Shown here: piece after piece, positions 1-64,000 of the stretch | How positions within the stretch are numbered: position 1 is the first letter of the stretch | How the letters are laid out: every line of letters starts with the position of its first letter | DNA from: an uncultured Pseudomonadales bacterium | GTDB lineage: Bacteria > Patescibacteriota > Microgenomatia > UBA1400 > UBA12108 | Direction of reading: 5' to 3' | Length of the DNA stretch: 64,000 nucleotides | Assembly (NCBI GenBank): GCA_964502225.1 | Contig: CAZCUC010000004.1 | Location: forward strand, 2,641-66,640 | Made by a program: the position numbers and the translations under genes | Notes under the pieces: model-generated | Databases searched by the model: none | Told to the model about the DNA's origin: nothing | Seen by the model: the letters and a program-made list of their open reading frames with translations, nothing else

Positions 1-43
1 TGTGCAGTCCCTAGTTTAGTTTTTAGTGCTTGTAGTTGGTCGT

Positions 44-1501
44 TCATATGTCGTCTAACTTTTTCTTATAGGCTATTATAGCGTCTTTTGGCTGGACGTC
101 AAGGTTGGGGGAGAAAAAGATCCCACACTCCTTGCCGGCCTCGACTAGTTTAACCTCTTCTTTACCTATCCTGATACTGCGAACTTTGGCATTTTTGACT
201 ACATCACCTCTGACCAAATGGATGGTATCCCCTACCTCGAATCTACCTGAGGTGATCGAGGATCCCGCAATGTGGTCACCGTTGATATCAAATACTTTGA
301 GAATGGTGGCTGTACCCAGCTGATCTTCGTCGATACTAGGCTCCATGAGTTTGAGGACTTTTTTCTCGACATACTCGAGTATTTCGTAGATAATTTTGTG
401 GTTTTTGATGACGACATTTTCGGTTTCGGCCAGCTTGGTAACAGAAGAGTTGACGCGAACGTTAAACCCTAAAATGATGGAGCTAGTGGTAGAGGCGAGG
501 AGAACATCGCTCTCAGTGATATCACCAGTACCCGAGCTCACGAGGTAAACATCGGGAGTAAAGCTACCCTTGATAGCTTCAAGCGAGCCAGCTGTGTCAG
601 CTTTGACAATGATATTGAGTCTTTTAAGACTAGGGTCGATCACCGGAGCAGGAATATTTTCGAGTGTATTGCCAGAGATGTTATTCTCAAAAGTACCATG
701 CACGATGACCTCCCCTACCTGAGGGAGAGTCACATAGCCCAGGATCTGCACGGGCATGCCAGGAGTAGCTGATTTGATACTCTGACCTTGGTCATTGAAA
801 AAAGCACGTACTTTGCCACCCGCTGTTTCGCTCCTCACTACATCCCCGACCGTGAGAGTACCTACCTTGACGATGGCAGAGACCAGTGCTCCCTTTTTGG
901 GATCGAGTTTGGCTTCGATAATGGGGGCGGAGAGATCGAGCTCTGGTTGGTACGGGAGCTCCTCAAGCTCTGCTAGCAGGAGAATTGTCTCGAGGAGATT
1001 GTCGACTCCAGCGCCAGTTTTGCCAGAAATCAAGACAAAGGGAGTATTGCCGCCGTAACCCTCGACAAATACTTCGTGCTGGGTGAGCTCGGCTTTGACT
1101 ACCTCGACGTTGGCCCCTGGCAAGTCGATTTTGTTGATCGCAACTACGTAGGGTACTCCAGCAGATTTGATGTGCTTGATGGATTCGATAGTTTGAGGTT
1201 TGACACTATCGTCTCCAGCCACCACGAGGACCACAACATCTGCAATACTCGCACCACGAGAGCGCATTTTGGAGAAAGCGGCGTGACCAGGAGTATCGAT
1301 AAAGGTAAGTTTTTTGCCGTGGAACTCTGCTTGGTAGGCACCGATAGATTGGGTAATACCTCCAGCCTCGCGGTCGGCAATGTGAGCCTGGCGGATATAG
1401 TCGAGGAGAGTGGTTTTACCGTGGTCTACATGGCCGAGAATGGCTACGATTGGTTGTCTAGTTAACTTTGTTTGAGTAGTATCTTGATTCGCTTTTTTCA
1501 T
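44..1501 (-). CDS. infB: translation initiation factor IF-2 (short form, G domain onward)
   Basis: GTPase motifs AILGHVDHGKTTLLD, DTPGH, NKID; C-terminal IF-2 beta-barrel; likely ATG at 1499-1501 (the track TTG extension MFM is not needed). Confidence 0.9.
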   Translation of the reverse strand: MKKANQDTTQTKLTRQPIVAILGHVDHGKTTLLDYIRQAHIADREAGGITQSIGAYQAEFHGKKLTFIDTPGHAAFSKMRSRGASIADVVVLVVAGDDSVKPQTIESIKHIKSAGVPYVVAINKIDLPGANVEVVKAELTQHEVFVEGYGGNTPFVLISGKTGAGVDNLLETILLLAELEELPYQPELDLSAPIIEAKLDPKKGALVSAIVKVGTLTVGDVVRSETAGGKVRAFFNDQGQSIKSATPGMPVQILGYVTLPQVGEVIVHGTFENNISGNTLENIPAPVIDPSLKRLNIIVKADTAGSLEAIKGSFTPDVYLVSSGTGDITESDVLLASTTSSIILGFNVRVNSSVTKLAETENVVIKNHKIIYEILEYVEKKVLKLMEPSIDEDQLGTATILKVFDINGDHIAGSSITSGRFEVGDTIHLVRGDVVKNAKVRSIRIGKEEVKLVEAGKECGIFFSPNLDVQPKDAIIAYKKKLDDI

Positions 1502-1519
1502 AAACAAACCTTTCCAGGT

Positions 1520-1569
1520 GATTTATGATTTATGATTCATGAATCTAGATTCTTAAATCTTAAATCAAG
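1520..1569. repeat. heptamer tandem-array element, copy a (TGATTTA units in both orientations, hairpin-forming) in the nusA-infB spacer
   Basis: gatttatgatttatgattcatgaatctagattcttaaatcttaaatcaag; the right half is the reverse complement of (A/T)GATTTA units. Confidence 0.6.
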
Positions 1570-1572
1570 TTG

Positions 1573-2811
1573 TTACTTTAACTCGGCATCGCGCTCGGCT
1601 TGGTAGCGAGCCATTTTCTCCAACTCTTCTTTGGCCATATTTTGCTTTTTGTGGAAGCGGAGAATAGCTTTTTCGGTTTCCTCTGGGCCTCTGACGTCGA
1701 GCTCAGCAAAGACAACTTTGACTTCGTCGATCTTGGCTTCGAGCTCTTTAACCGTGGTGATACCCATGTCGATGAGAGTGTTTCTGAGCTTGCTAGAGAG
1801 GCCGAGCGCGTCGATCTCGAACTGCTCATCTCCAGATGTGGAGAGAGCGATTTTACTGGCTTCGGCTCCCTTGATGTCGATCTTGTAGCCAGTCAATTTG
1901 GCCGCTAAGCGAGCGTTTTGGCCACCCTTGCCGATGGCAAGTGAGAGCTGATCATCTGGGATAGTGATCGTAGCCTTGCGGAGCTTGTCGTCGATTACGA
2001 CATTCAAACCCTCGGCTGGGGCTAGCGCGCTTGCGATGTAAGCTTTGAGATCCTTGGAATACTCGATAATATCGACTTTTTCACCATTGAGTTCGTTGAT
2101 GACTGCCTGGACACGAATACCTTTTTGGCCTACGCATGACCCAACTGGATCGACACCGTCTTGAGTGCTTTTGACGGCGAGCTTGGTACGATGACCAGCT
2201 TCACGTGCAATCGCGACAATCTCGACAGCGTTAGAGCCTACTTCGGGAACTTCGCGGGCAAAAAGCTCTTTGACTAACTCAGGAGCAGAGCGACTGACAA
2301 TAATAGCCCTACCCTTGTAGGTTTCGCGAATTTCTTTGATGTAAACGGCAATGCGCTGATTGAGACGATAAAATTCGTTCGGGATGGCTTCGCTTGGTGG
2401 CATCATAGCCTGGCCACGACCAATGTCGACAACGACATTTGGACCATCAAAGCGGAGAATCATGCCCGTAACCATGGTGCCTATCTTGGCTTCGTATTCC
2501 CCTAAGATCGCATCTTTTTCGGCTTCGCGTACCCTTTGCATAATGACCTGCTTGGCAACCTGAGCGGCAATGCGACCAAAGCCAGCAGGAGTGGCGTCTT
2601 TGCCATCTTTGAGCACTTCGATGGCACCGGTTTCTTCGTTGATGTTGACCACGTAGCCAACTAGAGCCTCTTCGTCGGACAAGCCGAGGTCTCGCTTGAG
2701 AGCCGCAAGCAAGGCCTGCTTGATGGACTCGATGACAACTTTGGGATCAATCCCGCGTTCGGCACAAATTTGGTTTAGAGCTAAGGCAAATTCTGATTTG
2801 GTTTGGGACAT
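1573..2811 (-). CDS. nusA: transcription termination/antitermination factor NusA
   Basis: NusA N-domain, S1 and KH homology; start moved to MSQTKSE (ATG 2809-2811) with AAGGAG SD upstream; the track N-extension is rejected. Confidence 0.9.
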   Translation of the reverse strand: MSQTKSEFALALNQICAERGIDPKVVIESIKQALLAALKRDLGLSDEEALVGYVVNINEETGAIEVLKDGKDATPAGFGRIAAQVAKQVIMQRVREAEKDAILGEYEAKIGTMVTGMILRFDGPNVVVDIGRGQAMMPPSEAIPNEFYRLNQRIAVYIKEIRETYKGRAIIVSRSAPELVKELFAREVPEVGSNAVEIVAIAREAGHRTKLAVKSTQDGVDPVGSCVGQKGIRVQAVINELNGEKVDIIEYSKDLKAYIASALAPAEGLNVVIDDKLRKATITIPDDQLSLAIGKGGQNARLAAKLTGYKIDIKGAEASKIALSTSGDEQFEIDALGLSSKLRNTLIDMGITTVKELEAKIDEVKVVFAELDVRGPEETEKAILRFHKKQNMAKEELEKMARYQAERDAELK

Positions 2812-2869
2812 ACAACTCCTTTGGAGTAATAAACAAATAACAATAATCAATTATTGAAGTGGACATACT

Positions 2870-2890
2870 AAAAAGGTGGGCTAGCCCACC
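2870..2890 (-). terminator. candidate intrinsic terminator after the upstream lipoprotein gene
   Basis: stem ggtgggc/gcccacc followed by a T-run on the minus strand. Confidence 0.4.
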
Positions 2891-2970
2891 TTGTCAATAC
2901 TTTACACTACAACCTGCTTAGTATAGCACTCTACTTCGCCTTTGGCTACGCTTGGGGCACGGCCCCACCC

Positions 2971-3216
2971 CTAATTCAAATCGGAGAAGTCTTCTTCGAT
3001 AATGGTCGTGCTGTTGATGTCTAGCTCGAGACTATCCGTGTCGGTTGATTCTGAGGTTGCGGGCATGGTGGTGAGGGCTGGATCTGGAGCATCGGGGGAT
3101 GCCTGTGGTGCTGTCATCTCGTCTTTGGCGGCGCGGTCGCCTCTAAATACGTCGCCGAGAGTACAACCACCGAGTAAAAGAGCCGAGAGTGTAACGAGGA
3201 TCATTTTTTTGAGCAT
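2971..3216 (-). CDS. small lipoprotein (lipobox LLGGC), acidic
   Basis: signal peptide plus LGGC lipobox. Confidence 0.5.
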   Translation of the reverse strand: MLKKMILVTLSALLLGGCTLGDVFRGDRAAKDEMTAPQASPDAPDPALTTMPATSESTDTDSLELDINSTTIIEEDFSDLN

Positions 3217-3225
3217 ATAGTCTCC

Positions 3226-3807
3226 TTAGTTGTTGGTATTTTGAACGGCGGCACTGGCGGCGGGAAGAGCTGGTTTTGAAACCATTTTTAGTTCTTTAAC
3301 CGCTTCTTTGAGAAGGGTGTGGACCTCCATATAGAGCTTGCGAGCTGAGTTGGCTAAATCGCGAGCCGCAAGAGCGGCGGCTTTTTGCTGTGCGAATTTG
3401 GCTGGGTCGATGGAGCGGAAAGCGTCTATTGCCTCGTCCCCTTTTGTCTTGGCTTCGAGGAGCTTGGTTTTGGCTAAGGTAAGTTTGGTTTTAATCTTGA
3501 CAACAGCTGGATCGGAAGAATTGAGAGAGTTGAGGCGAGTGTTAAAGCGAGCAATTATCGCGTTTAGGCGATCAAAGTAAAATCCAAAGCGCTTTTCTAG
3601 GCGATTGGCGTGATTCTCGGCGACATTACTCCTAACTTCTTGTCTGTTTTCCTGTCTTTCTTCCCTACGATCCTGACGGATCTCCTGGATTTCTACCTGA
3701 GCTGGGCGATCGGGACGACGACGAGTCACATTTTCGTCGGACTCGGCTAGAGCATGACTAGGCATGAGGAGGATGAGAGTGAGTCCGAGTAAGAGTGATT
3801 TGCGCAT
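3226..3807 (-). CDS. secreted hypothetical protein, Arg/Glu-rich and Ala/Lys-rich helical regions
   Basis: N-terminal signal peptide MRKSLLLGLTLILLMPSHALA. Confidence 0.5.
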   Translation of the reverse strand: MRKSLLLGLTLILLMPSHALAESDENVTRRRPDRPAQVEIQEIRQDRREERQENRQEVRSNVAENHANRLEKRFGFYFDRLNAIIARFNTRLNSLNSSDPAVVKIKTKLTLAKTKLLEAKTKGDEAIDAFRSIDPAKFAQQKAAALAARDLANSARKLYMEVHTLLKEAVKELKMVSKPALPAASAAVQNTNN

Positions 3808-3821
3808 ATATTAACCTCCTG

Positions 3822-4715
3822 TTAAAACGAAAATAAATTGAGTAATCGATCAAAACCAGTATACTCTGTGCGGAGGAGATCCCCTGTCTCGGCCGAAAGG
3901 ATGGCGCGAGTTTTTAGTGAAACTTTAAACAGCCCAAGAACACGTTTTTCTTTTTGGGCGTTAATTTTGTAAACGGATTCTCCGTTTTCTTCCTCAAGAT
4001 CTGGCAAGTTGGCGGAGCCCGTAGATGTATCTAGTCGATCGTCCAGGGGGAGGATGTTTTGCTCGCGTAGCTTGACCATCGCCTGGTCAGGCAAAACAGT
4101 CAGCGTGCGCTCGGTACCATCTGGACGGGTGACGACAAGTTCGTTGCTAGTGTTTACTCGAACCTTGAGCTTGGTGTGGACACGGGTGTCTTGACGCTCG
4201 ATTTGCAGTGAGTCGTCTGCGCCTGGACTCATAATTATCTTGTCTTTTGCCTCACCAGAGCGAGACTCTAACTGCAGCTCCTCTTTGTCACCCATCTCTA
4301 GTTGAGTTTCGGTTTCTCTCCCTGTGGCATCGCGGGTTTTTTGCTTGATCTTGAGCTTGTCGCCATCGACTTCGATCTCTGATTCTCTTTCGAGTTTATT
4401 TTTTGTAGTTTTAATTTCGTTGACCTTGATGGCCGATTCGAGTCTCTGCTTGGCTTTTTCGCGATCTTGTTCGGCAAGTTTTTTTTCGATTTCTTGGCGT
4501 TGCTCAACAGCTTTTTTGTCAGACTCGCGCGAGCTCTCGTCGGTTTTTGCTTCATCTTCTTGCTCGTCATTGTCCCCGAGCACAAGTGGATCTAGCAGGA
4601 GGAGACTGCCTGAGCGATCGATGAGCCAGGTCGCAGAAGCGTGGGGAACTTGCAGGGACAAGGTGAGCGAGAGAGTCAAAACAGCAAAAGTGATGAGTGT
4701 AATATTTTTTGACAT
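3822..4715 (-). CDS. secreted hypothetical protein with a charged coiled-coil region
   Basis: start reassigned to MSKNITLITFAVLTLSL (ATG 4713-4715) because a signal peptide begins there. Confidence 0.5.
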   Translation of the reverse strand: MSKNITLITFAVLTLSLTLSLQVPHASATWLIDRSGSLLLLDPLVLGDNDEQEDEAKTDESSRESDKKAVEQRQEIEKKLAEQDREKAKQRLESAIKVNEIKTTKNKLERESEIEVDGDKLKIKQKTRDATGRETETQLEMGDKEELQLESRSGEAKDKIIMSPGADDSLQIERQDTRVHTKLKVRVNTSNELVVTRPDGTERTLTVLPDQAMVKLREQNILPLDDRLDTSTGSANLPDLEEENGESVYKINAQKEKRVLGLFKVSLKTRAILSAETGDLLRTEYTGFDRLLNLFSF

Positions 4716-4716
4716 A

Positions 4717-5730
4717 TTAATATAGAACAAAGGTTTTTTTCTGCTCGTTAATATTGCCGCGAGCATCGGTGATTTTGACTGCGTAGGTATGGGATGAGCC
4801 AGCAGAACCCTTGAAGCAGTATTGTCCGCCTGTTTGGGAGGCCCATGACTCGGCATCAACTTGCTGTTCTACTTTGAGGTTGGCGATTGCAGTAACATTA
4901 TCTTCGACATATTGGGTGAGCAAGCAAGTACCATTTGTGCCCCAATCAAAGGGTCCGACCAAAGTAAAGTTAGGGGCGATTTTGTCCGCCAAGTTTTCCC
5001 AATCGATGCGGGCAAGATTGTTGTTGGAGTTATTTTCTTTGAGAGATTTGTCGGAGTTGAGCTGGAGTTTGGCGGTGTGTTTGCCGATACCAGTAGTTGA
5101 GTCGTGACACCAGTCGTAAGTCTTGCCTGCCTCGAGTTTGTCGTAAGTTCCTAAGTTGTCTTCTAGCTCTTGTTTATCATCGAGGGAAAAAGTAAATTTG
5201 ATGTCCTTGCCTGAGACTGACTCGTTTGCGACAATGTGGAAGCACAAAGTAACCTTTGGGGACCAACTAGACTTGACTTCGTCAAACTGACCTGCCTGGA
5301 TACTGGTGAATTCACGGTAAATCACGCGCCCGTCCCCATTGCCTTCGTCGATTGTCTGTTTGAAGTTGCCACTGGGATTGCCAAAGCGGAGATCTAGACT
5401 CGGTAAAACAACGGCAACTGGAGTGGGACGAGGGGTGGAAGTGGTCGTATTTTTGGGGCTACTACTAGGCTTGAGAGACGATTTGGGACTCGCTGAAGGA
5501 GTGGATGAGGGATCAGTGGTAGTGGGGAGAGTAGAAGCAATTGGGCTCGGGCTAGGAGAGGGCGAGGAGGAGAGTTGGTTTTTGTAATACACGACCCCGA
5601 CGACAGCCGCCAAGATGATCACTAGCAAAAAGCCAAAAATGAGGGGGAGGATAGACGATTTGGGCTTGGGTGGCACCACGGGAATAGGCGGGGTTTCAGC
5701 AACGGGTTGATTGAGGTTATCACCTAACAT
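4717..5730 (-). CDS. membrane-anchored surface protein (Pro-rich N-terminus, one TM, Ser/Pro/Thr linker, globular ectodomain)
   Basis: TM segment ILPLIFGFLLVIILAAVVGVVYY; SPSPSPSP linker. Confidence 0.55.
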   Translation of the reverse strand: MLGDNLNQPVAETPPIPVVPPKPKSSILPLIFGFLLVIILAAVVGVVYYKNQLSSSPSPSPSPIASTLPTTTDPSSTPSASPKSSLKPSSSPKNTTTSTPRPTPVAVVLPSLDLRFGNPSGNFKQTIDEGNGDGRVIYREFTSIQAGQFDEVKSSWSPKVTLCFHIVANESVSGKDIKFTFSLDDKQELEDNLGTYDKLEAGKTYDWCHDSTTGIGKHTAKLQLNSDKSLKENNSNNNLARIDWENLADKIAPNFTLVGPFDWGTNGTCLLTQYVEDNVTAIANLKVEQQVDAESWASQTGGQYCFKGSAGSSHTYAVKITDARGNINEQKKTFVLY

Positions 5731-5738
5731 GGACTCTA

Positions 5739-6605
5739 CTATAGTTCATTTTCTAGCTGTTGTACAAGGTCTCGTCCCCTTTTACTCAACTTATCTGGGA
5801 GCATGACTTTTAGTTTGATATAAAAGTCCCCACGGCCAGACCCACGAAGATGCTTCATACCTTTGCCGGACAATCGGACAGTGGTCGATGGCTGGGTGCC
5901 TGGGCGAATTTTGATGAGCAAATCGCCATCGAGTGTGGGAATGGTAGTTTCGCCGCCCAATATCGCGAGAGGGAGCGAAATCTCGTGATAGATGAAAACA
6001 TCATCGCCATCGCGCCGGAAGATTTTGTGAGGTTTGACGTTTAAAGAAACGTCAAACTCGGAGTAGCGCATGCGAGTACCGTCATCTGCACCGGCAGGGA
6101 TTTTGACGGTATATTGCTTACCCTGATGGACAAAAGTTTTTTCGGCACCATTCACGGCTTCCATAAAGTCGATGCTCAGAGAGTAATGGGGTTTTTGCTG
6201 AAATTGGGAGCCAAAGGGATTTTGCCCGCCAAAGAAGGACTCAAAAATGTTGAAAGGATCGTTAAAGCCTTGCTGGCCACCAAACATATCCTCAAATCCA
6301 CCCCCAGTAGAGTAAGTGTAGGTGAAGGGTCCTTGGCGGTACGACTGACCACCCTGCCCACCACCAAAGCCAGCAGATGGGTCGAAAGCGGCATGACCAA
6401 ACTGGTCATACTTGGCTTTTTTGTCTGGGTTGCTTAAAATTTCGTACGCTTCGTTGATTTCTTTAAATTTGGCTTCGGCTCCAGGCTCTTTGTTTTTGTC
6501 GGGATGCCATTTGAGGGCCAGCTTGCGATAGGCCGATTTGAGATCGGAGGAAGACGAGGATTTGGTAACACCTAAAATATCGTAGTAGTCGCGTTTGGTA
6601 GCCAT
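5739..6605 (-). CDS. DnaJ-family J-domain chaperone, class II (no Zn-finger), CbpA-like
   Basis: J domain DYYDILGV...HPDKN, G/F-rich region, C-terminal substrate-binding domains; no CxxCxGxG repeats. Confidence 0.85.
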
Positions 6606-6651
6606 ATGCAGTGATTATAATGGGTAGTCAAGCAGTAAACAAGGCCGAGTG

Positions 6652-7347
6652 CTAAATGGTGCCAAACTGGCGGTCGCCGGCATCGCCCAATCCGGGAACG
6701 ATGTATTTGTGTTCGTTTAAACGATCGTCTACCGCGGCCACAGTGATTGCGACATCGGGGTGCTCACGGTTGAGTACTTTGATCCCTTCTGGGGCGGCAA
6801 TCATGGAGATCATTTTGATTTGTCCCTGGGGATAGATGTCCTTGATCCGCCGAATGGTTTCGACTGCCGAGCCTCCGGTTGCGAGCATCGGATCAAGGAT
6901 GAGAAACACTACTCCCGTACCGTGATTTAAGTGCTCGAGCTGTTTGAGATCGTAGTACCAGTGAGGGATGGCGGTGGCCTCGTCCCTCGCCATGCCGGCA
7001 AAAATGGTGGGTGCAGAGGGAAAAATATTTTGAGCTGGTTCGTGCATCCCAATACCTGAACGAAGGACGGGGATCAAGACTATGCGGTCCTTGATTTTGG
7101 ATGCTTGCAGATCGGCGAGCGGAGTCGAGACCTTCACCGTGGATTCGTGTAGGTCGGCAGTTGCGGCAAAGATGAGGTGGTAGGCGAGGGCGTGGACACA
7201 GCGGCGGAATCCCACCAGACTAGTCTTACCATCGCGCATGACACGCAGTAAGTCGCGTACCAGCGGGTGGTCGACGATGGTCACTGAAAGTGAAGAGTCT
7301 TTTTGGGCTTGAGTTAATAGGGCTTTCTCGTCGTAGACGTTTGTCAT
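6652..7347 (-). CDS. upp: uracil phosphoribosyltransferase
   Basis: UPRT homology including the PRPP-binding LDPMLATGGS motif; start moved to MTNVYDE (ATG 7345-7347). Confidence 0.85.
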   Translation of the reverse strand: MTNVYDEKALLTQAQKDSSLSVTIVDHPLVRDLLRVMRDGKTSLVGFRRCVHALAYHLIFAATADLHESTVKVSTPLADLQASKIKDRIVLIPVLRSGIGMHEPAQNIFPSAPTIFAGMARDEATAIPHWYYDLKQLEHLNHGTGVVFLILDPMLATGGSAVETIRRIKDIYPQGQIKMISMIAAPEGIKVLNREHPDVAITVAAVDDRLNEHKYIVPGLGDAGDRQFGTI

Positions 7348-7366
7348 TGTGATTATTATAGCGAAT

Positions 7367-7594
7367 TCAATATTCAGGAGGGTGTGATTTGAATTGTCGA
7401 CCGACAATTTCACCTGATTCATCTTGAATGGCAGTAAACATGTGACAGATCAAGAAGGCGCAGTCAACGCAAATTTCGTCGATATTGACGACAAGGCTGT
7501 TGTGCATATCCCCTTCCTCCGGTTCACAGTAACCGGTGCGAACAATGGCTTTACGGGGTGGTAAATCTCTAAAAAATCCCGACTCAGCGGGCAT
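7367..7594 (-). CDS. small hypothetical Cys-containing protein (75 aa)
   Basis: ORF only; it is preceded by a terminator-like hairpin and has no SD, so it is uncertain. Confidence 0.3.
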   Translation of the reverse strand: MPAESGFFRDLPPRKAIVRTGYCEPEEGDMHNSLVVNIDEICVDCAFLICHMFTAIQDESGEIVGRQFKSHPPEY

Positions 7595-7618
7595 AAAAAA
7601 AGAACCCTCTCAGGTTCT
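7595..7618 (-). terminator. intrinsic terminator hairpin plus U-run
   Basis: stem agaacc/ggttct, 6-nt loop, A7 run on the plus strand (U-run on the minus transcript). Confidence 0.5.
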
Positions 7619-7675
7619 TCCTCGTCAAAAACTTTTTGTGTGCAATCCCCAGGTTCATTTAGCCCCCGGGAGTTT

Positions 7676-7705
7676 ATTGTAGCGAAATTGGGGTGGCAGA
7701 GTCAA
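7676..7705 (-). promoter_or_regulatory. candidate sigma70-like promoter TTGACT-18-TACAAT on the minus strand
   Basis: plus-strand agtcaa (7700-7705) and attgta (7676-7681); a transcript from here would stop at the 7595-7618 terminator after about 75 nt. Confidence 0.35.
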
Positions 7706-7746
7706 CAGAATCTAAAACTCTAATTATTCCTCCTTCGCACTTTGAG

Positions 7747-8322
7747 CTATGGACGGACACGGTCGAATAGTTGGAGTAATTCGGGGAGTTCTAGGCTACC
7801 TTCTTCGGAAGTAATGTGACCTTTATTGTGGAGAGTAATAATCTCAGGGTTGAGCTTGTCTCTGAACATCTGCTTGTTTTGAATATAAGGAACCCAAGGG
7901 TCATTGTCAGAAAAAATTGTAATAAAGTCTTTGGCCTTGGTTTTAATTTGAGAAAAATCCATCGGGGTTTTTAGCCATGGATCTGCGATGTGCCACATTT
8001 CGTCGTTTTCCAGATTGGTGAGGGTAAACCACGGGGCCACAAGAATTATTTTGCCAGCTTTTCCTACAGCTTTTTCGAGGTAACGCAAAATGGTTTGACA
8101 ACCAATACTATGGCCAATAAAGATGTCGCTCTCACGCATTGATCCGACGATATTAGATAAGTAGTCTACCCACGGTCTAATAACTGGGACATCGGTGTCT
8201 GGCATTTGGGGAGCAGTTACTTCGTATCCCTTTTCTTCCAGTGACTTGACTGCCCAGGGGAGCCAATCACCCTGAGGGGATCCGCTCCAGCCATGGATGA
8301 GAAAAATGCGTGATTTATACAT
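7747..8322 (-). CDS. alpha/beta-hydrolase fold serine hydrolase (YdeN/RBBP9-like)
   Basis: GHSIG nucleophile elbow; size about 190 aa. Confidence 0.7.
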   Translation of the reverse strand: MYKSRIFLIHGWSGSPQGDWLPWAVKSLEEKGYEVTAPQMPDTDVPVIRPWVDYLSNIVGSMRESDIFIGHSIGCQTILRYLEKAVGKAGKIILVAPWFTLTNLENDEMWHIADPWLKTPMDFSQIKTKAKDFITIFSDNDPWVPYIQNKQMFRDKLNPEIITLHNKGHITSEEGSLELPELLQLFDRVRP

Positions 8323-8349
8323 GTAATTATTGTAGCAAAGATTATCTTC

Positions 8350-8380
8350 TTGACATTACAGTAACTGGAATGTTTATATT
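8350..8380 (+). promoter_or_regulatory. MerR-type promoter: TTGACA, 19-bp spacer containing a dyad, TATATT
   Basis: ttgaca 8350-8355, spacer ttacagtaactggaatgtt, tatatt 8375-8380; palindrome acattacagt a actggaatgt; ATG lies 6 nt after the -10. Confidence 0.55.
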
Positions 8381-8386
8381 GGAGGA

Positions 8387-8830
8387 ATGAATGTACAACT
8401 GACGATAGGAGAACTGGCAAAGGAGACTGGGGTACCGACGAAGACGATCCGGTTTTATGAAAGCATTGGGCTAATAGAACAGCCCCAGCGGCAGGAAAAT
8501 GGGTACCGAGTGTACCCAGTGTCAAGGATAGAAGAACTGACCATTATCAAAAACGTCCGGGACCTGGGACTGCCCATCCCGCAGATCAAAAAACTGATGC
8601 GTGGGTGTGAAAATGGCGACTGCAGTCATAGTGGTGAGTACATAGACAAAGAGATTGCGGAATATACAGAAGTATTGAGCGCCAAAATTACCCAACTCAC
8701 CCACCTTAAGACGCAATTACAAAAACTGCGCAAAAATGTGGCACAGTGCGAGGGAGAGACTTGCGGGACTTATTGCTGTAATGTACTTGGCCAAATAGCT
8801 GAGTTAGAGAAAGGAGGTGAAGAGAAATGA
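8387..8830 (+). CDS. MerR-family transcriptional regulator with a Cys-rich C-terminus
   Basis: N-terminal HTH LTIGELAKETGVPTKTIRFYESIGL; C-terminal CENGDCSHSG and CEGETCGTYCCN. Confidence 0.8.
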   Translation: MNVQLTIGELAKETGVPTKTIRFYESIGLIEQPQRQENGYRVYPVSRIEELTIIKNVRDLGLPIPQIKKLMRGCENGDCSHSGEYIDKEIAEYTEVLSAKITQLTHLKTQLQKLRKNVAQCEGETCGTYCCNVLGQIAELEKGGEEK

Positions 8831-8874
8831 CAGACGGAACATGTTGTGGAGGACAAGATACGTGTAGCTGCTAA
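8827..8874 (+). CDS. candidate translationally coupled micro-ORF, 15-aa Cys-rich peptide MTDGTCCGGQDTCSC
   Basis: ATGA overlap with the merR-family stop; AAGGAGGTG SD 10 nt upstream; 5 of 15 residues are Cys. Confidence 0.3.
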   Translation: MTDGTCCGGQDTCSC

Positions 8875-8909
8875 TTTAACTGAGTGTGCTCACGAGCTAG
8901 CCGTGGGCA

Positions 8910-9461
8910 CTACCAGTATCCGCGACCGTAGTGGAACGTTTCTGAATTGTTCATAATTAAATCGTATTTTTCTTGTGAACATAGCGGAATGAACATGGTG
9001 CCGGGCTCGCAGATGATTTCACCGCGCACATTTTCAAAGGAGATGTCGCGCTGGATTAGAGTAAAGCCGAGTTTTTGGTAGATAGGATAAATTTTCTTTT
9101 CGAGATCGACATTGAGACAAGCTACGTCACATTTTTCTTCGCGAAGTATTAGTAGGGCCCGTTTGAGCATACTACTGGCCACGCCGTGGTGGCGATGAGC
9201 TGTAGTCACGCATACCCCACCGATACCACCGACCATTATGTTTTGACCGGCAAATACCACTTCACGTTTAAAAAGTGCCACCCGGCTGATCATTTCTGTC
9301 CCGATCATGGCGAATAAATAGGCTAATGGCTCGGCGATAAAATTCTCAGCTATTTCTTGAGCTGGGACGTCACCAAAACACTCATGGTTGAGTGCCTCGA
9401 GCCCTGTTTGCTGGTCGGGCGTTAGCTCCCCTACTCTTACTAGTTCGATGGCAAAGTTCAT
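8910..9461 (-). CDS. GNAT-family N-acetyltransferase
   Basis: acetyl-CoA binding motif A-like region (VCVTTAHRHHGVASSMLKRA); start moved to MNFAIELV (ATG 9459-9461). Confidence 0.7.
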   Translation of the reverse strand: MNFAIELVRVGELTPDQQTGLEALNHECFGDVPAQEIAENFIAEPLAYLFAMIGTEMISRVALFKREVVFAGQNIMVGGIGGVCVTTAHRHHGVASSMLKRALLILREEKCDVACLNVDLEKKIYPIYQKLGFTLIQRDISFENVRGEIICEPGTMFIPLCSQEKYDLIMNNSETFHYGRGYW

Positions 9462-9486
9462 GAGGGTATTGTAGCAGTTGGTATCC

Positions 9487-9511
9487 GGTTCGATGGTTCG
9501 AACCATCGAAC
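9487..9511. repeat. GGTTCGATGGTTCGAACCATCGAAC palindrome, copy 1 (abuts the HIT stop)
   Basis: 12-bp arms with zero loop; the same 26-bp palindrome recurs at 38205-38230. Confidence 0.7.
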
Positions 9512-9975
9512 TATTGGAGTTTGGAGCGGAGCTTGTCGGCGTATTCTTTACGCTTAGCTGGATCGGCGAGTTGTTTGTTCGACATATTCTCGTGCAAAGC
9601 ATCATTTTCATAGCGAGGAAAAATGTGGAGGTGGTAATGGAAGGCGTGCTGGCCGCCGGCGGGCTCGTTGTTTTGTAGGGTCGTGATGCCGTCACATCCA
9701 TATGCTTCTTTCATGGCGATGGCGACTTTTTTAGAAATGTTGAAAATGTGGATACCTAGATCACTGGGAAGATCATAGAGATTTTCGTAGTGATCGTTTG
9801 GGACCACTATCACGTGGCCGGGATTGTTTTTGATCCAAAAGGAATTGATAAAAGCGGTTACAAACTCGTCGATATAGACGATGTCGGTGAGACTCAAGAG
9901 AGTATCCTCACTCTCTACCCCGCTGACTCCTAGGCAGATGGGGCAAATGTAGTCGGCTGAGGCGTGGTTGTGCAT
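9511..9975 (-). CDS. HIT-family (histidine triad) hydrolase
   Basis: HYHLHIFPR histidine triad. Confidence 0.85.
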   Translation of the reverse strand: MHNHASADYICPICLGVSGVESEDTLLSLTDIVYIDEFVTAFINSFWIKNNPGHVIVVPNDHYENLYDLPSDLGIHIFNISKKVAIAMKEAYGCDGITTLQNNEPAGGQHAFHYHLHIFPRYENDALHENMSNKQLADPAKRKEYADKLRSKLQ

Positions 9976-9999
9976 AGATTACTATTATATCGACCAATC

Positions 10000-10557
10000 C
10001 TACCTTAATAAGGGTTTTTCTATCAAGGCCGGAGTCGAAAAGTCTAATCGCCTAGCCTGATCTAAAAAGAGCTTAATAGTTGCTTCGAAGTCTACATATT
10101 CAGGTAGAGCGGCTTCTTGGAGAATTCCTTCCTCCAGCATGGCTACCATAGCTTCGCTACTGGAGATGCCCATTGGATTGGCTGTCATACCACTAAATCT
10201 TTTATATCCACCGGTGCTATGATCGTAATAGTACATTTTATCCTGACCTGTCGAAGATACTCCAGAAACTTCTAGACCATACCGTGGTTCATCGTTTTCT
10301 TCCCAACGCATCATTCCTCTCATTAATCCAACCCAGCTATCTCCAATTCGAACTACTAATGCTGCATTCAACTGACCAGACTTAACTCCTTCTCCCCACT
10401 CCCACTTGTAGAACACCCATTTTCTACTACCGTCTGAACTAAATACTTCTCGTTCATTTGATTCCTCTCTGCTGGCTAATCTGTCTATCGCTCGTCTTAG
10501 TCCTTTGAAAAGAGATACACCTTTTCTTTTCGGACCGTTGAACCCTTCGATACTCAT
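10000..10557 (-). CDS. hypothetical protein (185 aa), no recognizable domain
   Basis: ORF only; sits between the complete HIT gene and a duplicated HIT 5' fragment. Confidence 0.45.
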   Translation of the reverse strand: MSIEGFNGPKRKGVSLFKGLRRAIDRLASREESNEREVFSSDGSRKWVFYKWEWGEGVKSGQLNAALVVRIGDSWVGLMRGMMRWEENDEPRYGLEVSGVSSTGQDKMYYYDHSTGGYKRFSGMTANPMGISSSEAMVAMLEEGILQEAALPEYVDFEATIKLFLDQARRLDFSTPALIEKPLLR

Positions 10558-10593
10558 CTAGTTATTGTAATCTATAGGTCAAATCATTTCGTA

Positions 10594-10635
10594 TTAGATG
10601 GGACAAATGTAGTCGGAATCAACGTGGTTGTGCAT
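10594..10635 (-). pseudogene. truncated duplicate of the HIT gene 5' end (MHNHVDSDYICPI*)
   Basis: about 38 bp match 9937-9975 (MHNHASADYICPI...) with 7 mismatches, then an immediate stop. Confidence 0.55.
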
Positions 10636-11380
10636 TTTGTTGTAATTTTTTCTTATTTAAAACTAGCAAATATGCTTTTTCTAAGTTATCAATTAATGAT
10701 TGTTTCGTTGTATCTCCGATTTCTAAATAGACATGGATAGCAATAATTATAAGCAAACTTGATAAAGTATACTGGCTTAAGAGAAAAGTTTTTACTACTA
10801 AAATAACTAACGCAACAATTAATCCTTTTAATAAATTAAACCTCTTATTATATTTCGTACTTAGAGTCCCATCATTTTCTTTACACATTTGCTTACTAAG
10901 TCTAAATAATTCATAAGAATTCCCGCTGATTGAGAAATATTCATTTAGTTTTTTTACTAGTGTGTTTTTATATTCTTCGCTGATCAAATGACTTTCTTGG
11001 TCAAGAGGACTCGGTAAACTGAAATAAAGACGAATCGACTTAATCTTCTTATTTGCCCAGCTCCATTTTTTAGTTATAAAGAGTAAAAGTAGTAGAGATC
11101 TATCTGTTGTTCCTATTACCGCACTAAACACCAGATCATTGACTATTCCAATCAAAAGTAAAATTAGCATTGATATAGATAACTGTATTAATCCAACGTT
11201 ATAGTCTAATAAGATAGATAAAATCCACATCCATTCACTCAGGTTATTTCCGATGAAAAAATATGCAAGAGCAAGAAGAGAAAATGCGCCAGAAATAATA
11301 AGTGATGACCATGTAACTATTTCTGTTGTTACCAGGTTGTTTAAATTTATATCTTTTAGTATTTCTTTTGCGTTAAGCAT
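10619..11380 (-). CDS. AT-rich polytopic membrane protein, hypothetical (likely horizontally acquired)
   Basis: strong drop in GC across 10640-11400; 4-5 predicted TM segments; no homology recognised. Confidence 0.5.
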   Translation of the reverse strand: MLNAKEILKDINLNNLVTTEIVTWSSLIISGAFSLLALAYFFIGNNLSEWMWILSILLDYNVGLIQLSISMLILLLIGIVNDLVFSAVIGTTDRSLLLLLFITKKWSWANKKIKSIRLYFSLPSPLDQESHLISEEYKNTLVKKLNEYFSISGNSYELFRLSKQMCKENDGTLSTKYNKRFNLLKGLIVALVILVVKTFLLSQYTLSSLLIIIAIHVYLEIGDTTKQSLIDNLEKAYLLVLNKKKLQQNAQPR

Positions 11381-11396
11381 AATTATTATTATACTA

Positions 11397-11423
11397 AAAG
11401 CCCCGGGGTGACCGGGGCTTTTA
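11397..11423 (-). terminator. dnaK intrinsic terminator
   Basis: stem agccccgg/ccggggct with a U-run on the minus transcript, directly after the dnaK stop. Confidence 0.75.
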
Positions 11424-11437
11424 AGTTTTAAATAAAC

Positions 11438-13393
11438 TTATTTCTTTTTCTTTTTGGGTCCGTCGTCGACGACCTCGCCTTCCTCGGCTTTTTCGGAAGA
11501 GTCGGTGGGTCCTTCGGCAGGCTCAGATGGTTCGGGCTGCGGTCCTTCGGTAGACTCAGGACCTTTCTGGCTATCGCCAGATGCGGCTTTGTAGAGACGC
11601 TCGCCGTATTTGGAGAGCGACTCGGAAGCTTTCTTGTAGACCTCATCGATCGACTCGGCCGTCGCATCGGATTTGTCCTTCTCTTCTTTGAGAGCCTTGA
11701 TAGCTTCCTCGATCTCCTTCTTCTCGTCTTCGGTGATTTTGTCACCGGCATCTTTGACGGATTTTTCGGCGGTGAAGATCAAGGTTTCGGCTTCGTTCTT
11801 TTTGTCGACGAGCTCTTTCTTTTTCTTGTCTTCGTCGGCGTATTTCTCGGCCTCTTGCTTCATGCGCTCAACCTCTTCGTCGGTCAAGTTGGTGGCGTTC
11901 TGGATGCTAATCTTCTGTTCCTTGCCCGTGCCTTTGTCCTTGGCGCTCACGTGCAAGATGCCAGAAGCATCGATGTCAAAGGTGACTTCGATTTGTGGGA
12001 CGCCGCGGGGAGCGGGAGCGATGCCGTCCAGGATAAAGCGGCCGAGCGTTTTGTTGTCGGCAGCCATGGGGCGCTCACCCTGCAAAATATTGATCTCGAC
12101 CTGGGGCTGGTTGTCAGCGGCAGTACTAAAGACCTGTGATTTGCTGGTTGGCACCGTGGTGTTGCGATCGATCAAAGGAGTGCGGACTGCACCCATAGTC
12201 TCGATACCGAGAGTGAGCGGGGTCACGTCGAGCAAGAGCACGTCGTGGACTTCGCCACCTAAGATACCAGCCTGAATGGCGGCACCTACGGCAACGACTT
12301 CGTCGGGATTGACGCCTTTGTGGGGCTCTTTGCCAAAGAAGTCGGCCACGGCTTTTTGTACGGCTGGCATGCGAGTTTGGCCACCTACGAGGACTATTTC
12401 GTCGATCTCACTGGCTTTGACTTTGGCGTCGGCCAAACATTTTTTGACTGGTTCCATGGAGCGCTTGATCAGGTCAGCCGTGAGCTCTTCGAGCTTGGCG
12501 CGCGTGATCTTCATGGTCAAGTGGAGAGGACCGTTTGGACCCTGAGTAATGAAGGGCTGGTTGATCTCGGCTTCCATAGAAGTAGAGAGCTCGATTTTGG
12601 CTTTTTCGGCACTGTCGCGCACGCGCTGGAGAGCTTGTTTGTCGGATGACAAATCGACGCTGTTCTCTTTTTTGAACTCAGAGACGATGTGCTCGATGAG
12701 CTTGCTATCAAAATCATCACCACCGAGGAAGGTGTCGCCATTGGTCGCTTTGACTTCAAAAACTCCGTCGCCAATCTCGAGGACTGAGATATCGAAAGTT
12801 CCACCACCGAGGTCATAGACGGCGATCTTGCCGGATTTCTTTTTGTCCAGGCCGTAGGCGAGAGCGGCGGCTGTTGGCTCGTTGACGATGCGTTTGACGT
12901 CTAGTCCAGCAATTTTGCCGGCTTGCATGGTGGCCTGGCGCTGAGAGTCGTCGAAGTAGGCGGGAACAGTGATGACCGCGGAGTCTACTTTGGTACCCAA
13001 ATAGGCTTCGGCATCGGCCTTGGCTTTTTGCAGAATCTTGGCGGAGATTTCTTGTGGGCTATAGACTTTGCCATCGACCTTGACACTCGCCATGTCGTCT
13101 TTGCCGCCGACGATTTCGTAGGCGACTTTTTTCATGGTGTCTTTGACCATAGCGTCGCCCATTTTGCGACCCATGAGACGTTTCACACTGTAGATAGTAT
13201 TTTTGCTATTGAGAATCATTTGGTTTTTGGCCACGGCTCCGACCAAGTTTTTGACTGGCTCGACGATAGAGGGGAAAGTGTTACTACCCTCGTGGGTAGG
13301 GATCACTTTGGCTTTACCGCCTTCCATAACGGCGATACAACTATTGGTGGTACCGAGGTCGATACCGATGGTTTTACTGTTTGTGGTTGACAT
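11438..13393 (-). CDS. dnaK: molecular chaperone DnaK (Hsp70)
   Basis: [22 protein letters not shown], full Hsp70 architecture. Confidence 0.95.
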
Positions 13394-13419
13394 ATTTTGT
13401 CTCCTTGTAAAATAAATAT

Positions 13420-13911
13420 TTAATTTGATGCGGGAGGATGATCATCCGCCCCTACGGGATCGCCATTACCAACAACAACTCGAGCGGTGCGCAACACTCG
13501 GTCGTGCAGGCGGTAGCCGGGACGGATAACTTTGACGACTTTGTCTTTCTCTCCCTCGCCCATTTCCTGACATTCCATAGAGGCAGGATCGTAGAGACCA
13601 TCAGTTTTGACTTGGGTTACCCCCTCTTCAACCAAGAGTTTGTCAAAGGAGCCCAGAATCATGGTAAGGCTTTGGTCTTTGAGCTGAGTGCTCGCCATAG
13701 CGAGGTGATCGCGGATGTCTAGGAGTTTGGTGAGGAGATCCGCTTTGGCAAATTTGACGACAGCAGAGCTCTGGTCGGCAAAGCGACGCTCGAGGTTGGC
13801 GTAGTCGGCGAGGGCACGGGCGAGACTAGATTCTAGGAGAGAGATGCGAGATTCTAGAGGGGAGGATTGAGGAGCTAGGGTTGGGTCAGTTTTGGGTTGA
13901 TTCTTTTTCAT
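13420..13911 (-). CDS. grpE: nucleotide exchange factor GrpE
   Basis: GrpE coiled-coil plus C-terminal beta domain; position between hrcA and dnaK. Confidence 0.85.
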
Positions 13912-13914
13912 AAT

Positions 13915-14646
13915 TTAGTTCCAGCTAGCGGATATTTCGTCGATAAGACTAGACATGTGGCGGAGCATGGGCATGACGTAGGGATAGTTGAGACGAGCAG
14001 GACCGATCACGCCAATATGACCGGTTTGGCCGCCGGCGGAGTAGTCTAGGTAGGCCATGGCGCAAGGATAGAGGTACTCGTTGCCGAACTCGTCGCCGAG
14101 TACGATATGAAAAGGCTGGACGTCTTCGATACGGGCAAAAATACCCTCGAGCTGTTTGTAGGATTCGACCATTTGTAGGACTTGGCGGGTGACATCGATG
14201 TCAAAAAACTCGGGGAGCGATAAAAGATTGGAGTAACCGGCGGAGTAAACACTGCCGTCGCTAGAAGTGGCAAAGGCGATATTGCCGGTTTTTTCGGAGA
14301 GAACCCGAGTGGCTTCACGCAAAAGCTGATCTAGTTCGGAGCGGTGATCCCAGATACGCTCCTTGACGGCCACCTCTTCGGTGACAGAGAGATCTTCTTC
14401 GTGCATGAGCTCGGAGACATAGAGCTTGAGGGCGATTGGGGTGGGGATGCGGCCGGCGCTGGTGTGTGGCTGTTTAAGATACCCTAAATCTTCGAGCCGG
14501 ACCATCTCGTTGCGGATGGTAGCGGGGCTTACTCCCAGGTTAAATTTCTTGTCCAGGGTATCGGAGCCGATTGGCTCACCGGTTGAGGTATACTCCTCGA
14601 CGACGGCCTTGATGATTTGGATTTGGCGCGGGCTTAAAGGTTTCAT
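13915..14646 (-). CDS. hrcA: heat-inducible transcriptional repressor HrcA (short)
   Basis: N-terminal wHTH (SPRQIQIIKAVVEEY...IGS); start moved to MKPLSPRQ (ATG 14644-14646); CIRCE immediately upstream. Confidence 0.8.
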   Translation of the reverse strand: MKPLSPRQIQIIKAVVEEYTSTGEPIGSDTLDKKFNLGVSPATIRNEMVRLEDLGYLKQPHTSAGRIPTPIALKLYVSELMHEEDLSVTEEVAVKERIWDHRSELDQLLREATRVLSEKTGNIAFATSSDGSVYSAGYSNLLSLPEFFDIDVTRQVLQMVESYKQLEGIFARIEDVQPFHIVLGDEFGNEYLYPCAMAYLDYSAGGQTGHIGVIGPARLNYPYVMPMLRHMSSLIDEISASWN

Positions 14647-14648
14647 AG

Positions 14649-14675
14649 TTAGCACTATGATAACGAGAGTGCTAG
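14649..14675. promoter_or_regulatory. CIRCE operator (TTAGCACTa-N9-GAGTGCTAg) upstream of hrcA-grpE-dnaK
   Basis: 8/9 plus 8/9 match to the TTAGCACTC-N9-GAGTGCTAA consensus with exact 9-nt spacing. Confidence 0.8.
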
Positions 14676-14695
14676 CTAGTGTCAAGTACCCCAAA

Positions 14696-16567
14696 TTAGA
14701 TCTTGAGGATTTCGGTGAAGGCTTCCTGGGGGACGGAGACGGAGCCAAGTTGTTTCATTTTCTTTTTCCCCTTCTTTTGCTTGTCGAGGAGTTTGCGGTT
14801 GCGAGTCATGTCGCCACCGTGGAGCTTGGCGGTTACGTCTTTGCGGAAGGCTTTAACCGTCGATCTAGCGATAATCTTGCCGCCGATGGCGGCCTGGATA
14901 GCTACTTCGATTAGAGACCTGGGGATGACCTCGGCTAGCTTGTCTACGAGCACGCGCGCACGCGATTCGGCGGAGTGGCGAGGTGAGACAAAAGACAAGG
15001 CCTCGGCAGGCTCACCGTTTAACAAAATATCTACTTTGGCGGCATCAACCTCGGAGTATCCTGCGTGGTCGTATTGTACGGAAGCATACCCTGAGGAGAC
15101 GGATTTGAGCCGGTCATAGAAATTGGTGATTAGCTCGGATAGTGGCATGAGATAGTTGAGGCGGACCCGGCCGGCCACGTACTGCATATCGACAAACTCG
15201 GCCCTTTTCCCCTGGGTGAGCTCCATAATCCCACCCACATATTGTTCTGGGGTATAGATGGTTAAAGTAACCATAGGTTCCTCGATATTCTGGATCTGGT
15301 CGGGACTGGGCCAGTCGGCGGGAGAGGAAATCTCTACGAAATCTTCGGGCGAAGACAGGGCTTCGCCCCTACGCATATGCATACGGTATGGGACAGAGGG
15401 CGCGGTATTAACCACAGACACCTCAAACTCGCGACTCAAACGCTCGGTGACAATCTCTGCGTGCAAAATACCCAGGAATCCGACGCGAAAACCGTGGCCG
15501 AGGGCGGGACTAGAGGCGGCGTGGTAGGTGAGAGAAGCGTCGTTTAAGGCCAGCTTGCCCAGGGCATCCACCAAGTTGCGATAATCTCCAGCATCGATTG
15601 GGTAGAGGTCCATAAAGACCATGGCTTGGGGTCGCTGATATCCCTCAACTGCAGTGACATCGGAACCCACGGTTGTGAGAGTATCGCCGATCGTGACGGC
15701 ACGGATATCTTTGTGACCGGTCGCGATATAGCCCACCTCCCCTACTTCGACATGATCAGAGGCACGCATGTCGGGAGAGAAGAAACCGATTTCTAGAGGA
15801 GAGAGCTTTTCTTTGGTAGCCAAAAGCATGAGGTTGTCCCGATTCTTCTTGTTGATCTCACCGGAAATGACTTTGACAAAAGCAATCACACCTTTGTGGG
15901 TGTCAAAAGTAGAGTTGAAGACGAGGGCTCGAAGAGGTTCAAAGTTCCGATCACTCGCCGAGGTATCTGCAAGGATCGGAACTGAGGGAGCGGGGACACG
16001 GGCGACGATGGCATCGAGGAGCTCGGTCACGCCGATGCCGGATTTGGCGGAGCCAAACAAAATATCTTCGGTTTTAAACCCAAGCGTTTCAACTAGCTCA
16101 GTCGCCACTCGCTCGGGCTCGGCGGCGGCCATATCGATTTTGTTGATGAAAGGAATAACAGTGAGCCCAGCTTCTTTGGCTTTGTCAAAATTGGCAATGG
16201 TCTGCGCCTGGATACCCTTGGTAGCGTCCACCACGAGGACCGCACCTTCGCAGGCGTGGAGGGCACGACTCACTTCGTAGCTAAAGTCGACGTGTCCGGG
16301 AGTGTCAATCAAGTTCAGAATAAATTCTGAACTTGATTGAGAAGATAGGAGAGAGATGTTAGATGCTAGGGGGGTGTAGAGCATGCGGACAGGGGCGAGC
16401 TTGATGGTGATCCCACGCTCGACCTCGATGGGGTTGCTATCCATGAGGCGGACCGTGCCACCCTTGGCGACTGTGCCGGTAGCCTCTAATAGACGGTCGG
16501 TCAAAGTAGTTTTGCCGTGGTCGATGTGGGCGATAATGCTAAAATTTCTAATTTGTTGAATACTCAT
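14696..16567 (-). CDS. lepA: elongation factor 4 (LepA)
   Basis: GTPase motifs IIAHIDHGKTTL, DTPGHVDF, NKID; LepA C-terminal domain; carries a ~10-aa insertion encoded by a palindrome. Confidence 0.95.
   Translation of the reverse strand: MSIQQIRNFSIIAHIDHGKTTLTDRLLEATGTVAKGGTVRLMDSNPIEVERGITIKLAPVRMLYTPLASNISLLSSQSSSEFILNLIDTPGHVDFSYEVSRALHACEGAVLVVDATKGIQAQTIANFDKAKEAGLTVIPFINKIDMAAAEPERVATELVETLGFKTEDILFGSAKSGIGVTELLDAIVARVPAPSVPILADTSASDRNFEPLRALVFNSTFDTHKGVIAFVKVISGEINKKNRDNLMLLATKEKLSPLEIGFFSPDMRASDHVEVGEVGYIATGHKDIRAVTIGDTLTTVGSDVTAVEGYQRPQAMVFMDLYPIDAGDYRNLVDALGKLALNDASLTYHAASSPALGHGFRVGFLGILHAEIVTERLSREFEVSVVNTAPSVPYRMHMRRGEALSSPEDFVEISSPADWPSPDQIQNIEEPMVTLTIYTPEQYVGGIMELTQGKRAEFVDMQYVAGRVRLNYLMPLSELITNFYDRLKSVSSGYASVQYDHAGYSEVDAAKVDILLNGEPAEALSFVSPRHSAESRARVLVDKLAEVIPRSLIEVAIQAAIGGKIIARSTVKAFRKDVTAKLHGGDMTRNRKLLDKQKKGKKKMKQLGSVSVPQEAFTEILKI
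16305..16340. repeat. perfect 36-bp palindrome (16-bp arms, loop taaa) inside lepA coding sequence
   Basis: tcaatcaagttcagaa taaa ttctgaacttgattga; encodes SSQSSSEFILNLI, which is extra relative to the usual LepA spacing before the DTPGH motif. Confidence 0.75.
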
Positions 16568-16679
16568 ATATCCTGTAGGGTCTGACCCGGTCTCCTTATT
16601 TGTAATATGAGTCGACTAAACATCTTGGCGTTCCGCCAGGATTTCCTTAGCAGGTCAGACCCTGTGATTATACCAGAGG

Positions 16680-18332
16680 TTAGACGGTAGGTTCGGAGGT
16701 TTCGAGGGTTTCGTCGGACTCGGAGAGGGCTTTGTGCCAGCCGCCGATCTTTTCGGCTAGGCGCACAAAAATGCCGAGCTCTTTGATGTTGAAGAGGTAT
16801 GACAAGGCAATATAGACACCCATACCAATCAATCCAACAGTTACAGTCAGGAGAATGAGAGGAATCGTGCGAGTGGTGTCGAAGATCAAGTTGTCAAAGA
16901 CACGCAGTGGTACCCAAAGCGCTAGTGAAGTGATCAAAGTAATCCCGAGCATTTTGATAGTGGGGTACAAGAGATGGGTGCCGGCAAAGTTGGCCAGACT
17001 ATAGAGCAAACTGGTTAAAACGACTGTCTCGATGAGGGAAGCGACAGTAATAGCAAAAGCCATGCCGATGACGCCGGATTTTAAGACAAACAAGAAATAG
17101 TAGCTGAGTCCAATGTTGATGGTGGTCGAGAGTAAGTTGGTGATAAAGGGAGTACTTGTGTTGTGCAGGGAGTAAAAAACTCGAACCAAGATGTGAGTCA
17201 GCGACCTGGCGGCAATCGAGACAGCCAAAATCGCAACTAGTTTGCCGGTTAAAACTGTTTCTGCCCAAGGGAACGAATCGGCTCCGTAGGCCAAGCGGAC
17301 AAGGGGGATGCGCAGAATTAGCACAATTACACTAGAGGGAAGGGCTAGATAGAGCATCTCAAGAATCGTGTTGTTGACCATGGTAGCCAGAGAGTGGAGA
17401 TCGTTTTTGGAGGTTTCTTTGGTAAAGAACGGGAGTGAAGCCTGGCCAATGGGGATGCCGATCAAGCGAACGGGCAAGTTGGCGAGTTGCTGGGCGATCG
17501 AGATAATTGTTACTGTTCCCACAGAGAGCCAACTAGAAAAAGTAACAATGGCCGTTGCCTCGATCTGGACGAGCGAGAGAGTCAAAACACGAGGGAGCAT
17601 GAGCAGACTCATTTCTTTGACTGCGCCGTGACTCTTGTCCCAGACGAATCGATACTTAAAACCAAGTTTGCGAGCGAGAGGGAGCTGGGCTAAGAGGTGG
17701 AGACAAGCTCCAATCACAACACCAACTGCGGCGCCATAAATACCGAGAGTTTTGCCAAAAGCCAAGATGCCGATAATAATCCCGACGTTGTAGAGGACTG
17801 GAGAGAGAGCTGGAATCAAGAACCGTTTATGAGTTTGGATCACGCCAGTTAAAAACGATGAAAAACCAAAGAAAAGCTGGGCAAAGGCCATAATCCGCGT
17901 GAGGCCAACCATGAGTCTCAGCTGATCCTGCGAAAATCCACCAGCAATCAAACGACTCAAGGGATAGGCAAAAATAATAACCAGGATGGTCAAGCTAATC
18001 ATCACAATCATGACGGAGTTGATCATGGAGGAGGCAATGAGATTGCTTTCGTCTTTTTTGCCGAGGTAGCGACTAAAGACTGGAATAAAAGCAGAGGATA
18101 AAGCGCCAACAATAATGATTTGAAAAATCATGTCTGGAATCCGAAAAGCGGCCCAGAATACATCTACCACAGCTTTGTCGGCGTAAAAATACTGAATAAG
18201 TAACCTGGTGCGAACTAGTCCCAAAAGGGCCGAAACCAGTGTGGCTCCCATGATAATAGTGGCGGCAGAGAGGATAGAGGAACTTTCTTTTTCAAAGAGA
18301 TTTTTGCCGTTTTGGACTAAGCGTTTGAACAT
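16680..18332 (-). CDS. murJ: lipid II flippase MurJ/MviN
   Basis: about 14 TM segments, MviN family features; start moved to MFKRLVQ (ATG 18330-18332). Confidence 0.8.
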   Translation of the reverse strand: MFKRLVQNGKNLFEKESSSILSAATIIMGATLVSALLGLVRTRLLIQYFYADKAVVDVFWAAFRIPDMIFQIIIVGALSSAFIPVFSRYLGKKDESNLIASSMINSVMIVMISLTILVIIFAYPLSRLIAGGFSQDQLRLMVGLTRIMAFAQLFFGFSSFLTGVIQTHKRFLIPALSPVLYNVGIIIGILAFGKTLGIYGAAVGVVIGACLHLLAQLPLARKLGFKYRFVWDKSHGAVKEMSLLMLPRVLTLSLVQIEATAIVTFSSWLSVGTVTIISIAQQLANLPVRLIGIPIGQASLPFFTKETSKNDLHSLATMVNNTILEMLYLALPSSVIVLILRIPLVRLAYGADSFPWAETVLTGKLVAILAVSIAARSLTHILVRVFYSLHNTSTPFITNLLSTTINIGLSYYFLFVLKSGVIGMAFAITVASLIETVVLTSLLYSLANFAGTHLLYPTIKMLGITLITSLALWVPLRVFDNLIFDTTRTIPLILLTVTVGLIGMGVYIALSYLFNIKELGIFVRLAEKIGGWHKALSESDETLETSEPTV

Positions 18333-18422
18333 AGATGTTAGTTTACCCCACTTCGCCAAGGCTACGCTAGGGGCAAGAAGTCGTTGCGCAGGAACGCGAG
18401 ACCTGGTATACTCCACAGCATT

Positions 18423-18659
18423 ATGCCAATAACAAAGTCAGCAATCAAAAAAGCCCGCGTAGATAAAAAGCGCACCCTGGGAAACATGAGTGCCAAAGGT
18501 CGTTTGAAAACTACAATCAAAGAAGCAAGAGCTAACCCAGGAGTCGAGACTCTAAAGGCCCTATATTCTGCGATGGATAGAGCAGTGAAACACCATTTGG
18601 TGGCCAAGGGTCATGCCGCTCGTCTCAAGTCACGTATCTCCAAATTGGGCAAGAAATAA
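18423..18659 (+). CDS. rpsT: 30S ribosomal protein S20
   Basis: MPITKSAIKKARVDKKRT...; the track N-extension is rejected. Confidence 0.85.
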   Translation: MPITKSAIKKARVDKKRTLGNMSAKGRLKTTIKEARANPGVETLKALYSAMDRAVKHHLVAKGHAARLKSRISKLGKK

Positions 18660-18697
18660 ACCAAGCAAAATTCTCATAAATTAGCTATACTGGAGGC

Positions 18698-19285
18698 ATG
18701 AAACTGCCTGCCTTTTTTGGTCATAAACGATCGATAAACTTGTTGCCTCGGGATGCATTTGAGAGTAGTACTCTGGGAGTAATCCTGGAATGGTCGTTGG
18801 TTTTTGGCAAGTGGGCGGTGATTGTCACACAGCTTGTGGTGATGGGAGCTTTTTTGTATCGCTTTACCCTGGATCGTAACCTGACGGACTTGCGCAAATC
18901 GATCGCCAAAAACGTGGCAATTGTAAAATCGTATGAGCAAGTAGAAAGAGATTATGTCTTGGCACAAAAGCAAGTATTGCGAGCAAAAACGGCCTTGGCG
19001 GCACAGGACAAAATGAGCCAAACCCTCTCGGTCTTGGGACAAATAACTCCGAGCGAGATCTGGTACGACCGAATTAGCATTACCCCTGAAGCACTATCGC
19101 TAAATGCATTTGCCGCAACACTACCTGGATTTGGCAAGTTTTTGACTGCGGCTCAGCGGAGCCCGTCATTTGAGGGGATTAGACTAACCAAACTAGAAAG
19201 TAGCTCGGCTAAAGGCGCGCAAATACAGTTTGAGGTGTCTCTCGATCTAATTGCAGACAAAACTGCACCGGGGACTAAAAAATGA
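18698..19285 (+). CDS. pilN: type IV pilus assembly protein PilN-like
   Basis: hallmark INLLP motif, then a single TM and a periplasmic domain; GGAGG SD. Confidence 0.7.
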   Translation: MKLPAFFGHKRSINLLPRDAFESSTLGVILEWSLVFGKWAVIVTQLVVMGAFLYRFTLDRNLTDLRKSIAKNVAIVKSYEQVERDYVLAQKQVLRAKTALAAQDKMSQTLSVLGQITPSEIWYDRISITPEALSLNAFAATLPGFGKFLTAAQRSPSFEGIRLTKLESSSAKGAQIQFEVSLDLIADKTAPGTKK

Positions 19286-19953
19286 ACATCAATACTCGGA
19301 GATACTCACAGGATTTACGTCGTTATTATCGGATGCCGGCAGTGCAAGTATCGCTAACTTTGGTGTTGTCGGTGTTTTTGATGAGTGTTTTTGTCGTCTT
19401 TGCACTGCGCCCAACAATCTTGTCGATCGTCAACCTGAAAAAAACTATTAGTGAATCGAAAAAAGTACTACAACAACTAGAGACTAAAGTTAATTTTTTA
19501 CAAAAAGCCTCTAACCAATTAGAAACTTTGCGACCAGTAATCCCAAATATCAACAACAGTATTCCCAATAATGGAGCTATGTATTCGCCCATCACCCTAG
19601 CGATAGACGAGCTGGCTTATCAGGTAGGAGTAATAGTCGAGAGCGAGTCGCTAGGGCCAACACTCCTTTACTCGCGAATCCTCTCCCCTTTTACCCCAAA
19701 CAAGAATCAAAAAGTGGTTGAGCTGAGCTTTAGCCTGAGAGTAAGCGGCGGATATAGCGAAGTGACTGATTTTTTGAATATGATGATGAAAATGGAGCGG
19801 ATCGTCTTGGTTGATAATGTCACCATCGCCAAACAGGCAGGCGCGAAAAACTCCACTGCCAGCGTAACGATGAATGTAAGTGGACTGGCTTTTTACCTGG
19901 CAGATGCAACACAGCTAGACAAAGCATTGATCCAGAAAAAGGGAGGTAAATAA
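19282..19953 (+). CDS. pilO: PilO-like pilus assembly protein
   Basis: TM followed by a coiled-coil then an alpha/beta domain; ATGA overlap with pilN. Confidence 0.5.
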   Translation: MNINTRRYSQDLRRYYRMPAVQVSLTLVLSVFLMSVFVVFALRPTILSIVNLKKTISESKKVLQQLETKVNFLQKASNQLETLRPVIPNINNSIPNNGAMYSPITLAIDELAYQVGVIVESESLGPTLLYSRILSPFTPNKNQKVVELSFSLRVSGGYSEVTDFLNMMMKMERIVLVDNVTIAKQAGAKNSTASVTMNVSGLAFYLADATQLDKALIQKKGGK

Positions 19954-20228
19954 TGGCCGTTCGAGATACTATCTTAGTCAGTAAAACGCTGTATCAGATC
20001 GGAGTGGTGACCTTGATTACCGCAATCATGTGGGTTGGAATTGTGGTTTACCAGGCCGCTACTAAACCCTTAGCCGTAGAGATTGATAAATCGATTTTGG
20101 AACCTATCAATACAACAATCGATCAAGAGACAATTACAGCGATCACAAATCGATTGAAAATTGAGCCCAGATTAATAGAGCTTACGGCGAGCGAGAGTGC
20201 TACTATAGAGGAAGATAAAGGCATATGA
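19953..20228 (+). CDS. small single-TM protein (91 aa), possibly pilus-assembly associated
   Basis: ATGA-coupled on both sides. Confidence 0.4.
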   Translation: MAVRDTILVSKTLYQIGVVTLITAIMWVGIVVYQAATKPLAVEIDKSILEPINTTIDQETITAITNRLKIEPRLIELTASESATIEEDKGI

Positions 20229-21577
20229 GCTTGTTAACAAAGAGATTTCCAACTATTTTGGGGTTGTTTTTTTTGGTGGTGATTGTGGTGGGAATTTTCG
20301 TTTATTACTCTAGTACAAAAACAGCTAAAGTGGCGAGTGAGATAGTCCCGACCAAAGTAAGGATTACCAATGTGGCTGATAACAAATTTAGTGTGTCGTG
20401 GATAACATCTAGTCTTACAACAGGTGAGGTTGAGTATGGACAAGTAGGCGAAAAGCTGACTACCCGTGCCAAAGATGATAGAGACACGAGCGTGGCGGGC
20501 CAGTTTGTGACTCACCATGTCACCGTCGAGGGATTGCAACCGAGTACACAATACGCATTTCGAATCTTGACTGGAGACAAGCCAACGAGGTTTGACAACA
20601 GTGGAAGCCCGTACACAGTGGCCACTGGTCCTGTAATTGGCGCGACTCCGGGCTCGCAGAATTTTTACGGTAACGTAGTGCTCCCCTCAAAACAACCAGC
20701 CGAAGGTGCGCTTGTTTATATTTCGTTCCCAGGTGCCGCACCAGCCTCGGCGATTGTGAGAGATGGAGGTAACTACGCCTTCACTTTGTCGACTTTGCGA
20801 TCCAGCGATAACCGCTCCTATATTACCTATGATCCATCTGCAAGTATCGCGAGTATTACAGTTGAATCTGGCAAACAACAATCGATTGTGTCGGCATCTC
20901 TCGCCAACTCTGCACCCGTGCCGCCAATTACCCTAGGGCAGAATGCTGAGTTTTTGAACCAACCACAAAAAGTAGATGAGGTCGCACAGGTGGAAGTAGT
21001 CGCCGAGAAACCAGCAATTTTTAATGTTGAGCCGCTTGTTGCAGATACTGCCAATATCAATGCGATTTCGACAACGACAGTGACGATCTTGAACCCGAAA
21101 GAACCTGGTGAAGTACTCAAGACACTCCGACCCGAGTTCCGCGGGACGGGCCCTGCTGGTACTACTTTGTCGATTGCACTAAAAGGTCAAAAAGCTATTA
21201 GTGATACTACCCAGGTAGGGACTGATGGAACCTGGACTTGGGCGCCGGTGATTGATTTAAAAGTCGGGAAACAGACAATCACTGTGAGTTACTTGCCAAG
21301 TGGTGGCACCACCCAAAAAGTAGAGCGAGAATTTAGTGTGAGCACAAGTACAACCGGACTAGATCCGGCGTTTGTCTCCTCCCCTTCTGCTTCGGTAAAA
21401 ACCACAACGACTCAGGCTTCGAGCAGTCCTGTGAGCAGTAGCTCCGCAACCCCGCGGGTGACGATGCCAAATACGGATGAAGGTACCCCTGTGACAGGAG
21501 TAATAGAGAATACGCTATTGACTGGAGCACTAGGACTGGTCATTATGGTAGTAGGAGCAGTGCTTTTGGCACTGTAG
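20225..21577 (+). CDS. N-anchored surface protein with FN3-like and Ig-like domains and a C-terminal TPVTG-type sorting-like signal
   Basis: N-terminal TM; FN3-like ITNVADNKFSVSW...YAFRI; C-terminus MPNTDEGTPVTGVIENT plus a 20-aa hydrophobic tail. Confidence 0.6.
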   Translation: MSLLTKRFPTILGLFFLVVIVVGIFVYYSSTKTAKVASEIVPTKVRITNVADNKFSVSWITSSLTTGEVEYGQVGEKLTTRAKDDRDTSVAGQFVTHHVTVEGLQPSTQYAFRILTGDKPTRFDNSGSPYTVATGPVIGATPGSQNFYGNVVLPSKQPAEGALVYISFPGAAPASAIVRDGGNYAFTLSTLRSSDNRSYITYDPSASIASITVESGKQQSIVSASLANSAPVPPITLGQNAEFLNQPQKVDEVAQVEVVAEKPAIFNVEPLVADTANINAISTTTVTILNPKEPGEVLKTLRPEFRGTGPAGTTLSIALKGQKAISDTTQVGTDGTWTWAPVIDLKVGKQTITVSYLPSGGTTQKVEREFSVSTSTTGLDPAFVSSPSASVKTTTTQASSSPVSSSSATPRVTMPNTDEGTPVTGVIENTLLTGALGLVIMVVGAVLLAL

Positions 21578-21590
21578 GAAAGTTATATTT

Positions 21591-22787
21591 ATGGCAGATA
21601 CGCTTGTACAACAACCAATCCCCCAGCCTAGTGAGGTACCGCCCGTCACGAGTGCACCACCTGTCATGAACACGCCTCCCGTCATGAGTGTACCTCCATC
21701 ACCGATTAGCCAAAAGGTAGAGCCACCAAAAAGCAAGATTAGCCTGGTCGTGGCAGGAGTCGTGGCACTGGTGATGATGGTCGGAGTGGGAGTATGGGGA
21801 TACTCGCAGTACAGTGGGACAAAGACACCACAAATAGCCAAGTTAACTGAGGAGTTGGATGGAGGAATTACAGTTACACAAACTCCGTCTGAAGAGGCAC
21901 AAGGCAAAGGTGGAACTGTATTTAAGGATGGGATACTGATTGGACATTTGAATAATTTAGAAGTAAACATTCCAGCAATTATCGCTAAGTGCAAGAAAGA
22001 CAAGGCAGAAACAGGCTGTACGATATCAGATATGAAAACATACCTGACGAATGCAGATAATAATTATGACAGTGTGATTGGCGGATCTTGTTCCGGTATT
22101 GAAAACAGCGAGTCACCATCCATTTGTGCTCAAGGACAGGGTCATTGTGTAGGTGGAATATGTCAGCCGGCGAATTGTGCAAATGGATATACCCCTTCTG
22201 CTGAGGGCTGTGTACCAAACCCTAGCTTGGCTTGTAAAGGTACAGACTATGGAGCTCCTGTGTGCTGTTACGACACCTCGTGTGCAGGGGGAACAATTGT
22301 TTGTGAGGCACCAGGCAGAAAGGAATGCAAAAGCACTGGTATAAATGGAGAAAAACACTGCCTTTTGGAGGCTAATTCTGTGGACTGCGGTGGTAAGGTG
22401 GATGAGCCAAATGAAAGGCGGAGTCCTAATCCTTCTCCAAGCGTGTCACCAAGCGTGAGACCTTCCCCTTCTCCATCTCCCTCACCAACCATGGCATGTA
22501 CTGGACTGACACAAACACCCGCGACACAACCAGTAGTAGGATCTAAACTTACATTCACTTGTGCAGGTTCTGTGACACCAAGCAACGCCTCTACCCTTTC
22601 CTACAATTTCCGCTACGCCATTAACAACGGAGCCTGGGTCAATCTAACCAACAAAACCACGGCGACGGCCGAGTTGACCATCAGCGCTTGCGGAACATAT
22701 AAAGTAGAGTGTAGAGCCTGCGCCACATTTGGTGGTTTAATCAAGTGTGATCCATTCTGGCAATATGCAGGAGTCCAACCACTATGA
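21591..22787 (+). CDS. surface protein A: Pro-rich cytoplasmic N-terminus, TM, Cys-rich region, Ser/Pro linker, C-terminal Cys-containing beta domain
   Basis: domain MACTGLTQTP...CRACATFGG shared with the 23992..25152 product. Confidence 0.55.
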   Translation: MADTLVQQPIPQPSEVPPVTSAPPVMNTPPVMSVPPSPISQKVEPPKSKISLVVAGVVALVMMVGVGVWGYSQYSGTKTPQIAKLTEELDGGITVTQTPSEEAQGKGGTVFKDGILIGHLNNLEVNIPAIIAKCKKDKAETGCTISDMKTYLTNADNNYDSVIGGSCSGIENSESPSICAQGQGHCVGGICQPANCANGYTPSAEGCVPNPSLACKGTDYGAPVCCYDTSCAGGTIVCEAPGRKECKSTGINGEKHCLLEANSVDCGGKVDEPNERRSPNPSPSVSPSVRPSPSPSPSPTMACTGLTQTPATQPVVGSKLTFTCAGSVTPSNASTLSYNFRYAINNGAWVNLTNKTTATAELTISACGTYKVECRACATFGGLIKCDPFWQYAGVQPL

Positions 22788-23968
22788 AAAAAGGTTTAAT
22801 CATCGGCTTCTCACTGTTTGCATTGGTGGTACTGATTGTGGGTGTCGTGTATATGGTACGTAAACCAAATATCAATGTAGTGACGGCTGATTGTGCTCCT
22901 AGGTACTACTACAATCTAGAATCAAAGTCCTGTGCCGCTACCACCAGAAACTACAACGCGGCCGAGATCGATTGTGATGGAGGCACTGGCAAGACATGTG
23001 TGGTGAATCTACAGGAATGGATGCCAGGGAAAACTGCCGGATCTTGTTACAAAACTATTGCTCAGTGCCAAGCGGCCAATAGTGGGACAACCACCACCTG
23101 TACTCCTCGCTACTACTACAACACGAAGACTCAGACCTGCACGGCCACTAATCGTAGCTACAACTCTCAAGACGTAGATTGTGATGGAGGTACTGGCAAG
23201 ACATGCGCGGCTAATCTACAAGACTGGGAAGCAGGCAACACAACTGGAATCTGCTATCCTTCTCAGATTGCATGTGCCAACGCTAATGGAGGCGGATCTA
23301 CAACCACCAACTCGTGCTCGAAAACATTTACAGTCGCTTGTGCTAACCCATCGGTTAGTCCTTCGCCAATCCCAAGTACCTCCGCCCCAGTTTATCCTTC
23401 CCCATCGCCCTCTAGCCCATCATCGGCTAGCTTGGACTGTGTCGCCAAGAAAATGTATGAGAATGATAGCCGCAACCGAGCTGGATTCTATTACATGGAG
23501 CGTGAGATCACAGATACCAACACAGTCCAGAATGGCCAAATCATTGTGTACAACATCGTGACCAGAAACAATGGAGGCAACAGCGTACCTGACACAACAA
23601 TTACCGACAGACTATCGACCAACCTAACTTATGTCGATGGAGATAGTGGCTGTGGCTATGACTCAAATACAAGGACTGTGACCTGTACGATTGGAACACT
23701 CTCACCAAATAGTGAAGCTCAGAGATCGTTTAGAGCTAGTGTGACAGTGGCTGGGACTACCTCGGTCGCCAACACAGCTGAGGTGACCTCGACCAACGGA
23801 CAAAGAGATAGTTGCAGTGTCTCAATTGATGCGACTGGAAGAGTGAGCGTTGTATCCTCTCCGGCACCTACTGCACTACCAGTTGCTGGTGTGTTTGAGG
23901 TGACAGCACTACCCCTCACCCTCGGACTACTACTACTGATCATTGGTGGACTGGGACTACTGGTGCTA
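22774..23968. repeat. direct repeat copy 1 (1195 bp, appears 100% identical to 25151-26345)
   Basis: identical DNA from 10 nt upstream of the ATG to the last sense codon of gene B. Confidence 0.8.
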
Positions 23969-23971
23969 TAG
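22784..23971 (+). CDS. surface protein B: signal-anchor, two Cys-rich PRYYYN/DCDGGTGKTC modules, Ser/Pro linker, DUF11-like domain, LPVAG-type C-terminal signal
   Basis: DUF11-like YNIVTRNNGGNSVPDTTITDRLSTNLTYV...TVTCTIGTLSPNSEAQRSFRASVTV; C-terminus LPVAGVFEVT plus hydrophobic tail. Confidence 0.65.
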   Translation: MKKGLIIGFSLFALVVLIVGVVYMVRKPNINVVTADCAPRYYYNLESKSCAATTRNYNAAEIDCDGGTGKTCVVNLQEWMPGKTAGSCYKTIAQCQAANSGTTTTCTPRYYYNTKTQTCTATNRSYNSQDVDCDGGTGKTCAANLQDWEAGNTTGICYPSQIACANANGGGSTTTNSCSKTFTVACANPSVSPSPIPSTSAPVYPSPSPSSPSSASLDCVAKKMYENDSRNRAGFYYMEREITDTNTVQNGQIIVYNIVTRNNGGNSVPDTTITDRLSTNLTYVDGDSGCGYDSNTRTVTCTIGTLSPNSEAQRSFRASVTVAGTTSVANTAEVTSTNGQRDSCSVSIDATGRVSVVSSPAPTALPVAGVFEVTALPLTLGLLLLIIGGLGLLVL

Positions 23972-23991
23972 ATTGACGTTTCTGAATATAT

Positions 23992-25152
23992 TTGAGACTA
24001 TGGAAGCAGGCACTGCGTATGGTGCTAATTGAGAGTAAGAATATGCCCGACTCAACCATAGATCCAAATTTATCCAACCCCCAAGCTTTAGTTGATGCCG
24101 CCTTGAGCGACACTACCGCACCAAAGCCGAGTTTACCTACGCTCGAGCCTCTGCAACCTAGCGAACCAGCACCCGTAGAAAAGTCTCCTGAAGTAGTAGT
24201 GGCTGATGTAAAAGTTCCTGAAGTAAAGGCTCCTGAAGTAAAAGTTGAAACTAACAACATAGAGATGAGTGACGAGACGCCCCTACAGTTCGTACAGCCG
24301 AGTGAGCCAGTCACACAGCCAATCCCCTTAACAGAGCCAGTTACACCACCCCTACCCAACCCACCCATGCCTCCGTCACCGACAGTAGTGGATAGCCAAG
24401 CGATGAAACCAAAAAGTAAACTGGGAGTAGTAGTTGGGGGAGTACTAATACTAGTATTGGCGCTGGGCGCTGGAGTGTGGGGCTATCTAGGGAGTCCGAC
24501 CGAAAAAAAACCTGCTCAGATAGCAGAGGCACAGGTTGCAGATGGGTGTACTGAAAACTGTGAAAGTAGTGGGAAAGTTTGTATATATAGTACAACCAAG
24601 AAAACTTACAGTTGTCAGAAAACTGGAGGACAAGAGGCATGTATACATACTATTTGCCCTGTTAACTATGTATGTGTAGAAGGAGGAGCTCAGGGAACTT
24701 ATTGTGAACCAAAAGAAGGAGGTAAGCCGCCGGGAGAAACGCTAACTTGCCCGCCAGGGACAAGAAGCAATGGACAGTGTGAGGATGGAGTTTTGAGACC
24801 ACCGTGCTGTGAACCAGATACCTCCCCATCCCCCTCACCGTCGACAACTACCACCGCCACAATGGCGTGCACAGGTCTGACCCAAACTCCAAGTACAACC
24901 CCAGTAGTTGGATCTAAACTAACATTCACTTGTAGTGGTTCAATTACCCCAAGCAATGCAGGTACCTTGTCGTATGAGTTTGTTTACAAACTCAATGCCG
25001 GCGGGTGGAAAAGCTTGAGTAACAAAACTACAAACACGGCCGAGCTGACTATCGCAACTTGCGGAGAATATATTGTGCATTGCCGTGCGTGTGCCACGAT
25101 CAATGGTAGCAAGCAATGTGACCCTGTTTGGAAGGACGTAGTAATACAATGA
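23992..25152 (+). CDS. surface protein A' (diverged paralog of A)
   Basis: same architecture; C-terminal domain MACTGLTQTPSTTPVVGSKLTFTC...CRACATINGSKQC. Confidence 0.55.
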   Translation: MRLWKQALRMVLIESKNMPDSTIDPNLSNPQALVDAALSDTTAPKPSLPTLEPLQPSEPAPVEKSPEVVVADVKVPEVKAPEVKVETNNIEMSDETPLQFVQPSEPVTQPIPLTEPVTPPLPNPPMPPSPTVVDSQAMKPKSKLGVVVGGVLILVLALGAGVWGYLGSPTEKKPAQIAEAQVADGCTENCESSGKVCIYSTTKKTYSCQKTGGQEACIHTICPVNYVCVEGGAQGTYCEPKEGGKPPGETLTCPPGTRSNGQCEDGVLRPPCCEPDTSPSPSPSTTTTATMACTGLTQTPSTTPVVGSKLTFTCSGSITPSNAGTLSYEFVYKLNAGGWKSLSNKTTNTAELTIATCGEYIVHCRACATINGSKQCDPVWKDVVIQ

Positions 25153-26345
25153 CAACCACTATGAAAAAAGGTTTAATCATCGGCTTCTCACTGTTTGCAT
25201 TGGTGGTACTGATTGTGGGTGTCGTGTATATGGTACGTAAACCAAATATCAATGTAGTGACGGCTGATTGTGCTCCTAGGTACTACTACAATCTAGAATC
25301 AAAGTCCTGTGCCGCTACCACCAGAAACTACAACGCGGCCGAGATCGATTGTGATGGAGGCACTGGCAAGACATGTGTGGTGAATCTACAGGAATGGATG
25401 CCAGGGAAAACTGCCGGATCTTGTTACAAAACTATTGCTCAGTGCCAAGCGGCCAATAGTGGGACAACCACCACCTGTACTCCTCGCTACTACTACAACA
25501 CGAAGACTCAGACCTGCACGGCCACTAATCGTAGCTACAACTCTCAAGACGTAGATTGTGATGGAGGTACTGGCAAGACATGCGCGGCTAATCTACAAGA
25601 CTGGGAAGCAGGCAACACAACTGGAATCTGCTATCCTTCTCAGATTGCATGTGCCAACGCTAATGGAGGCGGATCTACAACCACCAACTCGTGCTCGAAA
25701 ACATTTACAGTCGCTTGTGCTAACCCATCGGTTAGTCCTTCGCCAATCCCAAGTACCTCCGCCCCAGTTTATCCTTCCCCATCGCCCTCTAGCCCATCAT
25801 CGGCTAGCTTGGACTGTGTCGCCAAGAAAATGTATGAGAATGATAGCCGCAACCGAGCTGGATTCTATTACATGGAGCGTGAGATCACAGATACCAACAC
25901 AGTCCAGAATGGCCAAATCATTGTGTACAACATCGTGACCAGAAACAATGGAGGCAACAGCGTACCTGACACAACAATTACCGACAGACTATCGACCAAC
26001 CTAACTTATGTCGATGGAGATAGTGGCTGTGGCTATGACTCAAATACAAGGACTGTGACCTGTACGATTGGAACACTCTCACCAAATAGTGAAGCTCAGA
26101 GATCGTTTAGAGCTAGTGTGACAGTGGCTGGGACTACCTCGGTCGCCAACACAGCTGAGGTGACCTCGACCAACGGACAAAGAGATAGTTGCAGTGTCTC
26201 AATTGATGCGACTGGAAGAGTGAGCGTTGTATCCTCTCCGGCACCTACTGCACTACCAGTTGCTGGTGTGTTTGAGGTGACAGCACTACCCCTCACCCTC
26301 GGACTACTACTACTGATCATTGGTGGACTGGGACTACTGGTGCTA
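25151..26345. repeat. direct repeat copy 2 (1195 bp)
   Basis: identical to 22774-23968. Confidence 0.8.
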
Positions 26346-26348
26346 TGA
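25161..26348 (+). CDS. surface protein B' (exact duplicate of B)
   Basis: 395-aa product identical to B; start at MKKGLIIGF is preferred over the 25128 extension. Confidence 0.65.
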   Translation: MKKGLIIGFSLFALVVLIVGVVYMVRKPNINVVTADCAPRYYYNLESKSCAATTRNYNAAEIDCDGGTGKTCVVNLQEWMPGKTAGSCYKTIAQCQAANSGTTTTCTPRYYYNTKTQTCTATNRSYNSQDVDCDGGTGKTCAANLQDWEAGNTTGICYPSQIACANANGGGSTTTNSCSKTFTVACANPSVSPSPIPSTSAPVYPSPSPSSPSSASLDCVAKKMYENDSRNRAGFYYMEREITDTNTVQNGQIIVYNIVTRNNGGNSVPDTTITDRLSTNLTYVDGDSGCGYDSNTRTVTCTIGTLSPNSEAQRSFRASVTVAGTTSVANTAEVTSTNGQRDSCSVSIDATGRVSVVSSPAPTALPVAGVFEVTALPLTLGLLLLIIGGLGLLVL

Positions 26349-27352
26349 AAAAAGCGTTGCTGATTGCTCTACCTATTTTGATTGTAATTGGAGTGGTGGT
26401 TGGATACTTTTTCTATAGCAGAGAGAAAGTAGGGATTAATGAAGTAGTTCCAACTACTTGCGCACCCGGAACTCACCAAGTTTTTAATTATAATGCGGCA
26501 GGTAATCAGATTCCGCCTTACTGTGCCGCCGATACAACAGGGGCGACCAATACCCAGGCATCAGCGGCACCATCTACTTCGAGTAGTTGTGAGACAAAAC
26601 CAAATTGTTTGATAGTAAACCCGCCGACCTGCAAGGGACTACAGCCACCCGATGGTAAGACTTGGTGCGCAACCACGACAACTACTACTACCACAACGAC
26701 TACCACGGGTGATGCAACCTGCGCTAAGCGATACTACTATAGTTTAGATTCAAAGGGATGTGTTGCGACAACAAGAAATTATAACTCGGCAGAAATGGAT
26801 TGTGATGGCGGAACGGGTAAAACATGTGTGGTGAATCTGCAGGAAGCACTGCCCGGTAAAACTGGGGGCTCTTGTTTTAAAACTGAAGAGCTATGTCTGG
26901 CTTCTAAAGCAATTTGTTCTCCCAGATATTATTACAACACCGTGACTAAACTTTGTGTAGCGACAAACCGGAGCTATGACTCGAAGGATGTCGATTGTGA
27001 TGGCCAGACAAATAAAACCTGTACGGCCAATCTGCAAGACTGGGAGCCAGGGAGAACTACGGGAGTCTGTTATGCGTCTCAGACTACCTGCTTAGATGCC
27101 AACAAAACAACAACACAAACTACTAGTACCACGACAACTACTGCCGCAAGCCCGAGCCCGAGTCCCAGTGTGTCCTCTGGACTAGGAGGTGGGACAACAG
27201 TGACCCCTACCCCCTCGCCCTCTCCTAGAGCTGCTATGCCAGACACTAGTGAAGGAACACCAGTAACTGGCGTGTTTGAAGTGACGGCGGGAACTATTGG
27301 AATTGGTTTGTTGCTGTTGATCGCTGGTATATTTGGAATATTGATGTTTTGA
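26345..27352 (+). CDS. surface protein C: two PRYYYN/DCDGGTGKTC Cys-rich modules, poly-Thr linkers, TPVTG-type C-terminal signal
   Basis: modules CAKRYYYSLDSKGC...DCDGGTGKTC and CSPRYYYNTVTKLC...DCDGQTNKTC; C-terminus MPDTSEGTPVTGVFEVT plus hydrophobic tail. Confidence 0.6.
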   Translation: MKKALLIALPILIVIGVVVGYFFYSREKVGINEVVPTTCAPGTHQVFNYNAAGNQIPPYCAADTTGATNTQASAAPSTSSSCETKPNCLIVNPPTCKGLQPPDGKTWCATTTTTTTTTTTTGDATCAKRYYYSLDSKGCVATTRNYNSAEMDCDGGTGKTCVVNLQEALPGKTGGSCFKTEELCLASKAICSPRYYYNTVTKLCVATNRSYDSKDVDCDGQTNKTCTANLQDWEPGRTTGVCYASQTTCLDANKTTTQTTSTTTTTAASPSPSPSVSSGLGGGTTVTPTPSPSPRAAMPDTSEGTPVTGVFEVTAGTIGIGLLLLIAGIFGILMF

Positions 27353-27366
27353 GAAGCCGTAATTAT

Positions 27367-29766
27367 CTATCGCCAAGTCGGGAAGAGCTTGAATAAATTG
27401 TCCCAGTAAATGTTTGAGGTAGGCAAGCCATATATCATAGGACTAATCAGGAGTAACCCTAAAACAGAGAGGACAAGAACTAGACGGCGATAAAGAGGAT
27501 TTAAACGTACCAACCAGCTCGCCAAGATAGTAGTCAAAAAGTAGGCGGAGGGAAGGTAGTGGTAAAAAAACATGATGCGAGGCGAAATAACCCAGGGAAT
27601 AAAGAGGACGAAATAAAGTGAATAAAGAATGGAGTATGGATAGAGAAATAGATACTTGAGATTGATAACGGCGGCGAACAACCCTAACCAGAGAATGATC
27701 GGATTGCCAATTGCGTAGATATTGGAGAGAAAGTTGTCCTGATAATTGACGTAGTACCATACTGGCCGCAAATCGAAGATCCATTTGATGGGGGTGGACT
27801 GGTAAGCATGGGTGGCGACCAGGTGCGTGTGGTAATACCACATTTGGCGGTGGAGCTCCCACCACTGCGCCCAGGTATGACCGGCCAAAATAAAAGGAGT
27901 AAAAGTTAGCGTATAAACGGTTAAAACTATTAATGATAAACGGACAGCGAATAAAAAATGTAAGACCCCAGACTTTAGATGCCAGTGTCTAAGCGGATTT
28001 TGATGGAGATAGAGTAGGGCGAGGGGAACGATGCCATAGAGCGCGCTCCACTTGGAGGCAAGCGCAAGACCATAAAGAATGGCGGCTCCTTTCCAGCGAG
28101 ATTTGACCGCCAAGTACATGGACCAAATATAAAAACACAACATATAAGTATCATTCATGGCGATGCGAGATTGAACGAGATGGAGACCTTCGATGCTAAC
28201 TAAAAATGTTGCAAGCAAAGCCAAGTGTTTGTTGCTGGTGAGCGCAGTGAGAAAGAGATATAGTCCTAGCAAACTAACTACGCCAAAGGTGGCCGAGCCA
28301 AACCGCCAACCGAGGCTGTTTTCACCAAACAGCAACATACCAGCGACCATGCCGTACTTGGCGAGAGGAGGGTGAGTCCATTCGTAAGCCACCCCTTCTG
28401 GGGGCGTAGTCCACCACTCCCAGGCCTCGACGTGGTTATTTAAATACTCACGGGAGGTAAAAGCATGGTAGACTTCGTCGAAAATGTAGGCTGGAGGATG
28501 AGAGAGATTGACGAAGCGAAGGAGTGATGCAAAGATCAAGATTCCAACCAGCAACTGATTGGATTTTACTTTAACAAAAATAGATTTTAATAAACTAGGC
28601 CATGACCAAACGAAGACTAACAACAAAGCCGCAAGGACTGTAACCCAAGAAATAAGAGAGATGGTCGAGAGTGAAAATGGCCATATCTGAGCGTGATTGA
28701 CCCAATAGTAAGCACCATACAAATTGAGCGTGAAGGTGGTAGTTAAGAGAGTAAGGGGAATGAGGAGGTAGTAGTCGGTCATGGCGGCCAGCGTGAGAAA
28801 GGGCAATCCAAAAAGAAGGTGCCGCTCATGCATGCGGGTAGTAAAGGTAAAAAAGATAACCATAATAGTCGCGGCAACTCGCCAGGCATACTGGGGAGAA
28901 AAATCTTGTTTGCGCCAAGCATTAAAAGTGAAGAGAGTGAGTGAGACAAAGAGGATGGTGCCCAACGCCTGGCCAGACAAATTGAATACGCTAGTAGAAT
29001 CTGGAATCCAACTCAAGTTGGGATGGAGCGACCAAAAATTGAAAGCGTTGACAGTCAAAAATGGATAGGTACCGGTTTGTGAAGTGATGCGGTCAAAAAT
29101 ATGAGAAACAAAGCCCAGCCCACCTGTAGGAACCCCAGTGAGAAAAAAGGTGATCATGGAAAAAGTAGGTAGTTGCCACCATGGTCGTTTTTGAACGATG
29201 GTGACCAGCCACAGGACAGGTGCCACCAACACCATGATTGGCTTGTAGGCAACTGCCAGTCCAAATAAGATGCTAGAAGAGAGGAGTGAGGTCTGGGGAT
29301 TGATAATTTTTGTAAGCGAGAGTAAGGCAAGAAGTGCAGGGATCGTATCAACTTGGCCCCAAAAAGCGTTGTCGCCGATTAGCGCTGGGGAGAGTAAAAG
29401 GAGGTAAATACTAAGAGAGAAGAGAGAGGATTTGGGAGTAGATTTAGCGATGAAGAAGATCAAGATGAGTTCGAGGACAATATGAAGTAATTTGAATACT
29501 ATCCCAAAAGGCAAGTGGAAAAAATCGGCTACAAGTGAGATAGGGGCGAATGTCAGGATGGGGAGTGGGAGATAATCTGACCAGACGGTACTAAAAAATA
29601 AGCTGGGTGATTGGAGCCAAAATGAACGAGACCAAGACTCGTAGGTACCGATATCGTAATATTGCGCGGGAATTGTGAGTCCGTAGAGACGGACGAGGAT
29701 GGCAGTCACCCAAACTAGTGTTAAGAAGTATATTTTATTTTGCCAAATTTGCTTTAACATAAGCAT
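27367..29766 (-). CDS. large GT-C family glycosyltransferase (PMT/GT39-like phospho-lipid-carrier dependent O-mannosyltransferase-like), two fused GT-C halves
   Basis: 799 aa with more than 20 TM segments; second half carries the PMT-type DE motif region IFDEVYHAFTSREYL...THPPLAKY. Confidence 0.65.
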   Translation of the reverse strand: MLMLKQIWQNKIYFLTLVWVTAILVRLYGLTIPAQYYDIGTYESWSRSFWLQSPSLFFSTVWSDYLPLPILTFAPISLVADFFHLPFGIVFKLLHIVLELILIFFIAKSTPKSSLFSLSIYLLLLSPALIGDNAFWGQVDTIPALLALLSLTKIINPQTSLLSSSILFGLAVAYKPIMVLVAPVLWLVTIVQKRPWWQLPTFSMITFFLTGVPTGGLGFVSHIFDRITSQTGTYPFLTVNAFNFWSLHPNLSWIPDSTSVFNLSGQALGTILFVSLTLFTFNAWRKQDFSPQYAWRVAATIMVIFFTFTTRMHERHLLFGLPFLTLAAMTDYYLLIPLTLLTTTFTLNLYGAYYWVNHAQIWPFSLSTISLISWVTVLAALLLVFVWSWPSLLKSIFVKVKSNQLLVGILIFASLLRFVNLSHPPAYIFDEVYHAFTSREYLNNHVEAWEWWTTPPEGVAYEWTHPPLAKYGMVAGMLLFGENSLGWRFGSATFGVVSLLGLYLFLTALTSNKHLALLATFLVSIEGLHLVQSRIAMNDTYMLCFYIWSMYLAVKSRWKGAAILYGLALASKWSALYGIVPLALLYLHQNPLRHWHLKSGVLHFLFAVRLSLIVLTVYTLTFTPFILAGHTWAQWWELHRQMWYYHTHLVATHAYQSTPIKWIFDLRPVWYYVNYQDNFLSNIYAIGNPIILWLGLFAAVINLKYLFLYPYSILYSLYFVLFIPWVISPRIMFFYHYLPSAYFLTTILASWLVRLNPLYRRLVLVLSVLGLLLISPMIYGLPTSNIYWDNLFKLFPTWR

Positions 29767-30706
29767 GAAGATCCTCTTGCGTGGTTGTCGGGATCAAAAC
29801 CCATTGCCCACCATATTCACGAGTAGATTTGGGGTTCTTGAGATGATCGGTGAGAACAATACTAGAAATATTGTCTTGGTTGCCTAGGGATAAGGCGAGT
29901 TTGATAAAGCTCCCCTGTTCGACGCTCGTAATATCTGTATCGATGGAGGAGGACAAGTTGGATTTTAACCGCTCGATAATTTCGGTATTAAAGAGAGTGC
30001 CAGCAGAAAAAAGCTTGTCTCGAAAAGCGAGGATTATTTTTTGTTGTCTCTGACCACGAGCAAAGTCGGTACCCTCCTCCCCCTGCGCATAACGCGATCG
30101 AGCAAATTTGAGAGCAGTAGCACCATCTAGATGAGTCCTGCCAGCTTCAAAATGAATATGTTCATATCTATCACTCTCTGGTTCGACTGTTTCCTTGCCG
30201 GGAATCGGATATTTGTAATCATCGAAAGTGTTGTCGATGGTTAAGTCGATCCCACCGACAGAGTCGATGGCTTTGACGAACCCACTAAAATCGACAAGGA
30301 GAAGATAGTGGATGGGTACCCCCAAAACCTCTGACACGGCCGATTTGGCCAGGTCCCGTCCTCCCCCATCACGTCGCTCGTTGCCGTAGTGATAAGCAGT
30401 ATTGATTTTGGCTTTTAGAGAGGGAACCCAGATGTCTCTTGGGATAGAGATCGTAGTGCCAGTATTATTTTTGAGATTGAGCGAGAGTACTAGCATGCTA
30501 TCGGTCAAATCAGAGCCTTCGTGGCCGGCGCCACCAATGCCTAAAAGTAAAATGTTGGTGTTACCCTCGTATGAATTGAGGACAGAGGAAGGATCTGAAA
30601 TAACGCCGCTCACGATGTTTTTGACAGTCTGGTTGCGAACATACCACGAGACAGTCAAGACACAAGCCGACAAAAATATCGCAAGAAGTATTTTTTTAGC
30701 CAACAT
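29735..30706 (-). CDS. LytR-CpsA-Psr (LCP) family cell-envelope polymer transferase
   Basis: N-terminal TM plus LCP core (LLLGIGGAGHEGSDLTDSMLVLSL...ISIPRD); start either 30706 (MLAKK) or 30775. Confidence 0.75.
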   Translation of the reverse strand: MLAKKILLAIFLSACVLTVSWYVRNQTVKNIVSGVISDPSSVLNSYEGNTNILLLGIGGAGHEGSDLTDSMLVLSLNLKNNTGTTISIPRDIWVPSLKAKINTAYHYGNERRDGGGRDLAKSAVSEVLGVPIHYLLLVDFSGFVKAIDSVGGIDLTIDNTFDDYKYPIPGKETVEPESDRYEHIHFEAGRTHLDGATALKFARSRYAQGEEGTDFARGQRQQKIILAFRDKLFSAGTLFNTEIIERLKSNLSSSIDTDITSVEQGSFIKLALSLGNQDNISSIVLTDHLKNPKSTREYGGQWVLIPTTTQEDLHAYVKANLAK

Positions 30707-31358
30707 GGGAACACTCGCGAATAATAGATAAAAAACTAGCTGGATCAAGAGAGGCAGTCGCAACCAATACGCCATTTAATCCCAGAGGGAGAAGCTGTGA
30801 GACATTGTCTGGTGTGACAGATCCACCATAGATAACCTTGGAACTAGGAGCAAATGAGCGAATCTCGGCAACCACTTCTTTGATTAAACTAATGGGTGCG
30901 ATCGTGGTGCCACCGATATCCGCAGATGGTTCGAAGCAGAAGAGAGAGTTGTCGATTAGATCGTCGTCGAGGAGAGCAAATTGGGGTGCGATTTGATTGC
31001 GCTCTAGGCAGACTAGTGGAGTGATTCCGACTGCGAGCAATTCTTTGATCTTACTAGCGATATCTGCGGGAGTTTCGTGGAAATACCTGCGCCGCTCCGA
31101 GTGGCCGACAATGGCATACTTTACCCCATAGTCCAGGAGTTGAGTTGCGTTGACGGCGCCAGTGTATGAGCCTACGGGGAAGGGAGAGACATCCTGGGCA
31201 CAGAGTGAGAGACTAGAAGAGAAATGCGAGAAGAGAGGAAGATGAAGAAATGAGGGGGCGATGACCATACCAGGCACAGGTTTGACGGCTGTAAGCCAAG
31301 ATTGAACCTGCTCTTTAGTTAAATTGGACTTGAAGTTGGCGATAACAAGGAAGTTCAT
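30696..31358 (-). CDS. tpiA: triosephosphate isomerase
   Basis: ANFKSN, AIVGHSERR, YGGSV motifs; start moved to MNFLVIANFK. Confidence 0.85.
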   Translation of the reverse strand: MNFLVIANFKSNLTKEQVQSWLTAVKPVPGMVIAPSFLHLPLFSHFSSSLSLCAQDVSPFPVGSYTGAVNATQLLDYGVKYAIVGHSERRRYFHETPADIASKIKELLAVGITPLVCLERNQIAPQFALLDDDLIDNSLFCFEPSADIGGTTIAPISLIKEVVAEIRSFAPSSKVIYGGSVTPDNVSQLLPLGLNGVLVATASLDPASFLSIIRECSHVG

Positions 31359-31396
31359 AGAAGTAGTATAACCCAAGCGGGTATTTTTGGGGTATT

Positions 31397-33415
31397 ATGG
31401 ATGACATGGCATTTGTATACCTAGACGAACTTAACAACGAACAGAAAGCCGCAGTTGAACATAAGGGATCTCCTCTCCTTATTATGGCTGGAGCAGGGAG
31501 CGGCAAAACTAAAACTCTAACATACAAGGCGGCTTACTTGATCCATAGCGGTACTATTAGCCCTGATCAACTCCTGATGGTGACATTCACTAATAAGGCC
31601 GCGGGAGAGATGAAGGAGAGACTGCTCAAGGTAGTGGGTAAGCGAGTGCCGAATGTAGGCACTTTTCACTCTATGTCTGCCAAGATCTTGCGACGGGACA
31701 GCGAGGCCGCAGGACTGTCGCGCGATTTTGTGATTTACGATGACGGCGATCAGGAAGCGCTGGTTAAGGAAATTATGGGCACTCTTTCGGTTGATCCCAA
31801 GCGCTACAAACCGCGGTCTCTCATGTCAACGATCTCAAGCGCCAAACAAGAAATGGTCAACCCTGAACAATATACCTCGATGGCGCACGGACCATTTCAG
31901 GAAGTGGCGGCGCAAGTATATGAAAAATACCAAAAACAACTAAAAGCTTACGGGGCAGTCGATTTTGACGACTTACTCAATCTGACAGTCCGACTCCTGC
32001 AAGAGAATCCAGCAATTTTAGAAAAGTATCAAGATTTATTTCGTTATATTTTTGTTGATGAGTACCAAGATACTAATACGGCTCAGTACCTCTTTACCAC
32101 CTTACTTGCCCGCAAGTACAAGCAACTGACCGTGGTTGGGGATGCCTCTCAATCTATTTACCGATGGAGAGGGGCTGATTATCGCAATATGGCTAAACTA
32201 AAAAAAGAATATAGTAACTTGACTGAACTAAAACTGTCCCGCAACTATCGCTCAACCCAGAATATTCTGGACGCTGCGTATCAGGTTATTGGCCACAACA
32301 AGAACCACCCAATTCTTTCGCTCTGGACTGAGGAAGGCGCTGGGGACAAAATTACTCTGATCGAAGCGTACAGCGGAAGCGATGAAGCTGGGAGGATCGT
32401 CGATGAGCTGCAACGGTTGCATAGCGGGTCGACACAGGGGTCAACCCCTACAAAATGGAATGAAATGGCGCTCTTGTATCGCACCAACGCGCAATCGCGC
32501 AGTATTGAAGAAGGTTTTATCCGTGCTGGGATACCCTACGTACTCATCGGGGGGACTAAATTTTATGAGCGCAAGGAAATAAAGGATCTCCTCTCCTATC
32601 TGCGCGTGGTGCTGAACCCCGAGGACCAGATTAGTTTTAAGAGAGTGGAGAAACTAGGTAAGCGCAAGCTAGCACAAGTACAAAATATCCCGTATGAAAT
32701 GGACGTGCAGGCGGCCACTCCATCGGAACTACTGGAAAAAGTACTCGAGAACTCGCAGTATCTCCAACAGTTTGACGAAGAAATTGAAGAAGAGCTGGCG
32801 AGAATTGAAAATATTAAAGAACTCCAGTCCGTGGCCACGGAATTTGATAACCTAAGCGAATTTTTAGAGAATATTGCGCTCGTACAAAGTGAATACTCGG
32901 AAGGTGAGAAATTTGGCAGTGACAGCAAGCGCGACGCTGTTACTTTGATGACACTGCACGCCGCCAAGGGACTAGAATTCCCCATCGTTTTTCTGATAGG
33001 AATGGAGGAAGGACTGTTCCCCCACTCCCGTTCGCTGATGGAGGTCGAGGAGATGGAGGAGGAGCGAAGACTGGCTTACGTGGGCATCACTAGAGCGAAA
33101 TATAAACTATACCTGTCGTGGGCCAAGCAGAGAGTGGTGTGGGGTAACACCAGTGCTCAGAATAGATCGAGGTTTATTGATGAGATTGATCCAACGTTAT
33201 TTCAGTACGTCAGACAATCGGAAAACTCAGATAAAGGGAGTGTCGATAAATCAGATTATCTGGGTATCGGAAAGTCAGAAAAAGATTTTTGGACACAGCA
33301 TGGAGCTGAGTTTAAGACGAAAAAATCGGGAATCAGAATCGATGCCCTCCGCGACGATACCCTAGATGATTTTCTCTCTGGCAATATGTCAGTTGAGGAT
33401 CTCTTAAATCGTTAA
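31397..33415 (+). CDS. pcrA: ATP-dependent DNA helicase PcrA/UvrD
   Basis: SF1 motifs AGAGSGKT, DEYQDTN, VGDASQSIYRWRGA, TLHAAKGLEF; alternative leaderless start at 31406. Confidence 0.9.
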   Translation: MDDMAFVYLDELNNEQKAAVEHKGSPLLIMAGAGSGKTKTLTYKAAYLIHSGTISPDQLLMVTFTNKAAGEMKERLLKVVGKRVPNVGTFHSMSAKILRRDSEAAGLSRDFVIYDDGDQEALVKEIMGTLSVDPKRYKPRSLMSTISSAKQEMVNPEQYTSMAHGPFQEVAAQVYEKYQKQLKAYGAVDFDDLLNLTVRLLQENPAILEKYQDLFRYIFVDEYQDTNTAQYLFTTLLARKYKQLTVVGDASQSIYRWRGADYRNMAKLKKEYSNLTELKLSRNYRSTQNILDAAYQVIGHNKNHPILSLWTEEGAGDKITLIEAYSGSDEAGRIVDELQRLHSGSTQGSTPTKWNEMALLYRTNAQSRSIEEGFIRAGIPYVLIGGTKFYERKEIKDLLSYLRVVLNPEDQISFKRVEKLGKRKLAQVQNIPYEMDVQAATPSELLEKVLENSQYLQQFDEEIEEELARIENIKELQSVATEFDNLSEFLENIALVQSEYSEGEKFGSDSKRDAVTLMTLHAAKGLEFPIVFLIGMEEGLFPHSRSLMEVEEMEEERRLAYVGITRAKYKLYLSWAKQRVVWGNTSAQNRSRFIDEIDPTLFQYVRQSENSDKGSVDKSDYLGIGKSEKDFWTQHGAEFKTKKSGIRIDALRDDTLDDFLSGNMSVEDLLNR

Positions 33416-33504
33416 TCCGTGTAGCCGTATATCAGTAAATCCGTCAATCGGACCCGCCTGCAAAAGCTATCGCTTTAGCGACCGCGGGCAGGTAGAATGA
33501 AGAT

Positions 33505-34497
33505 ATGATTTCAAAGACTGAATGGAATAAACAAGTAGATCACCCACTACAGGCTTACGAGTGGGGGGAGTTTAGGCAGGCTACTGGAGTAAAGGTAGTG
33601 AGAGAGAGTGGGATGCAGATTACGATCCACAAGATTCCGCACACCCCCTGGAATGTAGGATATGCACCAAAGACGGGGATGATAACGGAGAAACAAAGTA
33701 GCGTCCTCAGTAAAGTCGCAAAAGAGAATAATTGTATTTTTATCAAAGTGGAGCCGAAGATAGAAATGCAAGATTCTAGGAGAGAGATGTTGGATTTTAG
33801 GAAATGGGGATTTGTCGCAGGGCGACCACTGTTTACCAAATTTAACTTTGTGCTGGATGTGACTCCGAGTGAAGAGGTACTGCTCTCGAGCTTTAAACAG
33901 AAAACTAGGTACAACATTAAAGTGGCAGAGAAACGAGGAGTAACAGTAGAAATTGATAATAGTGAGGCCGCATTTGAGCGATACTTACAACTGACCGAAG
34001 AGACCACTAAACGACAAGGTTTTTATGCTCACTCGCGTGAGTACCACAAAAGGATGTGGGAGGTGCTAAATAATTCTCCAATCTCAAATTCTCAAATTCT
34101 CAAATTGAGCGCAAATCTATTGGTTGCGAGATATCAGGGCGAGATAATTACAACCTGGGTGCTGTTTAGCTTTGGCGACACGCTCTACTACCCCTACGGT
34201 GCTAGTACCAGAGAACATCGAGAGGTAATGGCGAACAATCTAGTAATGTGGGAGGCGATCAAGTTGGCCAAGAAATGGGGACTGCGATATCTGGATATGT
34301 GGGGAGCACTAGGGCCTGAACCAGATAGTCACGATCCGTGGTACGGATTCCATAACTTTAAATCGGGATACGGGGCACGACATGTCGAGTACGTAGGTAC
34401 ATGGGATTACGTGGCCATGCCACTACTGTACAAACTTTACAGAGTGGGTGAGAAGTTGAGATGGTGGTGGCTACGAACCAAAAAAGCTCGTGACTAG
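33505..34497 (+). CDS. FemAB-family peptidoglycan interpeptide-bridge peptidyltransferase-like protein
   Basis: FemABX-like twin GNAT-fold layout, TRYNIKVAEKRGV-type motif. Confidence 0.55.
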   Translation: MISKTEWNKQVDHPLQAYEWGEFRQATGVKVVRESGMQITIHKIPHTPWNVGYAPKTGMITEKQSSVLSKVAKENNCIFIKVEPKIEMQDSRREMLDFRKWGFVAGRPLFTKFNFVLDVTPSEEVLLSSFKQKTRYNIKVAEKRGVTVEIDNSEAAFERYLQLTEETTKRQGFYAHSREYHKRMWEVLNNSPISNSQILKLSANLLVARYQGEIITTWVLFSFGDTLYYPYGASTREHREVMANNLVMWEAIKLAKKWGLRYLDMWGALGPEPDSHDPWYGFHNFKSGYGARHVEYVGTWDYVAMPLLYKLYRVGEKLRWWWLRTKKARD

Positions 34498-34524
34498 AGG
34501 CAGGATATAGATTAGTCACGAGCT
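34485..34524. terminator. inverted repeat (12-bp arms, 16-nt loop) between convergent femAB-like and histone-like genes
   Basis: agctcgtgacta ... tagtcacgagct. Confidence 0.3.
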
Positions 34525-34531
34525 ACTTCGG

Positions 34532-34717
34532 TTATTTGCGTTTTTTAGCAACTTTTTTGACGGTTTTCTTGACAACTTTCTTTACAGGTTTCTTAGCGAC
34601 TTTTTTAACTACTTTTTTAACAGTCTTTTTGACAGCTTTTTTAGGAGCAGCTTTCTTGGCTGGAGCTTTCTTTACTGATTTCTTGGACAACAATTTTTTG
34701 AATAGTTTTTTTAGCAT
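34532..34717 (-). CDS. Lys/Ala-rich histone H1-like DNA-binding protein (61 aa)
   Basis: (KKxVKK)n repeats; start at MLKKLFKK with an AGGTGA SD. Confidence 0.55.
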   Translation of the reverse strand: MLKKLFKKLLSKKSVKKAPAKKAAPKKAVKKTVKKVVKKVAKKPVKKVVKKTVKKVAKKRK

Positions 34718-34757
34718 GAGATTATTCACCTCTCTCTCTGATTGCAAGTTTAAATAA

Positions 34758-35057
34758 TTATTTTTCGCGTTGGACGGTAATTGTGCACTCGGTTAGGAGA
34801 GCGGCAATTGCACCGATAACAACCAAGGGTGGAAGGAGGAGAGCTCCGACTACTCCAGCAGTGACGGGAAGAGAGAGGATTACTTTGCCCTTGCTGTCTT
34901 TGACAGTGATTTTGCGGACATTACCCTCTTTGATCAAAGCTTTGACTTTGCTAACTACTTTCTTGCCTTCGACTTTGAATTCTTCCTGAGTTTTTTTACT
35001 AACTAAGGGTTTTTTGACTTTCTTTTTTGCGGGCATAGTGATTCCTTCCTTCGACAA
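34758..35057 (-). CDS. DUF4342-like small protein (Lys-rich N-terminus, hydrophobic C-terminal segment)
   Basis: KITVKDSKGKVILSLPVTAGVVGALLLPPLVVIGAIAALLTECTITVQR. Confidence 0.45.
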   Translation of the reverse strand: MSKEGITMPAKKKVKKPLVSKKTQEEFKVEGKKVVSKVKALIKEGNVRKITVKDSKGKVILSLPVTAGVVGALLLPPLVVIGAIAALLTECTITVQREK

Positions 35058-35138
35058 GCTCAGGACAAGCTTTGTATTTATATAACAAATTAATTAAATC
35101 ACATTAAATGAAATGTATATATAGCTATAAAGATAAAA

Positions 35139-38100
35139 TTATTTAACGGGCAGACCGTTTTGATAACAATGGTCTTTGAAATAGCAGTTTTCGCATTTTT
35201 TAAGGTCAGTGGTGCGGGGGAACTTTAGTGAGCGGATCGAATCCATGGAGAAATGAATAGTCTTTTTGAGTTTTTCGATTTGCTCATCATTCACCTGGAA
35301 GCTGCGCTCACCGGATTTGCCTTTGAGATTTGGCTCTTCGACGAAGTCGAGCATACCCTCCCCGAATTTGTAATTGAGACTCTTATCGGAATCGATGAGG
35401 AGTTTGTAGAACTCTAGCTGGCGGAGTAATTCCCCGTCACTATCCTGGGTCGTGCCTTCTATTTGCCCCATGGTTTTGGGCTGGCCGGTTTTGTAGTCCA
35501 CTACTTTCACCGTGCGACTTGCTTGGTCAGACCACTCTAACCGGTCGAGCTTACCAGTCAACTGAATGTCGCCCAAGTTGGCTCGCAAATTTTTCTCGGT
35601 GGCGAGTGGGAGACTGAAGTGATCCTCATTCAGTTTAAAGTAGGCAGTTAAGACCTCTTCACCTTTTTTCAAATAAACAGTTAAATCTTGCTTGGTAATA
35701 ACTGAGGCGGTGAGGGCAGAGCGGAACTGGGAGAGTAAGTATTCGAGATTTGGGGGAACGCCATCCTCTTTGAATTTCAAATAGAAATGCTCTAAGGCAC
35801 TATGGATCGCCGTGCCAAAAGTTAAGTGGGCTTTTTTGGCGTGGGGAACTTTTAACAATTTATCGAGCTTAAATTTGTAGGCACAGTATAGATAGGAGTT
35901 AAGTGAAGTGGCGGCCAGTTTGAAGTCATCCACGATGTCCTGTAAGTAGGCTTTTTCACTCTCTAGCGTGTCTTGCACGGCCTGACTGCCGAGAATCGTT
36001 TCGATGTGTTTGTGGGCGGTTTCTTCTACTTGGGTCACATCAATTGCTGTAAGGAGATCGCCATTTAATTCTTCTAGGAACATGGTGGGACTAGCAATAG
36101 TCGCTTTGCCGTAGCTAGAGTAGGTGTTGGCACGAGTGATCGTCAGATTAGATTTGGCACGGGTCATGGCCACATAGAAGAGCCTACGCTCGTCTTCGTT
36201 TTTCTCTTTGTCGGAGGGCTTCACATTTTTTAGTAAAGACCCAGGGAGAGTGATGAGCTCGGCTTTTTTGTTGTTGCCCCAGTTGCCATCGATGGCCTTA
36301 TAAATATAAACATGCTCCCATTCCAAACCCTTGCTTTTGTGGGCGGTGGTTAAAGTAATGGCGTCACGACTGACACCGTAGCTCGATTCTTCGATGCGGA
36401 TATGATTCTCTTCCATAATCTCCAAATTTTCGATGAAGCCTTTGAGATCCAAGTTGTGGTCAGAGCGATTCATACGCTTAACCTCGTCGAACAAGGTATT
36501 CATTTTGGCTAGGCGGTGAGTGGCACCACGTACCTGTTCTTTGTAGACTGTTCCTTCGTCTAAGATCCAGTTGAGATAGCCGGATTTATTTAAGACGTCT
36601 TCAAAAAATTCCACAAAGGTTTTGTTGGCGTCTAGGCTCTGCCAGTTTTGGAGCTTGGTAAAGGTCGCGTCGATTTGCTCGCGTGAGGATAGATCTAGAG
36701 TGGAGAGCGAGTCGGGATTGCCCAGCACATCAAATAGGGTAAGGCGAGCAGACCCTGCTTCCCTCGCAATTTTTAGGACATCGAGAGGGTTGATGCCAAA
36801 AATATCGTAGTGGAGAATGGTAAACAAATCTTCGTCTTCTAACTTCTCTCGCATTTCATAAATGACTTTGAGGATTTTGAGAAAGTTGCGCACCGTAGGG
36901 TCTGATAAGACATTGGCTCCGCCCTGCACGGTGTAGTCGATGCCGTACTTGGAGAGCGTATCGGCAATCACCGTAGCCTCGAAGTTTTTGTGGTAGATCA
37001 CGGCGATGTCGCTAGGGGCAACACCCGTCTTTACTTTCTGCTTGATATTCTCGGCAATAAAAATAGCCTCAGCAGTGTTGCCACTGAGCTGTGCGGTGCC
37101 GATTTTGTCCCCTGCCCCAATTTGAGAAATGAGGTGGGGATCGATACCTGGCACCACATCGTTAATCCGTAGATTGTTGTTTACGATCAGTGAGTCGGCG
37201 ACGTCTAAAATATTTTGAGTACTACGATAATTTTGTTTGAGGGTGATAACGGTAGCACCTGGGTACGCTTGTACGAATGAAAGTTGATTTTCGATAGAGG
37301 CACCCTGGAAACGCATAATACTTTGATCGGGGTCACCGGTCACAAATACGTTGGCCTCAGTGCCCCAGTATTTGGCAAGGAGTAGCATGAGCTCGTTTTG
37401 GGCAGAGTTGGTGTCCTGATACTCGTCGACTAAAATATACAAATATTTTTCTTGGCAGGAAAATAAGAGTTCGTCGTTTGATTTAAAGGCGTCCACCACA
37501 CTCGTGATCATGTCCTCGAAATCAAAGCTCCCCTCTTCTTTTAATACTACTTGGTATTTGCGAAATAGCTGGTTGAGCTCTTGGTTCTTGGCGAGATTGC
37601 GCTGACGTTTGGCTATTTCGGTTTTCTTTAATTCGCTCACGTCATCGGATTTGAGAAAATGATCTTCTTGGATAAGTAGCTCGTCGAACTCATCGGGATC
37701 GACTCCCTCTCTTTTTAAATCACTGATAGCACTAAGGATTGCAGAGGCATAATGGTAGGGCGCACCAGTTGGACGCAAAACCTTGAGATTTGTTTTGTCT
37801 ATTAGTCCGCGAACGAGTTTGAGTCGCTCTAAATCGGATAAAGGTTCACTCGCGGGGTTGATTGTAAAGACGTCGGGATTGTCTTTGATCACGCCCTGAC
37901 AAAAGGCGTGGAAAGTAGAGATGTTGGCGTAATAGGCTTCGGAGCCAATCATCTGTGTGAGGCGTGATTTCATCGCACGTGCGCCTGACTCGGTGTAGGT
38001 AAGGGCGAGGATGGAGCTGGCTGGCGTGTCTGTTTTACGGATAATGTTGGCGATACGGAGTGCCAAGGTTTGGGTCTTGCCGGTACCCGGACCGGCGACC

Positions 38101-38195
38101 AGCATGACGGGACCCTCGATCGTGTCGACCGCTAAGCGTTGCTCGGCGTTTAACTTCTTGTACGCTAAATCAAATTCTTTGGTGGTTTTGGTCAT
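35139..38195 (-). CDS. UvrD-family SF1 helicase fused to a C-terminal PD-(D/E)xK nuclease with a Cas4/AddB-like Fe-S Cys cluster
   Basis: helicase motifs AGPGTGKT, DEYQDTN, TGDPDQSIMRFQGA, TAHKSKGLEW; C-terminus YCAY...CENCYFKDHC (C...CxxCx5C). Confidence 0.8.
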   Translation of the reverse strand: MTKTTKEFDLAYKKLNAEQRLAVDTIEGPVMLVAGPGTGKTQTLALRIANIIRKTDTPASSILALTYTESGARAMKSRLTQMIGSEAYYANISTFHAFCQGVIKDNPDVFTINPASEPLSDLERLKLVRGLIDKTNLKVLRPTGAPYHYASAILSAISDLKREGVDPDEFDELLIQEDHFLKSDDVSELKKTEIAKRQRNLAKNQELNQLFRKYQVVLKEEGSFDFEDMITSVVDAFKSNDELLFSCQEKYLYILVDEYQDTNSAQNELMLLLAKYWGTEANVFVTGDPDQSIMRFQGASIENQLSFVQAYPGATVITLKQNYRSTQNILDVADSLIVNNNLRINDVVPGIDPHLISQIGAGDKIGTAQLSGNTAEAIFIAENIKQKVKTGVAPSDIAVIYHKNFEATVIADTLSKYGIDYTVQGGANVLSDPTVRNFLKILKVIYEMREKLEDEDLFTILHYDIFGINPLDVLKIAREAGSARLTLFDVLGNPDSLSTLDLSSREQIDATFTKLQNWQSLDANKTFVEFFEDVLNKSGYLNWILDEGTVYKEQVRGATHRLAKMNTLFDEVKRMNRSDHNLDLKGFIENLEIMEENHIRIEESSYGVSRDAITLTTAHKSKGLEWEHVYIYKAIDGNWGNNKKAELITLPGSLLKNVKPSDKEKNEDERRLFYVAMTRAKSNLTITRANTYSSYGKATIASPTMFLEELNGDLLTAIDVTQVEETAHKHIETILGSQAVQDTLESEKAYLQDIVDDFKLAATSLNSYLYCAYKFKLDKLLKVPHAKKAHLTFGTAIHSALEHFYLKFKEDGVPPNLEYLLSQFRSALTASVITKQDLTVYLKKGEEVLTAYFKLNEDHFSLPLATEKNLRANLGDIQLTGKLDRLEWSDQASRTVKVVDYKTGQPKTMGQIEGTTQDSDGELLRQLEFYKLLIDSDKSLNYKFGEGMLDFVEEPNLKGKSGERSFQVNDEQIEKLKKTIHFSMDSIRSLKFPRTTDLKKCENCYFKDHCYQNGLPVK

Positions 38196-38204
38196 AAAGT
38201 ATAT

Positions 38205-38230
38205 GGTTCGATGGTTCGAACCATCGAACC
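38205..38230. repeat. GGTTCGATGGTTCGAACCATCGAACC perfect 26-bp palindrome, copy 2 (between the rmuC stop and the helicase-nuclease start)
   Basis: 13-bp arms, zero loop. Confidence 0.7.
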
Positions 38231-38232
38231 GT

Positions 38233-39189
38233 TTAATCTTCTAATAATTTGTCGGAGGGGGTGTCGCCGGTGAGCTGGCGGGTGGAATCCAATTTTTGGC
38301 CGATTTGGTTAAACTCGGTCTGGACCTGCGAGAACTTGTTGTAGGCATTGGTTAGGTGGGAACCCAAGGTGACCATAGAGTCGCTAGTTTTGCCAAAATC
38401 TTTTTGGATCCCGCGCATGAGCTTGAAAACCTCTTTGGCTTTGGCCTCGATCTTTTTACCTTCGAATGACAAGAGAATGGTTTGGAGGGCGGCGTAAAGA
38501 GTATTGGGTGAGACAGGATAGACGCGGGACTCACGGGCAAACTCCATGAGCTCCTCTGCGCTTGCCACCTCGTAGAAAACAGACTCGGAAGGAATATACA
38601 TGAGCGCAAAGTCGAGCGTATTTTCTTCCGGCAAAATATATTTTTTGGAGATGGCAGTGACGTGGGTTTTGATATCACGAACGAATGTACGACGGAGAGA
38701 GTCGATTTCTGTTTTGTTTTGGGTGGACATCATTTTTTGGAAATTTTCCATCGGGAACTTGGAATCGATCGGGAGTAGACCCGCGTCCGTTTTAATAATC
38801 GCGTCTACAATACTACCGGACTTGAACGCGTGTTGGAGTTCGAAGGAGCTGACCGGGAACATTTGACTAATTAAATCTTTGAGCACCATCTCGCCAATGT
38901 TGCCGCGGAGCTTGGGTGATTGGAGGTAGTCCTGCAGGGATTTCATGGAGCGACTAATCTCGGAGAAGGCGCCGGCCTCACGCTTCAAATCCCCAATGAC
39001 TTCGGTCGCACGAATGAGACGATCATTAATGTCCTTGGTGTTGCTGGCCAGGCTCGAATTGATAGTGTCTTTGGTCAAATCCACGGAACTTTTGAGTGAT
39101 TTCAAATCATCTTTGAAGAATTTGAGCACCAAGAGCATGAATCCGAGTAAGAAAAAAACAATAATGAGGGTTAAAGTAGTGACTTCCAT
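38233..39189 (-). CDS. rmuC: DNA recombination protein RmuC
   Basis: N-terminal TM and coiled-coil plus RmuC nuclease-like C-terminal domain; start MEVTTLTLI is preferred. Confidence 0.75.
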   Translation of the reverse strand: MEVTTLTLIIVFFLLGFMLLVLKFFKDDLKSLKSSVDLTKDTINSSLASNTKDINDRLIRATEVIGDLKREAGAFSEISRSMKSLQDYLQSPKLRGNIGEMVLKDLISQMFPVSSFELQHAFKSGSIVDAIIKTDAGLLPIDSKFPMENFQKMMSTQNKTEIDSLRRTFVRDIKTHVTAISKKYILPEENTLDFALMYIPSESVFYEVASAEELMEFARESRVYPVSPNTLYAALQTILLSFEGKKIEAKAKEVFKLMRGIQKDFGKTSDSMVTLGSHLTNAYNKFSQVQTEFNQIGQKLDSTRQLTGDTPSDKLLED

Positions 39190-39209
39190 ACTGCTATTAT
39201 AGTCATAAT

Positions 39210-39575
39210 ATGAAGTGGATACCAAAATTGATGAGCTTGACAGTTCTCTGGGGTAGTCTAGTCGTTGTGATTGTTTATGTAGATCCTTTACTACTAAAGG
39301 ATTTTTTTATCCCAAATTCGTATTCCTCATTTTTTGTTCTTCTAGAGATAGTTATTTGGTACACCTTGGCATTAATCTTCAAATCTCCCCTGAAAAGTTT
39401 ATTGGTATCGTCTACGATCGTCTTGGGTATTGGACTCACGGTGGCGAGATTGATGCATGCTGGACTGATAATAGTATTGCTCTTGACTTTATGTATTGAA
39501 AGTTGGTATATCTATCGTAGCCATGAAAAAATCAAACAATCCAATGAATCAAAAGATAGAGAGCCAGGTGTATAA
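39210..39575 (+). CDS. small polytopic membrane protein, hypothetical
   Basis: 3-4 TM segments; 3' end overlaps the next gene. Confidence 0.4.
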   Translation: MKWIPKLMSLTVLWGSLVVVIVYVDPLLLKDFFIPNSYSSFFVLLEIVIWYTLALIFKSPLKSLLVSSTIVLGIGLTVARLMHAGLIIVLLLTLCIESWYIYRSHEKIKQSNESKDREPGV

Positions 39576-39885
39576 GATCCTGTACCAAGTGATTGCTGAT
39601 GCCAAAAACGAGATTGACGTCGAAATAACCCTCAAAGCCCTGATGAGTGAGAACGAGCTATCGGCGATTGCCAAGCGACTGGCGATTGCGGTGTTTTTGG
39701 ATAAGCGACAATCATATGACCATATCAAGGATGTACTTAAAGTTTCGACTGCTACGATTGCCTCGGTAGCTGAAAATATGAATAACCGCGGCATCCAGCA
39801 GGCTCTGACTAGGGTAAAGGCTGAGGAATGGGCGGATGTATGGAGTATCCGTCTCTCCCGCGCCCTCGAGAAATTGATGAAATGA
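39544..39885 (+). CDS. TrpR-like (YerC/YecD family) DNA-binding protein
   Basis: HTH region SENELSAIAKRLAIAVFLDKRQSYDHIKDVLKVSTATIASV. Confidence 0.55.
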   Translation: MNQKIESQVYKILYQVIADAKNEIDVEITLKALMSENELSAIAKRLAIAVFLDKRQSYDHIKDVLKVSTATIASVAENMNNRGIQQALTRVKAEEWADVWSIRLSRALEKLMK

Positions 39886-39963
39886 CCTGGTATCCTCCTT
39901 CGCCGAGCTTCGGAAGGATTGCACATATTTTGATAATTGCCTGGTAGCGTTTATACTTAGCAC

Positions 39964-41424
39964 ATGGCTAAAAGCTTTTATTTAACGACTACCCTGCCTT
40001 ACGTCAATTCCAAACCCCACATCGGGTTCGCCCTGGAAATTATTCAAGCCGATGCGATTGCTCGCTACCACCAAAGTCTTGGCGAAGAGATCTTCTTTAA
40101 CACAGGAACGGATGAGCACGGTAAAAAGATTTATGAAAAAGCAATTGAGGAAGGTAAAGACCCGCAAGCTTATACTGATGAATATGCCGCTAAATTTGAT
40201 GCGCTTAAATCTTCGCTTAATCTAAGTTACAACCATTTCATCCGTACTACTAATCCACACCACAAGCAGGCGGCTCAAGAACTGTGGAAACGATGCGAAC
40301 AAAATGGATATATTGAAAAAGCAGTGTATGAGGCCAAATACTGTGTAGGGTGCGAACTAGAGAAAACTGACTCAGACTTGGTGGAGGGCAAGTGTCCCCT
40401 GCATCCCAACAAAGAGATTGAATTGATTAAAGAGGAGAACTATTTCTTCAAATTTTCTGACCCAAGGGTTCAAAAAGCGCTCCTTGCCCATATGGACAAA
40501 TACAGCGACTTTGTGGTGCCGGCACATAGGCAAAAGGAGATTCGCAACTTTGTGGAGGGAGGACTGCAAGACTTCTCCATTTCGCGCCTCAAAGAAAAAA
40601 TGCCATGGGGAGTAGAAGTTCCCGGTGACCCTGATCACGTGATGTATGTGTGGTTTGATGCGCTCACCAACTATATAAGTACGATTGGCTGGCCCTCCTC
40701 CGCTGAAGCTTCGGCGGGCAGGCCCTCTGAATTTGAGAAGTATTGGGGAACAAAGGAACAACCTCAAGCCGTGCAAATTGCCGGCAAAGACAACCTGCGC
40801 CAGCAATCGTCTATGTGGCAAGCCATGCTTTTTGCGGGTGATCTGCCACTGACCAGACAAATCCTGATCCACGGATTTATTACGTCGGGTGGACAGAAAA
40901 TGAGCAAGTCACTGGGTAACGTAATTGACCCACTGGAATACAGCGAGAAGTATGGGGTGGATGCATTGCGCTATTACTTACTAGCCAAAGTGAGTCCGTT
41001 TGAAGACAGTGATTTTACTAAGGAGAAGTTTGAGGAAGTCTATAAATCTGATTTGCAGAACGGGCTAGGTAACCTCGTCGCTCGCGTGGCGGCGATGGCG
41101 GAAAAATCAGACTTAAGATTTAAGATTTTAGATTTAAGAATGAGCACTGAGATCACAGATGCGCTGGGTGAATACAAGTTTGATACTGCGATGGCGAGTA
41201 TTTGGGACAAAATAAAAAAGGCTGATCAATTCGTGTCAGAAAAACGAGTTTGGACTTTAAGTGGCGGTGAACTAGAATCTGCATTACAGAGACTAGTAAA
41301 TGACATTGGACAAATCGCAATTGATCTGACACCGTTTATGCCAGAGACCGCGAAAAAAATTGCTATGCAGTATAACCAAGAAAAAATATCTAAGAGCGAA
41401 CCAATGTTTCCGCGCCTCGCTTAA
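39964..41424 (+). CDS. metG: methionyl-tRNA synthetase (short form)
   Basis: class I aaRS HIGH-region variant (KPHIGFALEI), KMSKS, anticodon-binding domain. Confidence 0.9.
   Translation: MAKSFYLTTTLPYVNSKPHIGFALEIIQADAIARYHQSLGEEIFFNTGTDEHGKKIYEKAIEEGKDPQAYTDEYAAKFDALKSSLNLSYNHFIRTTNPHHKQAAQELWKRCEQNGYIEKAVYEAKYCVGCELEKTDSDLVEGKCPLHPNKEIELIKEENYFFKFSDPRVQKALLAHMDKYSDFVVPAHRQKEIRNFVEGGLQDFSISRLKEKMPWGVEVPGDPDHVMYVWFDALTNYISTIGWPSSAEASAGRPSEFEKYWGTKEQPQAVQIAGKDNLRQQSSMWQAMLFAGDLPLTRQILIHGFITSGGQKMSKSLGNVIDPLEYSEKYGVDALRYYLLAKVSPFEDSDFTKEKFEEVYKSDLQNGLGNLVARVAAMAEKSDLRFKILDLRMSTEITDALGEYKFDTAMASIWDKIKKADQFVSEKRVWTLSGGELESALQRLVNDIGQIAIDLTPFMPETAKKIAMQYNQEKISKSEPMFPRLA
41110..41143. repeat. heptamer array element, copy b, in-frame in metG (encodes DLRFKILDLRM)
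   Basis: gacttaagatttaagattttagatttaagaatg = (AGATTTA)x3-4. Confidence 0.65.
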
Positions 41425-41425
41425 T

Positions 41426-41968
41426 ATGAATTACCGCGACCAATCATTTAGTGCGGATGAATTAAAGGGAGAACAATTCGATAATTGTACCTTTAGTAAC
41501 TGCAAATTCTTTAAAGCCAATCTCAAATTTAGTTCGTTTGTGAAATGTGAGTTTAATTCATGCGATTTCACTGGTGTCATCCTTGAATCTACTTCGTTTG
41601 AGAAATGCATTTTCCCGGGATCAAAACTGAGCAACAATGATTTTGTCTCGACCATTTTTATCGAGTGTAACTTTGGTGAATGTGTGATGGACAATACCAT
41701 CTTCCATACTGGCAAACTAAAGAAGTGTATTTTTGCAAAATCGTCGCTGGTTGGATCGGTGTTTGAAAAATGTGATGTCAGCGAGTTTAATTTTAACGGA
41801 GCAAAACTAAGCAGAGCACTCTTTGATACCTGTAAAATGAAAAAGACTACCCTGCTCGAAGCGGATCTCGAAGGTACGAGCTTCCTTGGCTCCATGATCG
41901 ACCAAACAGAGCTGGACATGCAAGGATTTGTGCAATACGGACAAGGACAAGGATTTAAACTATGTTGA
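41426..41968 (+). CDS. pentapeptide-repeat protein
   Basis: tandem A(D/N)LxF-like pentapeptides (CTFSNCKFFKANLKFSSFVKCEFNSCDF...); start at MNYRDQ. Confidence 0.7.
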   Translation: MNYRDQSFSADELKGEQFDNCTFSNCKFFKANLKFSSFVKCEFNSCDFTGVILESTSFEKCIFPGSKLSNNDFVSTIFIECNFGECVMDNTIFHTGKLKKCIFAKSSLVGSVFEKCDVSEFNFNGAKLSRALFDTCKMKKTTLLEADLEGTSFLGSMIDQTELDMQGFVQYGQGQGFKLC

Positions 41969-42723
41969 TCGACACACACGCGCATTTGTGGTGGGACAGC
42001 TATAAAGATGACCTAGATCAGGTTTTGGCGCGCGCGAAAGAGGCCAGGGTAGAGAAAATTATTGCCCCCGGGACAGACATGGAGAGCAGTAGAAAGGCAG
42101 TGGAGCTGGCCAGGAAGTACCCTGGAGTGATTTATGCCAGCGTGGGGGTACACCCGGAGGAGGTAGGCAAGATTGATTTAAGATTTATGATTCAAGATTT
42201 AAGAAAAATGGTGACCGAGCATAAGGGTGTCGTTGTCGCCACTGGAGAGATTGGGACTGATGCGAGTACTGAAGAATTAAAAAACTGCATGAGTCAGCAA
42301 AAAGAATTGTTTAGAGAGCAGTGCTTGCTGGCACTAGAATTCGAGTTGCCGGTAATTATTCACACTAGAGAGAGCCTGAATGAGGCGCTAGAAGTACTCG
42401 ACTCGCTACCCAACATGCCTCGGGGTCAGTTCCATTGCTTCTCTCATGATGAGGCGGGGTTAAAGGAGGTTTTAGCGCGAGGATTTTACGTGAGTTTTTG
42501 TGGCAATATAACCTGGAGTAAGCGGGTAGCCAAGCTCGTTACTCTTGTGCCAGATGGCCGACTGCTCCTGGAAACGGACTCGCCATTTATGTGGGCTGGG
42601 GCAAGGAATGAGCCGACAAATGTGGCAATCCTGGCAGAAAAGATTGCGGAACTTAGAGGAATAAGTGATAGAGAAATCGAAGAGATAACAACGAAGAACG
42701 CAAACACGTTATACAAGTTATAA
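41962..42723 (+). CDS. tatD: TatD-family metal-dependent hydrolase/DNase
   Basis: IDTHAHL...; TIM-barrel TatD motifs. Confidence 0.85.
   Translation: MLIDTHAHLWWDSYKDDLDQVLARAKEARVEKIIAPGTDMESSRKAVELARKYPGVIYASVGVHPEEVGKIDLRFMIQDLRKMVTEHKGVVVATGEIGTDASTEELKNCMSQQKELFREQCLLALEFELPVIIHTRESLNEALEVLDSLPNMPRGQFHCFSHDEAGLKEVLARGFYVSFCGNITWSKRVAKLVTLVPDGRLLLETDSPFMWAGARNEPTNVAILAEKIAELRGISDREIEEITTKNANTLYKL
42175..42210. repeat. heptamer array element, copy c, in-frame in tatD (encodes DLRFMIQDLRKM)
   Basis: gatttaagatttatgattcaagatttaagaaaaatg. Confidence 0.65.
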
Positions 42724-42731
42724 TAGTTCCA

Positions 42732-44246
42732 ATGAAAAATTTGCGAAAATGGATGCATAGACACCCTCTCCGGACTAAAAGGTTCTTGGAGATACTCCCT
42801 GGGACGGTCTCTTGGTTTCTGATTTTGTTCCCCGTCTGGGGATCGTTTGTAATCCCAAACGTTGTCGCCTACTACATCATCGCCTTTTCGGTGTACTGGT
42901 TTTATCGATCGATGACGACAGCGGCGACGGCAATCCTTGGCTATTTCAAGATGAAGTCGTTCCAGCTATATGACTGGATGGGTGACGTGGCTAACTTTTC
43001 TGATTGGAAGAAAATCCATCATATAATTATCATTCCGACCTATAAAGAGCCCGTTTCTACCCTAGAGAGAACGCTAGATAAGTTGGGTGAGCAGACATAT
43101 CCAACTGACCATTTACATATCATGCTGGCATTTGAAGATCGAGAGGGAGATGAGGCAAGACAAAAAGCCAAAACTCTGATCGCGAAGTATAAAACTCGAT
43201 TTGGGCATTTATGGGCTACTTACCACCCGGATTTGCCTGGTGAGGTCAAAGGGAAGTCTTCAAATACTTCTTGGGCGGCGAAAGAAGCTAAGCGAATATT
43301 AATCGATGAAGAAAAAATGAATATTGACTACGTAACTATCACTAGTGAGGACGCCGATGCACTCCTACCACCACAATATTTTGCTTGCTTAACATACCAT
43401 TTTTTGGATTCTCCAACGCGATACACGACAATCTGGCAAGGCATTTTGCAGTTTTACAACAATATCTGGAAAGTTCCCTTGTTTGTGAGAGTCTTTTCTT
43501 CGTCTGCTTCGGTGATGTTGCTATCGACCGTAACCAGGAAGGACAGGTTAATTAATTTTTCTACTTATACTGCGAGTTTGAAAATGATTGATTCTATTGG
43601 ATATTGGGATACTGATGTGATCCCTGAAGATTGGCGACTGTTCTTCAAGGCCTTTTTTGCACTCCAAGGTAAAGTAAGTGTAGAACCACTGTTCCTCCCG
43701 ATTATGGCGGATGCGGCGGAGGCTGAGGGTACCTGGAAAACTTATTCCAACCAGTATGAGCAAGTGAAGCGGTGGGCATGGGGAGTATCTGACACTCCTT
43801 ACGTGGTATCACGCTGGGTGATGGCCGAGGATGTACCATTCTGGGAGAAGACGATAAGAGTCATCCGGGTATTAGAAGACCATTTCCTCTGGCCAGTGAA
43901 CTGGTTCGCGATCACGATCGGGGCGCTCCTACCCCCTTTCCTCAACAAAGAGTTTTCGCGGACTATTATCGGCAAAACACTACCTCAAGTCACTTCTGGG
44001 ATTTTGACTCTGTGTTTACTAGCCTTACTGGTGATGATAGTGCTCAACTTTAAACTACGACCAAGAAAAGAAGGGGCAAGTAAGTTCTCGTTGTTTAGAG
44101 TGATTTTTGAGTCACTGGAGTTTGTGACTCTCCCAGTTGTTGGCTTCTTCTTTACTGCTCTCCCGGGAATTGACGCTCATACCAGGCTAATGTTGGGTAA
44201 ATATATTGAGTATAAAGTGACTGAAAAAGTCGCCCCTAAGGAGTAG
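42732..44246 (+). CDS. membrane-integrated family-2 glycosyltransferase (processive synthase-like)
   Basis: N-terminal TMs, GT-A core (IIIPTYKEP...EDADAL), C-terminal TM bundle. Confidence 0.65.
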   Translation: MKNLRKWMHRHPLRTKRFLEILPGTVSWFLILFPVWGSFVIPNVVAYYIIAFSVYWFYRSMTTAATAILGYFKMKSFQLYDWMGDVANFSDWKKIHHIIIIPTYKEPVSTLERTLDKLGEQTYPTDHLHIMLAFEDREGDEARQKAKTLIAKYKTRFGHLWATYHPDLPGEVKGKSSNTSWAAKEAKRILIDEEKMNIDYVTITSEDADALLPPQYFACLTYHFLDSPTRYTTIWQGILQFYNNIWKVPLFVRVFSSSASVMLLSTVTRKDRLINFSTYTASLKMIDSIGYWDTDVIPEDWRLFFKAFFALQGKVSVEPLFLPIMADAAEAEGTWKTYSNQYEQVKRWAWGVSDTPYVVSRWVMAEDVPFWEKTIRVIRVLEDHFLWPVNWFAITIGALLPPFLNKEFSRTIIGKTLPQVTSGILTLCLLALLVMIVLNFKLRPRKEGASKFSLFRVIFESLEFVTLPVVGFFFTALPGIDAHTRLMLGKYIEYKVTEKVAPKE

Positions 44247-44255
44247 AATGTTTAT

Positions 44256-45749
44256 ATGAGTAAGTGGTGGAAGAACATGCATGCTTGGTGTAATAAGTAT
44301 GAGTGGATGATTTTTTTGGTGATCCTCGTACTAGTGCTTAGATTGCCGAGCTTTGTGATGCCACATCATTACGGGGATGAAGAGATTTACTTTGTGATGG
44401 GGAGAGCCTGGAGTGAAGGTGTCCCTCTTTATCAAGCCATGTTTGACCACAAACCCCCGCTCATCTATATTATGGCGGGATTAGCTCCGACAATGTTTGC
44501 GTTTCGGGGATTGCTGGCTATCGTAATGGTGATCCATACCTTGTTTTTTGCCAAACTAGCTGAGTACTTTTGGCAAAAAACTCGCCCGACCCTGCAGTAT
44601 CTGAGCACGATAGCATTTGTGCTCTTGACCAGCCTCCCGACGCTCGAAGGACTGACAGTAAACGCCGAGTTGCTCATGATGGCGCCGGTTACGGTTGCGG
44701 TAGTTTTACTGTGGAAAGCAAAGGAGGGTGAGTGGCAAAAATTTGCTTTGGCTGGGCTACTGGGTGGAATAGGCTGGCTATTTAAAATACCCGTCATCGC
44801 CGACATGGTGGCGATCGGTTTATATTTCTTTGTGTATAAAAAGAAAACTGTAAGTGAAGGTGTGAGGGCGATATTTTCTAAAGCTTTTTTGGCCTACGCC
44901 ATAGCATTTGTGACCCCTTTACTGGCTACGTTTGTTTACTACTACCTCAAAGGAACCGGACCAGATTACTTGGCGACAGTGCTGACCGTAAACTTGGGAT
45001 ATGTTTCCTCGTGGTCAACTAGTTCTTATACATTTAACCCGTTCCGGAGTGGGCTGGTAGTCAGAGGAAGTGTGCTCGCGGGATATGCACTGATGTTGTA
45101 CCTGATGCGCAAATATTTGGATAAAAATTTAGTTTTTGCGGCGCTATGGTTGGGATTCTCGTTGTTTGGAGCACTACTTTCTGCGAGACCATATCCACAT
45201 TATCTACAAGAACTGATGGCACCCCTGGCATTACTGATACCCTTTGTTTTTGTGGCTGAGAATGTTTTGACTTGGATTTGGATTGCAGTGATAGTGGGGA
45301 TTGGAATACTTGTTCAGCGACAAATCAAGTTTTGGGCATATGAGACAGTGAGTGTGTACAAAAACTACTACGAGTACGTGAGTAAAAAAATTAAGTGGAA
45401 TGAGTATTTGGGACGCTTTGATAATGCCAAGCGTAATTATGAGATTGCAAAGTACCTGAATGAAAGAATGTCGGATAGTGATCAAATATATATCTGGGGA
45501 ACAGACCCAACAATCTACAATCTAACCGGAAGACTACCCACAGGTGGCAAGTATATTGTGAGTTTTCATGTACGTGACCTGAATAAGTATGATTATGTAA
45601 TGGAAAACTTAGAAATAAGTAAACCAAAATATATTGTGATCCTACCTGGGTCAGGTGAGTTTAATGAGTTGGCATCTAAAATATCACAACAGTACGTGCT
45701 GGCAAAAACCACAGACGGGGCAGAAATTTATATTTTGTTAGATAAATAG
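44256..45749 (+). CDS. GT-C fold glycosyltransferase (ArnT/PMT-like)
   Basis: polytopic; the first extracytoplasmic loop has an acidic motif (HHYGDEEIYF); large C-terminal soluble domain. Confidence 0.55.
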   Translation: MSKWWKNMHAWCNKYEWMIFLVILVLVLRLPSFVMPHHYGDEEIYFVMGRAWSEGVPLYQAMFDHKPPLIYIMAGLAPTMFAFRGLLAIVMVIHTLFFAKLAEYFWQKTRPTLQYLSTIAFVLLTSLPTLEGLTVNAELLMMAPVTVAVVLLWKAKEGEWQKFALAGLLGGIGWLFKIPVIADMVAIGLYFFVYKKKTVSEGVRAIFSKAFLAYAIAFVTPLLATFVYYYLKGTGPDYLATVLTVNLGYVSSWSTSSYTFNPFRSGLVVRGSVLAGYALMLYLMRKYLDKNLVFAALWLGFSLFGALLSARPYPHYLQELMAPLALLIPFVFVAENVLTWIWIAVIVGIGILVQRQIKFWAYETVSVYKNYYEYVSKKIKWNEYLGRFDNAKRNYEIAKYLNERMSDSDQIYIWGTDPTIYNLTGRLPTGGKYIVSFHVRDLNKYDYVMENLEISKPKYIVILPGSGEFNELASKISQQYVLAKTTDGAEIYILLDK

Positions 45750-45751
45750 TC

Positions 45752-46135
45752 ATGAGTAAGAACACCAAGACCTTTAATATCAAAGAAACCGCGGAGACAC
45801 TAGTACCTGACAAGCTCGGAAGAACTAGTTACCTGATAGGCCTAATCATAACTATGGTGATGATTGCGGTAATCGCCGTTTTGTATAACAGATTGCCCAG
45901 ATCTATCCCCCTCTACTACTCCCTGCCATGGGGAGAGTCGAGGGTTGCGCCAAGAATTATGATTTATCTTCTACCGCTCTCAGCGATGGGTTTTTTTGTT
46001 CTTAACTTGGTGCTTGGACTAATTGAGAGTAAACTTTCACCCCTGTTACCTAGGGTACTGGCGGTTGCGACAGCGGTGATGGCTTCGATGTGTCTGATGG
46101 CTCTGTTGTTTATTATCCAATCAATTACTTTATGA
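45752..46135 (+). CDS. small membrane protein (127 aa), hypothetical
   Basis: 4 TM segments; ATGA-coupled to the next gene. Confidence 0.4.
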   Translation: MSKNTKTFNIKETAETLVPDKLGRTSYLIGLIITMVMIAVIAVLYNRLPRSIPLYYSLPWGESRVAPRIMIYLLPLSAMGFFVLNLVLGLIESKLSPLLPRVLAVATAVMASMCLMALLFIIQSITL

Positions 46136-47169
46136 TTGCGACACTGGTAGTGGTCCCGTTTGTACTGAGCTTGATAGCTTCGGTGGCGATAACTTATATA
46201 ACGATTTTGGTTTACCGAGGACTTGGACTACTAGATAAATCGACGAAAAATGAACATGCCAAACATATCCACTCGACGCCAGTACCACGAGGTGGCGGAA
46301 TACCCATCTTTGTAGCGATGCTGTTTAGCGTATTGTTGTATGGAAAGATTGATACTCAAATCGCGGGGATATTTGTAGGAGGGTTAATCATCGCCGTAAC
46401 TGGGATAGTAGATGACATTTTTGACATTTCCCCTTATCTACGACTGATCATTGGAGTGATAGCGGCGGGGATTGTAGCGCTAAGCGGAACGATGATTGCG
46501 TATATTAGCAATCCAGTGGGAATGGGCGTGATTCAGTTTAATCTTACCTGGTTGACCAGTGCTATTACGATTTTGTGGGTCGTATGGGCAATGAATTTTG
46601 TGAATATGGGAGCCAAAGGATTGGATGGTCAACTGCCGGGAGTGACAACGATCGCGGCGATAGTGATGGGGATATTGTCTCTGCGGTTTGTGGGCGACCC
46701 CACCGCTTGGCCAAGCGCCTATATGTCTTTTGCCTTGGCAGGAGCATATGCAGGCCTACTGAGCTTTAATATTTATCCACAAAAAATTATGCCAGGCTGG
46801 GGTGGAGGAGCACTGGCGGGGTATTTTTTGGCGGTTTTATCCATTCTCTCGGGAGCAAAAGTAGCGACAGCACTGATTGTGCTTGGAGTACCCCTCATGG
46901 ATGTTGTTTATGTCATAGGAAGACGAATAGCGGAGGGGAAGTCGCCCGTGTGGGGAGATACGAACCACCTACATCACCAACTGCTCAAGCTCGGATGGAG
47001 CAAGAGACAAGTGGCAATGTTTTACTGGTTAGTGACGGCGCTCCTCGGATCGATAGCCTTACAATTGAATAGCCAAATGAAAGTCTATACAATCTTGTTA
47101 ATCGCAATTAGTGTAGGAGGGATACTGCTGTGGATAAACTTGTTCTTGTCTTCAAATCGATCAGAGTAG
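46132..47169 (+). CDS. polyprenyl-phosphate N-acetylhexosamine-1-phosphate transferase (GT4; WecA/MraY family)
   Basis: DD motif region GIVDDIFDISPYLRL, NFVNMGAKGLDG, about 10 TM segments; start MIATLVV. Confidence 0.75.
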   Translation: MIATLVVVPFVLSLIASVAITYITILVYRGLGLLDKSTKNEHAKHIHSTPVPRGGGIPIFVAMLFSVLLYGKIDTQIAGIFVGGLIIAVTGIVDDIFDISPYLRLIIGVIAAGIVALSGTMIAYISNPVGMGVIQFNLTWLTSAITILWVVWAMNFVNMGAKGLDGQLPGVTTIAAIVMGILSLRFVGDPTAWPSAYMSFALAGAYAGLLSFNIYPQKIMPGWGGGALAGYFLAVLSILSGAKVATALIVLGVPLMDVVYVIGRRIAEGKSPVWGDTNHLHHQLLKLGWSKRQVAMFYWLVTALLGSIALQLNSQMKVYTILLIAISVGGILLWINLFLSSNRSE

Positions 47170-48062
47170 GTCAGTGGGTGAAAAATGTCGTCGTCTTTGC
47201 GCCGATTATTTTCTCCGGGTTTTTGTTTGTGCCAGGCTATTTTGGTAAAGTTCTTTGGGCTTTTAGCTTGTTTTGTTTGTTGTCCTCGGCGATATATTTA
47301 TTTAATGACTTGATTGACATAAAAAGCGATCGGCTCCATCCGTTTAAAAAAAATAGACCAATCGCTAGTGGGAAACTCGCGGTAGAGTATGCGATCTTTT
47401 TGTTTTTACTACTTTCTGGCCTATCGCTATGGCTAGGCTTGATGACTTCGACTTTCTTTTTTGTGAGTATGGGAGTTTATTTTGTAATGAATATTCTTTA
47501 CTCCCTGTGGTTAAAACAAATTCCCATCCTTGATGTGTTTGTAATTGCGGCGGGATTTATCTTGAGAATCTATGCGGGATCTTTTGTGATCAATGTCCAC
47601 ATGGATGTGTGGTTTTTGCTCACTGTAGTTTCGGCGTCGCTATTCCTGGCTGTCGGGAAGAGAAGAAGTGAAATGACACTCCTTAGTGGTTCGGGGATTG
47701 AAGCGAAGAATTTGCGCGGTACTTTGATCCATTACACGCCGTCACTGCTAGATGCTTATACGTCGATGTTTGCGAATACTACGTGGTTGACCTACGCCCT
47801 GTTTTCTTTTTTACATCCTCCCTTCACTGCCGAGGGGAAAGTACTGAAGTTGTTTGCACTCCTCCCCAGGACTTTGCTCGTAGACAAGTGGCTAATGGCC
47901 ACGGTCCCGGTCGTGATTTTTGGAGTGATGAGATATATGCAGTTAATTTATGAAAAGAATGAAGGTGAGTCTCCACACAAAGTGATTATGTCGGATAAAC
48001 CACTATTGTTGGTCGTAGGACTGTGGGGAATGATGGTGATTACGATTTTATACTTCGTATAA
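47130..48062 (+). CDS. UbiA-family prenyltransferase, decaprenyl-phosphate phosphoribosyltransferase-like
   Basis: UbiA motifs NDLIDIKSDRLHP...RPIASG; 8-9 TM segments. Confidence 0.7.
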   Translation: MDKLVLVFKSIRVGQWVKNVVVFAPIIFSGFLFVPGYFGKVLWAFSLFCLLSSAIYLFNDLIDIKSDRLHPFKKNRPIASGKLAVEYAIFLFLLLSGLSLWLGLMTSTFFFVSMGVYFVMNILYSLWLKQIPILDVFVIAAGFILRIYAGSFVINVHMDVWFLLTVVSASLFLAVGKRRSEMTLLSGSGIEAKNLRGTLIHYTPSLLDAYTSMFANTTWLTYALFSFLHPPFTAEGKVLKLFALLPRTLLVDKWLMATVPVVIFGVMRYMQLIYEKNEGESPHKVIMSDKPLLLVVGLWGMMVITILYFV

Positions 48063-48071
48063 CTTAATAAT

Positions 48072-48968
48072 TTACTTTACTACTGTAGTATATTTGGCTG
48101 AAACCCAACCAATCGAGTTTTCAAACTGCACTTTGTGCCAACCTAGATCAGTAGTTTCTCCTAGATATGGCAAAGTCTCGCCAGTATTGGCTTTGCCTAA
48201 CTCCTCTGATGATCCTGAAGCCTCTTTGCGTACCCTGAGCCAAGTAGTTCCCGTCTCACCAATTAGCACATACGGTTTTGGCATCGTAGTCCCGCTAGAT
48301 GGCTTGGGAGTGCTAGATGAAAGTGTTGAAACTGAAGGGGTGGGAGTGACATCTGGACTCAGGGATTGGGTAGCAGAGGGGGTGGCGGGAGCTGGTGGGG
48401 TAAGGGTGATGGTTTGGCTCGCGAGTTTAAAATTGACAATCAAGTTGTACCCTTTGACAGTGTTGAGAGAGAGATTTTGTTCTAAATAACCGGGAGAGGT
48501 GGCCAAGATATTGTGAGCACCGGGTGAAGTGGCGATTTTAGAGAGCGGAGTAAAGCCACTTGGCTTGTCGTCGATCGTGACATTGATCGTGTCGGGCTCA
48601 GAGATGACTGAGAGATAAGTCTCGCCAGAGGGATCCTCTTGGAGCTGGAGAGTATAGCCAGATGAATCAAGGTCTGAGGAGGCGAAGGTGCGATTGACAA
48701 CTGTTGAGACCTTGGAGGTCAAGAGAATCTTGGTTTCGTAGGGCACGAGATTGTCACTGCCACTGGGGACTAGGCGAAGAGTATATTCACCTGGTTTGAG
48801 ATTTTTGTCGGAATAGGGAGTTTCGCCTTTGTTGTCGCCATTTAAGTAGACTGTTGAGGTGGGGGTTGAAGTAATATCTAGCCCGGCCGGTGGTTTGACA
48901 AAGAGATCTTTGGGAGTGCAACCGCCTAGCACCAGTGAAGCGCCTAGAATCAGGAAAAGTTTTTTCAT
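48072..48968 (-). CDS. lipoprotein with PEGA-like repeats, Ser/Pro/Thr linker and a C-terminal SH3b domain
   Basis: lipobox LVLGGC; start at MKKLFLILG; C-terminal SH3b-like TTWLRVRKEASG...GWVSAKY. Confidence 0.55.
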   Translation of the reverse strand: MKKLFLILGASLVLGGCTPKDLFVKPPAGLDITSTPTSTVYLNGDNKGETPYSDKNLKPGEYTLRLVPSGSDNLVPYETKILLTSKVSTVVNRTFASSDLDSSGYTLQLQEDPSGETYLSVISEPDTINVTIDDKPSGFTPLSKIATSPGAHNILATSPGYLEQNLSLNTVKGYNLIVNFKLASQTITLTPPAPATPSATQSLSPDVTPTPSVSTLSSSTPKPSSGTTMPKPYVLIGETGTTWLRVRKEASGSSEELGKANTGETLPYLGETTDLGWHKVQFENSIGWVSAKYTTVVK

Positions 48969-49046
48969 ACGGTTATATGGTAACACCCCCTTTAACCTTT
49001 GGCTACCAACCCAAATCTTGAGTTTAATCAGGATTGAGGACGGGTA

Positions 49047-49075
49047 TTGACAAAAATATCCCCTCTTTTTATACT
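49047..49075 (+). promoter_or_regulatory. sigma70-type promoter TTGACA-17-TATACT for hsp20
   Basis: ttgaca 49047-49052, tatact 49070-49075; CIRCE begins about +1. Confidence 0.6.
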
Positions 49076-49080
49076 GCATA

Positions 49081-49107
49081 TTAGCACTCGACAAGCTAGA
49101 GTGATAA
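49081..49107. promoter_or_regulatory. CIRCE operator (TTAGCACTC-N9-GAGTGaTAA) upstream of hsp20
   Basis: 9/9 plus 8/9 match with a 9-nt spacer. Confidence 0.8.
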
Positions 49108-49152
49108 CCTCAGCAATATTATAAGTTAGACGAGTGCGAGAGGAGATAATAT

Positions 49153-49557
49153 ATGACTATCATAAGATGGGATCCGATGAGTTCGATGCTCCGCTGGCCT
49201 AATATCTGGGAAGATGAGGACTTTGGGGTAGCGGCAGTTGGATCTGATAACCTGGATGTCTATGAGACCAAAGACGAAGTGGTCGTGAAGGCCAACGTGG
49301 CAGGAGTCGACCCGGATAAGGTTGAGATTACCTTTGAGAAAGGTGTGCTGACCTTGACTGCTCGCGAGGAAGTCGAGCAAAAAGAAGGGACAAAGTACTA
49401 CAAAAAAGCAACCAGATCTTACTCGTACCGCGTGGCGGTACCGGGGAACATTGACCTAGGTTCTGAGCCAGAAGCAAAAGTAACTCACGGAATTGTGTCA
49501 GTGACTTTTAAAAAGGCCGAGGAAGCAAAGCCAAAGAAAATTTCTATTAAAAAATAG
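49153..49557 (+). CDS. Hsp20/alpha-crystallin family small heat-shock protein
   Basis: alpha-crystallin domain (DVYETKDEVVVKANVAGV...GVLTLTA); AGAGGAG SD. Confidence 0.85.
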   Translation: MTIIRWDPMSSMLRWPNIWEDEDFGVAAVGSDNLDVYETKDEVVVKANVAGVDPDKVEITFEKGVLTLTAREEVEQKEGTKYYKKATRSYSYRVAVPGNIDLGSEPEAKVTHGIVSVTFKKAEEAKPKKISIKK

Positions 49558-49576
49558 AAATTTTAGATACCTAGTT

Positions 49577-49603
49577 AGAGCCCCCTGCTAGACAGGGGGC
49601 TCT
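49577..49603. terminator. hairpin terminator after hsp20
   Basis: stem agagccccctg/cagggggctct, 5-nt loop. Confidence 0.55.
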
Positions 49604-49623
49604 GTTATAATCGGGTAGTGATT

Positions 49624-49698
49624 GGCGCAATGGCGAAGTGGTAACGCTGGAGTCTGCAAAACTCCCATGCGAGGGTCCGATTCCCTCTTGCGCCTCCA
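49624..49698 (+). tRNA. tRNA-Cys (anticodon GCA)
   Basis: manual cloverleaf: acceptor ggcgcaa/ttgcgcc, anticodon stem ggagt/actcc with loop ctGCAaa, T-arm gaggg/ccctc, U73 discriminator typical of tRNA-Cys, encoded CCA; TATAAT 12 nt upstream. Confidence 0.8.
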
Positions 49699-49731
49699 TA
49701 CTTTGATCTTGTTGAAATTGTGCAATTAATG

Positions 49732-50805
49732 CTAGTTGTTGGCGATATCTCGCACAGTTTCGATGAGGCGATTGGAATAGCCCCATTCGTTGTCGTACCA
49801 TGCGAATACTTTGACTAGATCACCCCCGATGACTTGGGTGAGTTCGAGATCGACAATGGCAGATTCTCGCCGACCGATAATGTCAGATGAAACCAAGGGT
49901 TCGTCTGTGACAGCCAAAATACCACTGAGCTTGTCAGTCAAGATAGCCTGGCGGAAGAAATTGTTGACTTCTGCAACAGTTGTGGGACGCTTGACGATAA
50001 AAGTGAAGTCAGTGATCGAACCAGTGATGGTAGGAACTCTCAGGGCAATGCCGTCAAATAACCCCTTGAGCTCTGGAATAGCCTCGGTGGCGGCGATCGC
50101 GGCGCCGGTAGAGGTGGGGACGATGTTTTGGGCGGCGGCTCTAGCGCGCCTCAAGTCTTTGTGAGAAGCATCCTGGAGGTTTTGGTCATCGGTATAGCTA
50201 TGGATGGTAGTCATGGCGGCCTTGGCAATGCCTAAGCGCTCCTGGATCACAGAGGCTACAGGGGCTACACAGTTGGTGGTACAAGACGCGTTGTTCAGGA
50301 CTGCGATGGTGTTTTTGTGGTCACTGGCCACGATTTGGTCTTCGTTGACGCCAATGACACTGGTTGGAATCTCCCCTCCTTTAGCTGGTGCAGAGATAAT
50401 GACCTGCTTGGCTCCACCGGCAAGGTGCAGTCTGGCACCACTTTCGCTGGTAAATGCACCCGTAGATTCTATTACTACCTCGATATTGTGTTTGCCCCAA
50501 GGGATCTTGGCTGGATCACGCTGAGCGAAAACGGGGATACGGTACGAAGTATTGAGGATAAGGTATCCGAGCAAGGGGTCAGAATCTGTAACCTCTTTGG
50601 CTGATTGGTATTTCTCATAGGATATATCGCCTGGGAAAAGACCATAAGTGGTGTCGTACTTGAGGAGATGTGCCCATCCCTCGATATCCATGGAGCCAGA
50701 AGTATTAATGGCGCCAAGCTGGAGTGAGTCGCGGTGATATTGCCACCAGACACGCAGAGATAAGCGTCCGATACGACCGAAACCATTGATGGAGAAATTC
50801 TTCAT
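49732..50805 (-). CDS. gap: glyceraldehyde-3-phosphate dehydrogenase
   Basis: NGFGRIGR Rossmann motif, catalytic SCTTNC. Confidence 0.9.
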   Translation of the reverse strand: MKNFSINGFGRIGRLSLRVWWQYHRDSLQLGAINTSGSMDIEGWAHLLKYDTTYGLFPGDISYEKYQSAKEVTDSDPLLGYLILNTSYRIPVFAQRDPAKIPWGKHNIEVVIESTGAFTSESGARLHLAGGAKQVIISAPAKGGEIPTSVIGVNEDQIVASDHKNTIAVLNNASCTTNCVAPVASVIQERLGIAKAAMTTIHSYTDDQNLQDASHKDLRRARAAAQNIVPTSTGAAIAATEAIPELKGLFDGIALRVPTITGSITDFTFIVKRPTTVAEVNNFFRQAILTDKLSGILAVTDEPLVSSDIIGRRESAIVDLELTQVIGGDLVKVFAWYDNEWGYSNRLIETVRDIANN

Positions 50806-50818
50806 ACTTTCAGTATAG

Positions 50819-50843
50819 CCGTAAATCAGTAAATCAGTAAATC
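50819..50843. repeat. octamer tandem repeat (GTAAATCA)x3 = revcomp (TGATTTAC)x3 in the gap promoter region
   Basis: gtaaatcagtaaatcagtaaatcgg; related to the TGATTTA heptamer units. Confidence 0.55.
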
Positions 50844-50986
50844 GGTTTAGTTTGATATACTTTGATATATATGACAGATTTACTCTGGATTTTACCTTTT
50901 CTAGCCTGGATTATTGACCTATAAGTATTGACTTTTAGGGAAAGTTTGGTAGGATCACACGCTTCAGGGCTAACTTAACCCTAAAT

Positions 50987-51541
50987 ATGAGAAAAACCTG
51001 GCATAAAGCCGCAATTTTTGATAAACAGACTTTTTCGCGTGTGTTTGGGATGCAGATGGCTGGCATGGCTATGGCCCTGTCGATTGTGACCTATCCGACA
51101 CATGCGTTTGACTATAACCTCACAACTGAAGGACAGAGAGAATCTCAGGATCTAGTGGTCACTACTTCTACCCAGTACCAGTTCCCGGTCAGCCAAACTC
51201 TGGGTATGTCTCAGGGATATCATGCCTTGCATGCTGGGATTGATTTGCGTGCACCACGTGGAACAGCTATTTTGGCCATGGACGGTGGAGTAGTGATCGA
51301 GGTCGAGAAAATGTTGGTTGGATATGGCCATTTTGTACGTATTGCTCACCAGGGTACTCTATCTACCCTTTATGCCCATCTAGATCAAGTAAGCGTAAAA
51401 CCTGGCGAGAAAGTGGAGAGAGGACAACAGATCGGCACAGTGGGGATGACTGGCTGGTCGACTGGGCCACATCTACACTTTGAGGTCTATGACGGGAACA
51501 AAGCGGTGAATCCAATGGGATATATCGGGAACAAGAATTAA
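50987..51541 (+). CDS. M23-family (LytM-like) metallopeptidase
   Basis: HxxxD (HAGIDL) and HLH (GPHLHFE) zinc-ligand motifs. Confidence 0.75.
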   Translation: MRKTWHKAAIFDKQTFSRVFGMQMAGMAMALSIVTYPTHAFDYNLTTEGQRESQDLVVTTSTQYQFPVSQTLGMSQGYHALHAGIDLRAPRGTAILAMDGGVVIEVEKMLVGYGHFVRIAHQGTLSTLYAHLDQVSVKPGEKVERGQQIGTVGMTGWSTGPHLHFEVYDGNKAVNPMGYIGNKN

Positions 51542-51563
51542 GATTCTAGATTTATGATTTAAG
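51534..51563. repeat. heptamer array element, copy d, between the convergent M23 and pyrH stop codons
   Basis: aagaattaagattctagatttatgatttaag. Confidence 0.55.
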
Positions 51564-52280
51564 CTATTTTACGAGGGTGCCAATCTTCTCTCCCATCACT
51601 GCCCGCTTAGCGTTGCCTTTTTCGAAGAAGTTAAAGACCATAATCGGGAGCTTGTTGTCCATACAGAGGGCAAAGGCAGAAGTATCCATAACCTCTAACC
51701 TGTCCTTGAGCGCGTCCATGTAGCCGAGTTCGGCATATTTCTTGGCATCTGGATATTTGTTGGGATCACGATCATAGATGCCATCGACCTTGGTGGCTTT
51801 CATGATCACATCACAGCCTAGCTCTAGCCCGCGCAAGGCGGCGCCAGTGTCGGTCGTAAAGTAGGGAGCACCAGTACCAGCGGCGAGGATCAGCACCCTC
51901 CCCTTGTCCATGTGGCGGATAGCCCGGCGGCGGATATAGGGCTCTGCCACAGCTGGCATTTCGAGACCTGACTGGACGCGGGTATCTACCCCTATCTTCT
52001 CGAGTGCATCTTGGATGGCTAAACTATTCATGACAGTCGCCAGCATGCCCATGTAGTCGGCGGTAGAGCGCTCGATGCCGTTGGCGGCCCCAGCGATGCC
52101 CCGGAAGATGTTGCCTGCGCCAATGACTACAATGACTTGAGTACCGGTTTCGTGAACAGATTTGATCTCTTGTGCGACCTCTTTGGCCGCCTGGGGATCG
52201 ATGCCGTATTCGCGGTCACCAAGGAGCGATTCTCCCCCGAGCTTGAGTAGGACACGCTTGAAATGTGGGGTAGTTGCCAT
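51564..52280 (-). CDS. pyrH: UMP kinase
   Basis: KLGGESL...IGAGNIFRG amino-acid kinase fold motifs. Confidence 0.9.
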
Positions 52281-52343
52281 ATGTTTTATGATAACACAGT
52301 GAAGCCTGCATGAATGAAGTGATCATCGAAAGAGGTGATTATT

Positions 52344-55244
52344 TTACTCACAATCAGTATTGTCCCAGGTATATTTTTGATTAAAACTATAAACAACATC
52401 ACCTCCACCCTCGAAGGCAACTGGGCAATCGCCTCTTTTGGCAATATCAGGGTCGCCACTTGAACCCCATTCTGTAGGGGTACTTGCGGTAATATTTCTG
52501 GGCTTTTGATCATAAACAATTGAACTTGCGATGCTCTCTAGGGTAATTCCTTCCTTTTCTAGTTGTGATAGATATTGATTCCAGGTCTTTAAGTCGTCTT
52601 CTGGTGTTCCTTTTATCTGTAAATTGTTGTACCTTTTCCCGGCAGACTCCATATATGCTCCGGTAAAATTGAGTACTCCTGCTTTACAATCGGCTTGGGA
52701 GGTACAATAAGGTCCCCTACCTTCAAGACCACTTCCCCACAATTGATTGGCAGAGGCCTCGGAAATAGCCTGAAGGAGTGCCACATCTCCACCAGATTCT
52801 GCAACCAACATCATGGCAGTAAACTCGGCCGGGGTAAGATCACTGTCTTCGTTCCACCAGCCATCATTATCCCTGTACCAGCTGTATAACTCATACATTC
52901 TGGAACCGTCACAGTAAGTGTTGCCACGGCGGATACAATTGCCAGAACCTTTACTACTGAGTCCATTTGGAGGAGTATAAACAGCCCCGGGTACGTTAAC
53001 CGCCGGTTGGCCGGCGGGATTGGAGACGACTGGGTTAGACACAAGTGGGCCGGTATCTAGAGCTGTAGTACCAGTTTGGGCTACCTGTGGAACGGCAGGG
53101 TCAGAGGTCGTGTTGAGAGGTGTCAGGCTAGAGGTTTCTTGAGCGGGAGAGGATTGGAAAGGATTGTTCTCACATGTATCACTACCAAATGAAAATGGAC
53201 TGTCCAAGAGACTATTGTCTGCACAGTAGTTACTCGCACAGTCACTATCTTTACTACAAATATATGTATTTTTTCTTTTTAAAACCTTTCCATTGGTTGG
53301 GTTTAAAATATTATCAGTAAAAGTACTTTTCGCCATACATGTCCAGGCCCTCGTCTCAGTAGTTGGATTGCGGATATATCTACAGTCGCCACTTATGCAA
53401 GAGTCGTCGGATCCCTTGCCTGCACAGCTAGCGCCAGATTCGAGGGATCCATCTTTGGGTTTGGCGTTTACTGGGCTGTCTGGATCATAAACACACTCCC
53501 CTCCATTTCTACCCTCACCGCACATATATCCCGGATTACAGTTGCATGTGGATAATCCTGTACTCTGTGTGTCGATGGCTTCTGGAGGGAAACAGTCGTA
53601 TGTATTCTTTGGATGAGTAGCATCTTTATAGTGGATTTTGGAAATAGACCCCTTTGGACAATGGTCGCCCATAGGAATGTTTATTGGATTCGAATTACTC
53701 CATGGCTGATCCGGATTCTCAAGTTTGTCCTTTTCTTCCTCACTGAGGTTTTGTATCTCTGAGGTTGGAGTGGTACCGGCGGGGGCGACAGCTGAATTTT
53801 CACCAGGGTAAGTAACATTGTCAATGAGTGGTGGTTTGGTATTGGGGTTGCCTGTTGAGTAGTTACATTTACCACCTACTGCGTCATATATACATTTACT
53901 CTCTTCGCCAGGTTTGACGGATTCGCCACCCGTATATATACCATTAGGGTGTACTTTTTCGCCAACCCCTTTCGTCGCACACCCATAGTCTTTAATGTAC
54001 TCTCCACCTCCACTACAGAAATTATAGGATTGAATACCACGAGTGGTAGTGGCTTTGGTATCACAGGTGACGTAAGTCGTCTTATCTCCCAGTTTCTGCA
54101 AACCATCTTTACAGGCGGCTAGAAGAGCTGCTTGCTGTGTTGTTGTAAGGGTGGCGTTTGGCTTACATGATCCATCCGAACCATAAACATACCCTGGGTG
54201 TTGTGTATGACATTCTTTTTCCGATATGGTAAGCGGTTTGAGAAGTTTTAGAGTACATTTCTTATTGGATTCATCGTAAACGTAACCAGATGTGTTGCAA
54301 GATTTTTTAGCAGCTTTTTCCTCATCAGAGAGAGTAGTCCCACTATCCCCATTGCCACCGGGTGGGGTGTTTTTGGCTAACAGTTCTTGACTCAAACTTT
54401 TTACGGTGGCAGTGTCGTAGATGCCGAGAGAATTGAGATAAGCCTTTACACTTTCCTCTGATCCGTTTCCGACATACTTATCTAAGGATTTTTTTGCCGA
54501 CTCTAGAGTTTTTGCATATTCACGCTGAGTGTCGGGAAGATTAATCACATAGAGCTTGTATCCGTCTTTGTCATTCCCCCAGCAGTAGTAACCAGCGACG
54601 CTATTCCCACATTTTTCGTCACCTTTCCAAGAAAAGTCGTATGGGCAACCAAATTTGCCTGAGTTTACCCCAGGGCAGTTACTGTTACCAGAGTCTCCTG
54701 ACTTGTCGTCGGATTTTGGAGTGCTTGGTGAATCTGAAACGTATGATTTTATGCCAGTCTCGGTTAAAGTAAGATCTCCATTATCATCAGTCTTAATAAG
54801 AGGTTCGAAAGGCACGTTGTTGCCCAAATCCCCTCTTTTAGGATCCGTGAGGGTTTCAATAGCTGCTTGTTTAGCTTTGTCATAGTCAGTGGTGGCGTTA
54901 GTAGTCTCAGATTTTTTTGCAAGCTCGACTGCTTTAGTGTATGCAGTGCCAGCTATTAATAAATCAGCTGTAGTTTTGATTTTTTGTTTTTCGGTTTTAG
55001 CTTTATCGGCTTTGTCCGCCGCTTTATTAAGTTCTTCTGCGGCTTTGCGCTCCAAGTCTGTGCCTGCCGTGCTACTGTCTACTTCGGTTATCTTATTTAT
55101 GTTTGGAGAGGCAACAAAGTTATTAAGAATTAGTTTGGAATTGACTAGAAGAAGGAATAGCGTAACCAAGCCTAGTAAGATCCCAATATGCTTCCATGTA
55201 GAGAGTTTGGACTTGCTAAGTTTTAATTTTTTTAGTTTTTTCAT
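52344..55244 (-). CDS. giant (966 aa) N-anchored, extremely Cys-rich extracellular protein, hypothetical
   Basis: N-terminal signal-anchor; about 60 Cys in CxxxC/CxC-type clusters; no recognised domain. Confidence 0.55.
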   Translation of the reverse strand: MKKLKKLKLSKSKLSTWKHIGILLGLVTLFLLLVNSKLILNNFVASPNINKITEVDSSTAGTDLERKAAEELNKAADKADKAKTEKQKIKTTADLLIAGTAYTKAVELAKKSETTNATTDYDKAKQAAIETLTDPKRGDLGNNVPFEPLIKTDDNGDLTLTETGIKSYVSDSPSTPKSDDKSGDSGNSNCPGVNSGKFGCPYDFSWKGDEKCGNSVAGYYCWGNDKDGYKLYVINLPDTQREYAKTLESAKKSLDKYVGNGSEESVKAYLNSLGIYDTATVKSLSQELLAKNTPPGGNGDSGTTLSDEEKAAKKSCNTSGYVYDESNKKCTLKLLKPLTISEKECHTQHPGYVYGSDGSCKPNATLTTTQQAALLAACKDGLQKLGDKTTYVTCDTKATTTRGIQSYNFCSGGGEYIKDYGCATKGVGEKVHPNGIYTGGESVKPGEESKCIYDAVGGKCNYSTGNPNTKPPLIDNVTYPGENSAVAPAGTTPTSEIQNLSEEEKDKLENPDQPWSNSNPINIPMGDHCPKGSISKIHYKDATHPKNTYDCFPPEAIDTQSTGLSTCNCNPGYMCGEGRNGGECVYDPDSPVNAKPKDGSLESGASCAGKGSDDSCISGDCRYIRNPTTETRAWTCMAKSTFTDNILNPTNGKVLKRKNTYICSKDSDCASNYCADNSLLDSPFSFGSDTCENNPFQSSPAQETSSLTPLNTTSDPAVPQVAQTGTTALDTGPLVSNPVVSNPAGQPAVNVPGAVYTPPNGLSSKGSGNCIRRGNTYCDGSRMYELYSWYRDNDGWWNEDSDLTPAEFTAMMLVAESGGDVALLQAISEASANQLWGSGLEGRGPYCTSQADCKAGVLNFTGAYMESAGKRYNNLQIKGTPEDDLKTWNQYLSQLEKEGITLESIASSIVYDQKPRNITASTPTEWGSSGDPDIAKRGDCPVAFEGGGDVVYSFNQKYTWDNTDCE

Positions 55245-55247
55245 AGG

Positions 55248-55598
55248 TTACTCAGACACGATAATTTTTTGAACGACCATAGACAAAGGATTGGGATTTA
55301 ACACACCAGTTATGGTAACAGGTAAACCATCTAGTTGATCAACGCCCTTGACATCAAGGGAAACAGTGCGGCGGTCAGGGAGGACTAAGACAAAATTGCC
55401 AGCCAAATCTTTATGTAAACCACCAGATATAGTGGTATTGCCATATGTAAGTGGCGCTGGGGTGATGGCCATAATGTTGATTGGAGTCGGGGAGAAGTAT
55501 GTTTTATATAGTCCGAAGCAGATTGCGACGAGAAGAGAGAAGACTAGAACCAGATAGATAGGCTTGCGAGAAACACGACGATTACGTTGTTTGGACAT
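55248..55598 (-). CDS. small N-anchored protein, hypothetical (likely co-transcribed with the Cys-rich giant)
   Basis: start at MSKQRNRR; one TM; 4-nt gap to the downstream gene. Confidence 0.4.
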   Translation of the reverse strand: MSKQRNRRVSRKPIYLVLVFSLLVAICFGLYKTYFSPTPINIMAITPAPLTYGNTTISGGLHKDLAGNFVLVLPDRRTVSLDVKGVDQLDGLPVTITGVLNPNPLSMVVQKIIVSE

Positions 55599-55614
55599 GA
55601 ATCTAATGTGACAC

Positions 55615-55644
55615 AAAAAAGCCCCTTGTGCAAGGGGCTTTTAA
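55615..55644 (-). terminator. groEL intrinsic terminator
   Basis: stem agcccctt/aaggggct, 4-nt loop, U6 on the minus transcript. Confidence 0.75.
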
Positions 55645-55664
55645 GCTTTTGTTTATAAACCAGA

Positions 55665-57606
<1,942 letters not shown>

Positions 57607-57631
57607 AGCTCCTCCTTGTAAAATAATAATT

Positions 57632-57658
57632 TTAGCAGTTAAACGATTCGAGTGCTAT
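57632..57658. promoter_or_regulatory. CIRCE operator (TTAGCAgTt-N9-GAGTGCTAt) upstream of groES
   Basis: 7/9 plus 8/9 match, 9-nt spacer, in the groES leader. Confidence 0.7.
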
Positions 57659-57729
57659 ATTAGCTTAGTCGGAGGAAGATTGTCAATGGTTAGACAAGCT
57701 CACCAATGATTGGTATACAATAGCAAAGT

Positions 57730-58743
57730 ATGAATGGAACAATGCTGGCCGTAGTAAAGGAAAAACCAGAGCCTGGGGTAGCTGTAAAGCAAGTGCCAAT
57801 ACCGAGTCCTGAAGAGGGTGAGCTGTTGATCAAAGTGAAGGCGGCCTCGATTTGCGGTACTGATATAGGAATTTATGATTGGACGCCATGGGCTGAATCC
57901 CATATTAAACCCCCAATTGTGATTGGTCATGAAGTGCTGGGCGAAGTGGTTGAGATAAACGGCGAGAGCGAAACCGTTAAGGTGGGAGATTTGGTCTCCT
58001 CTGAAACCCATATCTTCTGCGGCAAGTGTTTCCAGTGCCAGAACAACAGGCGTCACATTTGCGAGAATATGCAGTTGTTTGGGATCGGTAGGAATGGTGG
58101 GTTTGCCGAGTATGCAACCGTGCCAATCCGTACTAGCTGGAAAAACGATCCTGAGATAAAGCAAGATTGGATGTCGGTACAGGAACCATTTGGAAATGCG
58201 GTGCACGCGGTGACAAAGGCAAGTGTGGTAGGCAAGAAAGTGGTAATTTTTGGGTTAGGCCCAACTGGACTCGCCGCCTCGGCAGTAGCAAAGGCCAAAG
58301 ATGCCAGCGAGGTAATAGGGATCGACCCAGTCGAGTATCGTCGCAAGTTGGGAATGGCGATGGGATGCGACAAAGTTTTTGAGGCACTACCTGCAGAGTA
58401 CGACAACACGTGTGATGTGGTGATTGATATGTCTGGATTCCCCCCTGCGATTGCGAGAGCGTTTGACGCCGTCAGAATTGGTGGAGTACTCATGGCCTTT
58501 GGGATCCCCAAGACGCCTATTGCTATCGATTGGGGTAAATATATGATCAACAAAGAACTGACTATTTTGTCTGTTTTTGGACGACACATCTGGGAAACTT
58601 GGGAGGAAACGACAAAATTGCTCAAATCAGGAAAAATCGACTTGGATCCGATTATCACCCATCGTTTCCCGCTCTCGCAGTTTGAAGAAGCCATGGCAGT
58701 GATGAAGTCGGGACAATCGGGCAAGATTGTACTCACGCCGTGA
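57730..58743 (+). CDS. tdh: L-threonine 3-dehydrogenase (Zn-dependent MDR family)
   Basis: catalytic Zn ligands C..H..E, structural Zn Cys cluster CGKCFQC...C, GLGPTG Rossmann motif; adjacent kbl. Confidence 0.8.
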   Translation: MNGTMLAVVKEKPEPGVAVKQVPIPSPEEGELLIKVKAASICGTDIGIYDWTPWAESHIKPPIVIGHEVLGEVVEINGESETVKVGDLVSSETHIFCGKCFQCQNNRRHICENMQLFGIGRNGGFAEYATVPIRTSWKNDPEIKQDWMSVQEPFGNAVHAVTKASVVGKKVVIFGLGPTGLAASAVAKAKDASEVIGIDPVEYRRKLGMAMGCDKVFEALPAEYDNTCDVVIDMSGFPPAIARAFDAVRIGGVLMAFGIPKTPIAIDWGKYMINKELTILSVFGRHIWETWEETTKLLKSGKIDLDPIITHRFPLSQFEEAMAVMKSGQSGKIVLTP

Positions 58744-58774
58744 GGGAGGCTAGATACAAGGAGATAGATATTAG

Positions 58775-59950
58775 ATGCTAGTATGGGAGAACAAAAATAT
58801 GCGACCATGGGAAGATCCTAATTTAGTAGTTCCAGATAAAAGGGTGGTTGAATCACCCCAGGGCGCGTGGCTGATCGTGAATGGGAAAAAAGTATTGAAT
58901 ATGTGTTCAAATAATTACTTGGGGTTAGCAGGTGATACACGGATTGGGCAAGCGGCAATTGAGGCAATACAGAAATATGGGGTTGGGCCAGGGGCAGTTA
59001 GAACACTTTCTGGCAACACAAAAATGCATGAAGAGCTGGAAGCAAAGTTGGCCAAGTTTAAAGGTGCCGAGGCCGCACTCGTTGTACAAGGCGGATATAT
59101 TGCCAACCTGGTTGCGATCCAAACATTGATGACGAAGGAAGACTACATCGTATCCGATGAACTTAATCATGCGTCAATTATTGATGCCATCCGACTGGCG
59201 GGAGTGAAAAACAAGTATATCTACAAACACAATGACATGGCCGATCTAGAGGAAAAACTAAAAGAGATTGGGGCTACGGACAAACAAGTGATGATTGTCA
59301 CGGACGGAGTTTTTTCGATGGACGGAGATATTGCTCCCCTGCCAAAGATTGTAGAGCTCGCAAAAAAATACAACGCCATCACAGTGGTTGATGATGCTCA
59401 TGGTGAAGGCGTGCTCGGAAATGCCCGGGGGATAGTAGAGCACTTTAAGCTACATGGCCAGGTAGATGTAGAAATTGGGACCCTGTCGAAAGCGTTTGGG
59501 GTAGTGGGTGGAGTCATTGCTGGCAAAAAACAATTGATTGACTACTTGAGAACCAAGGCAAGACAGTTTTTGTTTTCGACAGGAATATCGATTCCTGATG
59601 CGGCCGCGCTGATTGCGGGTGTTGAGATCTTAGAACAATCGGATGAGTTGGTGCACAAGCTTTGGGAGAATGGTGATTATCTAAAGAGCGAGTTTAAGAA
59701 AGCTGGGTTTGATACGGGAGTATCTGAGACCCCAATCACCCCAGTAATGATCGGCGATGAACAAAAATCGATTGAGTTTTCTAGAGAACTGTTTAACGAA
59801 GGCATTTTTGCCACCCCAATCAAGTTCCCGATGGTGGCACAAGGCAAGGCTAGGATCAGAGTGATGCCATCCGCCTCGCACAGCAAAGCAGATCTTGATA
59901 TCGCGATTGCTGGATTTGTGAAAGTAGGGAAAAAGTTGGGAATAATTTAG
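58775..59950 (+). CDS. kbl: 2-amino-3-ketobutyrate CoA ligase (glycine C-acetyltransferase)
   Basis: PLP-dependent alpha-oxoamine synthase family; PLP-Lys region TLSKAFG; partner of tdh. Confidence 0.8.
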
Positions 59951-59974
59951 TCCTTCGGCAAAGCTCAGGGCTTG

Positions 59975-60526
59975 TCAGCCGACGGCTACTTCGGAAAGCA
60001 AGACTCCCTCGCAGATGAGCCCGCGGTTTTGGAATTCGGCGTTGAGCTCCTTTTTGAGGGCTCCTTCGAGCTCTGCACGAGAGTTTTTGACGACATTTGC
60101 GTCAACGGTCGAAAAAATTGCTGAGATTTTGCTACGACTAAAAGGCCGGATCACTTTAGAGACAAAGTGTTCGCCAATGTTTTCCCATAACTCTGGTGCG
60201 TTTTGCTTGTCAATGCGAAATAGAATAGAACCTTCGACTGTAACCCCTACCCCGTCTTTGGTGGTTGATTTGATGGGTTCATCCCCGAGTATTTCTTTGT
60301 TTTTGAGATCAAAACCTTTGTGAATGGTGTACTCGAGAACCTGGGCATTGAATAGCTTGGCAACCTGCCAAAAAGGTATTTTTAAGTGGAGACCAGGACC
60401 GTAGACATTTTTGAGCACCCCGCGACCTCGATCATAGACACAGGCGACGTGGCCGGGCGGAACAGAGATGAAAAATCCCCCTACTACCTCGTCAGCCAAA
60501 AATGAGACTACTAGATTGTCAAACAT
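59975..60526 (-). CDS. SPFH/band-7 domain protein
   Basis: SPFH-like core (VPPGHVACVYDRGRGV...). Confidence 0.5.
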   Translation of the reverse strand: MFDNLVVSFLADEVVGGFFISVPPGHVACVYDRGRGVLKNVYGPGLHLKIPFWQVAKLFNAQVLEYTIHKGFDLKNKEILGDEPIKSTTKDGVGVTVEGSILFRIDKQNAPELWENIGEHFVSKVIRPFSRSKISAIFSTVDANVVKNSRAELEGALKKELNAEFQNRGLICEGVLLSEVAVG

Positions 60527-60613
60527 ACAGTGCTAATTGTAGCATCTTTCGGCTAATCGGTATGCCAGATAGCCAGAAAACTCGGAGATCCAGGGTTTCT
60601 GAGAATCTGACAA

Positions 60614-61393
60614 TCAGACAGTCTGGTCTATCTGGCTTTCTGAGTGTTCTGGTTGTCTGATTTCTTCTGGCGGTTTTGGCGTGTATTTGTCCACTAGTTT
60701 TTGACCCCACTCCTGGAGGAGCTTGACTGCGTGGTAGACGGCCGAAAAAACCAGTGAAGTAATGACAAAAATCTTTTTACCTGAGGGAAGAAACATAAAA
60801 ATAACAAAAGAACCAATGGGTAAGACTATTTGGAGCAGGGCTTTGTCTTTGCGGGAAATAGGCAAGGGAGACCGCAAAGCAACCAAAACTTCAACAACAA
60901 AAATCATAATTGATTGAACTAAGTTGAGAGTGGCGTTGGTATGGCTAAGATCATATTTGCCTAAGAATAGTAGATTGATGTGGTCTGGAGTCGGAACAAA
61001 ATCGTAGAGGAGGTAAAAATCGGCCCCCTCGAGACCGGTCGTAAATATGCGGTAAAGCATGATGATAATGGCAAGGCCAATAATTAGGTTGGCAGTAGTC
61101 GCCAAGACCGAGCGAAGATTACTACGCATGATTGATTTGATCTCGGCTCGTAGGCGGATGGGCTCGTGTGAGTAGACCTGTTTGGCTTGTTCGACTTGGT
61201 CGATGATTTTCTTTTTTTCTTCTTCGGAGCGCTCACCTGCCAGACGAAGGGGGAAAAGAATAACTTGAATAATAATCGAAAAAATAATGACGGCAACACC
61301 CATGTCGGCCAACTCGGGGGAGATTTTGCCTAGTAGCTCGTAGAGTCCGACGAGAATATTAAAAAAGGGTGCGTAGACGTATTTCTCAAACAT
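60614..61393 (-). CDS. yidC: YidC/Oxa1-family membrane protein insertase (short type)
   Basis: 5 TM core with the conserved hydrophilic groove region (IIQVILFPLRL...), coiled-coil cytoplasmic loop. Confidence 0.65.
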   Translation of the reverse strand: MFEKYVYAPFFNILVGLYELLGKISPELADMGVAVIIFSIIIQVILFPLRLAGERSEEEKKKIIDQVEQAKQVYSHEPIRLRAEIKSIMRSNLRSVLATTANLIIGLAIIIMLYRIFTTGLEGADFYLLYDFVPTPDHINLLFLGKYDLSHTNATLNLVQSIMIFVVEVLVALRSPLPISRKDKALLQIVLPIGSFVIFMFLPSGKKIFVITSLVFSAVYHAVKLLQEWGQKLVDKYTPKPPEEIRQPEHSESQIDQTV

Positions 61394-61417
61394 AAGTTAG
61401 ATTATAGACGATAGATG

Positions 61418-61960
61418 TTAGATGTTGGCTTTTTGGATGATCTTGGTGGTGGAAATATCTGGATTCCAGTCGTGGACAATGACCAAGCGACCGCCGTATT
61501 TTTCGGTTAGTAGTTGTTTGTTGTTGAGATAGGAGGTGTGGGAACTCACGGCATAGATATCGGGGCGGACGGCTGACATGAGGGACTCGTAGGCTTCGAG
61601 GTGATCAAAATTGGAAGAAAGAGAAATGACAAAATCAACTATGTGTCCATTAGGGCCAGGCCTCGCAGGTAAACTGCTCGGACCTGCAAGGCCTGGCCCT
61701 GCAGGGATATCGAGATCCAATAGATGCTGACAACGTACTGGCTGGGTTTCGACGGGTCTCCCCTCACCTTTAATTTTGCGGGCTCGCTCATCGGACTCGA
61801 CCCCGACGATCAAAACATCCCCTGATGCCTTGGCTTTTTGCAGGAAATTCACGTGCTCAGCGTGAAGGAGATCAAAGAAGCCAGTGGCGAGAACGATAGT
61901 TTTACCCTCAGCGTGGAGCTGGACGCAGATGGGAGTAATAGTTTTGATAGTGTGAAACAT
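61418..61960 (-). CDS. cytidylyltransferase-like nucleotidyltransferase (TagD/RfaE domain II-like) with an in-frame Pro/Gly-rich insertion
   Basis: GxFDLLHxxH signature (TGFFDLLHAEH); 21-aa insert IPAGPGLAGPSSLPARPGPNG encoded by a GC-rich inverted repeat. Confidence 0.6.
   Translation of the reverse strand: MFHTIKTITPICVQLHAEGKTIVLATGFFDLLHAEHVNFLQKAKASGDVLIVGVESDERARKIKGEGRPVETQPVRCQHLLDLDIPAGPGLAGPSSLPARPGPNGHIVDFVISLSSNFDHLEAYESLMSAVRPDIYAVSSHTSYLNNKQLLTEKYGGRLVIVHDWNPDISTTKIIQKANI
61652..61700. repeat. 19-bp inverted repeat (1 mismatch) with an 11-nt spacer, in-frame inside the cytidylyltransferase gene
   Basis: agggccaggcctcgcaggt aaactgctcgg acctgcaaggcctggccct; also a nested palindrome ccctgcaggg. 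Confidence 0.65.
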
Positions 61961-61967
61961 GAAGATA

Positions 61968-62825
61968 TTATACCTTTGGGGCGGGATCCTTGGGGTGGAA
62001 GAAGGCAGAATTGAGAGTGATGTATTCGCGAGTGATTTTTGGGCGCATGTAGGAGAGTTGAAGGCGGTATGACAGGGATTCTATAACCATGAATACTCTC
62101 CTCCCAGCTGCCGCTGGACCCTTCTCGACTTGCAGTCGGGAATTCCTGTTGAGGAGAGTCCTCTTCGGGAGCGGGAAATTGGGGAGATAAGAAGAAATCC
62201 AGGAGTTGGCAAAGAGGAGAGCTGAGCGAGTATTGTGGGGGTCGTGCAGTGGGATGGCCTGAATAAGCTCGTAAGCAGTGTAGAGAGATCTGCGATCAGG
62301 TGGTAGAAGATAGGAGGAAGGAGAGAGGTAGAGGTTGAGACATAGTTTTCCTGTGTTGTGCTTGGAGTGAGGGGTGCGGCGTAAACCGAGTATCGAAGTA
62401 TAGAGAGTGAGGAGGAGGCGCGTAGTCCAGAGTCGACCTGGGCGCGTAATGATCATAAAGTCGATATCTGAACTCTGACTAGAGTTGTGCATCGCGAGCG
62501 AACCAGTCAAGTAAATTGCATAAACCCCGGGGATACGCGCGAGTCGCCCTGATAGAGATTTGGCACGGACAAGATGAGGAGAAGATAGTTGTGTGCGTTT
62601 GTGCCGGCGAGCAACCAGCGAGGACCTACCTGGGAGATGATAGTAGTCACCAGTCCGGAAGATGGTGTCCTTTTTTAGCATAGATTTTAAAGTTCCGAAC
62701 ACTCGTTCTAGAGAACAAGGTTCGGAACTATATAGCCGCAGGTGGATTTCTTTGAGAGTCAAGGGGAAGCCAAAGTGATCGGAATATTTGAGAGTCCGGA
62801 GAATAGCGGTAGCGAGTGAGGTCAT
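61968..62825 (-). CDS. hypothetical protein with a Pol-beta-type nucleotidyltransferase-like motif
   Basis: GS...DIDFMII motif (GSLAMHNSSQSSDIDFMI). Confidence 0.4.
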   Translation of the reverse strand: MTSLATAILRTLKYSDHFGFPLTLKEIHLRLYSSEPCSLERVFGTLKSMLKKDTIFRTGDYYHLPGRSSLVARRHKRTQLSSPHLVRAKSLSGRLARIPGVYAIYLTGSLAMHNSSQSSDIDFMIITRPGRLWTTRLLLTLYTSILGLRRTPHSKHNTGKLCLNLYLSPSSYLLPPDRRSLYTAYELIQAIPLHDPHNTRSALLFANSWISSYLPNFPLPKRTLLNRNSRLQVEKGPAAAGRRVFMVIESLSYRLQLSYMRPKITREYITLNSAFFHPKDPAPKV

Positions 62826-64000
62826 TTGGCCTCGGGATATTTGGCCAGGACTTGGGTTACACCGTCATCGAGGGTTTTGAGGATACTCCCGACAGTAGAG
62901 CCCCCATTGATGGCGTTGATCGCATCTTCGTAGTACTTGCTGAGACCGTCGTTGAGACCGTCGTCGTAGGTGCGATCAGCGAGATACCAAGATTTGTAAT
63001 TGGGGCCCTGAGAAACAAAGGGGGCGGCGAGAGGGTCGCTGGCGAGAGTACTACCGAGACTAACGAGGGGATATGGCTCACCGAGCGCCCTGATTTGAGA
63101 GGCACCAGCATACATTTTTTGAAGGACAGCGGGAGAGCTGAGATATTTGATAAATTTCCAGGCTTCGGTTTGGTTTTTGCTGTAGATGGGGACGGCCTCG
63201 GCCCAGTAACTGGCCCAGGCATAATTGGCGGATGGGAGCACGGGTGCTGGGGCGACCTTGAAGTTTAAGTTGGGGTTGATGGCTTTAATTTCGGAGATTT
63301 GCCAGGATGGCGCAATTATCATGGCGACGGTACCAGTTGCGAAAGCATAAACAGAGTTGGGCTGGCTGGCGTCCCAGGACTTGTCCTGCGTAGAGACGAT
63401 GGTGTAGAAAGTGAGGGCGTCTTGGACGGCTGTCTCACTAGGCTTGCCCGGATTGCCTGAGTTTTGTAATATGAGGAGCCCCAAGATGTCGGACCAGTGC
63501 TCGACGTTGTTGGTAGTGCCGAGGGCTACCCCTGCTCGCTCGATGATTTTGGTTTCGGGGTTGGTTTTGGTCAAATCAAAGGCTAGCTTGCGCAGAGTGT
63601 TCCAATCGGCAGGTGGGGTACTCCCGGTTTCTTTGAAGATATCTTCGTTATAAAGAAGCGCGAGACCATCAATCTCGAGAGGTAGTGCATAGATTTTGCC
63701 GCCACTGACAAAGTTTTTTTGGACGATAGGATAGTAGTCGCTCAGATCGGAAGCTTTAAGGATAGTCTCTGGTGCTGGACTCAAGTCTTTTTTGAGCATT
63801 GGTAGCCAGGTATTGTGGATGCGAACTATATCGGGAGGATTGGCCTGGGTCCCGGCAGACAAAAAACGAGTCCGGTAGTTTTTGGCATTTTGCATAGTGT
63901 AGTTGATTTTGACGTTTGGATTGGCGCTCTCGTAGTCTGCAATCACTCCTTGCAAGACGGAACTGGGCTCCCAGAGTCCCCAGTAAGTGAGCGTGACGGG
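62822..64000 (-). CDS. ABC transporter substrate-binding protein, family 1 (sugar-type); 5' end lies beyond the window edge
   Basis: SBP_bac_1-like sequence; the reading frame stays open to position 64000, so the track TTG start is internal. Confidence 0.7.
   Translation of the reverse strand, partial: PVTLTYWGLWEPSSVLQGVIADYESANPNVKINYTMQNAKNYRTRFLSAGTQANPPDIVRIHNTWLPMLKKDLSPAPETILKASDLSDYYPIVQKNFVSGGKIYALPLEIDGLALLYNEDIFKETGSTPPADWNTLRKLAFDLTKTNPETKIIERAGVALGTTNNVEHWSDILGLLILQNSGNPGKPSETAVQDALTFYTIVSTQDKSWDASQPNSVYAFATGTVAMIIAPSWQISEIKAINPNLNFKVAPAPVLPSANYAWASYWAEAVPIYSKNQTEAWKFIKYLSSPAVLQKMYAGASQIRALGEPYPLVSLGSTLASDPLAAPFVSQGPNYKSWYLADRTYDDGLNDGLSKYYEDAINAINGGSTVGSILKTLDDGVTQVLAKYPEAK

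What the first reader, a model, noticed from the sequence alone, without database searches (positions are those of the whole stretch)
41110..42210. The same repeat element sits in-frame in metG and tatD, giving both the peptide DLRF(K/M)I(L/Q)DLR(M/K)
The sequences gacttaagatttaagattttagatttaagaatg (metG) and gatttaagatttatgattcaagatttaagaaaaatg (tatD) are about 85% identical tandem arrays of the heptamer AGATTTA. Three heptamers make 21 nt, or 7 codons, so the array is frame-neutral. In two unrelated housekeeping enzymes it encodes a near-identical 11-aa segment in the same relative frame. This is the signature of a small mobile or expanding repeat that tolerates insertion into coding sequence, analogous to the in-frame palindromic elements of Rickettsia, but heptamer-based.
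Basis: seen in the sequence. Interest (0 to 1): 0.8.

Follow-up and report, generated by a model that had tools for sequence, protein, structure and literature searches.

The report
In-frame heptamer DNA repeat arrays
Two essential genes of an uncultured Woesebacteria-like bacterium each carry, in frame, the same 35-base run of a 7-base DNA repeat, and this run stays unchanged at silent codon positions and matches between the two genes within a genome, so it behaves as a DNA-level element rather than a protein motif.

Summary
metG (41109-41143) and tatD (42174-42208) each contain five in-frame units of the heptamer WGATTTA, encoding DLRFKILDLRM and DLRFMIQDLRK. Shuffled sequence gives none.

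It is not a recent insertion. Orthologues down to about 65% protein identity carry five-unit arrays at the same sites and in the same register. MetRS gains no length; TatD gains 2-4 residues.

The feature is at DNA level:
- It uses minor codons (TTA 13% of Leu, AGA 19% of Arg).
- Silent positions are frozen inside the arrays: 9/9 and 8/8 identical codons, against 34-44% in the rest of the genes.
- The one codon that would be TAA or TAG is always changed.
- Arrays cluster by "dialect" (AGATTTA versus AGATGCT/AGATTCC), not by gene.
- The predicted models fold the peptide differently in the two proteins.

The same array also lies in frame in rsmI of another candidate-phyla-radiation (CPR) lineage, in two intergenic gaps of this window, and in every intergenic gap examined of one phage.

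Best reading: an old, self-homogenising heptanucleotide array family, copied between loci and tolerated at permissive protein sites. Its function and mobility are unproven. I class it as a new variant of known heptamer and in-frame repeat families.

The parts
41109..41143 (+). Five-unit heptamer array in frame in metG (AGACTTA AGATTTA AGATTTT AGATTTA AGAATGA). It encodes MetRS residues 383-393, DLRFKILDLRM.
   Evidence: The AlphaFold2 model places it in an ordered coil between helices 353-382 and 395-402.
42174..42208 (+). Five-unit heptamer array in frame in tatD (TGATTTA AGATTTA TGATTCA AGATTTA AGAAAAA). It encodes TatD residues 72-82, DLRFMIQDLRK.
   Evidence: The AlphaFold2 model places it at the N-terminal part of helix 73-86.
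1519..1567 (-). Intergenic array between the nusA stop and the infB start. Direct WGATTTA units are followed by inverted TAAATCA units, making a dyad.
   Evidence: It folds as an RNA hairpin of -17.3 kcal/mol, z -2.84, with 0 of 200 shuffles folding as well.
51534..51563 (+). Array AGAATTA AGATTCT AGATTTA TGATTTA in the 22-bp gap between the convergent genes for an M23 peptidase and a 238-aa ORF that I read as pyrH without testing; it overlaps the peptidase stop codon.
   Evidence: No significant fold.
61396..61426 (.). Weaker period-7 array (GTTAGAT, 4.4 copies). It lies in the 24-nt gap directly upstream of the start codon of minus-strand gene 60614-61393, in antisense orientation to that gene.
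   Evidence: Its relation to the WGATTTA arrays is only by resemblance.
39964..41424 (+). metG (methionyl-tRNA synthetase, 486 aa), host of the first array.
41962..42723 (+). tatD (TatD-family hydrolase, 253 aa), host of the second array.
41426..41968 (+). Pentapeptide-repeat gene lying between the two arrays. It is given as context only. It is absent from L208, L209 and L210, which still carry an array in metG (and in tatD in L208 and L209), and from L087, which carries one in tatD, so it is not linked to the arrays.

Best explanation
The two segments are copies of one short tandem DNA repeat: five units of a heptanucleotide, WGATTTA in this genome and roughly NGATTNN in general. The repeat has sat for a long time, in frame, at structurally tolerant positions of MetRS and TatD.

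What is shown:
- The arrays are orthologous across a Woesebacteria subclade.
- They are constrained at nucleotide level, not at peptide level.
- The single stop codon that a perfect array would contain has been mutated away.
- Arrays in the two genes of one genome resemble each other more than they resemble their own orthologues in genomes of the other dialect.

What is inferred:
- Silent sites stay frozen because bases that diverge in one unit are re-templated from neighbouring units, through transient misalignment or template switching without a change in length.
- Occasional non-reciprocal copying moves a whole 'repaired' array from one locus to the other. The two arrays are 1,065 bp apart in direct orientation. 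The copying could be ectopic gene conversion or re-seeding from other copies such as the intergenic ones.
- Homologous recombination among strains then shuffles array alleles.

On this reading the protein only needs an open frame and an amphipathic segment. The array is a tolerated passenger, not an adaptation of the enzymes.
For: 1. Same site, same register, five units in metG of six genomes with 67-99% MetRS identity, and at the same site in tatD of six genomes with 65-96% identity, four to five units long.
2. The arrays use minor codons: TTA is 13% of Leu and AGA 19% of Arg in this window.
3. Silent sites are frozen. For residues conserved between orthologues, codons inside the array are identical in 9/9 (tatD, window vs L087), 8/8 and 7/7 (metG, L082 vs L083 and L082 vs L210). 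In the rest of the same genes the figure is 34-44%. One-sided Fisher p ranges from 0.0006 to 0.04 in eight of nine comparisons.
4. Array-only identity. L087 tatD matches the window at 32/33 bases, while the 36 nt immediately downstream match at about 53% by my hand count on the alignment.
5. The identity matrix clusters by dialect, not by gene. Within group A, identity is 26-33/33. Within group B, it is 22-32/33. Between groups, it is 17-24/33. In L208, metG and tatD share 31 of 35 bases by my hand count (29/33 in the matrix register), while L208 metG and window metG share 22/33.
6. Stop repair. (GATTTAA)3 ends in TAA, and the seventh codon is TTA, CAA, AAT, CGA or GAT in every coding copy. 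Apart from the decayed L209 tatD copy, every dialect-B copy in both genes carries the same repaired unit AGATTCC (AGATTTC in L085), which indicates copying after the repair.
7. AlphaFold2 predicts the same peptide as coil in MetRS and helix in TatD.
8. L084 is 100% identical to the window across most of tatD but carries a dialect-B array on a divergent patch of about 80 nt, which shows allele shuffling by recombination.
Against: - Frozen silent sites and the array-only identity with L087 are explained equally well, or better, by direct selection on the nucleotide sequence. L087 has no partner array in its metG.
- Homogenisation without a length change inside a 35-nt coding array is a postulated mechanism and was not observed here.
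- No variation in unit number that would document slippage was seen in metG. The tatD length difference in L084 is 6 nt, not 7 or 21.
- Only two, at most three, independent lineages show high metG-tatD similarity within a genome. In other pairs the two loops differ (P0044/P0207; the L084 hybrid).
- The same unit in a third gene (rsmI) and in a phage calls for a common source that this model does not specify.
Confidence: 0.45

Rival explanations
1. Functional heptad site. The arrays are cis-acting sites read by a sequence-specific factor that binds one unit every 7 nucleotides. On DNA this could be a ribbon-helix-helix protein of the omega type. On RNA it could be a ring protein of the HutP or TRAP type, or S1/Csp-type binding as proposed for the TAACTGA repeats. 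Purifying selection on the nucleotides keeps silent sites frozen, and the dialects track the specificity of the factor. The coding copies would be sites embedded in genes.
For: - Silent sites are frozen in arrays of genomes with about 35% protein divergence.
- The match to L087 is confined to the array, at 32/33 bases.
- Intergenic copies lie next to gene starts: upstream of infB and directly upstream of the start of gene 60614-61393.
- A tailed phage (L246/L248/L249) has 14 matches in 14.3 kb, all within 8 intergenic gaps, as direct and inverted sets. In at least one case (L246) the array abuts the Shine-Dalgarno sequence.
- TAACTGA heptamer repeats in Beggiatoaceae lie just upstream of start codons and were proposed to be binding sites for a regulator (PMC4679880).
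Against: - No candidate factor was found. The small ORFs of the window include no ribbon-helix-helix, HutP or TRAP-like protein.
- The arrays match no Rfam family, show no promoter-like enrichment, and the coding copies have no RNA structure.
- Orientation relative to transcription is not uniform: sense in metG and tatD, antisense at 61396.
- L084 combines a dialect-A metG array with a dialect-B tatD array, which is awkward if one factor reads whole units.
- Arrays are absent from close relatives such as L211, so they are dispensable.
Confidence: 0.3
2. Mobile mini-element. A short heptamer-based element inserts, or is pasted by illegitimate recombination, into many places. It survives in coding sequence only at permissive sites, independently in different genes and lineages.
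For: - The same dialect-A array is in frame in rsmI of a marine Patescibacteria genome (L043, peptide LIEDLRFKIDDL).
- The motif DLR[FL]xIxDL is common in Magasanikbacteria-type RsmI.
- The same loops of TatD, MetRS and RsmI carry other in-frame, GC-rich palindromic elements in relatives.
- Intergenic and phage copies exist.
- The distribution of arrays is patchy relative to overall gene similarity.
Against: - MetRS and RsmI gain no length (27 residues between the DPG and PGxSA motifs with or without the array). TatD gains only 2-4 residues.
- Site and register are identical across orthologues.
- There are no terminal inverted repeats, target-site duplications or linked transposase.
- Only 4 copies occur in 64 kb, and none occur outside metG and tatD in about 110 kb of related genomes.
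- No word of 8-10 bases is over-represented in the way DNA uptake sequences are.
Confidence: 0.15
3. Chance or convergence at protein level. Both proteins independently evolved a similar amphipathic peptide from AT-rich codons.
For: - The peptide alternates polar and hydrophobic residues.
- It aligns with native hydrophobic positions of the array-less orthologues, for example SIEQVTQLI against MIQDLRKMV in TatD.
Against: - Shuffled sequence gives zero matches.
- The codons used are minor ones.
- Codon choice is identical across orthologues and between the two genes.
- The predicted structures differ: coil in one protein, helix in the other.
- The same order of residues recurs in three unrelated folds.
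Confidence: 0.03

Closest known systems
Heptanucleotide long simple sequence repeats of prokaryotes (Mrazek et al. 2007, as summarised in PMC4679880) and cyanobacterial STRR heptamers (from my own knowledge)
   Same: Tandem head-to-tail copies of a 7-nt unit. One unit is favoured in a given genome and recurs at several loci. Polymerase misalignment is the presumed source.
   Different: Those repeats are mostly intergenic and vary in unit number. The arrays here are fixed at five units, lie inside essential genes, are conserved as orthologues over about 35% protein divergence, and have the stop codon edited out.
TAACTGA direct repeats of marine Beggiatoaceae, some cyanobacteria and some Bacteroidetes (MacGregor 2015, PMC4679880)
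   Same: A single heptamer in sets of 2-6 copies at many loci. Most sets lie just upstream of start codons and a few lie inside ORFs at peripheral positions. The distribution across phyla is patchy and no transfer mechanism is known.
   Different: The heptamer is different. There are 169 sets per genome there against a handful here. No matching between loci within a genome, or silent-site freezing in essential genes, appears in the parts of that paper I read.
Rickettsia palindromic elements (RPEs; Ogata et al. 2000, from my own knowledge)
   Same: A repeated DNA element found in frame inside unrelated housekeeping genes at permissive surface positions.
   Different: RPEs are 100-150 bp long, palindromic, add a peptide segment, and are numerous. 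The arrays here are 35 nt long, direct, unstructured, add little or no length, and are few. The GC-rich palindromic segments seen in relatives' TatD, MetRS and RsmI loops are the closer analogue of RPEs.
Heptad operator or centromere arrays bound by the omega repressor of plasmid pSM19035 (WATCACW heptads; from my own knowledge)
   Same: Contiguous 7-bp units in direct and inverted orientation, 4 or more per site, located in intergenic control regions. The phage copies and the nusA-infB copy have this layout.
   Different: The sequence is different. No cognate ribbon-helix-helix protein was identified. To my knowledge omega sites are not found inside coding sequence.

Membership tests
Rickettsia palindromic element-like in-frame selfish repeat | The element is palindromic and can fold into a stable hairpin. 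| tested here: not met
   The coding copies fold no better than shuffled sequence (z -0.73 and +0.47). The units are direct, not inverted.
Rickettsia palindromic element-like in-frame selfish repeat | The element adds an extra peptide segment relative to orthologues that lack it. | tested here: not met
   The MetRS loop has the same length with and without the array. TatD is 2-4 residues longer than the basal 249-aa forms.
Rickettsia palindromic element-like in-frame selfish repeat | Many dispersed copies occur in coding and non-coding DNA of one genome. | tested here: inconclusive
   There are 4 copies in 64 kb, 2 coding and 2 intergenic. The rest of the genome was not available.
Heptanucleotide simple sequence repeat | Head-to-tail copies of a 5-11 nt unit, in runs longer than chance allows. 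| tested here: met
   Tandem Repeats Finder gives period 7 with 4.3-4.4 copies. Shuffles give 0 matches.
Heptanucleotide simple sequence repeat | Unit number varies among strains through slippage. | tested here: not met
   All six metG orthologues have five units. The only length difference in tatD is 6 nt. Read-level data were not examined.
TAACTGA-type dispersed heptamer direct repeats | The same heptamer recurs at several loci, mainly just upstream of start codons, in sets of 2-6 copies. | tested here: inconclusive
   The same unit occurs at 4 loci with 4-7 units each. One copy is upstream of infB, a related array abuts a start codon at 61396, and two copies are internal to genes. The heptamer itself is different.
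[quoted passage not shown] | Terminal inverted repeats flanked by a target-site duplication. | tested here: not met
   The sequences show no inverted termini or duplicated flanks at the coding copies.
Omega-type heptad operator or centromere | A cognate ribbon-helix-helix protein binds contiguous 7-bp units. | not testable with these tools
   No ribbon-helix-helix gene was found among the small ORFs of the window. Binding cannot be tested computationally here.
DNA uptake sequence | A short motif that is strongly over-represented across the genome, at about 1 per kb. | tested here: not met
   No word of 8-10 bases related to the array is over-represented in the window.

The most novel reading that the evidence does not exclude
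The NGATTNN heptad arrays are cis-acting sites for a still unknown factor that reads one unit every 7 nucleotides and is shared by these bacteria and a phage. In this reading the sites survive inside essential coding sequence (metG, tatD, rsmI) under nucleotide-level selection. That would amount to a regulatory or segregation code overlaid on protein code, with genome-specific dialects that co-evolve with the factor.
Probability: 0.15. Interest if true: 0.8.

Novelty: new variant of a known kind. Interest (0 to 1): 0.6.

Why it matters
If the reading holds, it shows that a tiny tandem DNA repeat can live for a long evolutionary time inside essential enzyme genes. It would dictate 11 residues of protein sequence, keep its silent positions frozen, and stay matched between unrelated genes in the same genome. 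That makes it a clean natural case of DNA-level processes overriding codon-level evolution, whether by homogenisation, inter-locus copying or selection on an embedded site. It also bears on methods. Such segments would mislead protein alignments, dN/dS estimates and recombination scans in candidate-phyla-radiation (CPR) genomes. Finally, it points to defined permissive sites in MetRS, TatD and RsmI where these minimal genomes repeatedly accept repeat-derived sequence.

Tried and rejected
- Rfam (gathering thresholds) on the window and 16 array loci: only a tRNA was found.
- Promoter and terminator scan of 40800-42500: no enrichment at the arrays.
- RNA folding of the coding arrays: no structure.
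- Over-represented words of 8-10 bases, as a test for a DNA uptake sequence: none related to the array.
- Pfam scan of small ORFs for a ribbon-helix-helix, HutP or TRAP-like binder: none found. A conserved TrpR-like gene lies upstream of metG, but it is also present in array-less relatives.
- Metagenome scan with the degenerate pattern GAYNNNAGATTYNAGATNNNNGATNNNAGA: at least 120 AGATTnn arrays, but none in metG or tatD. The pattern itself forces the conserved core, so position-specific conservation could not be established. Clustering of the flanking ORFs gave no linked gene family.
- Idea that the two arrays are direct repeats bounding the inserted pentapeptide-repeat gene: rejected, because L208 has both arrays and no such gene.
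- Idea that the dialects are a TTAA/CTAG palindrome swap: rejected, because the tetramers are out of register.
- Idea of an internal translation start at the ATG after each array: rejected for tatD, because that ATG is not conserved (ATA, TTA in L082, L087, L208).
- GAT-phased arrays of 4 or more units in 1.35 Mb of other CPR loci: only 3, no more than for control trinucleotides. The phenomenon is therefore not CPR-wide.
Full report
**1. The observation**

The window has 47% G+C. Its closest MetRS relatives in genome collections are labelled Woesebacteria or Microgenomates of the candidate phyla radiation (CPR).

Both quoted strings are present exactly, at 41110-41142 and 42175-42210. They lie inside ORFs 39964-41424 and 41962-42723. 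Pfam identifies these as a class I methionyl-tRNA synthetase and a TatD hydrolase.

- Tandem Repeats Finder reports period 7 with 4.4 and 4.3 copies.
- Each array reads as five units. In metG: AGACTTA AGATTTA AGATTTT AGATTTA AGAATGA. In tatD: TGATTTA AGATTTA TGATTCA AGATTTA AGAAAAA.
- A degenerate 28-mer covering both copies has 3 sites in the window and none in 100 shuffles.

- 1519-1567, between the nusA stop and the infB start. It has direct and then inverted units.
- 51534-51563, in the 22-bp gap between a convergent M23 peptidase gene and a 238-aa ORF that I read as pyrH without testing.

A weaker GTTAGAT array at 61396-61426 abuts a start codon.

The same scan of 1.35 Mb from 80 other CPR loci finds only two comparable arrays. 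The motif is therefore about 40 times denser here.

'Same relative frame' is not an additional coincidence. Because 7 and 3 share no factor, every frame of one strand of a heptamer array yields the same cycle of 7 codons.

**2. It is not a recent insertion**

A graded series of relatives was recovered for both proteins, and DNA was fetched for ten of them.

In MetRS the segment has the same length in every close relative, whether or not it carries the motif. Examples are AFSFPATKITL in P0006 at 86% identity, DLKFKINDLRM at 77%, and DARFQILEARM at 83%. The pattern D-x-R-F-[KQE]-[IM]-x-D-x-[RS]-[MI]-S is widespread in the clade.

In DNA, the metG arrays of six genomes (67-99% MetRS identity) all have five units in the same register:
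- L082: AGATTTA AGATTTA AGATTCA AGATTTA AGAATGA
- L083: GGATTTA AAATTTA AGATTAA TGATTTA AGAATGA
- L210: TGATTCA AGATTTA ATATTCA AGATTCA AGAATAA
- L208: AGATGCT AGATTCC AGATTTT AGAAGCT AGGATGA
- L209: AGATGTT AGATTCC AGATGAT AGATATT AGTATGA

tatD shows the same thing. TatD forms with an array are only 2-4 residues longer than the basal 249-aa forms. The second half of the array peptide (MIQDLRKMV) aligns with the native helix of those forms (SIEQVTQLI).

In L211 (86% MetRS identity, no array) the segment has equal length. Its nucleotide identity there is 33-43%, against about 80% in the flanks.

**3. It is a DNA-level feature**

(a) The arrays use minor codons. TTA is 13% of Leu codons and AGA 19% of Arg codons in this window.

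(b) Silent sites are frozen. For residues conserved between orthologues, codons inside the arrays are identical in the following comparisons, while in the rest of the same genes only 34-44% of such codons are identical:

| Comparison | Identical codons in array | One-sided Fisher p |
|---|---|---|
| tatD, window vs L087 | 9/9 | 0.0006 |
| metG, L082 vs L083 | 8/8 | 0.0017 |
| metG, L082 vs L210 | 7/7 | 0.0016 |
| metG, L083 vs L210 | 5/5 | 0.0065 |

(c) The match to L087 is confined to the array. It is 32/33 there, with about 53% (my hand count on the alignment) in the 36 nt immediately downstream.

(d) A perfect (GATTTAA)3 reads GAT TTA AGA TTT AAG ATT TAA. In every coding copy the seventh codon is something else: TTA, CAA, AAT, CGA or GAT. 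Likewise (AGATGCT)n would read TGC TAG. Apart from the decayed L209 tatD copy, every dialect-B copy in both genes has the same repaired unit AGATTCC (TTC CAG; AGATTTC in L085).

(e) AlphaFold2 models (pLDDT 86-87) place the peptide in different structures. In MetRS it is an ordered coil between two helices. In TatD it is the N-terminal part of a barrel helix. There is therefore no common structural role.

**4. Dialects and copying between loci**

I built an identity matrix of the fourteen 33-nt arrays. It clusters them by unit type, not by gene.

- Group A (AGATTTA) contains metG of the window, L082, L083, L084 and L210, and tatD of the window, L082 and L087. Pairwise identity is 26-33/33.
- Group B (AGATGCT/AGATTCC) contains metG of L208 and L209, and tatD of L208, L209, L084 and L085. 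Pairwise identity is 22-32/33.
- Between the groups, identity is 17-24/33.

Within L208, the metG and tatD arrays share 31 of 35 bases by my hand count (29/33 in the matrix register), while L208 metG matches window metG at only 22/33. L082 metG and tatD differ at one base in 30.

The shared repaired unit of group B in both genes implies that an already repaired array was copied from one gene to the other.

L084 has a metG 99% identical to the window and a tatD that is 100% identical over most of its length. Even so, it carries a dialect-B array on a divergent patch of about 80 nt bounded by the conserved HPEEV and GEIG codons. Array alleles are therefore also shuffled among strains by homologous recombination.

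**5. Wider occurrence**

- **A third gene.** In L043, a marine Patescibacteria genome whose MetRS is 55% identical, a dialect-A array lies in frame in rsmI and encodes LIEDLRFKIDDL. The sequence is TGATTGA AGATTTA AGATTTA AGATTGA TGATTTG. The motif DLR[FL]xIxDL is common among Magasanikbacteria-type RsmI proteins, again with no change in length: 27 residues between DPG and PGxSA in 70 of 120 homologues. DNA could be checked only for L043.
- **Shared permissive sites.** The same three protein sites host other in-frame, GC-rich palindromic segments in relatives. Examples are KVRPS...SRSDL, KSSDLS...LRSEL, EETP...ESP and LQDSPGL...SRDLL in TatD. Others are IRHTAYGIR-type segments in MetRS and a 29-residue segment in L040 RsmI. 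These are permissive sites that repeatedly accept repeat-derived sequence.
- **A phage.** A scan of viral contigs found a tailed phage (portal, capsid, protease). All 14 matches in 14.3 kb of L249 fall in the 8 intergenic gaps that contain any. They form inverted sets of WGATTTA units that make long hairpins. In at least one case, in the sister locus L246, the array abuts the Shine-Dalgarno sequence.
- **The nusA-infB copy.** This copy in the window has the same layout and is the only window copy that folds significantly (z -2.84).
- **Metagenomes.** A metagenome scan returned at least 120 AGATTnn arrays in contigs of 28-68% G+C, none in metG or tatD. The search pattern itself imposes the conserved core, so I draw no conclusion from their position-specific conservation. 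No linked gene family emerged from their flanks.

**6. Interpretation**

Shown:
- An old, orthologous, in-frame heptanucleotide array is present in two (elsewhere three) unrelated housekeeping genes.
- It is constrained at nucleotide level.
- Its stop codon has been edited out.
- It is shared between loci within genomes.
- It is exchanged among strains.

Inferred, and my preferred reading (confidence 0.45): the array maintains itself through misalignment-templated correction between neighbouring units. Occasionally it is copied whole between the two loci, which are 1,065 bp apart, or from other copies. The protein merely tolerates an amphipathic segment.

The main rival (0.3) is direct selection on the nucleotides as a heptad binding site on DNA or RNA. 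It explains the frozen silent sites and the L087 identity at least as well, and it fits the intergenic and phage copies. However, it lacks any candidate factor. It also sits uneasily with the L084 hybrid and with the fact that arrays are dispensable in close relatives.

Recurrence in three genes and the shared permissive sites favour it. Equal length, identical register, low copy number and the absence of transposon hallmarks argue against it.

Protein-level convergence is effectively excluded (0.03).

**7. Comparison with known systems**

The closest described systems are the heptanucleotide simple sequence repeats of prokaryotes and the TAACTGA direct repeats of Beggiatoaceae (PMC4679880). 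TAACTGA repeats also recur at many loci, lie next to start codons, occasionally sit inside ORFs, and have an unexplained patchy distribution.

RPEs share only the idea of an in-frame repeat in housekeeping genes. Their defining features of a palindrome, added length and high copy number were tested here and were not met.

What is new here:
- fixed-length orthologous arrays inside essential genes;
- freezing of silent sites;
- editing out of the stop codon;
- dialect matching between genes.

**8. Limits**

- Only 64 kb of the source genome and about 110 kb from close relatives could be read.
- Matching between the two loci rests on two to three independent lineages.
- No read-level data were analysed.
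- Mechanism and function remain inferred.

Noticed in passing
window 40690-40730 (metG): A GC-rich near-perfect palindrome, CCGCTGAAGCTTCGGCGG at 40700-40717, lies in frame and encodes SSAEASAGRPS. MetRS relatives of 478-479 aa have only EDTN or EDEA here, so this is a net insertion of 7-8 residues. The AlphaFold2 model gives pLDDT below 50 for residues 247-253. Variants such as SSAKASAGK and FDSAQGKP occur in other relatives. This is closer to an RPE-like insertion than the heptamer arrays are.
   Followed up: partly
TatD loop between HPEE and GEIG in relatives (e.g. L210 11661-11790; proteins P0130-P0240): This loop is a hot spot for in-frame, GC-rich palindromic segments of at least four types: KVRPS..SRSDL, KSSDLS..LRSEL, EETP..ESP and LQDSPGL..SRDLL. 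In L210 the segment is bounded by the 13-nt inverted repeat CAGGATTCTCCTG / CAGGAGAATCCTG.
   Followed up: partly
L040 rsmI, between the DPG and PGPSA codons: A 29-residue GC-rich segment (SEARRAKSKYPPVEEGDPSTPLRSAQDD) is inserted in frame at the same RsmI site that carries the heptamer array in L043.
   Followed up: no
L246, L248, L249 (IMG/VR 3300032163_001985 and 3300036766_000602): In this tailed phage, each of the 8 intergenic gaps of L249 that contain matches, between structural genes, holds inverted sets of WGATTTA heptamers forming hairpins of roughly 100-200 nt. There are 14 matches in 14.3 kb and none in coding sequence. The host is unknown.
   Followed up: partly
L088-L167 (metagenome contigs): At least 120 arrays of AGATTnn heptamers, typically 5-6 units and up to 14, occur in contigs of 28-68% G+C. 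Roughly half (44 of 80) lie outside any open frame of 100 or more residues. Several long arrays (L161, L163) keep a GATT core with variable flanking bases beyond the searched pattern.
   Followed up: partly
window 41426-41968: A pentapeptide-repeat gene sits between metG and tatD here and in L082-L085 and L211. In L208, L209, L210 and more distant CPR genomes, tatD follows metG directly.
   Followed up: partly
window 41962-42723 compared with L084 and L082: tatD alleles of near-identical strains are mosaics. Stretches of 100% identity are interrupted by patches of 54-69% identity, which indicates frequent recombination with divergent donors.
   Followed up: partly
L001 (Logan contig SRR12762304_47139), position 1-24: An independent assembly of the same organism breaks exactly at the metG array. 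This suggests a repeat-induced or polymorphism-induced branch in the assembly graph.
   Followed up: no
window 22970-27003 and 55823: The 11-mer CCATCACAATC occurs 7 times against 0.02 expected. Six copies are on the minus strand, in pairs about 200 nt apart, inside the run of similar-sized ORFs at 22784-27352. This probably reflects paralogous genes or repeated domains.
   Followed up: no
L081 about 11960-11995 (tatD, antisense strand): A different heptamer array (GATTTGC, 3-5 units) lies in frame at another position of a TatD gene, encoding ...IANRKSQI....
   Followed up: no
window 39496-39885: A TrpR-like (PF01371) gene lies immediately upstream of metG. It is in the same position in all ten related contigs fetched by protein look-up whose sequence reaches upstream of metG, whether or not they carry arrays.
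   Followed up: partly
window 34072-34106 and 34540-34643: Other tandem repeats lie near a 73-aa ORF with no Pfam match: an 8-nt unit AATTCTCA (4.5 copies) and a 12-nt unit TTTTTTAACAAC (8.6 copies).
   Followed up: no
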